Shown here: piece by piece, positions 1 through 64,000 of the stretch | Layout of the letters: the number at the start of each line of letters is the position of its first letter | Position numbering within the stretch: the stretch's first letter is position 1 | DNA from: Schmidtea polychroa | Taxonomy: Eukaryota | DNA: 64,000 nt | Assembly: GCA_044892525.1 (NCBI GenBank) | Contig: CM097888.1 | Coordinates: 35,588,001-35,652,000, forward strand | Direction: 5' to 3' | Position numbers and translations under genes: made by a program | Notes under the pieces: generated by a model | The model's database searches: none | Seen by the model: only the letters and a program-made list of their open reading frames with translations | What the model was told of the DNA's origin: nothing

Positions 1-479
1 TTATTAAAAAACCTGGATGGAGAGATGATTTAAAATTTTTGTTTGAGCTATGTGAGGCATACAAATGGTACACGAGTTCTGGCAAATTTCCTATCATAAA
101 GTGGTGAAAACTTCCATCGATCAATAATGCCAGATAAAACTCTCGACCAACGTTCTCTTTAATTGCCTATTTCTCATGTTACAGTATCGCGAGAGGCTGT
201 TCGATCTTTGTCATTTCGCAGCCACAGTATGGACAGCAGCATGGTTCTACTATCAGCATTTTAATGGCCACGTTTATCTCTAAATTCCGATACCAGGGGC
301 AATATAGTGACGCAAGAAGAGACAAAATCCGTAATTTGAGTCTAAAACCGCGCGTAGTATCGTGAAGTAAGCTTTTCTGGTCATTGGATGATTGCATCTT
401 TTCTCATTATAATTCTTCTGTGTGTGGATTAAGTAACAACAGTTCGCTCCTAATGAGTTCACGTGAACCTGAAATCTGG

Positions 480-970
480 CTAGTGCAGTTAGAGCAATTG
501 GAGAGTATGAAGAACGATACAAGCGGAAAGCACCTGATCAGACAACAGTTCAATATGGGAAAGACTAGTTATGGACAGAAGAGAGCTTACAGCTAAGACA
601 TAAGACAGGAAGACTTTAAAAGGAGAATCTCACGAATGAAGTGATTCATTATATCTTATAACACAACGAAGCCGCAATTCAGATAAATGGTCTCGGATAT
701 TGGAACATCCCAATCAACCGTTCACAGAATCGTTAGAAAAGAAGATATCCGTCCGTGAAAATATCAACAATTTGCGATTTTGGCTCTGGTATTTCGTCAA
801 ATATAACGTCTAACGAAACAGGCCTGCGACTCCAAGAAAATAGAGATTCAATTGAAAATTCGTTGAAAAACATCCCAACCAAGATGATTCAATCTTGTTA
901 TCGTTAATTTGTTAAGCATTGTTGAGTGTGCTTACAATAAGAAAGATGCCATATTGAACATTATGTAATG
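480..970 (+). mobile_element. Highly degraded Tc1/mariner-type transposase remnant
   Basis: Broken frames give DIGTSQSTVHRIVRK (HTH-like) and FWLWYFVKYNV...KNIPTKMIQSCY...CHIEHY*, resembling the DFFLWG..K..VY...GGHFEH C-terminus of DD37D/maT-like transposases; many stops and frameshifts. Confidence 0.5.
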
Positions 971-2419
971 CTACCTTGTGTTAGGGATTGGCATAAAATA
1001 TCATAGAACTAGAAAAATTAGAAAATAAACAAAACTAGTAATTTTACAATTACTAAAGATAGCATATAAGTATTAATAGTAGATTTTAAATACAAAAAAT
1101 AGAATTGCAGTAATTATTTATATAGAGAGAGGTGATAGGCGTAATCCGAGTTATATTTACTAAGTGAAATTAGTATAAATACGGAGCAATGCATTTTTGT
1201 GCTCAGGAAAAATAATTATACAAATTTTGAAATTGAACACAGATAGAAAATTCGCAAACGAATATTAAAAGGTATTAGCTTTCTTTTTTGTAGAAGTTAA
1301 TTTACCTTGTTAAATTGTCCGAATATTTACCCGCCTTTCATTCAACAGGCTATCAATTTATTCAATTAAACCGTTTGAAACAGTTCTTTTAGTAAAACTG
1401 TATTGTCTTTATAAAATTTTAAAGGGTAGGATTGTAGGAAACGTTGTAACCGATTCTTTGTAGCAATCGATAGCGTAAAAAATTGGGAATCCCTCATCTT
1501 TTACATTTCACCTTTGAGCGACGCTGCAGTTAAGTTAGAATCCAGCTATTGCCAACTTTAAAATATATGAGGACGGTTGGGTAAAACCGATATCTGCTTT
1601 AGTGATTTGCGCCAATTTTTGGGTCACTGTATTTACGAGTGATTTTAGATTAATTAAATTGTGTAAATCATATTTGTTATATTTATATTTTAATTTCATT
1701 TTATCATCGAAATCGAGTTGTCTTAGTTATTTAAAGATGTAGTATCATTTGGAGTCAGACAGTGCAAACAAGGTTAATAGTTAATCTAACTAACGAACTT
1801 AACACTAACTTTAGGTATTCTTTTAATTTGTATAAATATATAGATGCTCTTTTCTTCAATTTAAATTGTTTATTGCTTAACAAACAGAAACAGATACTTA
1901 TGAATCACCATGTACTTGATAAAGACAAAGCGGAAAATTAATAAAAAATAAAATAGTGATAAAAAATACACATAATTTGTATCATATTTGGTTTCATTTT
2001 TAAATGCATTGATAAGGATACTACGAATATTGGAATACGCAATGAAAAAAATGTTTTCTGCCGAGAAATTTTTACAATTACAAATATTTTAAAATGCGAT
2101 GGAATTTTTAAATAAATTAAAATTAATATTTTTCTTATTATACACCTATCCCCCGATTTACACAGTAGATACGTTCCTGAGAAAAACGTGTAAATCGAAA
2201 ATTAAAAATTTTCAAGTCAAAACCGTGTAAATCGAAAAGCTTGCAGAAAATGCATAATTTTGCTATTTAACAGTTGTGATTTTTTTCAATATTTTTAGGT
2301 GTACACAGAAATAAAAATAAAATGCATTGACAGGTTAAAATATGTAATATATTACGGAAACACTGTTTTTTTATTTAATTACAATACATTAAACAGTGTT
2401 TTATTATCCTTCATCACTA

Positions 2420-4131
2420 TCAGAAATTACTCTCATTCTTTTTTTTCGGAATCGAAGGTTGGAATTCATTTTCATCAGTCGAAGTTATTTGTGCCGATTC
2501 GATGTTTGAAGCAGAAATATTTACATTCTGAGAGGTGGTAATAAAATCGGTTATTAACAATTGCTTCGAATTTTTTGTAAGATCTTTGTAAACTTCTTCA
2601 TATTGAGCCAAGTAGCGATTTATGTCACGTTGGAATCGTAAAGCCCTTTCTACGTTTGTGTCATTTGCTTTCTTCCCAATGCGAGTCCTTCGCGGATGAC
2701 TTTAGCAGTGAATGTTACTGGTACTAATTCCTCTTCATCAGATTTTTCAGACTCACTTTCGCAAACTAAGTTAACTAAATCATCCTCACTTAGTTCTTTA
2801 TCAGCCATTAACTCTGCGATATCATCATCAGTAAAATCATCAAAACCTTCTCCGCCCAATGAATGCGTCATCTGTACTATCTGCAAATATTCATCATTTA
2901 ACGTTGAAATGGAATGTTCATTTTTGACTACATTTGGCCACAATTTTTTCCAACAGCTATTGAGTGTTGTTTGCTTAATTGCAGTGTATGATAAGGCGAT
3001 ATGCTTCACACAGTCTAATATTGTAAAATTTTTCCAAGCACTAATAACTGTTAAAGATTCATTTTTCTCCATTTGTTCCAAAATATATATAAAGGCTTGT
3101 TTTATGTACAAAGCTTTAAAAGTAGAAATTATGCTTTGGTCCAATGGTTGTAATAATAAAGTTGTATTTTTTGGTAAAATATTTACTTCAACGTTCTCAT
3201 ATTCTAGATCTTGTGGGTGACCCGGCGCATTGTCAATTAACAAAAGCACTTTAAAAGGCAATCCCTTTGAACCTAAATATTTTTTGGCATCTGGGATAAA
3301 ACATTCATGAAACCATTCAGTAAACATTGCAGCAGTAACCCACTCTTTCTTATTAGCCCTCCAATAAACGGGAAGATTTTTGATGTTTACTCCTTTAAAG
3401 GCACGGGGCATTTTTGATTTGTTAATCACTAATGGTTTCATAATATAATCTCCTGAAGCATTGCTACAGAAAAGAATTGTTATGCGATCTTTTGCTGCTT
3501 TATGACCACTAGCCGATTTATAAAATTTTGAGACATAAGTCCTTTCAGGCATTTTTTTCCAGAATAACCCTGACTCATCAGCATTGAAAACCTGATCAGG
3601 GGTGTATGAATTGTCGTTAATAATTTCTCCAAAATTTGCTGGATATTCATGGGCTGCATCTACGTGGCCAGAAGCCAGTTCACCTTTTAATTTTAAGCTG
3701 TGTAAAGAATGTCTTATTTTAAATCTTTCAAACCAGCCATGACTTGCCAAAAAATTTGGCTTCTTTTCAGTCGAAGAAGATGGTAATTGCTCTACAATTT
3801 TTTCGTAAATTCGTACTGCTTTATTTGTTATAGCGGCCGTATCAATGGGTACTCTTTTTTGTGTTTGATCTTCTATCCAAAGCATTAACGCTTTCTCCAT
3901 TTTTTCCATTGCGATATTTCTGGTGTATGATGTTTTGCCCATACTCGTGGTATTGCCAGCTGCAACACTCTTTCTAATTGTGTTTTCATTTGTTCTAATA
4001 GTTCTTATTGTAGCTTCGTTCATGCTATATGATTTTGCAACATCTACTACTCTATCTCCCTTTCGTAAGCGATCCAAAATTTCGATTTTAGTTTCTAAAG
4101 AAATAACTTTTCTTTTAACTTCTTTCGACAT
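2420..4131 (-). pseudogene. Tigger/pogo (TIGD1-like) transposase: CENP-B-type HTH plus DDE_1 domain, C-terminal frameshift
   Basis: 493-aa ORF 4131-2650 with SHGWFERFK, FNADESGLFW, LLIDNAPGH, QPLDQ (DD30D spacing); near 2670 the frame shifts and the natural tail continues as ANDTNVERALRFQR...AQYEEVYKDL to 2420. Confidence 0.9.
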
Positions 4132-4359
4132 TATAAGCCTATAATTTTTTTAATTTATGTTAATTTATAATATGTAATCTAAATTATGCACTCACTTTAA
4201 ACTTTAAAACTTTAATTTTATGCGAAGAAATACAGACACAGTGTGCATGTGCAGCAAGTCAGCACATAAGCTCGGGATTCCCCGTGAGATGTGTACACAG
4301 CGCACGTGTTCAAACACAGTAGCATTTAGTAGAGTGCGATAAAAACAAAAAAAAACTTA

Positions 4360-4576
4360 CCGTATTTTCCCGCATATAACCCGCATTCGCAGATAACCGT
4401 CATACTCAGATACCCCACAAGTTTTTAAGTTTTGTGTAAAAATTAAGCAATATAGTAAAATAACAAATACTTGTAAAAAATGTTTGATATAACCCGCGCT
4501 CATATATACCCCGTACCCCCCCTGTGGGATACGTAAAATTCGGTATAACCCGCGGGTTATATGCGGGAAAATACGG
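4360..4576. mobile_element. 217-bp MITE (Tc1/mariner superfamily, CCGTA-type ends) nested in the Tigger element
   Basis: Perfect 25-bp TIR ccgtattttcccgcatataacccgc; TA on both flanks (4358-4359, 4577-4578). Confidence 0.93.
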
Positions 4577-4693
4577 TATTTGAAAAACCGTGTAAAACAA
4601 GTACCGTGTAAATCGGGGGATAGGTGTACTTTGCTCATACAACATTATAAAAGTATTTCTGAAAATTATTATTGAATGACAAATCATTTCTAG

Positions 4694-5094
4694 AACCAGC
4701 AATTCTTGCAATTATGTACAATTTAACAAGCAATTCCGATATTTCTGTTTCTTTGGTCGACTTTTTAGTTAAAGTAAATTGTGAAAGTTATATTCCTTAT
4801 CTTCAATTTTTAACAGACAGTCGATCTTTTTTTTCCACTTGTAAGAGACCAAATTATCAGTTGTTTTCGTTTTGGCTTAGACGAGGCATTCAGAGTTAGT
4901 GTATTCAGGTATAGACTATATTTGTTAGTTATTGTGTATTGTGGCCTATTGTAGATCACTTGCACCCCTACACGATGTCTTGAAACATCACTCAGAACTT
5001 CATCAACAGTTTCTAGAATTAATAGGCGATACATCCAATACTTATCCACAGACACCACTGAATACTATCACGTTTGCTCTATCTGTAATAAACG
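4694..5094 (+). pseudogene. INTS3: Orphan duplicate of three INTS3 exons (4694-4773, 4817-4908, 4955-5094)
   Basis: Aligns with INTS3 exons 32664-32743, 32787-32878 and 32925-33064 of this window (EPAILAIMYNL..LVDFLVK / LFFPLVRDQII..RVSVFR / SLAPLHDVLKHHSELH); all splice sites and frames retained; I found no flanking INTS3 exons. Confidence 0.85.
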
Positions 5095-6127
5095 GTAAGT
5101 TATTGTTAAAAAATGATTTTTATAAATATTTTATAAAAATGAAATATAATAAAACTTTCTTAAATTCAATCGAAATGAAATCCTTTTGAAATTTTTAATC
5201 TTTCATAATAAATCGATATTTAATTTTTTTATTATGATGATTTTTGATGAATTTTCTAATTTTTCACAATTTCCAAAACCTAAATTAACGTTTCCACTTC
5301 ACTGGACAGTATAATTGTAACTTTATAGAAATACATGCTACCAAACCCAAAAATGATATTTGAAGTAGATAAATTATGTAGTTAATAATATCGATCAAAT
5401 ATGAAAATAATCTTGCATGCCGACACATCAAAATTGGTATATAAAGGCTAATGGAAGGATGTTTGAATCAATACTTCCTAATTCTACTGTTCCGTAACGT
5501 AATATAATCCACATAATCGATACTGAAAAATTGACTTTAATTTTAATTAATAACATGATATTTTTATTTTTTTGCTATCTGAAAAATGATTTTTCAAATC
5601 GAATGATGTATAATTTAGCCAGGTATCCCCTTTAAACTGTTATACTATGTGTTATACTATAAATTATTGTAAGTAAATTCAATTTATTGATTTAAAATAT
5701 CGCCTAATAATTTTTTAATTTTAATCGACAAATCTATTGATTGATTCATAGTATAATTTATTCAAGTATTCTTTTTAAAACTGTTATACTGTATTCAAAA
5801 AAATTAATTTGATTTATTTTATTATTTGCATTTTAGTTTAAAACCTTATTTCAATCGATATCATAACATTTATTATAATTTTTCTATGCAACAATGCGAC
5901 AAAGTTATTAAATTTTGAGCTAACTGCTTGATTTCCTCTGGTTAACCTATTCGATTAAATATTGAGATATATTTAGCCCGTGAGTAAAAATTACATGCCG
6001 TTTTTCCCTTATTATAAGCCTTATCATGATTTTATTGATATTTTCATACATTGTTAAAATAAAAAATATATTTGAAATGTTCAAAATGGCGGCTTATTTT
6101 TAAAAAAAACTCCTGGGAGAATAAATA

Positions 6128-6561
6128 TTAGGTCTATAACTTGAAAACTTATCGTGGCAAAGAAATGGTTATTGTCACAAATTAAATGAAATATTCAACT
6201 AGCAACGTTATATGTCAAATTTGATATATATTTGAACCATAATTAAACGACGCAAGGTGAATTTCCACCACGACAACGTTCTACCACATATAGCAAAAGT
6301 TACGTTATCGTCACCTACCTTGGAACTTCTAGTCCACCGTGTGTATTCACCAGAAATTGTTCCTTCTGATTATCACTTATTCCGATCGATGCAGCATGGC
6401 TTGGTAAATGAGCGCATCAAAAGATACGAAGAACCCACTTCTTTTAGCGTAAAATCCACTTATTGTCAGAAAGATGGAAAAATTTTAAAATTTTGATTAA
6501 AATAAAAATTATCATTTTCACAAAATAAACGTTTTCTCAAGTTTTCAAGTTATAGATCTAA
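6128..6561 (+). mobile_element. Internally deleted mariner element (434 bp)
   Basis: TIR ttaggtctataacttgaaaactt with 1 mismatch; TA TSD at 6126-6127 and 6562-6563; internal frame FHHDNVLPH..LVHRVYSPEIVPSDYHLFRSMQH matches the mariner YSPDLAPSDYHLF motif. Confidence 0.9.
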
Positions 6562-6828
6562 TACAAACACTAGTTTTAATAGAGGAGACACAGTAGTAGT
6601 AATAACACAGCTGGTGATAACATAGAAACACAGATTTACTTATTTCAATATATTATACGCCTAGTCAAATTTTGTGATGTAAATTATAAAAGGGATTACT
6701 GTTATGGAGATACTGTTCGTTGTATGTTACAGGAATCTAACCAAAACTCATGATATGGTCTTCAGTAAATAAAATTCTTAGATCTTAATATATAGTATGA
6801 GCTGCAATTATTCAGTGGCCAAAGTAAA

Positions 6829-6964
6829 NNNNNNNNNNNNNNNNNNNNNNNNNNNNNNNNNNNNNNNNNNNNNNNNNNNNNNNNNNNNNNNNNNNNNNNN
6901 NNNNNNNNNNNNNNNNNNNNNNNNNNNNNNNNNNNNNNNNNNNNNNNNNNNNNNNNNNNNNNNN
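6829..6964. other. Assembly gap (N run)
   Basis: Run of N. Confidence 1.
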
Positions 6965-8339
6965 AATTCATCAAATGCTATAGTTTTAAAAAATAATACA
7001 AATTTGCAACGACTTTCATGCGTTAATGCATAACATAGACCGGAAGTCAATAGTAAATGAATGTAATGTTTGTAGTGCGAATGCATATTTCTCTGCTTTC
7101 TTATTGAGAATTAAATTCTGTCTATTGTTTGTTACAATAAAAACTAGTTAAATTAAAATTTTAAAATGAGCAAGTGAGTTTGGTGTATTGAGTTATCATC
7201 AAGTCAAAGATTCCAGTGATCTGCCCCCAGTGGGTAAATAGCGTAATGGAAATAACTTTTTAGTGATTCCTAACCTTTCTAGGCTTATTAATGACAGATG
7301 ATAATTCAATGCTTTTTATTTGAGAATGGACTATTTACTGCTATAAATCATTATATTGAAATTCACGGCTCTTGATACAAAATATCACTTTATTTATACA
7401 AAAAAAAATTAGTAACCAAAAGTGAAGGTGGATTCTCTTAGATATTTAACTTGGTGTTTAGTGCTCACTATCATCTCCATTGGGTTAGATCTGTGTTTGA
7501 TGCTGAGTGTTAATATAAATTGGAGTTATTGGTTTTTAAGTGTAAAAATGTGCAAAGTAATTTCTGACTATAATCAGAGATATTTTTTGGGGGTTTTAGT
7601 CCGAAGTACTCAAATATTTTGCACCATAAAAATTATAATTATTGGTTTAACTTTAAAGTTTTGAAATCAATTCGTTTTATTTTTGAGAATCCATCCAATT
7701 TTTTCTGTTTCGACTTTTTTTTCACATACTTTAGAAATTTTCATTCAACAACATCTTTCAATTCCGCATCCTACATATAAATTGTACTTTTCCATCTTCA
7801 CAGTTTTTCTCCCTTTGTTATCTATTCATGATATATATTTTTCATTGATTAAGAAACAATCCTAAAAAGTAGAATACATAATCGTTTGTACATACATCTT
7901 TGCCACACCGACTATACCACACCAAATGCGACAATACGAATAAAAACACCATTGTGTTCAATGATATAAATCAATTTCTTCAGTTGGCAGTGATTTCTTT
8001 GCATTTAAATCGATAACCAAGATCTAAACAAAATTCCGAACCCCACCAATAAACAAAATGAGGAAATAAAAAGAGGAAATAAACTGTTTACTGAATATCT
8101 TTAAACAAACCATATATTACACATAATATTACAATACAAACACAAACATAAAATCGTGTTCACTGATATTAATGAATTCCTTCAGTTGACAGTGGTCAGG
8201 ATCTTGAGTCGGAGATGACGGGTAGTTAGTTACTCATGTGTATACGGTATTTTAATTGATAACCAAGATCTAAACACGATTAGTAGACAATTTTATAACG
8301 TAGAATGCACACCGGCAAATAAACATCGCTATTTACATC

Positions 8340-8680
8340 ACACAAAGCCAATTCATGTTGTGGGTTAAAGGTTATTCAGTTATCGGGAAGAGGTGAAAAT
8401 CATTAAGGACGAGATCGGGACCAGTGACAATACATATGAGTCAATTGTTGCTGTTGACAGGCAGAATGTGTGGATGCAATAGCTAGTGTACATTATTTCC
8501 TCTTTTCTCCCACCTCTTGATTCCTTTTGGTTTTGACATCTGATGCAGTGAAATCAATTTTGAGGTCTTTCATGCCAAAAGATTGGAAACACCAGGCATT
8601 GCTTGTGACATGTATGTAAATCCTCAGAAGTGTGTCATCTTTTGTGTTTCAGATTGGCATCCCCAAGTTTTTCAAAATTT
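8340..8680 (-). mobile_element. Degraded mariner transposase fragment
   Basis: Minus strand gives VFPIFWHE (cf. MVTVFWD) and PDLVLNDFHLFP (cf. SPDLAPSDFHLFP); broken frames. Confidence 0.4.
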
Positions 8681-9465
8681 TTCAAACCAATACTTAATAT
8701 TCTTATATATTTTATTAATTTGTTCGAATAAGCAATTTAAAATCCATACTCTTTTCTTTCTTACCTGATTATCAAAGTGAACCTGTCGAGTTATAAATCT
8801 TATAAATAAACCCTTGTGGAAATGTTGCTGTAATTGATTGTTATTTCTCAACTTCGAATAATTATTTTATATTTATTTACATTGTATTTATTAGAAATTG
8901 TTTGACTTTGAATCAGTGAAGATAGCGATGTTTTTTTTTTGAGATTCACGAATTTTTGGCACAGCTTTTTCAAGTGATTTTCATATTTATTTCCCTCGAT
9001 TTTTAGGATATCATCAAATGTAAAGTGGAAGTAATATGTGATTGATCAGAGTTGTTTATGTCGCAGAATTTAATGTTTATTCCAAGTAACTTTTTTGAGA
9101 CTGACACTTGGATGTGGATAGAATTCTATGTGACAAATCTAATATTCAGCAAAAACAACCTTTGCTTTATTCGGAATTACATTGTGTTTAGACAATTGGT
9201 TTGCATTCTAATACATTTTATTTTGTGTCTTAATTTTCGATAATTTAATTTAATTCGAAAATAATTCATGTCATTTACAGAAAATTAAGTGGAATCATCT
9301 TGAAATACGTTGGAAATATTCCGCTGGTCTTTATTAATCAATTGGGAATTTTCTAAATAAATTACTAAAAATAGAAATTAATTTTTAAAAAGTATAAATG
9401 TTACTAAAAATGGAAATTTAAAATTACTATTTAAAATCTATGTTATAATGAGAAAAATAAGAATA

Positions 9466-10156
9466 TGCAGACAGGAAGTTTTTTTTACATCAACTGCATG
9501 ACTAAAAAGTCAACTGAATAATGTTGGGCTGAGCCGGAAATTTAAACGTCGAAAATATAAACTTAGGAAATTTTAACTTAGAAGGTAAGACAAATAATAT
9601 ACAAAAAAAAATAAAAACAAAATAAATAATTTAAGAATAAAACGGAACAAGAAATAAGAAAATAAGAATTAGGAAAAATAAGAATTAAAACAAAATAAGA
9701 AAATAGAAATAGGAAAATAGATCAACCAACAAAAAGAAGGAAATTTAATAAATAATGAGGAAGCTAAGGAAATAAATAGAAAAACACAATAAAAACACAA
9801 TAAAAACAAAGAAAATAAGGGAAAATAATCATAAAAACAGAAAAAATAATTAAAATAAGCGGTACTCCAATCTGATTGGTCCGCATACACGCAAAAACAC
9901 TATATATACAGACACAAGACTCATTACATTCACGGTTAATTTCAAATTACTACAGGTAAGATTTAAGCGAAAATTACATTGACGGTTAATTTCAAATTAC
10001 TACAGAGACAATCAAGACTCAAGGATCAACTCAGCGCATTCAACAAGGAATCACAACTCAAGAAAACAACAGTATCGCATACATTGAGATCAACGTTGCA
10101 GAGAGATAACGCATAATTTTTCGACTCAGCTCACAGATTCAAATTTATTAACTGCA
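9466..10156 (+). repeat. LTR-like segment
   Basis: TGCAG...CTGCA ends; A-rich block, ccaatctgattgg, tatatata, internal 32-bp duplication; no TSD found. Confidence 0.3.
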
Positions 10157-10329
10157 GTAAGGCGATTTTATTTTGTTTAGATTATAAAATATTATACGTA
10201 ATTATTTACCTATTTAGTTATTTATTTATTTGTTGCTGTTTAAATAATCATTTGCTGTAATAATCATTCGTAAATAAACGATTTATTGTAGGAGTTCATA
10301 TTTTATATGTATATGATTATTTTATAAAA

Positions 10330-11400
10330 TTTATTGAGACACGTGGCGTTGAGATGGATGGCGTTCATGATAAGAGGTGCCCTCGGAAGCTCTATCGTTG
10401 GACGTACATCGTTTCAATCACGCAGCGAGAATGGGCAGTCAAGTGAAGGTTTCTTCACGGGTTCAATCGCTGAGGGCGACCAAAAATCTTATTTGAGTAA
10501 CGGGAGTTGGATCGAAAGAGTAATTTCAGACTTATTGTAAATTAGCTATGCGATACACAGTGATTGAGGTGGACACTTTATCTGTTTTGGCACGGTTAAA
10601 AGACGTTGGGTAGCTCTGGAAAAAGTTGTGAGCATTAAAAATCGAGATCTTCAACGTAACCACTGACTGTATTCTTGGTTCGAGACCGAATTTATGCGAG
10701 AGTTAACCACTAGTCACCCGGAAAATACCTACTTCAATCGATAGCATTATTACTTTCGATTAAAAACATTATCACAGTAGATAGGAAGAAAATTTTCATT
10801 ATCAAATTAAGACATCATAATACATTTGAGTTAAAATCACGATTGTAAATTTAGTTTTCTATCACATGAATAGTTCCATCGTTGATTTGGTTTTTCATAG
10901 TCATCTTTCATTTCATCCCTGAGACTTACTCGCGTCTGGTACATCCATCGGCAGAAAGGGAAAAATATTTCAGACACTAGGAACAGTCAGGCAAAAATCC
11001 AGTTTCAGAGAGTGATGTGCGAATTAACACACTGTAATAGCGTCGCGAATTTTTCAACGTAAAAACGTGCAGATAGGCAATATCCAATTCACGCTGATAA
11101 GATCTATGAGATGGTCGATGAGAAACTTCCAGATTGGCAGAATAAATCCAATAATTTGTTAGCTCTACGTACATGCATTGATAAGAGACTAGTTAACTAC
11201 CACCCGCATAGATAAGAACTCATGAGAGAGATAGACTGTGAACACAAGGAGTTTCAATTCACACGGCATTATGTCCGATAAGTAGTGAGCAGCAGTGACT
11301 ATGGGTATCAGATAACAACTCACATGCGGTAGGGCCAAGTGGGTCATTCACAAGTATCGATTATCGAGATGAGACCGTAAGGAAATAAGCCACCTGCTCT
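10330..11400 (+). mobile_element. Degraded Gypsy-like pol (integrase/chromodomain-like) remnant
   Basis: GC-richer island; broken frames include KLPDWQNKSNNLLALRTC..YHP (integrase C-half-like) and EWAVK*RFLHGFNR*GRPKILF (chromodomain-like). Confidence 0.35.
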
Positions 11401-11937
11401 GCAATTATTCAGCTAAATAGGAGACCTCATTTTAAAGTGCAAGCATTAAGCTTAATTTTCTTAAATTACACATTGGAATAAAAACTTACTGTAAACTTTT
11501 ATATCTGTTTAATCACTGACCTGATATCACTATATCCAAATGTTGCATGTTTCCGGTATAATTAGACTGCAAGTTAAAACATTTTTTCCTTTTCGTAACA
11601 AGTAACATAAAATGTTGTTAGTGTTAACTCTAAAACTGAACACCGCGATCGTAAACAATATTAAGAAAATATTAATTCTAAAATCCTCCAAAGTTTTTAT
11701 AAAAATCGAAACAAATATTTTGTTCATTTTATTTTTGATGCTACTAGTCCGGACAAATCTTAGGTATTAAACTATTTAAATGGTCATATTATTTATTTAC
11801 GGTAATAAATGGTGTTAGAGTTAAATCATAAAATTTAGTTAATAGATTTTCCGGTGTTTACGAATGCCTTTACAGTATGATAGACTCCTGATGATCATGT
11901 TAAAGACATATTTAGGTGATGATTGTGAAATACTGAC

Positions 11938-11952
11938 GGGGGGGGGGGGGGG
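11938..11952 (+). promoter_or_regulatory. G15 tract, candidate polypurine tract before an LTR-like TGATGG start (11955)
   Basis: 15 consecutive G, then aa, then TGATGG; near-complementary CCAGCA end at 13656-13661. Confidence 0.4.
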
Positions 11953-12380
11953 AATGATGGAAAATTTTGAGATGGACTTGAACCCATAAGGGCAACAAGA
12001 GCATAGGCCTTTTGCGAAGTGTATTTCGTTCAAAATCTTAGCTCAAGTAGGGAGTAAAATAGAATAATTAATAAACAAAACTAAATCAATTAAGGGGAAT
12101 AACAAATTAAGATAAAGTGAAGATGTAGAGATAGTGTTCTAAACAGCCATAGGATAACCTTTGATAAATTATCTTAGTGCACGAAAGGGGGAAAATCAAG
12201 GAGTAGATTTAGGTAAGTGACAGATAAACCTCTGATAATCAACTATACAGGGAGAGAATTGATCTCATTAACTCATCTTGTCCTTCCTCTTGCCAGGTAC
12301 CTCACTGTAATTGGACCCTTGTAGCTAACTGACTATTGCATGTATCATTCCCTTAATTTTCTTCATTACAGCCATTCGAC

Positions 12381-13130
12381 ATGTTATCTCAGAATAAATC
12401 GGTGCTACGATCCTGCTTCTCCTGCGCAGATAAAAACGCAGTGATAAAAGATCTTCAAGCCCGGATCGGTCGATACAAGCGGAAGATCGACGAGCTGGAA
12501 GGCACATGGTTCAGCCCAGTGCAAATGAAGGAGATGCAGAAAAAACTTCATCGTAGTGAACATTGCCGGGATGCTCTAATCTCCGAGAGCCGCTCCCAAC
12601 GAAGCTTGATCAAAGAGCAATCCGAGGCACTACACAAGGTGTATGTGCAGGCGACAACGACGAGGAAAATCGTGCAAATCTCCATCCATGAAGCAGATAA
12701 TCTGTTCCCGGTGCACCACGACACCTCAGCGAAAACGTCGTCTCCATTCAAGAGGCCCTGTCGTGAGTGTGTGGAAACTGAACTCTCACCAAGTCGTCAG
12801 GATGTTATCGTCGTAGGGACTAGTAAAGTGCAGCCCAATGTTCCATCTACATCAACTCAGCCGCAAGAGAAGCGGCCAATCGTGAAACCCAAGTGCCGGC
12901 AACCCACGACGACCGAGCGTAAGAGGAGGCAGCGTGAACGAGCCTCAGTAGTATCTAACAACCCTCCAACGGGAGATCCGATCAATACTACCAACTCCCA
13001 CCCATCAATTGACTTAACTACCGGAGTCCCAGCGCGGATCATCGCAGCCACGGGAGTGACGTGGGAAGAAAATGCCGGTGAATTTTTTGACCTGGACGAG
13101 CTACTAAAAGATACCGAATGGGAGAAGTGA
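12381..13130 (+). CDS. Cassette A ORF, 249 aa: coiled coil, EGTWFSP motif, basic NLS-like cluster, acidic aromatic tail; unknown function
   Basis: Intact GC-rich ORF; ATG 10 nt after acceptor ttcttcattacag (12371); upstream donor ttag|gtaagt (12213); aataaa at 13259; shares EGTWFSP with ORF 17868-18326. Confidence 0.7.
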   Translation: MLSQNKSVLRSCFSCADKNAVIKDLQARIGRYKRKIDELEGTWFSPVQMKEMQKKLHRSEHCRDALISESRSQRSLIKEQSEALHKVYVQATTTRKIVQISIHEADNLFPVHHDTSAKTSSPFKRPCRECVETELSPSRQDVIVVGTSKVQPNVPSTSTQPQEKRPIVKPKCRQPTTTERKRRQRERASVVSNNPPTGDPINTTNSHPSIDLTTGVPARIIAATGVTWEENAGEFFDLDELLKDTEWEK

Positions 13131-13394
13131 ACAGCTGTAACGAACTACTCTTTTTTCGATCATTACCTGACATGTTTCGTCCACTTATCTTCTCATCGAT
13201 TCTCTCTCTGACAATAGTGATTCGGTTAAATTTGTATAGCTCAATGTTATAGAATTGTAATAAAATTTTAGTTTTAGTGATTGGGTTTTTATGATAACTA
13301 ACTAATAACTGTGTAAAGACGAGAGTGTATTGGTTTATTGCGTCGGGATATATGTGCATTCGTCGTACCACCAAGGAGATTGATAGTGTGCGTT

Positions 13395-13661
13395 GACATA
13401 AGTCCTTCTACCGGCAGTCGTGTGGGGAGAAGTCGAGGCCTCAGTAAGGAGTAGTTCTAAGGTAGGAATTCACCTGCTTACTGACGTCTCGCCAGCGTGG
13501 TACAGTTCCAACGTGGAGCAATCCACGGGTGCCACGTTGTAGGGTAAATTATGTGGGGCCCTCCTCAAAGTTGACAAGGGAATAGCGATTTCATGAAATG
13601 GACAATCATCCCTTAGAGCTAAGCGTAAACCAAGGAAGGTCAACTGAGTGGTGCCCCAGCA
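13395..13661 (+). ncRNA. Candidate structured RNA element, copy A
   Basis: gac..ccttctaccggca..gtc hairpin; cagtaag/cttactg stem; cgtggtac/gtgccacg stem enclosing cgtgga-GCAA-tccacg; terminal ggggc/gcccc, agttgac/gtcaact and aaggga/tccctt stems; homologous to 16934-17207 and 17469-17674. Confidence 0.6.
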
Positions 13662-14289
13662 ATAATATCATTTTTAAATTGATAATTTAGAGATCGAAAA
13701 ATAAAGAAACATAATGGTTAATGCAACCATATTCATTCTATACCTAAACTTGATTGTTAGGCATTTTCTTTTTTTATAATTATCGTTTCACCTTGAGTTG
13801 CAATAAAAACGAAAAATTTACTTGCCATCTATAACTGAAAACCGTGCGAATTCTAATACAGGACATTCATAAATCTTAATCGACCGCCTGTTAATGAATA
13901 CACTGATGATATAAATCAGGTTGGAAATCACCTTTACAATGAGTTCCACCCACGAGCTATGGAAAATTGATTTCTCCTTATTAGTCGCGTCGTTACAAGA
14001 CCTGTCTAGAATCTTGGAAATGACATCAGCTCCTAAATTCGTTACCCATAACACTCTAGATTTGATTAACCAAAATATATTGTCTGTGATTCGAAAATAT
14101 AATGACACAATAATGTTTTTTTTTCAACAAGCCCTTAATATTCATTTTCGGCTTGGAATTAAATCTATTTATCTAAGAATGTAACATTTTAAATTTTATA
14201 TTAATATTATTTTTACGGCTTTTTTCAACAAATTTTATACTACAGTAACATTTTACAAAAACATATTTATGTTATTATTCCGGAGTATA

Positions 14290-14930
14290 TTCACCATCTA
14301 TTTTAATTACTGCTTACAATTTGTTTGGCAGTCGGAAGAATCCATGAGGGTATACTTTTCTTAGATGCAATCCACTCTGATGGCGTCAACTAAGTCATAT
14401 AAGTTTTAGTAAACTTTGTTAGCGAGCCAATTTTTTAGTAATCGATTGACGTCTTAGTCTGTAGGAGTATATGGCGGATGAGGAAGCAGTTCTCAGCTTA
14501 TATTGGTGACAGATTCGTCGACAAGAAACTCAATATGTTTACGAGCATTCTCGTAGTGGAAGATGATGTTGTTCTTATCGACTTGAATGTAGCGTCAATG
14601 TGGTCAAATTGAGTCAGGTAGACGTCGATATATATATATAAAATCGCCGTTTTTCCTTATTCCACCAGTATCGCACTCTTTCGTCATCCTAATACCTATC
14701 CCTCTTTTCTCTTCAAAACTTCAAAATAACTATGGTTTATCATTAAGCAACTTCGGTACTGTATTTTAGTAAGTGTTTGAAGACAAAAAGTGAGTCTAAT
14801 TTTAAGGACTGCAAATGTTCTGACACACCTTTGGTACCCAGGCTTACCATAAAAGGTGCAGCGGTCTATTAGTCCGTTCTAATACCATTGTTACCTTAAT
14901 TGTGTTTTTCACCATCACTTTGATGGAGTC
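14290..14930 (-). mobile_element. Degraded mariner transposase fragment
   Basis: Minus frame IIFHYENARKH..*ELLPHPPYTP..LLKNWLANK matches mariner FHHDNARPH/WELLPHPPYSP; many stops. Confidence 0.65.
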
Positions 14931-15391
14931 TTTGTACTCCCTAACAAATTCGAAATAGTCAAACAATCGAGTAATGGGATTTCATTTGTTAACGAAACTC
15001 AAAACTATAGTGGCCGATGATGTTTACCTTTTTGTTGGTTAACATAACGAAATTTAGATTTAAGGTGCGATAAATTAATAAAAAGCCAAATCACAAAATA
15101 GTAAAATTTAATCTGAAGTTTAATAGTTTTTGTTGAAATTATTAGGCTCTTCATTTTGTATTTTAGTCTTTTTATGTAGAAAATTGGAATTTAAATTTGA
15201 TTTTAATATTAAATGAATTTTCACAAAGTGTTGACATTATATCAAAACTATTTAACTAAATCTTTGACATTAAAGCTACGAGCCGATTTTCTTCGATTGA
15301 ACCTTTATTTAACATTCAAGATGAAGATATAATTTAACTAAATTCTTATTTGAATATGTTTCTCTTAAAAAAATACTGGCTTTCACATTGT

Positions 15392-16065
15392 TGTTGGGCC
15401 AGAATTGAGAGTTGTTTTAATGAATCGGAAATACATAACATATGAAATCGCACCAAGTTGAATTAAAATCCATGATCATATACTAAATAACACAAACTAA
15501 GATACACAAAACATAGAGGATGAATAAAACACGTATAATAGAATAAAGGAACGCAAGAAGTTGCAATCTCCAACCCAATTAGGAGAAATATCGCATTCGA
15601 AAAATCTAAAAACTAGAAAATAAAATAATAATAAATAAAATAATCAATAATAAATTAATTAATAATACGAAATGTTTTAAATAAATAAATTTAAAATTGA
15701 CACTAAAATATAAAGTAAACTGATAAAATGATATAAAAATAAAATAAAAGTAGTAAACATATGTAAATTATAAAATTGACAAAACTAAATTGTTTAATGA
15801 AAACTAAAATAAAACCAACAAAAAATTATTTAAATAATAAAATTTATAGAACCAAATTGTTTAAATCAATGAAACTAAAATAAAATTAACTAAACTTATT
15901 TAACTTATAAAATTTATAAAACTAAATTCTTAAATTAATAAAAACTAAAATAAAACTAAAATTATTTAAATTATAAAATTTATGAAACTAAATCGTAGAA
16001 ATTAATAAAAATTAAAAAATTTTGATTAATTAAACTAATTAAATTAAAAATAAATAATTACATAC
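15392..16065 (+). repeat. LTR-family copy (TGTTGGG start) with AT-rich repeats
   Basis: First ~270 bp align with 55924-56190 (ttttaatgaatcg.aaatacata..cgcaccaagttgaat..ggaacgcaagaagttgcaatc); right end not defined. Confidence 0.6.
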
Positions 16066-16933
16066 ATTCAGGCATGCATGCAAAAGTAATTCAAAATTTC
16101 TCGCATTCTAATTGGATATAGTAGATGAGAATGCATGAATACACAGTCAAAATCAGTATAAATACTTATTGGAAATTCAGTCAGAACTAACAAGTTTAAT
16201 CTGAATTTTTTCATTATTTACCAGACATTCAGGCAGCTCTCAGTTTTCAGTTTTATGACATTTTGGTAAGTTTGATTTGATTTTTGTAATTTAATGTAAT
16301 GTCTAACTCTATGTAACATATATTTGTTGTAAGTTAATAAAATGTTATAGTAAATTTAGTCTGGTTAATTTTCTTGCTTGTTATCCTAATGTTGTGTTTT
16401 GGTTCTTTCTAATATTTATTTCGTAGTAAATTTCTAGTAATTCTTTGCTTGCATGAACATTATTTAATTTGGTATTTATGAACATTTTTATTTTTGGATG
16501 CTGATAGTCGCAGACAATTGACAAGTTTGGAACATCCAGTTCATTGATTTTTATTTTGATGCCCTCCAGCTTGGGATATGGCTGTGAGCTATTGACCGAA
16601 ATGCTGATAGTCACAGACTGTTGACCAATTTGGACCATCGATTTATAGGATAGATATGGGAAATATAGAGTAATTTTGGATGGTTTGAAGCTTTGTTTAA
16701 ATATAGGTAGTAGAGAACGGGTTCGTTTTAGAAGTACATAGGTCATAATTAGGAAATACAGGTAGATCCCTACCCAAATTTTATGAGGAGTATAAAACCA
16801 CATTTATTAACTCGGAAATAAGGGCCGATCTCTGCTCAAATTTTTGAAGAGAATTATAGAAAACAATTAGTAACGAGGACCACAGTTAAATGAATACATG
16901 ACAACACTAACAATAGAATGGATAATGAATAAT

Positions 16934-17207
16934 GACGTAAGACCTTCTATCGGCAGTCTAGAAACCGTAAGGAAAGTACATTGAGGAGTAGTTTTAGCAA
17001 TAAAGCTCACCTGCTCATTGATTTTCAACCATTGTGTACAATACCAGCATGGTCGTCGCAATGGATACACAGTAATGTATATAATGGGAACACCACCTCA
17101 CCCCACCCATCTAAGGTCCCTACACCTCTAAAGTCCCTCTCATTTAATGGTATACCACTTTTCAAATTTTTAAATTAATAATTTTTAACACTGAAGTAGG
17201 GTGGGGT
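16934..17207 (+). ncRNA. Candidate structured RNA element, copy 3
   Basis: gac..ccttctatcggca..gtc; cattgag/ctcattg; ttgtgtac/atacacag enclosing catggt-cgtc-gcaatg; terminal accccaccc/gggtggggt stem. Confidence 0.55.
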
Positions 17208-17341
17208 CTAGAATTCAAACACCCAATTTCAAATCTAAAAATTTATTTAATCTAAGCATTGAAGGTCTAGTGGACTCTAAAATAAGTGGGTATAAGCCGG
17301 TGTTGCCATTATATACACTACTGTACACAGATGGTCTAAAG

Positions 17342-17410
17342 CAGGGGTTTCAAACTCAAACTGGCCTGCGGGCTGCATTAGACTAGTATTATGAGCCGGC
17401 GGGCCGCAAC
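17342..17410. mobile_element. One end of a hAT (Buster/Charlie-like) MITE
   Basis: caggggtttcaaac terminus plus cgggccgc subterminal motifs, as in the 29597-30180 element; other end not found. Confidence 0.55.
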
Positions 17411-17468
17411 ATAAATAATTGTTTTTCAGAACATGTGGAGTCTGAAACTCCGACATTAATATTTATTT

Positions 17469-17674
17469 TGGTGGGTTACAGGTGGTTGAATGATTAAGTG
17501 CTGTTACCAGCGTAACCCAACATGCAACATTGTCTTTCCGCTTGGTACCCGTTGAGTAATCAACGTTGGTACTGTACCAAGGGTTGAGTACTCGCAAAAA
17601 GTGAGCGCATCAAGGCACTATAATTGTCGAGTGCTCCATGGGTTCACGGACTACCGATAGAAGGTGTGTGTCCG
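17469..17674 (-). ncRNA. Candidate structured RNA element, copy B
   Basis: Minus strand: ggac..ccttctatcggta..gtcc; gcact/agtgc; cttggtac/gtaccaag enclosing cgttga-ttac-tcaacg; terminal tgggttac/gtaaccca stem. Confidence 0.6.
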
Positions 17675-17867
17675 ATTTTTTAGGTCCCTTATCAAAATTG
17701 TTTTCCCAACCTTATGCACAAAACCCTCATTTCTCAGGCAATCATAAAACATATCGGATATTATTTTAGTACTACGAAATATGTATTATTTTAACAATAA
17801 AAATATTCTTTTAAGACTACAAAGTATACACAACACACTACAAGGATATATAAACCAGAATAAAAGT

Positions 17868-18326
17868 TCAACTCGGCTTGTTGGTAGAGCTGGCCAATCC
17901 CGTCGTAGACGCTTGCGATGAATTTGCTTGCCGCTCGTACTCGGCCAGCCTGGCCTTCTTCAATTTTTCCCGAATGTTTCGCCCAAGCCGTTTTCTTTTG
18001 GGCTTATTTTCGGCGGCTGGGGGATATATCGCCGCGAGTTCAACGGTCAGTGGCCGAATTTGTCTTGCCACGGCCTCCTGCACCACCTGCTCATTTCGCT
18101 CGGTCTCGAGTGCCCGCACCTGCAATTTCAGGGCGCGGATCTCCATTTGGTCCTGAGCGGCCTGTGTTTGTAGCTGGAGGATCTGGGCAGTTTTCTTCTT
18201 CATCGCTTCGGGACTAAACCAGGTCCCTTCGAACTCCCGGCATTTTCCTTTCAATTTGTCCACTCGGACTCGGAGTTCGTCAGCACGTTTCTGAGCCTGC
18301 TCTCGATCTTTACGCAGGTTCTCCAT
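17868..18326 (-). CDS. Cassette B ORF2, ~152 aa (MENLRKDREQ...): coiled coil, EGTWFSP motif, KPKRKR NLS-like cluster; unknown function
   Basis: Intact GC-rich ORF; ATG 11 nt after acceptor ctaat..ccttttag (18338); ORF-track start 18353 lies in the putative intron. Confidence 0.7.
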   Translation of the reverse strand: MENLRKDREQAQKRADELRVRVDKLKGKCREFEGTWFSPEAMKKKTAQILQLQTQAAQDQMEIRALKLQVRALETERNEQVVQEAVARQIRPLTVELAAIYPPAAENKPKRKRLGRNIREKLKKARLAEYERQANSSQASTTGLASSTNKPS

Positions 18327-18648
18327 TAGCTTGTACACTAAAAGGAGTCTCATTAGTTTTGTTTATACCAAAAAAAATTTATAGAATAAATTATTGGTAA
18401 GATTAAATAATATTGTTATTCGCGCTTATCGCTAGGCCATTTTTATAACCCCTCCATCTACCAACTGACTCATGCAACCAACAAAAAGGAAGAATACTTT
18501 ACGTAAGAACAACCACTCTACGGTTTCTAATACTCAACTATGATACTAATAAATTAGACTAAATCAAAATACTTTATTTAAACACAAACACTTGACGATA
18601 TCTAATACTAAGGGAATAGACTAGGTTATGTTAATTGTCCTCCAATAA

Positions 18649-19014
18649 TCACGACTGATGTTTGCGGGGCCTCCCTCTCTTTCGGGGAGTTGCTTCGGCT
18701 TCTTCGAGTTCCTCCAGGGACACTCCTTCTCGCTTGGCCCGGATTTGGGCCTCTATTTTCTTTAGTCGAATCTGTGCGGCTTCCACGTCCCAGGCCGCTT
18801 GATCTCGAGCCTCCTGCAACCAATTATTCTCCGGCTCCACCTTCACCCATGCCGGGGCATCCACTTCGGGGCCCGTCCGGATTACTCGAGCTGCGCAATC
18901 CAGGTCCCTTCCCTGACCCCACCGATGTATATGGTGCCAGATGTACCGGGTCCGGAGACGGGTGATCGTCTGCTGGTCAGTACCCTCGTCACTGCTAGAG
19001 CTAGATTGCGACAT
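18649..19014 (-). CDS. Cassette B ORF1, 121 aa, C-terminal AT-hook (TPRKRGRPRK); unknown function
   Basis: Intact GC-rich ORF; ATG 2 nt after acceptor tatttatattacag (19017); upstream donor gagag|gtaagc (19536). Confidence 0.7.
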   Translation of the reverse strand: MSQSSSSSDEGTDQQTITRLRTRYIWHHIHRWGQGRDLDCAARVIRTGPEVDAPAWVKVEPENNWLQEARDQAAWDVEAAQIRLKKIEAQIRAKREGVSLEELEEAEATPRKRGRPRKHQS

Positions 19015-19906
19015 GTCTGTAATATAAATATTAAGACCGTGTGCAGCCCGTGTGACTTATAAATTTAAAGTACGATAAAATATACCACATTTTACACAAA
19101 TAGTGCATTAATCACCAAAGTTATTAATATGTATATATATTCAACAATTAATCACCAAGGTTATCCCAATCAATGCCTATACATTTAATAATTAACCATC
19201 AAAGCTATCATAATTAATATATATACATTTAACGGGAAATTTTCGATTTAATTTATTGGGTATCCTGTTAACTAACTAATGGAAAGAAAAATTTTATCAT
19301 CCTTTTAATTAATCAAATGAAAGAAAAAAAATTTTTTTCAATGTTGAGTTTTAATACTAGAAAGTTTATGCCCCGAGCGATAATTCTCCAAAAATCACTT
19401 TGTTTTAAATCATTATTTTATTCACCAAAAGTTATTTACCACTAGTTGGTAATTTAAAAATTATCGAATTACTACTGAATTCGGGCACGCCGGGGTGATG
19501 GGTATTAGCGACAAGCTTAGTTTCTCGTTTGCTTACCTCTCCCTTGGTTGTGTTCATCATGAATGGTACAGTCGACTTTTATGCATTTGAGGTAATTCAT
19601 TTATTTACCGTAAATTTTGATTTCCAGGAATGTTGGATGATAACTTTTCCTGGTTGGAGATGGATGAGCCTAGTTTTGGGAGATCATCCTACGATTCATA
19701 ATTTTTGATTCTTAGTGGCTTGGTAATATGATTTGTTGTTCATAATAAAAGAACAATCTTATGTTTTTATTAATAGTAATTTAATCTTCTAATAAACGAA
19801 GTTATATATTTGCCATTCATTCAGGATTTAAAGGGGGTAGTTTATATGTTGGATCAGGTACTCTCACCCATATCCTCAGCTAACCTAGATGGTGTTAACA
19901 TTTTCT

Positions 19907-19923
19907 AGGGGGAGGGGTGTTGC
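19907..19923 (+). promoter_or_regulatory. Candidate polypurine tract and LTR start
   Basis: agggggagggg directly followed by TGTTGC, the usual PPT-TG junction of LTR retrotransposons; matching CA end not identified. Confidence 0.5.
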
Positions 19924-20079
19924 TAAAAATAACTTTCTAGTATTTCAGTCATTCCTATTAGTTCAAAAAGGTTGATTCCAAATTTAACTCCGGGGGGAAA
20001 TCCTAAATCAATATTTGATTTAGATTTTTATTTTTGTGAACTACAACTTATGAATAGGGACAATGATAGTATTAGCGAT

Positions 20080-20131
20080 GATAATAACGACAATAATAAT
20101 AATAATAGTAATAATGATAATAATAATAATA

Positions 20132-20164
<33 letters not shown>

Positions 20165-20413
20165 GCAATATTAATAGTAATATTNNNNNNNNNNNNNNNN
20201 NNNNNNNNNNNNNNNNNNNNNNNNNNNNNNNNNNNNNNNNNNNNNNNNNNNNNNNNNNNNNNNNNNNNNNNNNNNNNNNNNNNNNNNNNNNNNNNNNNNN
20301 NNNNNNNNNNNNNNNNNNNNNNNNNNNNNNNNNNNNNNNNNNNNNNNNNNNNNNNNNNNNNNNNNNNNNNNNNNNNNNNNNNNNNNNNNNTATCAATCAT
20401 AATATTGATAGTG

Positions 20414-20444
<31 letters not shown>

Positions 20445-21190
20445 GAATAATAATAAGAATAAAGATGATACTGATACTAATAATAATAATGGTGACGATT
20501 TAGAATGATAACTGGAAATATAATCACTTTCAATTCATACTTTATAATTTTAACAAAATTAATTTACATTTCCAATTTTAACGTCGAATGCTTCGATGTA
20601 AGCTATGGTAGCTACTTGTACTTTATATCTTCATGGTCAAATTTTGGTTATAGCTAATTATAATTCATTTCTACATTTATACTTTGTAGTTATACCTAGG
20701 TACAAATTATATTTTATAATACGACTTTACCTCAAATTATTCGTATTCCCTGCTCTTATAGTTAGAACTTATAATTATTTATAATTTATATTCCTAAATA
20801 TTTTATATATAACTAATTATAATTTATAACTTTATATTTTATAATTTATAATTTTGCTTTACCATTTATAATTTTATATTTTGTAGTTTATAAATTTATA
20901 TTTTATAATTGCCAATTTTACATTTTATGATTTATAGTTTTTAATTTTTTCAATTTATAAGTTTATATTCTATAATTTCTAATTTTATCTTTTATAGTTT
21001 TATGTTTTTCAATTTATGAATTTGTACTTTGAAATTTTACGTTTTCTATTTACAATTTCGTAGTTTGTAATCTATAAATTTATATTTTATAATCCGTAAT
21101 TTTATGCTTTATAAATAGTAATTCTAGGTTCTACAATTTATCATTTTATTACTTCACCACTCGTCATTTCATAATTCAGGGTTTATAATT
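20080..21190. repeat. (AAT)n microsatellite around an assembly gap (20185-20390), followed by degenerate ttataatttt-type repeats
   Basis: Direct reading; source of the poly-N/I/L ORFs. Confidence 0.9.
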
Positions 21191-22039
21191 TTATAGTCGA
21201 CTCGTATACTTCTTTATGAGTACCCTTTTTGATCAACATTGTCTTCTAAAATTATTTGCAGATTTCTTGGTACTATTAGGGTATAATTTCAGAATATTGA
21301 CGAGTCTACAGTCTATACATAACTAGTTCTAAGTTAATTGATCCTTATGCTACAATTTATTTACTACTATCCCCATCTAAAACTTATTATCAAGACTTCT
21401 CCATTATCAATTTATATTTTCAGGGTCGATATAATTTATATCTAAAATCTCATAATTATCTATAACTTGCATTTTGATTATAATTAGTAAATTTTATAAT
21501 AAGTACTTATATCTTTATAAATATTTAAGATGGGCGCTTGAATTAATAGATCTGTAATTTAATCGGTTAGATTTGTAATATCTATAGGTAGATTGAATTT
21601 ATTCGCATAGTAATAAATCTCGAAGTCCCAACTAGATGAGGTTATACCCACACATATGCCGGACACTTTATCATTTCTATTACTTCAGTTACTACAAATT
21701 TCTATTACCAAAATCGGATTCGGCATATGTCTGAGTACAACTGGAATGGCTATTATTGCTCAACCGACTTCATTAAGGTGATTGCAGAATTGTGTAAGGT
21801 TAGGTATGAGTTCTACTCAGATTAAGACCTTATTGTAGAGATATTTGACATTGATTTTTAATGTTGATTTTAAATTTGTATTACGTACAAAGTCGGGAAG
21901 AATATTGCTTCCATGGCCCCACTGTGACCACTTCCACAAACCTTAGTGTTGAGTGTTGAGTCAACCATTTACGGTCGACCTTACATAAACACAAAGAGTC
22001 AGACGGAGGTTTTCCTCGACCTAACTCCATGGCAGGACC

Positions 22040-23028
22040 ATGAAGTAGTTCGACCTCCGAAGGACCCGAACAAAAAAAAGTCGTATAGTATCGATCAATA
22101 TAGTACGAATAATGCATCTTGGTAGATTGCATAAAAAATTTTATTCGATATTCACGAATGCAGGACGGAATAGCGACGCACAGTGACGCCGCTGATCATT
22201 CATATTTATCTAAATAACAACGAATTTAGTAAGAATAATTTAATTATAGAAATGTGTTCATTAAAATAATTACATACATGGTTAACATAAAAACAATGCA
22301 ATCAAAAAAAAATACCCACTATCAGTTTCCTTCAAAATTTGGTCAACAAAAAATTATATATACTATTATATATACCTATTTTGTACACGTGTATGTATTG
22401 ATACAGTAAAACAAACTCGAATTCTTTTTATTCCAGAATTTTCTATTTAGCGATTTTGCTATTTTTAATGGCAATTTTTGTGCCATAATTTTTGTTTTTA
22501 TTTTTATATTTTTATTTTTTAATTATTTTTCGTTAATTTGCCGTCCATGATGGATTTGGAACGGTTCCAGAACATTCTATTTTATTTTTAATACAATTTT
22601 CATTTTAACTGATGTTTTATGAATTTCTTTTTGTAGATTTTTTATTTTTAATACTAATTTATTTATTTTATCTAATTTTTATTATTCTAGTTGGCTTTTG
22701 TGATGGTCATCGCCATTTTTGTGGAATGTTCTGGGTTTTTCTGGAATATTTTACTGTTTCTACTCTCTTTTAAGTTATTCGAGTCTGTTTTTGTTTATCT
22801 GTGTTTATTTGGTTATTTTCGAGTTCTATTTTGCATAACCTCTTGCTTTTGGTATAATTTTATTTAATTTCTGTGTTTTAGGTTTATGTTGTTTTTCCTT
22901 TAATTACTATTGTTTATTTGATGTAATTTTAATATTTAACTATACTTTGTGCTTTTTTACTTGCTGTGTACCTACACATTTCGGTCATAATTAGAAGTTT
23001 GGGTCTAGAAATCATTTCTAGCCCAACA
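22040..23028 (-). repeat. LTR-like segment (TGTTGGGCTAG start on minus strand)
   Basis: Same start motif as the LTR at 55924; A-rich body; possible CA|TGGTCC junction near 22040; left boundary uncertain. Confidence 0.4.
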
Positions 23029-23076
23029 ATTTAATTAAAAACTCAACAAAACTAAAAAACATTTTTTTATTATTAA

Positions 23077-23077
<1 letters not shown>

Positions 23078-23140
<63 letters not shown>
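23078..23140. repeat. (AAT)21 microsatellite
   Basis: Perfect trinucleotide run. Confidence 0.97.
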
Positions 23141-23141
<1 letters not shown>

Positions 23142-23800
23142 TGTATAACGTCATATGTATAAATAAAAATAATTAAAAAGATAAGTTTTAATTTATACAG
23201 CCAATTATGATTTTAATTGTTAAATAAGTTTGGTTAAATTACAAATCTATGTATTTTCGTTGCGGGCGTTCAAAGAGTCGATTTAACACTTACAATTACC
23301 CCTAACACTTTTGAAAAATAAAATGAAACACCCCTTAGCGACCAACATTGTTATGAAATTCATTTTCAGTTCACTAATCATGTTAAAAAAATTTTAAACT
23401 CAGATTATTCGAAGAAATAAACTTGTTTAATATTGCACTGACATTTTTGGTTAGCAAATAACTCAGATCAACAAGAAACCGACAATTTTCGAAATTTATT
23501 TTAAACTAAAACTAAAATCCTAATTCTACAAATAAGGTTAAAAATTTAACAAACATATACATTACTCATATGTAAAATCATAAATTCATTTAATTCAGTC
23601 AATTTCAAATGACAAATAGAAATATGTGCACAAAATCCTTGAAATCATTATCTCATGTTTGGAGTAGATGAAGGTAAATTAGATTCACCCAGTCTAAATT
23701 CTCTGTAATAGTTTCTCATTAATAGTTAAGCTTACATTCATGTCTAAAATCTAATTAGTTAGGATAATGAGACCCTCAATAGAATTTGAACATGAATTAA

Positions 23801-23871
23801 CACGTTGACGGACACTTGCGTCTATAGCCGTCATATAGCCATATATAATTTTCCATCTGTCCGTCAATGTG
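23801..23871. mobile_element. 71-bp piggyBac-type miniature element
   Basis: TTAA on both flanks (23797-23800, 23872-23875); 14-bp TIR cacgttgacggaca / tgtccgtcaatgtg with 1 mismatch. Confidence 0.75.
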
Positions 23872-24595
23872 TTAATTACTAATTTATTTAAGTACTAAAT
23901 TAATTTATTAGGAGCATATCCAGCAACAAATCGACCAAAGTACACGAAAACACTAAACACGTGAATAGATTTTGCGATGAATAAATCATGAATCTGGAAA
24001 ACTTACTAAATGAATACGAAATATCATAATAATTGGATTAGTAACCAAATATGATTGCGGAAAGAATCATATATTTATTTGAAGAGCGCAATGAAACAGC
24101 TTGCAAAGAAATTATTAAACAAAAGAAAAGAAAATTATGAGAAACCATAATTAAACAGTAAGTTGAAAAAAGAAAGAACTTAAAATTGTGGTTTGTAAAA
24201 TGTGGAAACAAATAAAAATTTGAAATTTTCATTAGAAAATTTGACATTATTGTGTCACTTATTTAAATAATCTATTCGTATTGTCAATATACTAACTTTA
24301 GGGTTTTGATGAAGTATAACGATTGCTTTGAAGTATTTTAAAATGGTTTCTTATTTAAATATTACAAATTAAAATATACTACAAAAATTTGATCTTTTAA
24401 TTTAAAATATTTTATTAAAATCAAAAATACACTTCTTGAAATTTAATTATTTCCATAAAAGTCGTGTTTGTTTTAATAATTATTTCTTTTAAAATTAGTA
24501 TATCATATAAAAATATTGTTATTTTTAAAAACAATTTCAATTTTTATATTAAATGGAAAACAATTACCGACTTGGTATTATTTTTAATAGTATAG

Positions 24596-27500
24596 ATGCA
24601 TACCCTAAGAATTTATCAGTACTTTCTTTGTTTTCAAAATATACACATTTTATTTATGCCTTACTTTTAAGATCATTGATGAGTCAGGGGAATATATCCG
24701 TAGCCTTAAAGAAGACAAAGCTCTTATTGTAAGCATAAAATTTGAATAAATCTGTAAATATCACATAATGTTAAGATCAATAGAGGTCAATCAGAAGAAG
24801 ATAATATGAGAATTCAATTGGGAATTCTATATTTTTTACTCTTTGAACGTTCACAGACACAGTTTGATTTTAAAGATTTAATCTTAATAAGTCGAGATGG
24901 TGTAAAAGCTTGTTCCGGTCATTTGATTACTTTAATTTCCGAAAATTGGAATCGATTAAATACTGACGTGCGGACAAATGTACTCAGCATATTGATTGAT
25001 TTTATATCTTTTCCAATGGCTGATTCATTATTTATGGCAATATTTAAGCGGATGATCAGTAAGTTTTAGCATGTTCTTCATAGTCTAATTTAAATTTAAA
25101 AGTCAAGTTCATTTAATGTTTTTTTGACAAAATGATTTATATTGTGTTTAATACTGAATGACTTTTATTTATATAATGCATATATTAATAAATAAATATA
25201 CTATTGAATTATTTCAGCTGGTGACCTGACTCAGTCGAATTTGTGGTTAATCGAAAATATGCTAAATCTCATTGAAGAGCACAAGTAATTTGAATGAAAA
25301 ATAGTTATAAATTATAAATTGAAATTCAGAGAATTGCTGGTGAAAGATCGTAAATTGTTGCCAATGATTGTATATACGTATTTGCGTTTGATTCCCACCC
25401 ATTATCAATTCAGCATCGCCATGAATACTCCGAATAATAATCTAGCTAGGCTTTGTAGAAAAGAAATCGCGCTTGTAATGGATGTAATCAGGAATAATGT
25501 AAGCGCTTGATTGTTATTCATTCAAATTAATAACTTAGTTTTAATATAATTCAACTGTTATGCAGTTAATGTAGATTTTATGGTGACTTGGGACATTATA
25601 AAGTCGTGCGTTGGAGACGTGAGCCAACTATGATGGCCTGCTGAGCCTACTTGAGCATAAATTGAATTAACTGTTCACTTAGCCAATTATTATAATCCTT
25701 CGTATCTCTTTTAAATTATAAATGAAACAGAACTGATAATTCAATAAATATTGCTGACCAATTATCTACTTTGCAATGTGGCTGAATTAAGACCTGTTGC
25801 TAACTGGTTATAAAGCTGCTAATGCGTAACCTAATGATTATAATAATCTGGTTGGTCACAAACGTTCATAAACGCTCGAGTTCGATATAGATTTTAGTTA
25901 AAGGTTTTTCAGTTGACACTTTACTACCAATTTTTGTGACAGAACTGCCAGGAAGCCGTTTAAAGCATGAATATGATGTTAGCTAGTGCGTTTACCATAT
26001 ATAGAAGCATGCTCATTAATATCTGTTCATTAATAGCCATTTAAATATACTCACTCATTTCCTGGAGGCCTAAAGAACGGGACAAATCGAATTTGTGTGT
26101 TTGGGAGCCACCACCAGCCCCAAGCATTCATGAGACATTTATTGATTTTTGCTTTTTATGCAGATCTTATGACCACCTGGAACATCTGACCTAATTTATT
26201 TAAATTTAGAATGTTTTACTTGAACTTACAATGTTCTCAGAATGAGCTTAAAGTATTCCTAATAAATTAAAAGAAGCTAACTCAAGAAAATATGACCATG
26301 TGCAACTAAAAATATCTGTAGCTATGTTGTAACCATATCTGATGTTAAGTACCCTTATAAATCGAAGAAAAGAAGAATACCGCAATAATAATATTAATGA
26401 AAATTCTATTCATTGTTTTTATTTTACCATTTTCCGGCTGATTTTCAAATTTGCCAACAATCACAACCTTTTAATTCGAGTGCAATTTTCTAAGAGCAAA
26501 TTAACAAGGATCTCATTGGAAATTACTGTATTTTATAAGCTGTACAAAGTTTTTTAATTGCACGTGGACTTTAAGGATACACAGTCTCCTTGGAGATACT
26601 TTTATTGAGAATAGAACAATTCTTTCCATTATTCCCTTTGATTTTTAATCCGTTTCTATACACTACTTTATAACAATATACAGAGTTTCTGAATATCTTA
26701 ACGTAGTAGCCGCCAAACTACAAATGAATGTGCTTAGGAATTCCGGTTCTTTTATGACTTTCTTGAATTTCAATAAATTATTAGCAAAATAATAATTTAT
26801 GTTGAAAATTTGTGAAATTCGTATATTGATTTGCCTCAAAAAAGGTGAAAAAATACAATCGAATTTCATTACTTATGTGATTTACATAGAATCATTACTT
26901 TGTTACATTTAAAACATTCTTTCATTATTTGTAACAATTCAAATAACGGCAGAAAATAAAATTTGATTCCAGAATGTTGGAGGTGCTCAAATCAATCATA
27001 TCTCGAAAATTACAAATCAACCAAGTTTTTTTATTATTGATACATTTAAAATGCAAATTTATAACAAAGGTTTATTATTATCATTACTGTTAAACAAATA
27101 AATGATAATATAATACTTTTGTTGCAAAGTATATATTGAATAAAATGAATGAATTGTTGATTAGAAATTTAATAGATTTATAAATTTAATTAATTATTTA
27201 ATTTTATTCAATATATACTTTGCAATAAAAGTCTTATATTATCTTTTACTTGTTAATCATTTAATTAATGCTGCTACCAAGAAATCATTATTATTAATAT
27301 TATTATTATTATTAAGTCAAAAATTTCACAGTAAAAATAGTTGAGTTCCCTCTACGTCACCTTGGAATTGATCTTACAATTTGTTACATTTTTCATCCTT
27401 TCATAATAAATATGAGGCCGAAAACTTTTATTTTCATTTTTTAATTTCTTTAATATCGTCTACAGAATCAGCCATATTGAATCGAAATAAAATGTCCTCT

Positions 27501-30500
27501 CATCATATTCTGAATACTAATATAGTACCTGTAATCTTTTAACTTTATAATGAACACGATAAAATGCAAATTAGTCACTAATAAAATATATCTCCTATCT
27601 CCTTTAAATCCGGTTTTGTGGGTAAAAAATAAAACATTAGTTAATTATAAGGGATTATAAAAATTGATTTTTTGTGTTCTTTTTATAACATTAATTCGCA
27701 ATTGATTAACTCAGTATCTATTACAGTTTAATAATTAGAATATTATCGTCAGGTAACGTGAATATATGTGACCTATTTCAAATAAAACAATTACATTTGG
27801 ATCTGCACTCTTACCGCTACAGATTAAAACGAAACTATCTTTAAACGTGATGGTTTTGGAAATTTAGGTGTTTCGCAGTTTCTCCTTTGATAATGAATCG
27901 CCCATTTTAGTTAAAATTATGCAATATAGATAAGTAATTAATCGAATTTCATGCCATGTGGTATCATTTCTGTCATATTTAAACCATTTTTTTGGACATC
28001 TAGCATTTAATTTTAAAATTGCGGTACCAGTACCAACACTGACATTTTACATTTTTAGCACACGTTGTTAAATAAGGTTAATTTATTCTTCATAAAATAC
28101 TATACCTTTGATATGGTTTTATGTGAAGATATTTGAAGTTTGCGGTTGTTTGCTAGTTTTTTAACAGTGGCGTTGAACTTATTTAAATTCCTAATCTAGT
28201 CTATGATATTGACTACATCAATAAGATTCATAACGAATGCAAAGGCTAGCGGTTTTTCTTTCTCTTTATCATATATTGGTGAACTATTGATCAAGAATGT
28301 CAACTTTTGGCTTAATTTCATGTAATATTTATTTATGGCTGATATTGTTTTTTCATCGTTTTCAACAATCATTTCAGCTTTGTGGTGCATAGAAGATAAA
28401 ATACTAACTTCATTTTTAGGTTTAGGACCATGCAATGTTACATTTCCTCGTTTATCCTATATAACTTCGATAGGGATGGCATTTTTATTTTTAAGCAAAG
28501 TTCCCACTAATGTCGAACAATTTGATGACTCTTTCTGCTAATTCAATACTGGTAAACTAATTATTAATCGTAATATTCTTATTGGGTCAATAGGATGTCG
28601 TACTTCACCGTTCAATAATATTTCGCGCTAAACCAACAACTCTGGTATTACCATCTTTACCTGTATATGGCATGTTCATAAGTCGCAAATAAATATTGAT
28701 GTCAAATGTAATATTATAGCGCAAATTTCCATAGAGACTGCTATTAAAAAATTAAATTTTTTATGGATCCTTCCTGTAAAGTTGTCAATTAACTGATATT
28801 AAATAAAATCTCGTGCAGACATTTAATTGAATTAAAAAAAATAGCATTAAAACTCAGAATATATCGTCTTCATTTATACTCATGATTAAAGTGTATTGAT
28901 TAATCATCTTTTATTAAAGTAACGAAAAAGACTCCTGATATAACACTTGGTTCTACAATAATACCGCAAATCAGCCCCCTGGGTTTAAAATATTCGATTC
29001 CACATTTATATCCAATTGTAAAAATAAATAATTTCAATTTAGATAAATTACATCTGTGTTTTTCAAATTTCCATAGTTTATCTTGGATAGTAATAAAAAT
29101 GAGAATATTTCATTTTTTAGAAATAATATTAACTTAACCGCCTTGAGACATCTGTTTACTTCTCTCCTTAACAACTTATAACTACAAAAATTTTAAATTT
29201 TATAATTAAGTAAAATTTTATATTATATCGTATCTAATGAAAAGGTTGATCTCAAAGACTGGATTTTACGATATATATATATATATTTTAATCTTTGTAA
29301 AACATATATATCAATACATAAGAAAAATGTGTAAGAATTATACCAAATTTATGCTAGTAAAGTAGATCAGTCGAAAGGCAAAGAGTTCCTGTATTAATAA
29401 TAAAATGTTATCAAAGACTACATTTTAGTTTTAATGATTCTATATTTGAAATTCTCATATAACATATAATTGAGTCTAAGTCAGTTAATAAAAAGACAAA
29501 ACTTTAAAATGTATATTAGTTGATTGAAGTATTAAATTATGCTTTTCATCATATTATTTCAATTTTGAAAATTTCGGTAATGCCAACAATCTAATTCAGG
29601 GGTAGCCAACCTTTTTGGTAAAAGGGCCATTACAATATTTTTGAATAATGCGGAGGGCCGCAGGTTTGAAAGGCGTAAATTTTTAACTAATGCTTCTGTG
29701 CTAATTCCAACTAAGGAACAGGAGAAGCGCAGTAATAGCCCGTAGTGGGGTCTGAGACAACCGCTAAAAAAACAATAAAGCATTTGCGTGCATGTTAAAT
29801 AAATTATGCTTCTTAGGTACAGGATAAACTGGCACTATTTATATTTGATAGCCCCTGATTATAAAGCATAATGAATCGGGCAAATTTTCAAAATGTAGCA
29901 TACAAAACTAATTGGTTAAAATAGATAAAAATATGAAATAAAAATAAATAAATTTTGTTCAATATTTACCGGCGGCCCATTATTACATTTTTTACTACAG
30001 TTCGTAAAGCTACCAACTGAAAAAAAGAAAAGAAAGATATTTATAGTTTGTATTGTAATTATTAACTATATATTCTTTGTGTTGCATTTATTACATTTTT
30101 TGTATTATATCGTATTTTAAAAAGTTTTTATTTTATTTTCAAAATATTAAAGCATGCGGGCCGCCGGTTGGCCACTCCTGATCTAATTAAATATCTTATT
30201 TTTTAGTATTTTCTATTTCTTTTTTTTCCTTGTTGAAATGCTATATAAACTGGTTTTTATTTTCCCATATACAAATATAAATTTCAATGACACTATCAAA
30301 AAAGTGAAAATCAAATACAAAAATGTTGTGTAGTTCTAAAATATTGCATTAATTAATTATAACTAACGTTTATAGAACTATAAAATACTCACCTTGAATA
30401 AAAGAAGTATCTGCTTATTAATGTAATTAAATTAATTAGTGTACTGGATTTAGAGATGTTTACCTTTGCTATTCCTTTAAAGAATTAAGTCTTAATAAAT

Positions 30501-33500
30501 CAGAAAAAGTTGTTATAGGAATTTTCACGCTTTCTTTAACTTTTTTTTAAATATTTTCTTTGATTTTATATCCAATCTGAAGTTTTGCCACCTGTAATTC
30601 TTATGTATTAGTTTGACGAATGCTGCAAACAAGTTGGTAGAGATTTGCTATTCACCCTCACACAAGTTTCCAACATTCCTGAATTCAATAAATTATGGAC
30701 AGAAATGAACTCAAGTTTAGAAAAACTCTCAAATCAATATACTAGTAGGATTATTTGGTTATGATAATCGATATTATTTGCAAATTATCAAGATATCGGT
30801 GAAATATTCAGTATGGGTACAAATAAAACTGTCATTGCCACTGCCATTCCATTTGATATGGAGAATTGGATCCTCTGGACCATGAGAAATGTCCATCATT
30901 GTTCCACAAATCCATATAAAAGATATCAAGACCTCTTTAATGTATTTATTTCTAATTTTCTATTTCAATTTATGGTAAATCTTTATTTTGTTAGAAACGA
31001 TTTTTTTCCACTCCCGAAAGTCAAAATCTACGTCCCTTTTTGATTAGGTACATAATTAGAGCATTTTATCCTGATAATGAAATGATTGGTTCCACATTAA
31101 TATCCAGGTGGGCAACAATTTCATGGCTAATTGTCCAAGCATCTGTAAGTTATCCTTTTTATCCAGGGTTACCTTATTAGATATATTCTAGTCCCCAACA
31201 GTTGTAGCAAATTGTAAATTAGCCCTCATATATGATTGGCTGTTCTATGACAAACAGTATGACTGTATCATGGACATTGGTATGTTTTGAAGCTTTTTGT
31301 TATTTCAAGATAGAATTTATTTTATATATTTTTGATAATTTAATTTTTATTTTTATTCATCAATATAATTCATAAAGTTTGCCAAATATATCTATTACTA
31401 AAACAAAATATTCAAATAAATAATAATACTTTTACTAATCATATGCTAAAAAATACGAATTATTTAAGTTCATTATTTTACGAACCTAATCAATTTAATG
31501 TTTGTCAATTTTAATTTCTTAATGTTTTTGCTTATTATATTCTGTCGTCGTCAGATATAAACACTTGCGGTGCCACTTAATATTTTTACTTGATTATTTT
31601 ATCATTATCACATATTTTTTTTGTTTTAATGAAGTCAATATTTTTATTTATCATTGTTGATTATTTCAATTATCGACAATTTCAATAGGTATTAATTATT
31701 GATAATTAATATTATAAGAACTTTTTTTCCAATTTCACCACTGATTATTTTTTCCATTGATTACTAATAATTATTAATGATTATTAACATTTTATATGGT
31801 GTACACGTATTTGTGCATTTTAGATATTATCGAATTTTGCAGTAGTCGATATGTTATTAATGATTGTTTTCGATTATAAACATTAGTGATTTTTAATAAT
31901 ATTTATTATGCATTAAAATAAATATTATTACTTGTTTTTTATCATTACAACTACGTACTATACATGATTTGGTTTCATTTCAATAACTGTAGTGCCGCAA
32001 CAGATAATATTTAAACGACTTCTTGCTTTATGATCAGTATACGACTTTGAATGATTTTAGATAGTGTCTATTAGGTTTATAATCCAAATTTAAAAAATGA
32101 CCGAATATCGCAAGTGTTTGAATCTAATATTGTTCTTTACCATACACTGCTGATACTAATCATCATTATTATTGAGAATATTATAAAACCAATAAGTGTT
32201 TTTAAGATGCGAGCGGGATCGATTGAAAGCTTCCAGAACTTCATCTTTTATCGACCGCAGAACTTCCAAAGTTTTCCAAAATACAACAAATGGCATTATT
32301 AGCCGTTCTATCTGCTTTAAACTTATATACAGTTCGATTTTGAAATTTCATTATAAACAATATCTAAGTACTTCCAGAAGCATTTTAACACATATTCCCT
32401 TCTCTTAATGCTTAGTCTTGTCACAGTCATAAACTAATTTAGGTTGCACTTATAAAACTGAATCTATGAGTTAGATATGTAGAAGTTTTTAAATGATTTT
32501 CATAGAATTATTTTTCATACTTTACTATATATAAATTGCTCATTCTTTGTTTGGTAAAATTGATGAGCTTGTAGAGCTTCTGTAATATGTATAATTTAAT
32601 GTTAAAATTTTCAGAATTTAGGATTATTATTATTGTTTATTATTATTGACAAATCATTTCTAGAACCAGCAATTCTTGCAATTATGCACAATTTAACAAA
32701 ATATTCCCATGTTTCAATTACTTTGGTCGACTTTTTAGTTAAAGTAAATTATAAAAGTTTATTCTTTATTTAAATTTTTTTTAAAGACAGCCAATCTTTA
32801 TTTTCCACTTGTAAGAGACCAAATTATCGGTTGTTTTCGTTTTGGCTTAAATGATGCATTCAGAGTTAGTGTATTCAGGTATAGACTATATTTGATAGTT
32901 ATTGTGTATTGTGGCCTATTGTAGATCACTTGCACCTCTTCACGATGTATTGAAACATCACTCAGAACTTCATAAACAGTTTCTAGAATTAATAGGTGAT
33001 ACATCCAATGCTTATCCACAAATATCACTGAATAATGTCACTATTCCTAAACCTGTTGAAAACGGTAAGTTAATATTATACTTCATTTTTATAAAATATT
33101 TATTAAAATCATTTTTTTAAACAAAAATTTCTCAAATCCCTTCATAAATCTTTCATATTAAATCGATATTTCATTTTCCAATTTGAATGGAATCGATGCA
33201 TTTTGTATTTTATCAACCTCTAATATTTTATTATTCCAAATATAATAATTTTGAGTATTTGAAATTTTAAAATAACTTAATTTAAATCGATTAAATGATA
33301 TTTTTATTTCAATATTATCTGAAAATCGACTTCTATCATTCATATATAATTTATATAATTTCGTCATGTATTCTTATTTTTTAATATAATAGTGTATTTG
33401 TGTTTATAAGTTATTAATAAAATTTTATGCCTTCGAATGGATAATATTAAAAATCTAAAAATTATACATGTACTTAAATTTATTATTATTATTATACATG

Positions 33501-36500
33501 TATTAAAATTATACATGTACTAAATATTTTATGAAACTATTTTATGACAAGTTAATGATAAAATATCCAATTTTTGGACTCGCAAAGATGAAATCTCTAT
33601 TATTATATGTGCTATTTTGATCGGGTTGTCAGTGAAATTAAATATCATCTGTTATTAATCTCATTCCAAAGCTTTGATAACGATCTCCAGACACTATAAA
33701 CTATATTGATTACCAATTTACAGCGGAACAAAGAATTATATGTTAAAATGACAAATTGAGTGTTTATTACAACCCTCCTTGAGGAATAGCACGTTTATCC
33801 TAGAACTTGGAATTAACAACTGCTTGACTACGGTTTCATTAATCGGTAGATTTGACCTATTGGCTTTTTGCTTTGACTCAAATTTATTTAATAACTTTAA
33901 TTTCTTAAATCGCTTCTGCAGTAATTTTGTAATTCACTTTGAATTTCGCTTTAATTTTATTTTCTTCATTTCTTTACAATTTCCCTTTTCTCTTCAAATT
34001 CTGACTTGTTTTCTCAACTTCTTTCTTCACCTTTCAACTCTGTTTTAATTCCAGTAGTGTTTCCTTTTATTATAGTCCACACTTATTGATATTGACTTCA
34101 ATTTCAATATCTTTTCCCGCACATTTCGTTTGGTCCTCTCCAGTTATCCTAATATCTCTGACATGCCATCTTACGACTTCCCGGTGATCTCTTTACCCTA
34201 TCTCAACTTGGCTATCGATATATACCATTTTGATTTTGTTTTCCCTTCTTCGCTTCGTACTTTTTAATTAAAATTGACTCATTGAAATAATTTGACATTG
34301 ATTCTTCAAATATTTTTTAAAACAGATTTGCTTAAACCCTCAGAAAACATAGCAAACACCAGCAGACAAATTATTTTTATCAAACTTAACATTTTTATGA
34401 TTTATGCCATTTTACATTGATTACTGTATTATCTTATATTTTTGTTTCATAGACTAAATTAAAAGTAAATTTCCAACTTGTAATTTCATAGTATCGATAT
34501 TTTGTCCCCAATATTTATAGTCAAAACATGCTGATTTATTCTTTGTAAATTCGAAGATATATTTTATTTTTAAGTAATTACCTCTGTAAATCAAGTCAAT
34601 AACCCAATTGTTACTGTTCCTGAAGTTGTTGTGCAACGAGAAAGAAATGGAACCCCCAAGATATTGTCTCCTGTGAATAAAGAAAAACCTGTGGAACATA
34701 TTAACAAGATTGTTGTTACAAGCAAAATAAATAACGCCCCAAAATCTGCATTATTCGAAAATAAACCAATAGTGGATTTGACAATATCAGATAGTGAACC
34801 TACTCAAACAGAAGATATTTCATTCGGTTAGAAATTGACTTTTAAATTCTTCAAATAATAATTAATATATTGATCTTTTTATTATTGAATTATTATTAAA
34901 ATTTATTGATCAGCATAATTAAAATCTATTATCAGTTTTATTGATTATAACTATTCAATTGAATATCCGATTGGAAAGTTTTTGGTGCTAATTACAACCC
35001 TTCATGACGATTGGCTCGACATTTGCTCCCCATTTTATAAGTAGAAATAGAAATTGGTATTCGGAATTACTTGATTTTCACGAACTATATGAAAAACATA
35101 TTCGACAATCTATTTATAAAGAACTAGCTGTTGTAATCGGCTTCGCCCGAGTTTACATTTATTATAATAATTCATTTAAATTAATTTTTTGTTTAATGAT
35201 GTTATTACGTTCCAGTATTAATTTTATAACAGCTTCAATTCCATGTTTAATTCACAATAAGAAAATAAATCAAATAAAATTCAAATTCTCCATGTTTGAA
35301 TTCTGCTTTGAAAACTTTGACTAAATTATATTACTTTCAACTGCAAGTAGCAAGCATATAATAAATTATTATTTATATGTTAAATTGCTGACCGGACGGA
35401 CAAACAAACCGAATTAGGGTACCCTAGGGTGGTAATATTGGGTTGAAACATAGCCTATCACCTGTCCCGAGTCAAATGAGGGTCACATGTAAAATTTCAG
35501 CACCCTAGGTCCAACGGTGGGGAGTTCTATGAGTAACAAACTTTCATCTTTACATATTAGATCAATATTTTCTATGAAGTTATTCATTAGTCAGACATTT
35601 TTCAACACACCTTCAACGCAGATTGTTCAACTTTTCCATTGAGGTCGATTGTCATTGATGAGTTATACGATGGATATTCATATTCACTGAACACTAAAAT
35701 TAATAAATTCCAATACCTTTGGAGGTGTGTGATTCTGTTTAATTGAAGACACCAAATATAACTTTTCGTAGTTTTAGTTAAACTTTGTAAACATTATCCA
35801 ATGATTTAATTTTTATTATACAGCGAAGGCTACATTTAAGTTAATAATTTTGAATTGATCCCTTTTTTTATTTACAGTGATTATTTATGCTGGTGTCATA
35901 AGATTTAGTAATTATTTGCCAGAGTTTCGTTATTATTTCATACTTCTAGATGATATTAAGCGTCGATTTATGAAATATTCTTTGACTTTTGATTACAATG
36001 TTGAACGAATTGATGTTCCGTCAACAATTTGTCAGATAAATTCGTCAGTAGCTCCAGATCTTGAACGGTTATATGAAACAGCAGAAAATTGCCGTTCTCT
36101 TATTGTCAAAAACAAAGGGAAACGTGATAATAAAAAGTCAGTGAAACGTGGACAAAAAAGAATGGATACAATTGATGATAGTGAATTATCTGGAGGTTCT
36201 GGTAATTGAGATTATTCAACGAAAAAGCCCTATTTTTAATTCCAATTAGACGAAGAAAATCTTCAACATCTCTATGAAAAAATGGAAAAGGTGGTCATTG
36301 CAATTTTGAATGATGACAATTTTGATGATCTTGGTATCGCGGGAAAAACCGCTGCTGTAATTTGTGAAATCTGCTATCCATTTTTCGATCGAAAACTTTT
36401 CCCCGAAGATCCAGACGAAGAGTAATAATGGATTAGATGATTTTCTGAAAACATTTTTTTAAATAGGAAGCTTAAAGCATCCCTTTCCTCTCCAGTTTTC

Positions 36501-39500
36501 GTTTTATTCCGAAATATATGCTCGATGAGTACGCAAGATAATAAACGAGAATTACTCTTGCTTCTTCTTTCCGAAATGCAAATGCGTCAACCGAGAGTCG
36601 GATATTATCTTTTATATTATCTCAAAGTTGCGTAAGTTTATAATTTTATATTTTACATTATTACTAATATTTTCGTAATAAATACCTTGTCAACTTGTAT
36701 AAATATAAATTTAGATATTGTATAGATATTTAATTGGATATCTATAAAGAGAGTGTCACTTAAACATTCATTTTACTATATATTTCGACAGTTTGTCATC
36801 ATCAAGTAGGATAGAATAAAACTAGAGATATTATATAAATATATCCAAAGATTTTATTTTAATATAATTATTAATTTTAACGATCTATATTATTTGAAAT
36901 TTAAAATCATCAATTTAATTCATTTGAAATCAACAACAATCCATATACATACACACAGCATTTTGCACATCAATTTTTGTATCTAACGGTTTTATCAACA
37001 AAGCTTCACAAATTACACATTCTCAATGATTATTGACGTTTTTTAATAACATTTTACAATCAGGCGTGTCTATTTTCTCTTATAGTCCTTATTGTTCTTA
37101 CTAATATTGATCGATTCCTTCATTTGGCAATGTTTATGAGTCTCTCCGATCTATGTTAAATTGCATCCATTACATGTAACTTGACAAACAAGATTAGAAC
37201 AGTCTAAATTANNNNNNNNNNNNNNNNNNNNNNNNNNNNNNNNNNNNNNNNNNNNNNNNNNNNNNNNNNNNNNNNNNNNNNNNNNNNNNNNNNNNNNNNN
37301 NNNNNNNNNNNNNNNNNNNNNNNNNNNNNNNNNNNNNNNNNNNNNNNNNNNNNNNNNNNNNNNNNNNNTGAAAATTGTCTAAGATTTCCTTTCAATACAA
37401 GATTTTTATTAAATCTAAAGAATAAAATAGAAAAGAGTCTTCTATTTCTCTAAAAAAAAATAAAAACGCTGATAACATCACCAATTACGAGTAATTTTTA
37501 TATCCTTACTCTTGTTTGTATTTCTTTTAAAGATTTCGTGATTTGATTAATCATTTTGATCAAATAGTCGTTATTTAAATTGAATAAAATTCATAGTTAC
37601 GATTAAAAAATATTTGTTAGAAATTTTAGAATAATAATATTCTAATTTATTTTATATAATTTTATACAAATATTCTTTATTGTTATTATTTAGGAACAAT
37701 GTAAAATGCTATATGTAAACAGTCATAATAAGTGACTTCATATTTAAAAAACCTTCTTTAAAACATTGAGAACATTTCCTTTTTATTTTCAGAAATCTAG
37801 TGCTCTTATTGAATTTATATTAGCCATTTCTTTATTGTATAGTCTTTTGTGTTTATTCTTTTCCAGATTGTAACTCAATCATAGTTTTTCAAGAAATCCA
37901 ATAATATAATCTTTTGATCTTTCTTCAATTTCGTCATCTGAACTGAATCTGTCATTTTCTAAAATTTCTTATTCGTCTATTGATTATTCAACATTCTCTG
38001 AATACCGCTTCATATAAATATATATCATTGTTTCCTGTTAACAAAATTTTATTCACAGTTCAATATTTTCACATAAAGTTCAACGATTTTCATTGATTAA
38101 AATTACTACATAATTGTTGGGCGTATTTCAGTAGCCAAAGGAAGTAATTTATAATAAAACTGGATTCTGTGATAACTTAATAATTGGATATTTTATTTAA
38201 AATTTTCAAGTATTATTAAAGATGAAAAGTAAAGAACATGTCCAATAATTCATATCTAGATCTTGAGTTAATATATTTTTGTGAAAAAGTCACATATAAT
38301 TGACCATAACTAAACACTGGATTAGGCAAATGGATTCCAACATGTCTTAAACATAAAAATGAAATTAGAAATAGAAATGAGAGAAAGATTTAATAATTTA
38401 TTTAAAATATTGACATTGATGATTTATATTATGATTTGTCGTATAATTCATGCTGAATGTTGTAATATTGAAATAAGGCTTTATATATTTTATAATTGGA
38501 ATTCAGATACGCTACCGATCCAGATTTATCAACTTATCGAAGTCTTTGTAATAGCTTGGAAAAACCAAATTTGAAAAATTCTCTTTTCAAAGATCTTGAG
38601 GTATTTTTTTTATTTCCATCCTTAACATTACCGATCTAAAATCAATTGTTTTGGCACTTTAGATTTTTTACTAATACTTAATTATTTCAACTTATTGAAG
38701 TTTATATGTGTGCTTTTTGGTTTTCTGAAAAAAATCCCCGGTTTATAATCTTGTTAGATCTTTTTCTATTTTGCAATATTCAGATTTTTGATATTGATTT
38801 TATTATTTTTTAACACATTAACTGCCACAATTTTATTGATTGAAAAAGAAATGTTTCTTAAAAATTTTTAATATATCATTTATTTTGGAACAATGGTGAG
38901 TTGTATGATATTATTTTTTATTAACAATAACAGAAACAAGTTAGTGAAATAAACACAATATTGATCGATAGTCTAAAAATGAAAATTAAGGAAGTTGAGA
39001 AATGATCAACTATTGATTAAATATTGTGGGTTAATATTATTTTTTCAATATGTCTCCGGTTGTGTGACTTAAATCAGAAATTTGAAATTATACATTCACT
39101 TAGGTCCATTGGGTGTTTAATTAGAATAAATTTTGTTTTTTTACACCCTTTGCAAGAAGTCAATACTTGAATTAATGTTTATTCAATCAATCATCTTTAA
39201 CTTAATATATTGAATTTATGAAAGTGAATCTATATATTATATTAATTGACGTATTTCTGAAAATATGCGTTTAAATTTAATAAATAATTGGGACCCATAT
39301 CTATGGGGTTATACAAATGCTCCTGAAAGCAACTTAGGTATTGCTAAATGTTTACCAGGCTGTATGTTGAGGACATAGGTAATTAACGGCGACTTGTATA
39401 AAATACGCGAGAATCTGAGAGTTCAAAGGCTGAATTCTACAGTCATATGGTAGATGACAATCACTCCCAGAATGACGGAAAATATTCAAGAGCTAGTTAT

Positions 39501-64000: not shown

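What the first reader, a model, noticed from the sequence alone, without database searches (positions are those of the whole stretch)
12381..18326. Unrecognised EGTWFSP coiled-coil protein family: two intact, diverged copies on opposite strands
Seen: ORF A (12381-13130 +) has DLQARIGRYKRKIDELEGTWFSPVQMKE and ORF B (18326-17868 -) has ELRVRVDKLKGKCREFEGTWFSPEAMKK. This is an identical 7-residue motif at the end of a heptad-like helix, followed by a second helix and a KPK-led basic cluster, while the rest has diverged beyond easy alignment. Both are stop-free, about 50% GC by eye in a sub-30% GC background, and begin a few nt after a textbook acceptor, while neighbouring transposases are riddled with stops. 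ORF A ends in WEENAGEFFDLDELLKDTEWEK, an acidic aromatic tail like activation domains. I recognise no domain family for the motif. Inference: a selected family of small nuclear regulators carried by a mobile element.
Basis: partly seen in the sequence, partly recalled or inferred. Interest (0 to 1): 0.82.

Follow-up and report, generated by a model that had tools for sequence, protein, structure and literature searches.

The report
Genes inside giant retrotransposon LTRs
The two genes sit inside the terminal repeats of giant jumping genes of a flatworm-type genome, are joined by splicing to a leader in the same repeat, and encode a protein family with no database name that is predicted to pair with itself and likely switches on the element's own transcription.

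Summary
Each ORF lies inside a solo LTR of a giant Burro-type Gypsy element: 9522-13661(+) and 23028-17469(-), both with perfect 4-bp target duplications. The motif occurs 2,545 times in the genome, control 0. LTR B also holds a second gene, an AT-hook ORF C. The ORFs lie downstream of a conserved TATA and splice donor and upstream of a poly(A)-type signal. Two natural intron-less LTRs join leader to ORF at the predicted sites. In family B, splicing builds the start codon (A|TG). Selection is strong between families (omega 0.10-0.13, core 0.02-0.05) and close to neutral after insertion, so the gene serves the element, not the host. No known family or fold matches; a parallel coiled-coil dimer is predicted. 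Activator function is inferred (about 0.4); a Rev-like export role is the main rival. No direct RNA evidence was obtained.

The parts
9522..13661 (+). Solo LTR A (4,140 bp) of a Burro-type Gypsy element; TG...CA ends; target duplication ATAA at 9518-9521 and 13662-13665
   Evidence: homologous to the 4,160-bp LTR pair of full element E1
9873..9909 (+). CCAAT box (TGATTGG) and TATA-like box; inferred LTR promoter
   Evidence: found in 16 of 18 A-type LTRs at +319 to +511
9956..10005 (+). Predicted leader intron 1 (50 nt; its 3' part duplicates exon 1)
   Evidence: donor 52-58 nt after TATA in 11 of 16 LTRs; absent from some natural copies, e.g. L131 and L264
10006..10156 (+). Predicted non-coding leader exon 2 (no ATG)
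10157..12371 (+). Predicted intron 2, GT...AG
   Evidence: the matching intron is precisely missing in natural LTR L264
12381..13130 (+). ORF A, 249 aa: CxxC, helix 13-41, EGTWFSP turn (12498-12518), helix 46-96, disordered linker, basic helix, acidic aromatic tail
13259..13264 (+). AATAAA, candidate poly(A) signal 128 nt after the stop
   Evidence: a poly(A)-type hexamer lies 93-155 nt after the stop in 26 of 27 A copies, exact AATAAA somewhere in the UTR in 12 of 27
13389..13545 (+). Conserved covarying RNA structure near the LTR 3' end (inferred U5), led by a donor-like GTAAG in most families
   Evidence: 22 of 28 pairs with change on both sides, 93% of cells paired; no Rfam match
17469..23028 (-). 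Solo LTR B (5,560 bp) of a second Burro-type family; target duplication AAAT
   Evidence: homologous to the LTR pair of full element E3
22319..22378 (-). TATA box (22378-22367) and leader ending in A at 22320 before the donor; in this copy the region between is shortened and the donor deviates from relatives
   Evidence: 18 of 20 distinct B leaders end in A
18649..19014 (-). ORF C, 121 aa, second LTR gene: own acceptor (19018-19017), own stop, AATAAA downstream; acidic N-terminus, C-terminal AT-hook-like motif
   Evidence: AT_hook E 0.015, below Pfam's cut-off; shared pN/pS 0.21
17868..18337 (-). ORF B coding exon (starts TG; start codon completed by the leader's last A on splicing); motif at 18230-18210; no CxxC, no acidic tail
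   Evidence: the joined form exists in both LTRs of natural element E8
17543..17709 (-). B-type version of the conserved 3' LTR block
   Evidence: (inverted repeat I4)

Best explanation
ORF A and ORF B are accessory genes inside the LTRs of giant Burro-type Gypsy retroelements, joined by splicing to a leader in the same LTR, and they encode a predicted parallel coiled-coil dimer that likely acts in the nucleus as an activator of the element's own transcription. Steps. SHOWN: position inside LTRs; solo-LTR state of both window copies; thousands of copies in at least three clades (A1, A2, B); purifying selection between families and decay after insertion; leader-to-ORF joints fixed in natural intron-less copies; split A|TG start in B. 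INFERRED (about 0.65): transcription starts at the TATA 350-700 nt into the LTR and ends at the poly(A)-type signal after the ORF, so the R region would be about 3.3 kb (A) or 4.4 kb (B) and any LTR, solo ones too, would be a whole transcription unit. PREDICTED: homodimer through residues 14-94 with the W-F of the motif in the interface. INFERRED (about 0.4): the basic helix gives nuclear entry and nucleic-acid binding, the acidic aromatic tail recruits co-activators, and the protein feeds back on LTR promoters as an early product, in the manner of retroviral transactivators; in family B, which lacks the tail, the AT-hook ORF C would supply part of that role.
For: Same-strand hit pairs 26 kb (A) or 29-37 kb (B) apart are LTR pairs of 99.7-100% identity around a 4,732-aa gag, fusion-protein, PR, RT, RH, IN, ankyrin frame plus TRAF/MATH and RING ORFs, as described for Burro (PMC6431247, section 7 read). 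No internal copy of A, B or C in 8 internal regions except one nested solo LTR. Promoter and donor conservation. Element E8 has 1,561-bp LTRs, 99.94% identical, with leader joined to ORF B at the predicted bases; LTR L264 has the A-type join 42 nt from an anchor where four unspliced relatives have the donor at 39-44 nt. GY omega 0.130, 0.117, 0.104; core 0.037, 0.017, 0.052; shifted frames give 1.3-2.4. Basic stretch of 9 or more K/R per 20 in 26 of 26 A and 7 of 7 B; tail net charge -4 or lower in 20 of 26 A; acidic aromatic stretches also follow the domain in distant relatives P0002, P0003, P0009, P0015 (read by eye). Dimer model 0.50 vs best control 0.01, runs agree in 87% of contacts, pLDDT 83 or more; that mark was reached by 21 of 30 solved pairs and 0 of 23 single chains in microbes, 17 of 29 pairs and 0 of 30 singles in eukaryotes.
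Against: No start site or poly(A) site was measured. An intron-less LTR can also arise if the ORF lies in U3. TATA-like words occur after the stop in 18 of 27 A and 7 of 27 B copies (at scattered places), and AATAAA after the 3' block in 11 of 27 B, so a second, downstream promoter is not excluded. The acidic tail is missing in all 7 B proteins. No DNA-binding domain is recognisable. Short ORF-less LTRs with the same promoter type and 3' block exist, so the gene may be dispensable or supplied in trans. The dimer pass may come from likeness to solved coiled coils: only 1 of 7 eukaryotic pairs without a solved relative reached the mark. Intron-less joints were found in only 2 of 5 junction searches.
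Confidence: 0.45

Rival explanations
1. Same anatomy, other function: the protein is a Rev/Rem/CERV-like factor that binds element RNA through its basic helix, multimerises by the coiled coil, and lets unspliced genomic RNA leave the nucleus or be packaged.
For: The RNA would carry several introns and poly(A)-type signals, yet intron-less copies are rare: one element and one LTR among 2,545 motif hits, by five narrow searches. Coiled coil plus basic motif are the only features common to A, B and distant relatives, where the motif holds up to 11-12 Arg per 20. Every LTR type examined has a covarying RNA structure. Precedent in a Gypsy element: CERV of Cer1 (PMC10309623, abstract and section 15).
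Against: An export-signal pattern lies in the last 40 residues in only 1 of 26 A and 0 of 7 B. The conserved acidic aromatic tail fits activation better. The RNA structure is also in ORF-less LTRs and may be a packaging or poly(A)-control signal.
Confidence: 0.25
2. Architecture rival (independent of function): the ORF lies in a long U3, like MMTV sag, and the genomic RNA starts at an unrecognised promoter after the ORF; the TATA near the LTR 5' end is a second, internal promoter.
For: Intron loss in both LTRs of E8 fits U3 as well. An R of 3-4 kb would need an unusually long strong-stop DNA (own knowledge). Scattered TATA-like words after the stop.
Against: The only positionally conserved CCAAT/TATA is upstream of the ORF and the only positionally conserved poly(A)-type signal is 93-155 nt after the stop, leaving little room for a start site between.
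Confidence: 0.3
3. The protein counters host silencing (PIWI/H3K9me3) or alters host cell fate, like the apoptosis and ubiquitin modules that Burro also carries.
For: Burro is PIWI-controlled in planarians (PMC8532177, passages). The element carries TRAF, RING and BIR-like cargo. Many diverged clades and LTR cassettes with histories unlike their internal regions (internal 93-98% alike, LTR middles unalignable or 67%).
Against: The core is under strong constraint (omega 0.02-0.05) with no sign of rapid change; no match to any chromatin or ubiquitin domain.
Confidence: 0.15
4. A host-selected (domesticated) gene family that merely rides on LTRs.
For: Private pN/pS in family B is 0.48, below 1. 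Relatives appear fused to host genes in public gene models.
Against: Private stops are near neutral expectation (5 vs 6.5, 3 vs 5.0, 2 vs 3.7); 35 of 72 sampled copies broken; window ORF A has 8 private nonsynonymous vs 3 synonymous changes. The copies tested were top protein hits, which biases pN/pS down. The fusions are to 14 unrelated partners and the 10 looked up are singletons, as expected of prediction chimeras.
Confidence: 0.04

Closest known systems
Burro / GYPSM1 giant Gypsy-like LTR retrotransposons of planarians (PMC6431247, section 7 read in full; Grohme 2018 and Jurka 2007 not seen)
   Same: About 30-38 kb, 4-5.6 kb LTRs, one huge gag-env-pol-ankyrin frame, MATH/TRAF, RING and BIR-like cargo.
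   Different: The text read names no ORF, intron or gene inside the LTRs. Its figure and the original paper could not be seen and may draw them.
MMTV sag (PMC3026287, passages); spliced endogenous Mtv copies (PMC11998498, abstract)
   Same: An accessory ORF makes the LTR unusually long, is reached by a splice acceptor just upstream, and spliced forms get fixed as DNA.
   Different: Sag mRNAs start in the 5' LTR or in env and use the 3' LTR copy; here promoter, donor, acceptor, ORF and poly(A)-type signal lie in that order within one LTR. Different protein, different element class.
CERV of C. elegans Cer1 (PMC10309623, abstract and section 15); Rev and Rem
   Same: Regulatory protein of a Gypsy element from a spliced mRNA, predicted to multimerise.
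   Different: CERV is large with a G-like domain and a Cys loop; no LTR location in the parts read; no sequence comparison was run.
Split start codon of env in the springer subclade of insect ERVs (bioRxiv 10.1101/2023.08.03.551782, passages)
   Same: Splicing completes the methionine codon.
   Different: There AU|G for env; here A|UG for a small LTR gene.
Retroviral transactivators Tas, Tat, Tax (recalled, no call)
   Same: Small spliced early product with basic and acidic regions that would act on the LTR.
   Different: No sequence or fold match; function untested here.
Additional ORFs of plant LTR retrotransposons (PMC7264820, part 1 of 3)
   Same: Conserved orphan ORFs of unknown function kept across copies.
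   Different: Described in the internal region, mostly between pol and the 3' LTR, often antisense.

Membership tests
Burro-type giant Gypsy element (carrier) | Total length over 30 kb with long LTRs | tested here: met
   E1 30.4 kb with 4,160-bp LTRs; E3 with 5,570-bp LTRs
Burro-type giant Gypsy element (carrier) | One very long frame gag, env-like, PR, RT, RH, IN, ankyrin | tested here: met
   4,732 aa; Retrotrans_gag, zf-CCHC, Monjiviricetes_fusion E 1.7e-70, RVP, RVT_1, RT_RNaseH, rve, Ank
Burro-type giant Gypsy element (carrier) | MATH/TRAF and BIR cargo | tested here: met
   MATH_2 E 5.7e-27 in a separate ORF; BIR only weak, E 0.0025
Burro-type giant Gypsy element (carrier) | Sequence identity to named Burro-1 to -4 / GYPSM1 | not testable with these tools
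   no repeat library held
Solo LTR | TG...CA ends, target duplication, no PBS or PPT flank | tested here: met
   ATAA and AAAT duplications
U3-encoded LTR gene (sag type) | ORF upstream of the genomic RNA start site | tested here: inconclusive
   conserved TATA and donor are upstream of the ORF, but no start site was mapped
Rev/Rem/CERV-like export factor | Basic RNA-binding motif | tested here: met
   motif present by composition in 33 of 33; binding not tested
Rev/Rem/CERV-like export factor | Conserved leucine-rich export signal | tested here: inconclusive
   simple pattern not conserved near the C-terminus, 1 of 33; present elsewhere in 20 of 33
Rev/Rem/CERV-like export factor | Needed for export of unspliced RNA | not testable with these tools
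   needs knock-down and fractionation
Retroviral-type transactivator | Acidic aromatic activation region | tested here: inconclusive
   present in 20 of 26 A, 0 of 7 B by charge; activity untested
Retroviral-type transactivator | Raises LTR transcription | not testable with these tools
   needs reporter or knock-down
Any Pfam family or solved fold | Match above cut-off | tested here: inconclusive
   only weak coiled-coil matches; Foldseek none at E 0.001; VIA best Z 6.1, generic helices
Domesticated host gene | Purifying selection on the single inserted copy | tested here: not met
   private pN/pS 0.73 (A), 0.85 (C), 0.48 (B); window ORF A 8 N vs 3 S

The most novel reading that the evidence does not exclude
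Burro LTRs are self-contained spliced genes with an R region of 3-4.5 kb. Every solo LTR left in the genome can still make a dimeric nuclear regulator, so thousands of 'dead' remnants form a dispersed gene family that sets element activity in trans, and the element keeps its introns under control of its own LTR-encoded protein.
Probability: 0.3. Interest if true: 0.8.

Novelty: new variant of a known kind. Interest (0 to 1): 0.64.

Why it matters
LTRs are treated as non-coding and solo LTRs as promoters at most. Here a constrained protein gene with leader, introns and poly(A)-type signal sits in the LTR of one of the most abundant planarian elements. If the long-R reading holds, it stretches what reverse transcription tolerates and makes solo LTRs protein-coding. 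It gives a single small target for RNAi or antibodies to ask how Burro is switched on when PIWI control fails. It also warns that these exons get fused into host gene models: 14 of the 16 database relatives carry an unrelated Pfam domain.

Tried and rejected
RNA runs: no RNA holder listed on record. Contigs of one run guessed to be RNA cover ORFs A, B and C and not four bins of LTR A's intron, and no splice joint is among the 15 joints shown (66 hidden): inconclusive and not used as evidence. No direct RNA junction data were obtained for a full-length element. Word-seeded protein searches: none at E 0.001 of 355 and 45 candidates. ESM Atlas: best 0.90 unnamed for A 1-115, no usable hit for C. 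Pfam on 26 A proteins: only Rootletin/MAD-type coiled-coil noise. Foldseek PDB: none. VIA: 48,161 chains, none at Z 8. Rfam: only a tmRNA match at E 0.43 outside the LTRs. Junction searches without an intron-less copy: 0 hits; 13 hits, all intronic chance matches; 9 of 11 hits and 2 of 3 were not junctions. Rejected: ORF C as first exon of ORF B (own stop and AATAAA in all intact copies); the two window ORFs as one inverted pair (two separate insertions); bZIP likeness (by eye, recalled pattern, not matched). L264 has no partner LTR within 35 kb upstream. NG86 kept only unsaturated pairs (17 of 66, 19 of 66, 14 of 28). Literature searches that found no description of an LTR-internal gene in Burro; listings only, except papers named. 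PMC13524379 (passages) does not mention Burro; PMC6109357 hits were 'Burrows'; PMC11410931 (passages) names Burro only as a repeat.
Full report
1. Observation. ORF A (12381-13130, +) and ORF B (18326-17868, -) are open, GC-rich (0.51, 0.55 against 0.295) and share EGTWFSP. Family profiles align over 82 ungapped columns, probability 96.8%, E 2.4e-10. A degenerate motif pattern has 2,545 hits and its reversed control 0; the listed hits vary at third positions and use both TCN and AGY for Ser.

2. Where the genes lie. Many hits come as same-strand pairs 26 kb or 29-37 kb apart. Four such pairs proved to be LTR pairs of 99.2-100% identity, each LTR holding the ORF in its 3' third, in the element's sense; three more behaved alike. 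Between them lies a 4,732-aa frame with gag, zinc knuckles, a fusion glycoprotein (E 1.7e-70), protease, RT, RNase H, integrase and ankyrins, followed by TRAF/MATH and other ORFs, with a RING ORF after the primer site. This matches the Burro description (PMC6431247, section 7); the host is therefore taken to be a planarian (inference). In the window both ORFs are in solo LTRs: 9522-13661 (+, ATAA duplication) and 23028-17469 (-, AAAT). Of 62 motif hits in 60 further loci, a strict pattern resolved LTR ends with a target duplication in 22 and a PBS or PPT flank in 3; the other 37 were not resolved. In 21 of the 22 the motif lay 1,137-1,202 (A) or 715-755 nt (B) from the 3' end. Eight internal regions hold no homologue except one nested solo LTR. 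Three clades were seen: A1 (window A), A2 (about 32% identical to it) and B. LTR B carries a second gene, ORF C, with its own acceptor, stop and AATAAA and an AT-hook-like end.

3. How they are expressed. A-type LTRs keep a CCAAT box and TATA at +319 to +511 in 16 of 18, with a donor 52-58 nt later in 11 of 16. A poly(A)-type hexamer lies 93-155 nt after the stop in 26 of 27 A copies (exact AATAAA in 12). B-type LTRs have a TATA at about +650 and a donor about 80 nt later; 18 of 20 distinct leaders end in A, and the ORF B exon begins TG after the acceptor. This predicts a start codon built by splicing, needed in the 14 of 39 contexts without the downstream ATG. A search for that junction gave 11 hits, 2 of which are both LTRs of one element: 1,561 bp, 99.94% identical, leader joined to ORF B exactly where unspliced relatives have introns of 1.0 and 4.5 kb. 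A search for the A junction gave 3 hits, 1 of which is a 1,874-bp LTR lacking both introns, with the join at the predicted place and an open ORF. These are fossil cDNAs, so the splices occurred in RNA that was reverse transcribed. Three other junction searches found none. The order promoter, donor, acceptor, ORF, poly(A) signal implies an R region of about 3.3-4.4 kb. This is inference: intron loss also fits a U3 location, and scattered TATA-like words follow the stop in 25 of 54 copies. Precedents: a split AU|G for insect ERV env (bioRxiv 10.1101/2023.08.03.551782, passages); spliced proviral copies of MMTV (PMC11998498, abstract). After the poly(A)-type signal lies a structured RNA: 20 diverged copies, 93% of cells paired, 22 of 28 pairs with double changes, 0 of 500 shuffles as high, slid controls 34-46%; the structure was derived from these same sequences, which favours it.

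4. Selection. Using only full-length family representatives (12, 12 and 8 sequences), GY omega is 0.130, 0.117 and 0.104, and 0.037, 0.017 and 0.052 in the core. Within young subfamilies, changes shared by two or more copies give pN/pS 0.21 (A), 0.34 (B), 0.21 (C); private changes give 0.73, 0.48, 0.85, with stops near the neutral expectation (4 duplicated loci dropped for B, 4 more that miss ORF C for C; top hits bias private values down). Of 72 motif-bearing copies taken in order along one contig, 37 are full length. The window's ORF A has 8 private nonsynonymous and 3 synonymous changes, and the window's B copy has a disturbed promoter-leader region. So the gene is needed while the element replicates and decays afterwards; these two copies are young remnants.

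5. The protein. AlphaFold2 on 26 sequences: helices 13-41 and 46-96 broken by the motif, short helices at the basic stretch and the tail, the rest disordered; mean pLDDT 62, pTM 0.23. Two copies of residues 8-114 model as an in-register parallel coiled coil with W43 and F44 in the interface: score 0.50, best control 0.01, 87% contact agreement, pLDDT 83 or more; the mark was met by 21 of 30 microbial and 17 of 29 eukaryotic solved pairs, by 0 of 23 and 0 of 30 single chains, but by only 1 of 7 eukaryotic pairs without a solved relative, so likeness to known coiled coils may explain it. A-types keep CxxC, HC and a His pair, possible zinc ligands (inference). No Pfam, PDB or Atlas family fits. 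A full HMMER scan of 1.84 billion representatives found 16 relatives, E 2e-15 to 2e-5, with GTWxxP, the second helix and in most an Arg-rich motif. Fourteen carry an unrelated Pfam domain and the 10 looked up are singleton entries, likely gene-prediction chimeras. One of them matches this genome at no more than 51% among 150 scored of 3,896 candidates, so the family likely exists in another species.

6. Mechanism. Most likely the spliced LTR transcript is the early product and its dimeric, basic, acid-tailed protein activates LTR transcription (about 0.4 for this step). A Rev/CERV-like role is the closest rival (0.25): the genomic RNA must keep its introns, intron-less copies are rare, and the basic motif is the most universal feature, but no conserved export signal was found. 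Anti-silencing is third (Burro is PIWI-controlled: PMC8532177, passages). None is tested.

7. Novelty. The carrier is known. An ORF in an LTR is known from MMTV (PMC3026287, passages), and other notes of this scan report host-gene pieces in BEL/Pao LTRs of this genome (unchecked). I found no description of this family or of a gene inside Burro LTRs in six searches, but the original Burro paper, its extended data, the Repbase entry and the figure of PMC6431247 were not seen and could show these ORFs. Verdict: new variant of a known kind; interest 0.64.

Noticed in passing
window about 15393-17100 (+): A third, short Burro-like LTR with the same promoter type and 3' RNA block but no ORF over 62 aa in the copies that could be measured; 3' end not resolved. 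About 40 scored relatives.
   Followed up: partly
window 9923-10005: Leader intron 1 is flanked by a tandem duplicate of exon 1, family-specific in sequence, in most A-type LTRs; looks like repeated intron gain or loss by duplication at AG|GT.
   Followed up: partly
elements E1 vs E7 and E3 vs E8: Near-identical internal regions (98.5%, 93%) carry LTRs whose middles are unalignable or 67% alike: LTR cassettes are exchanged between backbones.
   Followed up: partly
window 13389-13545 and relatives: Covarying two-hairpin RNA with invariant CTCACC and CCAAC words, no Rfam match; candidate packaging or poly(A)-control element.
   Followed up: partly
L062, L072 (3' internal region of full elements): Three or four further orphan ORFs of 220-530 aa between pol and the 3' LTR, one with a signal-peptide-like start; no Pfam match above cut-off.
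   Followed up: no
G000:C1:39424582-39472440: Four identical ORF B copies 15.8 kb apart, a tandem array.
   Followed up: no
window 49192-50490 (+) and 54955-53837 (-): Two convergent DEAD-box helicase paralogues (p68-like by eye).
   Followed up: no
window 2650-4149 (-): Tc5/pogo-type transposase frame open for 499 aa (DDE_1 E 2.7e-42).
   Followed up: no
window 59400-61400: About 2 kb of a 12-bp tandem repeat with extreme strand skew.
   Followed up: no
just 3' of 5' LTRs in all 8 full elements: The same primer-binding site in A and B families; tRNA-Pro-like from recall, not tested.
   Followed up: no

Follow-up and report, generated by a model that had tools for sequence, protein, structure and literature searches.

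In HIV-1, the tRNA primer is engaged in the order PBS, anticodon loop and PAS (available text of PMC11251516), and masking of the PAS as well as a U5-leader stem have been reported (available text of PMC1865047). In the LTR retrotransposons Ty1 and Ty3, the RNA contacts its primer not through a simple PBS alone but by pairing with the T and D arms as well, the PBS being bipartite and the primer tRNAiMet (available text of PMC5371799). In HTLV, the Rex response element is a multi-stem LTR fold of ~250 nt, and its partner is an Arg-rich small protein encoded by the element (available text of PMC4810248). The Burro/GYPSM1 elements of planarians, which are giant gypsy-like LTR retrotransposons, exceed 30 kb and encode a single ORF1 of about 4,870 aa with a CCHC Gag, MATH, an env-like region before the protease, PR-RT-RH-IN, ankyrin and BIR; the available text of that report is silent on LTR ORFs, PBS and any RNA fold (PMC6431247).

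Here, a window of 64,000 nt from Schmidtea polychroa (contig CM097888.1), meaning the whole stretch of DNA analysed, was found to carry a multi-hairpin fold at the 3′-ends of Burro-type LTRs. This fold likely docks and controls the tRNA primer at the start of reverse transcription; our literature search found no earlier description of it, while LTR anatomy may be treated in the supplements of Grohme et al. 2018. Similar to the U5/PBS region of HIV-1, it lies upstream of the PBS, matches the 5′ T-arm strand and the anticodon loop of the primer in the same order, includes a stem spanning the LTR boundary and may be open to masking. It differs from HIV-1 in its four separate domains spread over 200-300 nt with a T-loop-like hairpin, in displaying a proline codon in an 8x1 internal loop and in the 7-8 nt spacer that precedes the PBS; sequence likeness is absent, and the role of the Burro fold is a predicted one. 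Compared with Ty1/Ty3, Burro has an undivided 18-nt PBS, and any additional contacts would lie upstream of it. With HTLV it shares a multi-stem LTR fold and an Arg-rich protein encoded by the element, whereas homology is lacking, the fold persists in an LTR without the ORF, and binding and export are hypothetical.

The hairpin copies and the LTRs that carry them

The original prediction described three copies of a structured element at 13395-13661 (+), 16934-17207 (+) and 17674-17469 (-), and all three were present there. They are not free-standing RNAs, but the last 200-300 bases of LTRs: copies A, B and C terminate three solo LTRs on the 3′ side, each LTR coming from a different Burro-type subfamily, and 4-bp target duplications and TG...CA ends were found at all three LTRs. 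The features of the window are as follows.

9522..13661, +: solo LTR A, 4,140 bp, TG...CA, 4-bp target duplication
9872..9960, +: predicted promoter of LTR A, a sequence prediction only; reversed CCAAT box 9872, TATA-like 9901, splice-donor-like site 9956
12357..13130, +: LTR A ORF, EGTWFSP family
13395..13419, +: A domain 1, short hairpin; loop 13406-13412 with a UUCNA pattern, which we take to be of the T-loop type
13420..13435, +: A linker 1/2; best tRNA-Pro 5′ T-arm match 13429-13435, 5.5/7
13435..13490, +: A domain 2, long stem; conserved G-G mismatch, U/CAC internal loop with CAC at 13471-13473
13493..13539, +: A domain 3, stem and capping hairpin; 8x1 internal loop 13504-13511, ending in CCAA 13508-13511
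13547..13661, +: A linker 3/4 motif (13547-13553) and domain 4, a variable terminal stem reaching the LTR end
15392..23347, +: solo LTR B, split into 15392-17072, 17330-17341 and about 23262-23347; 4-bp target duplication
16934..17072, +: B domains 1-3, decayed; T-arm match 16961-16967, loop 17040-17047
17073..17329, no strand: MITE inserted in LTR B, foreign to the element; 8-bp duplication, 7/8 alike
17469..23028, -: solo LTR C, 5,560 bp, TG...CA, 4-bp target duplication, nested within B
17469..17674, -: C structure; domain 1 17674-17647, T-arm match 17645-17639, domain 2 17636-17586, domain 3 17583-17538 (CCAA 17569-17566), domain 4 to 17469
17868..18362, -: LTR C ORF, EGTWFSP family, with a basic stretch
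18649..19056, -: second ORF of LTR C, with an AT-hook-like tail below the Pfam cut-off
about 19139-19172, -: predicted promoter of LTR C
48361..48518, +: fourth core copy, strongly decayed, 34.6 bits, E 7e-6

An LTR U5-type fold had been one of the options offered, and it proved apt, as all three copies end at the LTR terminal CA and the fold directly precedes the PBS in full-length elements. The position of the EGTWFSP ORFs inside the same LTRs was missed. The long terminal stem assigned to every copy does not hold for copy B, where homology ends at 17072 and the stem up to 17207 belongs to the MITE; the true continuation lies at 17330-17341 and about 23262-23347. The other stems quoted for this copy are present, but decayed and mismatched, and the loop reads CCAG. 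The splitting of one copy by insertions and the fourth copy at 48361-48518 had also gone unnoticed.

The predicted GAC-GTC hairpin, middle stem and third stem with its bulge extend far past the three copies. The first-hairpin pattern gave 3008 exact genome matches (0 for the reversed-pattern control), and the middle-plus-third-domain pattern gave 4480 (control, 11), so that the genome holds ~3,000-4,500 copies of the fold. Its 3′-end was sharp at the LTR CA in 29 of the 30 A loci and in all 30 C loci. Target duplications of 4 bp were also detected at five further LTRs (26 motif matches, 20 loci) and at a full-length C-type copy of 35 kb, whose LTRs are 99.4% alike and which encodes a Burro polyprotein. 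The C-type ORF1 of ~4,790 aa is read as 2,632 + 2,156 aa in the same frame at neighbouring loci (L117-L118), with CCHC, MATH, viral fusion protein, protease, RT, RNase H, integrase and ankyrin identified by Pfam; TRAF-MATH and BIR-RING accessory ORFs accompany it in the full-length copy. The elements are Burro-type giant Gypsy elements, an assignment made by size and domain content on the C-type copy only. A Helitron, non-LTR or DNA-transposon end is excluded by TG...CA, the 4-bp duplications, the PBS and the absent poly(A). The 40 nt preceding the 3′ LTR in the full-length copy contained no purine tract, few copies having been seen.

Architecture, covariation and strand of the fold

That paired positions change together was borne out in 38 subfamily representatives (62% mean identity), in which covariation of the stems exceeded a tree-aware null; 2 of 40 clusters, one a chance match (L179) and one a deletion (L195), had been removed before counting. 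Domains 2 and 3 were recovered unaided by RNAalifold from 39 copies, with double changes in 18 of 23 pairs. Within pairs of the 38 representatives, G-U outnumbered A-C by 142 to 35. The GNRA loop is not conserved and belongs to the A-type clade. As also predicted, the copies share no reading frame: stop codons interrupt A and C in each of the six frames, by which a coding explanation is rejected, and no reading frame is conserved across the fold. These results support a functional RNA structure acting on the ORF-sense strand. Single-copy folding z-scores were modest (A, -3.45; B, -1.84; C, -2.35).

Conservation begins sharply at domain 1, the lower stem of which is weak (2-5 bp) and was left out by RNAalifold, though one of its pairs covaries. 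The G-G mismatch of domain 2 occurs in 27 of 38 representatives and is replaced by U-U in five C-type copies, and a CTCAC that the search pattern partly imposes is almost invariant. Unpaired invariant bases occur in three domains, while the terminal loops of domains 2 and 3 are variable and lack self-complementarity. No tertiary covariation was detected among 5,886 column pairs, and a candidate loop-linker pseudoknot gave a mixed picture, as one variant retains it and at least three disrupt it. An Rfam search, proposed beforehand together with the covariation check that proved significant, yielded no family match: Rfam 15 returned 0 window matches at gathering, and at E-value 5 one chance miRNA match of 20.7 of 60 bits (18 loci). 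Elsewhere, the fold pattern gave three chance matches in metagenomes and 0 in viral contigs.

The LTR boundary, the PBS and matches to tRNA-Pro

The 18-nt PBS is complementary to the 3′-end of tRNA-Pro(UGG) of the same genome and sits 7-8 nt beyond the 5′ LTR end. Among the first 100 of 818 LTR-end-plus-PBS matches, 95 were of the Pro type (control, 35). In 5′ LTRs, the last stem of the fold runs on over the LTR boundary into the spacer, up to the PBS: in 12 of 12 groups (57 copies, counts that leave out four PBS loci lacking a core pattern match), linker 3/4 is complementary to the LTR end and spacer at 5.5-6.5 of 7 positions, and it changes in step with them across three spacer types. Only transcripts that pass through the 5′ LTR can form this extended stem. 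Contigs of three presumed RNA runs cover the fold, and none among those listed spans the LTR end and PBS; one has an A-run 354 nt inside the LTR, which falls in a very A-rich stretch and was not used as evidence.

Although its match was reached by 0.5% of shuffles, a contact of linker 3/4 with the tRNA D-arm was rejected, because the spacer explains the motif better: the spacer match was better in six, equal in five and worse in one of the 12 groups. Switching of linker 3/4 between spacer and D-arm is possible. This case illustrates how tRNA matches can mislead.

For linker 1/2, the top tRNA-Pro 7-mer was the 5′ T-arm strand, which scored 6.0/7, a value attained by 1% of shuffles (upstream controls, 10%; 5.4 with Lys and Arg tRNAs), the regions for matching having been picked after the alignment was inspected; with 6-mers the match weakened to 10.7% of shuffles. 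It scored at least 6 of 7 in 23 of 38 representatives, and when the motif was located without the tRNA, pairing was found in 241 of 266 cells. The match is in part the universal T-loop complement. It lies about 200-300 nt from the PBS, and like a PAS it is upstream of the PBS and complementary to the 5′ T-arm, weakly so in the A-type clade, where the fit is poor (3.5-5.5 of 7). In this clade, linker 1/2 can also pair with the PBS, which is the better partner in three of 12 groups.

In domain 3, CCA was retained in 90 of 100 matches when left free in the pattern and was mainly unpaired (0.66). The CCAA loop is complementary to UUGG of the tRNA-Pro anticodon loop, a match of only 4 nt that fits the PBS start or the first LTR bases equally well. 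The tRNA does not account for the invariant loop of domain 2 (global null 0.2), nor did the domain 2 3′ strand hold up as a second PBS (global null 0.2), and a match of domain 4 to the tRNA 5′-end was not significant (10/38). No subfamily with a different primer or loop codon was found, so a natural test is absent.

A primer-docking role and the alternative explanations

Position, four-domain fold, sense strand and the extension of the last stem to the PBS are read from the sequence itself. On this basis we consider it somewhat probable that the fold is a reverse-transcription initiation domain, a platform that would dock and activate the tRNA-Pro primer. The PBS would capture the 3′ 18 nt of the tRNA and thereby open the T stem; the released 5′ T-arm strand could then pair with linker 1/2, comparable to the primer activation signal of HIV-1, and the CCAA loop of domain 3 with UUGG of the anticodon loop, comparable to the A-rich loop of HIV-1. 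When the tRNA is absent, the domain-1 loop or the PBS might mask linker 1/2 and gate initiation, and RT would have to unwind the spacer stem first.

The specifier loop of a bacterial T-box is an internal loop showing a codon and the following A, complementary to the anticodon and U33. The internal loop of Burro domain 3 likewise shows a codon and A, whereas Rfam gave no match, an antiterminator is missing, and the PBS would read the acceptor end instead. A T-box-like tRNA reader in an animal retroelement, in which codon check, T-arm capture and a T-loop to D-loop contact would let RNA alone select tRNA-Pro and gate reverse transcription, is a speculative extension that we regard as unlikely.

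Primer-template contacts beyond the PBS have been described for few viruses and yeast elements, with little natural variation for tests; the dozens of diverged subfamilies here supply covariation for the entire U5-PBS domain. The predicted contacts are precise, and a 350-nt RNA plus the tRNA suffices for in vitro testing. The features above, namely promoter, LTR ORF, fold, spacer and PBS, make up the first cis-element map for Burro-type elements.

An improbable alternative is a Rex/Rev-type response element, in which the Arg-rich LTR protein would bind domain 2 at the G-G mismatch and U/CAC loop and export unspliced genomic RNA. The 248-aa model of the LTR A ORF protein has predicted coiled helices, an Arg-rich helix (residues 176-192) and an acidic tail, its homologues bear long Arg runs, and the five C-type copies with U-U go with the most divergent protein of the EGTWFSP family. 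The HTLV-2 response element is located in R/U5 (available text of PMC4810248), and the predicted donor right after the LTR A promoter, whose CCAAT box and TATA-like element were found again in four other LTRs, would restrict the fold to unspliced RNA. Against this, comparison of the LTR protein by family, sequence and atlas gave no connection with Rev or Rex, the B-type LTR retains the fold although no EGTWFSP ORF was found in its 5′ part, and spacer pairing and tRNA matches are left unexplained. The LTR A ORF belongs to no Pfam family, the ESM Atlas gave nothing above 0.79, and word-index protein searches in other species gave no matches; HMMER returned 14 unnamed proteins in other species, and nine of the ten that were looked up had no contig. 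Export would be compatible with primer docking if the domains divide the jobs.

Still less probable is that Gag binds the fold as a signal for packaging or dimerisation, the tRNA matches being incidental. The fold lies close to the 5′ LTR-leader junction and is confined to PBS-containing RNA, and the CCHC knuckles of Gag and the invariant internal loops fit protein binding; the variable, non-self-complementary terminal loops of domains 2 and 3 make no kissing loop evident, however, and the T-arm match goes unexplained.

We give very little credence to an RNA-processing signal controlling splicing or poly(A) use at both LTRs through domain 1 GTAAG, presumably splice-donor-like, and domain 2 CTCAC, presumably branch-point-like. 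GTAAG is present in 25 of 38 representatives and GCAAG in two, and CTCAC is near-invariant under a partly imposing pattern, but a GT/GC donor is absent in 11 of 38, window copies A and C among them, AG follows the donor in 11 of 38 only, and CTCAC sits inside a covarying stem.

The ribozyme option of the original prediction found no positive evidence. In this reading, a novel ribozyme would self-cleave or branch, cutting the long LTR leader and defining the strong-stop DNA end, or permitting a circular intermediate as in retrozymes. It is just as improbable, for although the abrupt start of conservation, the invariant unpaired bases and the predicted start site 1.6-3.7 kb upstream, which would otherwise make strong-stop DNA very long, speak for it, Rfam, tertiary covariation and the pseudoknot all failed to, and an identical cut site in both LTRs would leave no terminal repeat.

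Solo LTRs, A, B and C included, likely retain the fold merely as a relic. Burro-type elements occupy thousands of sites in planarian genomes, and the fold marks their LTR ends.

Three fold copies as the 3′ ends of Burro-type LTRs

All three multi-hairpin copies of the original prediction, A (13395-13661, +), B (16934-17207, +) and C (17674-17469, -), were found in the window. In the host assembly (781 Mb, most of it held by four large contigs), searches with A, B and C each scored 40-41 places, out of 1,045, 2,433 and 2,650 candidates, respectively. Homology ended abruptly at a CA in 29/30 A loci and 30/30 C loci, and 5′ of the fold it extended for kilobases, up to a TG; 4 of the 30 B loci matched an inserted MITE alone. 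The long terminal repeats (LTRs) are as follows.

LTRs carrying the fold copies, with window coordinates
9522-13661: LTR A, 4-bp duplication at its ends
15392-23347: LTR B, 4-bp duplication at its ends, split by inserts
23028-17469: LTR C, 4-bp duplication at its ends

Because LTR B is split by two inserts, the MITE at 17073-17329 and a second one carrying LTR C, the terminal stem once assigned to copy B lies outside the element and is not its own. The LTR-encoded EGTWFSP ORF was present in 8/9 LTRs tested, the exception being the 5′ part of B. A full-length C-type copy (loci L116-L119) spans 35 kb, with LTRs 99.4% alike and a 4-bp duplication, and carries a single frame of ~4,790 aa that encodes CCHC, MATH, fusion protein, protease, RT, RNase H, integrase and ankyrin; TRAF-MATH and BIR-RING ORFs come after it. 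It agrees with the accessible portion of the Burro/GYPSM1 description (PMC6431247), a family that points to a planarian host. The host element is already known, and U5-PBS domains are of a known kind; the accessible literature (including PMC6431247, PMC8532177 and PMC11410931; the first Burro publication, with its supplements, lay outside the search) gave no description of this fold. Tandem units of 15.8 kb (C1:39.42-39.47 Mb) and 14.2 kb (C3:94.74-94.77 Mb), >99.9% alike, contain one C-type LTR per unit.

Covariation and folding strand

Single-sequence folding gave z values of -3.45, -1.84 and -2.35 for A, B and C, respectively, and an Rfam search returned no match. Genome patterns of the fold matched 3,008 and 4,480 times, versus 0 and 11 for control patterns. 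From 145 distinct copies, 40 clusters with one natural representative each were aligned, 2 being dropped (mean identity 62%), and covariation was judged by our own test, not R-scape, with columns simulated independently on the tree. The predicted covariation of the stems was recovered at p <= 0.005 for 20/40 proposed pairs under this null; family-wise E <0.05 was reached by 3 proposed pairs, but also by 1 non-pairing column pair. Of the 5,886 column pairs, the 19 ranked highest held 11 of the proposed pairs, plus one stem extension. Domains 2 and 3 were also recovered by RNAalifold from a plain MAFFT alignment, with 90.7% of cells paired, versus 38-53% when slid. Among 1,102 cells, 846 were Watson-Crick, 142 G-U and 35 A-C; the excess of G-U over A-C bears out the ORF-sense strand originally favoured, and the sense RNA is therefore the folding strand. 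Part of the apparent invariance was imposed by the search pattern; when left free, the CCA of the domain-3 loop was kept in 90 of the first 100 matches, and the 152 matches with a different first base, as listed, resembled scattered decay. Between subfamilies (28 pairs), likeness was 0.64 in the core, versus 0.54 in the 150 nt upstream and 0.43 in domain 4.

The fold and the tRNA-Pro primer

The predicted promoter combines a TATA-like site with a reversed CCAAT box ~30 nt before it. It is located 320-520 nt from the start of five LTRs, and in C ~1.7 kb from the LTR 3′ end; because of this position the fold would sit far from the RNA 5′ end, in which it differs from TAR. The copies end at the LTR CA, which in 5′ LTRs is followed by 7-8 nt of spacer and then by an 18-nt primer-binding site (PBS), so that the U5-type fold among the options first proposed holds. 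The PBS matches tRNA-Pro(UGG) of this genome, as did 95 among the first 100 LTR-end-plus-PBS matches (818 in all), the last four bases being fixed by the pattern. In 12/12 groups the LTR end and spacer base-pair with a motif just ahead of domain 4, and both partners change together across three spacer types, which is the strongest support that the fold would act in PBS-containing RNA. As the PBS begins 7-8 nt past the CA (L116:8449-8456 and other 5′ LTRs) and solo LTRs stop at CA, integration would require integrase to remove 7-8 nt; the usual trimming is 2 nt. No polypurine tract was found before the 3′ LTR at L119:3898-3937 or in the L101/L102 A-type 3′ LTR flank; instead, A and C types share two features there, a short hairpin and a motif rich in C.

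On balance, the fold is probably a platform docking the tRNA-Pro primer so that reverse transcription can start. Linker 1/2 is complementary to tRNA-Pro positions 49-55 (72-nt gene), the 5′ T-arm, at 6.0 of 7, a score equalled in 1% of shuffles, whether plain or dinucleotide; Lys and Arg tRNAs scored lower (5.4), and the match recurred in 16 later, related copies (6.06). The linker motif, found independently of the tRNA, places G opposite C55 in 34/38, and variation opposite G or U of the tRNA is mostly wobble-compatible. The domain-3 loop displays CCAA, complementary to the anticodon loop, and the domain-1 loop shows UUCNA, a T-loop-type pattern. Linker 1/2 would accordingly pair with the T-arm, and the CCAA loop with the anticodon loop. 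Against docking, the linker 1/2 match is equalled by 10.7% of shuffles in a 6-mer test, the anticodon match is just 4 nt, the tRNA does not account for the domain 2 loop, and the A-type clade fits the T-arm poorly; its linker 1/2 may pair with the PBS instead. For a D-arm match of similar strength, an intramolecular partner was found instead. The commonest LTR end plus spacer, found in most subfamilies, has six bases in common with tRNA-Pro (positions 20-25); linker 3/4 might therefore switch between the spacer and the tRNA D-arm. In the accessible parts of the literature, an anticodon-binding loop, followed by a primer activation signal (PAS), lies upstream of the PBS in HIV-1 (PMC11251516), PAS masking controls initiation of reverse transcription (PMC1865047), and Ty1/Ty3 make extended primer contacts (PMC5371799).

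Also against docking, no Burro-type family with another primer tRNA was found in this genome. The tRNA-Pro(UGG) pattern has 1,580 matches across the genome, and a large tandem array of these genes (475-bp period) lies at C1:130.90-130.95 Mb; tRNA-Lys and tRNA-Arg arrays are also present.

The LTR protein, rival readings and other features

An unlikely alternative to primer docking is a Rex-like element bound by the LTR protein, with which a predicted Arg-rich helix (pLDDT 82-87 there), long Arg runs among 14 homologues, the domain 2 G-G mismatch and the HTLV-2 precedent are consistent. A packaging signal is rather less probable still, and splice or poly(A) control and a ribozyme are both very improbable.

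The LTR protein (window 12357-13130, 17868-18362) falls outside known Pfam families and has two long predicted helices, the Arg-rich helix and an acidic tail, with CxxC in most subfamilies; it may act as a transactivator or regulate by binding RNA. Homologues were found fused into host gene models. C-type LTRs have a second ORF (window 18649-19056, -; 2/9 LTRs tested) with an AT-hook-like tail.

Elsewhere in the window lie what we take to be a Tigger/pogo-like transposase frame (2650-4149, -), a hAT-like transposase frame (44175-45909, +) and, labelled from motifs, two DDX5/DBP2-like DEAD-box helicase frames near each other (49192-50490 and 53837-54955). A long, strongly strand-skewed tandem repeat of 12-bp period occupies 59376-61464.

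Follow-up and report, generated by a model that had tools for sequence, protein, structure and literature searches.

A segment of 5,560 bp on the minus strand of a 64,000-nucleotide stretch of Schmidtea polychroa DNA (assembly GCA_044892525.1, contig CM097888.1, positions 35,588,001 to 35,652,000; hereafter the window) is one solo LTR of a giant retrotransposon, and it carries two open reading frames, ORF1 and ORF2, that are both under purifying selection. A putative promoter, a splice donor, and two splice acceptors lie within the same LTR, and by analogy we consider it somewhat probable that the LTR is a self-contained two-gene unit whose products act in the nucleus to regulate how the element makes its own RNA. 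The element type, genes encoded in LTRs, and LTRs that donate a first exon are all known already; no description was found in the literature, extracts of PMC8532177 and PMC11410931 included, of a promoter, a donor, two acceptors, and two ORFs within one LTR, and the original 2018 description of Burro may show these ORFs. The limits and main divisions of the LTR are as follows.

17465..17468, unstranded: left copy of the target-site duplication, ATTT
17469..23028, minus strand (the element sense): solo LTR of a Burro-type giant Ty3/gypsy element, with TG...CA ends
23029..23032, unstranded: right copy of the target-site duplication, ATTT
22375..23028, minus strand: putative U3, an A-rich conserved 5' block of about 0.65 kb
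17469..17709, minus strand: conserved terminal block, the U5 end, followed by the primer-binding site in full-length copies

The stretch is a high-copy repeat. Its top matches in the same genome are 97–98% identical and stop at 17469, and the other end of the repeat, as seen in these copies, falls at 23028. Short inverted repeats are present at the termini, which are flanked by the duplication, and all five sister copies inspected have an individual 4-bp target duplication, the sequences of which differ. Given the TG...CA ends and these individual duplications, the unit is therefore a solo LTR. The preliminary description of this DNA had instead seen a PPT/3' LTR junction in a run of purines (19907–19917) followed by TGTTGC (19918–19923), and had proposed a non-autonomous element with accessory genes driven in antisense from a 3' LTR beginning at 19918. 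The motif is where it was said to be, and 11 of the 16 copies inspected conserve the purine run with TGTT(A/G)C after it, but copies continue unbroken across it, two of those 11 have no TG, one element with identical LTRs has no such motif, and a run of 11 purines followed by TG occurs eight times in the window. No repeat boundary exists at 19918, the entire cassette lies inside a single LTR, and, since the primer site and polyprotein also make the ORFs sense, we regard that model as scarcely credible.

Orientation is fixed by the primer-binding site, which we take to resemble the 3' end of tRNA-Pro. In an exact genome search, 228 junctions were found at which this site adjoins the 17469 end, against 0 for the control; both ORFs are therefore sense and inside the LTR, and in full-length elements the polyprotein reads from the same strand as both of them. 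Five primer-site junctions were followed up, and two of these belong to complete elements with both LTRs and a target duplication (34.2 and 36.3 kb), from related subfamilies whose ORF proteins are 66–84% identical to those of the window. A further locus, C1:139.32–139.36 Mb, was first taken as a full element and found to be rearranged.

Planarian Burro/GYPSM1 elements are giant gypsy-like LTR retrotransposons of more than 30 kb with accessory ORFs and a single polyprotein of about 4,800 amino acids, in which Gag zinc knuckles, MATH, a viral fusion glycoprotein between gag and pol, protease-RT-RNase H-integrase, and ankyrin domains are found (PMC6431247). Both full elements here are alike in length, and the first of them in polyprotein domains and accessory ORFs as well. 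In the first of them, Pfam analysis of the polyprotein (run as two abutting pieces of 3,107 and 1,680 aa) identified zinc knuckles, MATH, viral fusion glycoprotein, protease, RT, RNase H, integrase, and ankyrin domains, the env-like fusion protein again lying between gag and pol, and TRAF and BIR-RING accessory ORFs follow downstream in the internal region. Domains and accessory ORFs are reported for Burro/GYPSM1, and the extract of that description available to us mentions no genes or introns within the LTR (PMC6431247); here, BIR (PF00653, E 1e-15) occupies a downstream ORF of its own. BCL2-like, SUMO-like, and dUTPase-like segments were not detected by Pfam at E 0.01 in this element. By length and domain order, the parent matches the published description of a Burro/GYPSM1-type giant element (PMC6431247), and the parent family is autonomous. 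The preliminary description was right that gag and pol are absent from 17469–19907, and the absence reflects a solo LTR of an autonomous family, not an element that has lost them.

The two genes and a nearby polyadenylation motif are located as follows.

18649..19014, minus strand: ORF1, 121 aa, with a Ser/acidic start, a conserved aromatic helix, a long helix, and a C-terminal AT-hook-like motif (residues 110–120)
17868..18337, minus strand: coding exon of ORF2, with two long helices interrupted at EGTWFSP and then a basic segment
18573..18578, minus strand: AATAAA 3' of ORF1, a candidate poly(A) signal whose placement differs between subfamilies

Both genes are maintained by selection. Among 14 intact representatives of different subfamilies, compared by a simple counting method, median dN/dS is 0.16 for ORF1 (maximum 0.33; 87 usable of 91 pairs) and 0.10 for ORF2, which, read from its own ATG, spans 17868–18326 of the minus strand (maximum 0.39; 55 usable of 91 pairs, 36 being saturated), the pairs being related and the representatives having been picked as intact. 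These values are far below 1. The earlier proposal was right that the cassette belongs to an LTR retroelement and holds two genuine accessory genes. DNA identity to the window-type copy is 66–92% across the ORFs, compared with 43–63% in flanking non-coding sequence. A first pass yielded 2,383 candidate copies of ORF1 in the genome, and the frame has no stop in 137 of the best 150 matches, a set that favors intact copies.

The proteins themselves are orphans. The AT-hook of ORF1 scores 15.5 bits in Pfam, below the gathering cut-off of 17.4, and the motif is matched with E ≤ 0.1 in 8 of 18 aligned members; the GRP core is present in nearly all full-length ORF1 copies shown. A structure model of ORF1 has helices at residues 10–32 and 65–96 (mean pLDDT 67), and that of ORF2 has two long helices with a break at EGTWFSP and the basic segment after them. 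No relatives of either protein were found in protein collections, PDB sequences, the Atlas, or viral structures (one protein-collection search covering near lengths only, and one profile search using the ORF1 profile only), and fold searches, made with ORF1, returned no significant structural match; one weak generic coiled-coil match (E 0.003) was obtained. Homologues of ORF1 and ORF2 are likewise absent from the internal ORFs of three full elements.

Signals that could produce mRNAs for the two genes are distributed along the LTR in the following order.

22367..22374, minus strand: TATA box, conserved in position, some 650 nt from the 5' end of the LTR, putatively the promoter
22320..22366, minus strand: exon 1 region, which in most copies encodes a leader of 11–14 residues, ends in phase 1, and has a final A
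22314..22319, minus strand: major splice donor D1, intron start 22319, used in a processed copy
19017..22319, minus strand: intron from D1 to acceptor 1, 3,303 nt including 206 N, variable, with microsatellites
19907..19931, minus strand: internal motif; in the sense strand, an acceptor-like site whose last intron base would be 19923, with a run of C after it
19531..19537, minus strand: secondary donor-like site D2 (GT or GC), conserved in part of the family
19017..19019, minus strand: acceptor 1 (YAG), 2 nt upstream of the ORF1 ATG, joined to D1 in the processed copy
18338..18340, minus strand: acceptor 2 (YAG), followed by an invariant TG

The TATA box at 22374 closes the conserved block at the 5' end of the LTR, in which mean column identity among 16 other copies is 0.78–0.96, falling past the TATA. 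D1 lies approximately 75–85 nt beyond it in 49 of 50 distinct sequences, and all 49 donor-bearing sequences have an A at position −1, a position outside the search motif, many of the rows being near-identical. The leader is open and in phase 1 in 38 of the 50, with lengths of 34, 37, or 43 nt that differ by multiples of three, and is interrupted by an early stop in eight; phase 1 at D1 is compatible with both acceptors. In the window copy, the sequence past the TATA with the initiator and the ATG of the leader has been lost and D1 deviates from the donor consensus, and for these reasons this copy may be silent despite having both ORFs intact.

Acceptors are the more constant of the signals. 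Both ORFs could be placed in 36 of the 38 copies examined (L176 and L184 being set aside), and in all 36, which are related and so do not give independent counts, acceptor 1 is a YAG, located 2 nt before the ATG in 35, and acceptor 2 is a YAG followed by TG. This agrees with the earlier proposal that each ORF is led by an acceptor. The ATG of ORF2 itself is missing in 11 of the 36, while the codons past acceptor 2 are still conserved. Across alignments with 13 divergent copies, the AGs of the two acceptors are retained in every one of the 13, and no other non-coding AG in more than 7.

The motifs that the preliminary description named between the ORFs and 19923 are present at the positions it gave, namely a donor GAGAG/GTAAGC with an intron from 19536 (our D2), acceptor 1 at 19017 with the ATG at 19014, and acceptor 2 at 18338 with the ATG at 18326 and CTAAT at 18356–18352. 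Their conservation is uneven: CTAAT is kept in just 11 of the 35 rows fully shown, and the D2 block was recovered from 23 of 38 copies in a motif search and from 26 of 38 in alignments. A model in which a single upstream donor is used alternatively, as the description proposed, remains the best, with the donor at 22319 and not at 19536, which is missing in about a third of copies. It is possible that D2 and the acceptor-like site at 19923 delimit an optional non-coding exon (19922–19537). An ATG at 19600 that is in phase with the two acceptors via the 19536 donor was evaluated as the start of a coding first exon and rejected as a general feature, as it occurs in the window's subfamily alone. 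At the start of the polyprotein, no clear acceptor in phase with D1 was seen.

One use of these sites has left a trace in the genome. The fiftieth of the distinct sequences is a solo LTR 2,242 bp long, flanked by an individual 4-bp duplication, whose exon 1 continues directly at acceptor 1; it exists at one locus, with an identical copy on a small contig. Among 12 close relatives (92–97% identical), both splice sites are seen in 9, where a GT...AG intron of 3,040–3,915 nt occupies the point of the processed junction. A 6-nt microhomology flanks the intron, and the junction has no G of the kind that deletion through the microhomology would leave, so the loss of the intron is exactly what splicing would produce. 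Most simply, this LTR would derive from the reverse transcription and integration of a spliced RNA, and the splice from D1 to acceptor 1 is then documented by a genomic copy. The splice from D1 to acceptor 2 is a prediction. Searches for processed copies found no match for D1 joined to acceptor 2, nor for the 19536 donor with acceptor 1 or with acceptor 2, results that carry little weight given the rarity of such events. Contigs from four sequencing runs, three of them guessed to be RNA, were compared with 17300–23200, and none of the 15 joints listed, of 26 in all, is canonical. One run is enriched over 22400–23000 with T-rich loose ends, for which internal priming is an equally good explanation, and we give this no weight.

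We propose that transcription would begin some 25–30 nt past the TATA box at 22374. The short exon 1 would be spliced to acceptor 1, producing the mRNA of the AT-hook protein, or alternatively to acceptor 2, where the last A of the exon and the TG of the acceptor would together form the start codon (A/TG) of ORF2, the coiled-coil protein. The promoter, the splice from D1 to acceptor 2, and the assembled start codon are well-supported predictions. RNA from the 5' LTR that escapes splicing would continue through the primer site and serve as genomic RNA. With moderate confidence, this places the ORFs in R/U5, which implies that the first product of reverse transcription (strong-stop DNA) would be approximately 4.9 kb, pointing to an unusually long initial step, and that poly(A) use in the 5' LTR would be suppressed.

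A rather unlikely alternative, if one that deserves weighing, is that the ORFs occupy a very long U3, a position like that of MMTV sag, with genomic RNA starting near 17700 and the TATA at 22374 acting as an internal promoter for the accessory mRNAs only. No strong-stop DNA of 4.9 kb would then be needed, and the last 240 nt are the most conserved portion of the 3' half of the LTR. Splicing within the 3' LTR part of the RNA might also have given the processed copy, so placement in R/U5 rests on the position of the TATA. Against the long U3, the interval from ORF2 to the terminal block shows no TATA shared by every subfamily, and the one at 22374 ends a conserved block at the LTR 5' end, likewise in a second family described below. 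The choice between the two concerns position only, and the long U3 is compatible with any function proposed for the proteins. As for the structured element that the preliminary description placed downstream of the ORFs, folding of the terminal 241 nt is only modest (z = −1.6), with compensatory change in 3 of 56 pairs. Rfam returned a single chance match over 9000–24000.

The products of the LTR ORFs are most likely nuclear regulators, to judge from the AT-hook of one and the coiled coil and basic tail of the other. Because the searches gave these proteins no relatives and no significant structural matches, their functions can be proposed by analogy only: in the manner of the early spliced regulators of complex retroviruses, ORF1 would act on DNA and ORF2 on intron-retaining RNA. 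Neither the sequence searches nor the fold searches made with ORF1 revealed a match to regulators of the Tat, Tas, Rev, or Rex kind. In the least certain steps of the scheme, ORF1 might bind AT-rich DNA through its AT-hook and act on LTR transcription or chromatin, and ORF2 might dimerize through its coiled coil, its basic segment aiding survival or export of RNAs that retain the intron.

Proteins of the same anatomy could instead be directed at the host, blunting piRNA or chromatin silencing or changing cell survival, as internal cargo of the TRAF/IAP type might; we consider this unlikely. An AT-hook can target chromatin generally, and the presence of TRAF and BIR-RING ORFs in the internal region is in keeping with such a role, as is the rise of Burro RNA after loss of the PIWI protein SMEDWI-2 (PMC8532177, in extract). 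The LTR ORFs are not, however, recognizable captures of host genes, and a position just behind the promoter and major donor suits early regulators. An AT-hook combined with a coiled coil also resembles integration-tethering factors, so that ORF1 could tether the integration complex to AT-rich chromatin while ORF2 served as a particle or trafficking component. Strong purifying selection and presence in both LTRs of autonomous copies speak for replication cofactors of this kind; separate spliced LTR mRNAs, outside the 4,800-residue polyprotein, would not favor co-packaging, and we judge this reading quite improbable. Regulation of the element's own RNA thus remains our preferred account.

Foamy virus regulators are encoded internally, whereas here the acceptors and ORFs, and not just the donor, are inside the LTR. 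The likeness to foamy viruses is in the major donor, which in both lies in the LTR soon after the start, and in the need to avoid polyadenylation in the 5' LTR; in foamy viruses the donor lies upstream of the poly(A) signal and serves that end (PMC3694450, in extract). MMTV sag is likewise a conserved protein gene carried by the LTR, hence also in solo LTRs, but it is one gene in U3, whereas two genes are found here past the putative promoter, with donor and acceptors all LTR-internal (PMC12548423, in extract); no sequence relation was found between sag and the ORFs described here. Solo LTRs of mammalian ERVL/MaLR elements also provide a promoter, an AUG, and a splice donor, and in the available extract they are described without a splice acceptor, in contrast to the two acceptors and complete ORFs seen here (PMC5538554).

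The assembled start codon proposed for ORF2 resembles that of Drosophila errantivirus env, whose ORF acquires by splicing either a short peptide encoded upstream (ZAM, Beagle) or part of its start codon, AU (springer subclade) (bioRxiv 10.1101/2023.08.03.551782, in extract). The errantivirus target is env at the 3' end, with two bases from the leader, whereas here one base (A) would come from exon 1 and the target is LTR-internal (bioRxiv 10.1101/2023.08.03.551782, in extract). HTLV-1 HBZ, which the preliminary description cited as a parallel, and the Retand/Grande ORFs of plants share with ORF1 and ORF2 their retention in most copies and a suspected role in nuclear regulation, but they run antisense in the region from pol to the 3' LTR (PMC11963269, in extract). 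The ORFs here are sense to gag-pol and LTR-internal, so that this analogy fails.

Solo LTRs are usually read as promoter debris; if the scheme is correct, each intact one is a protein-coding unit, and an abundant class of repeats carries the genes of two strongly selected orphan proteins. The scheme would also provide a retrotransposon with a retrovirus-like splicing program and a new site for accessory genes. As a wider view that we hold tentatively and that may well prove wrong, Burro might be a complex retroelement with regulatory genes in the transcribed LTR ahead of the primer site and a 4.9-kb strong-stop DNA, in which each of many hundreds to thousands of solo LTRs could be a complete two-gene cassette feeding trans-acting regulators to full-length elements and host chromatin, and splice choice could toggle between a DNA-binding and an RNA-handling protein. 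ORF1 and ORF2 would offer small, specific RNAi targets for the control of Burro in animals in which its silencing by PIWI proteins is under study.

A second solo LTR in the window (9522–13661) belongs to another giant Burro family and has a comparable plan, with a TATA box approximately 360–380 nt into the LTR, a short exon, a strong donor, and an ORF led by an acceptor. When 125 ORFs were searched with the ORF2 profile, this one matched with E 1.8e-12.

The solo LTR of a second giant element family lies in the window in addition to the main LTR, with the following parts:

9522-13661, plus strand: solo LTR of the second giant family (4.1 kb), with an ATAA target duplication
near 9901, plus strand: TATA of this LTR
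about 55 nt after that TATA, plus strand: strong donor of this LTR
12381-13130, plus strand: single acceptor-led ORF of 249 aa

The 249-aa ORF has the EGTWFSP coiled coil in common with the cassette of the main LTR. Copies of the second-family LTR are frequently paired, with about 26 kb between partners; these pairs are the two LTRs of full elements. At two loci of this family (L201 and L202), an additional diverged EGTWFSP-type ORF is present, which suggests that the gene was duplicated inside this LTR.

At the true internal/3' LTR junction, no purine-rich tract is found in the 40 nt before the 3' LTR (loci L071, L095, L099, L194, L196, and L199), and a GC-rich inverted-repeat motif common to both families (11 occurrences) is present there instead, so that plus-strand priming may be atypical. 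Internal accessory ORFs 3' of integrase, encoding a BIR-RING protein and a long coiled coil (L096:3-2697, L100, and L103), start 0-3 nt past an acceptor-like AG; this placement suggests that they, like the LTR ORFs, are reached by splicing.

In one full element, the LTR pair (L095 and L098) is identical across 4,324 bp, so its family moved recently. Elsewhere in the same genome, a tandem array at C1:39.42-39.47 Mb (L039 and L040) repeats the main LTR, the primer-binding site, and a shorter internal part with a period of 15.8 kb. The internal part of this array contains no long sense ORF, and the array is either a deleted derivative or a local amplification.

Other features of the window are as follows:

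2650-4131, minus strand: Tc5/pogo-type transposase ORF
15392-17072, plus strand: remnant of a further repeat, beginning with the same LTR-type end and matching other loci at 73-89%
44292-45909, plus strand: broken set of transposase-like ORFs
49204-50490, plus strand: DEAD-box helicase ORF, facing the next
53837-54754, minus strand: DEAD-box helicase ORF, facing the preceding one
59430-61332: tandem array of a 12-nt unit, 159 copies

The two facing helicase ORFs are 74% complementary along 937 nt and represent an inverted gene duplication.
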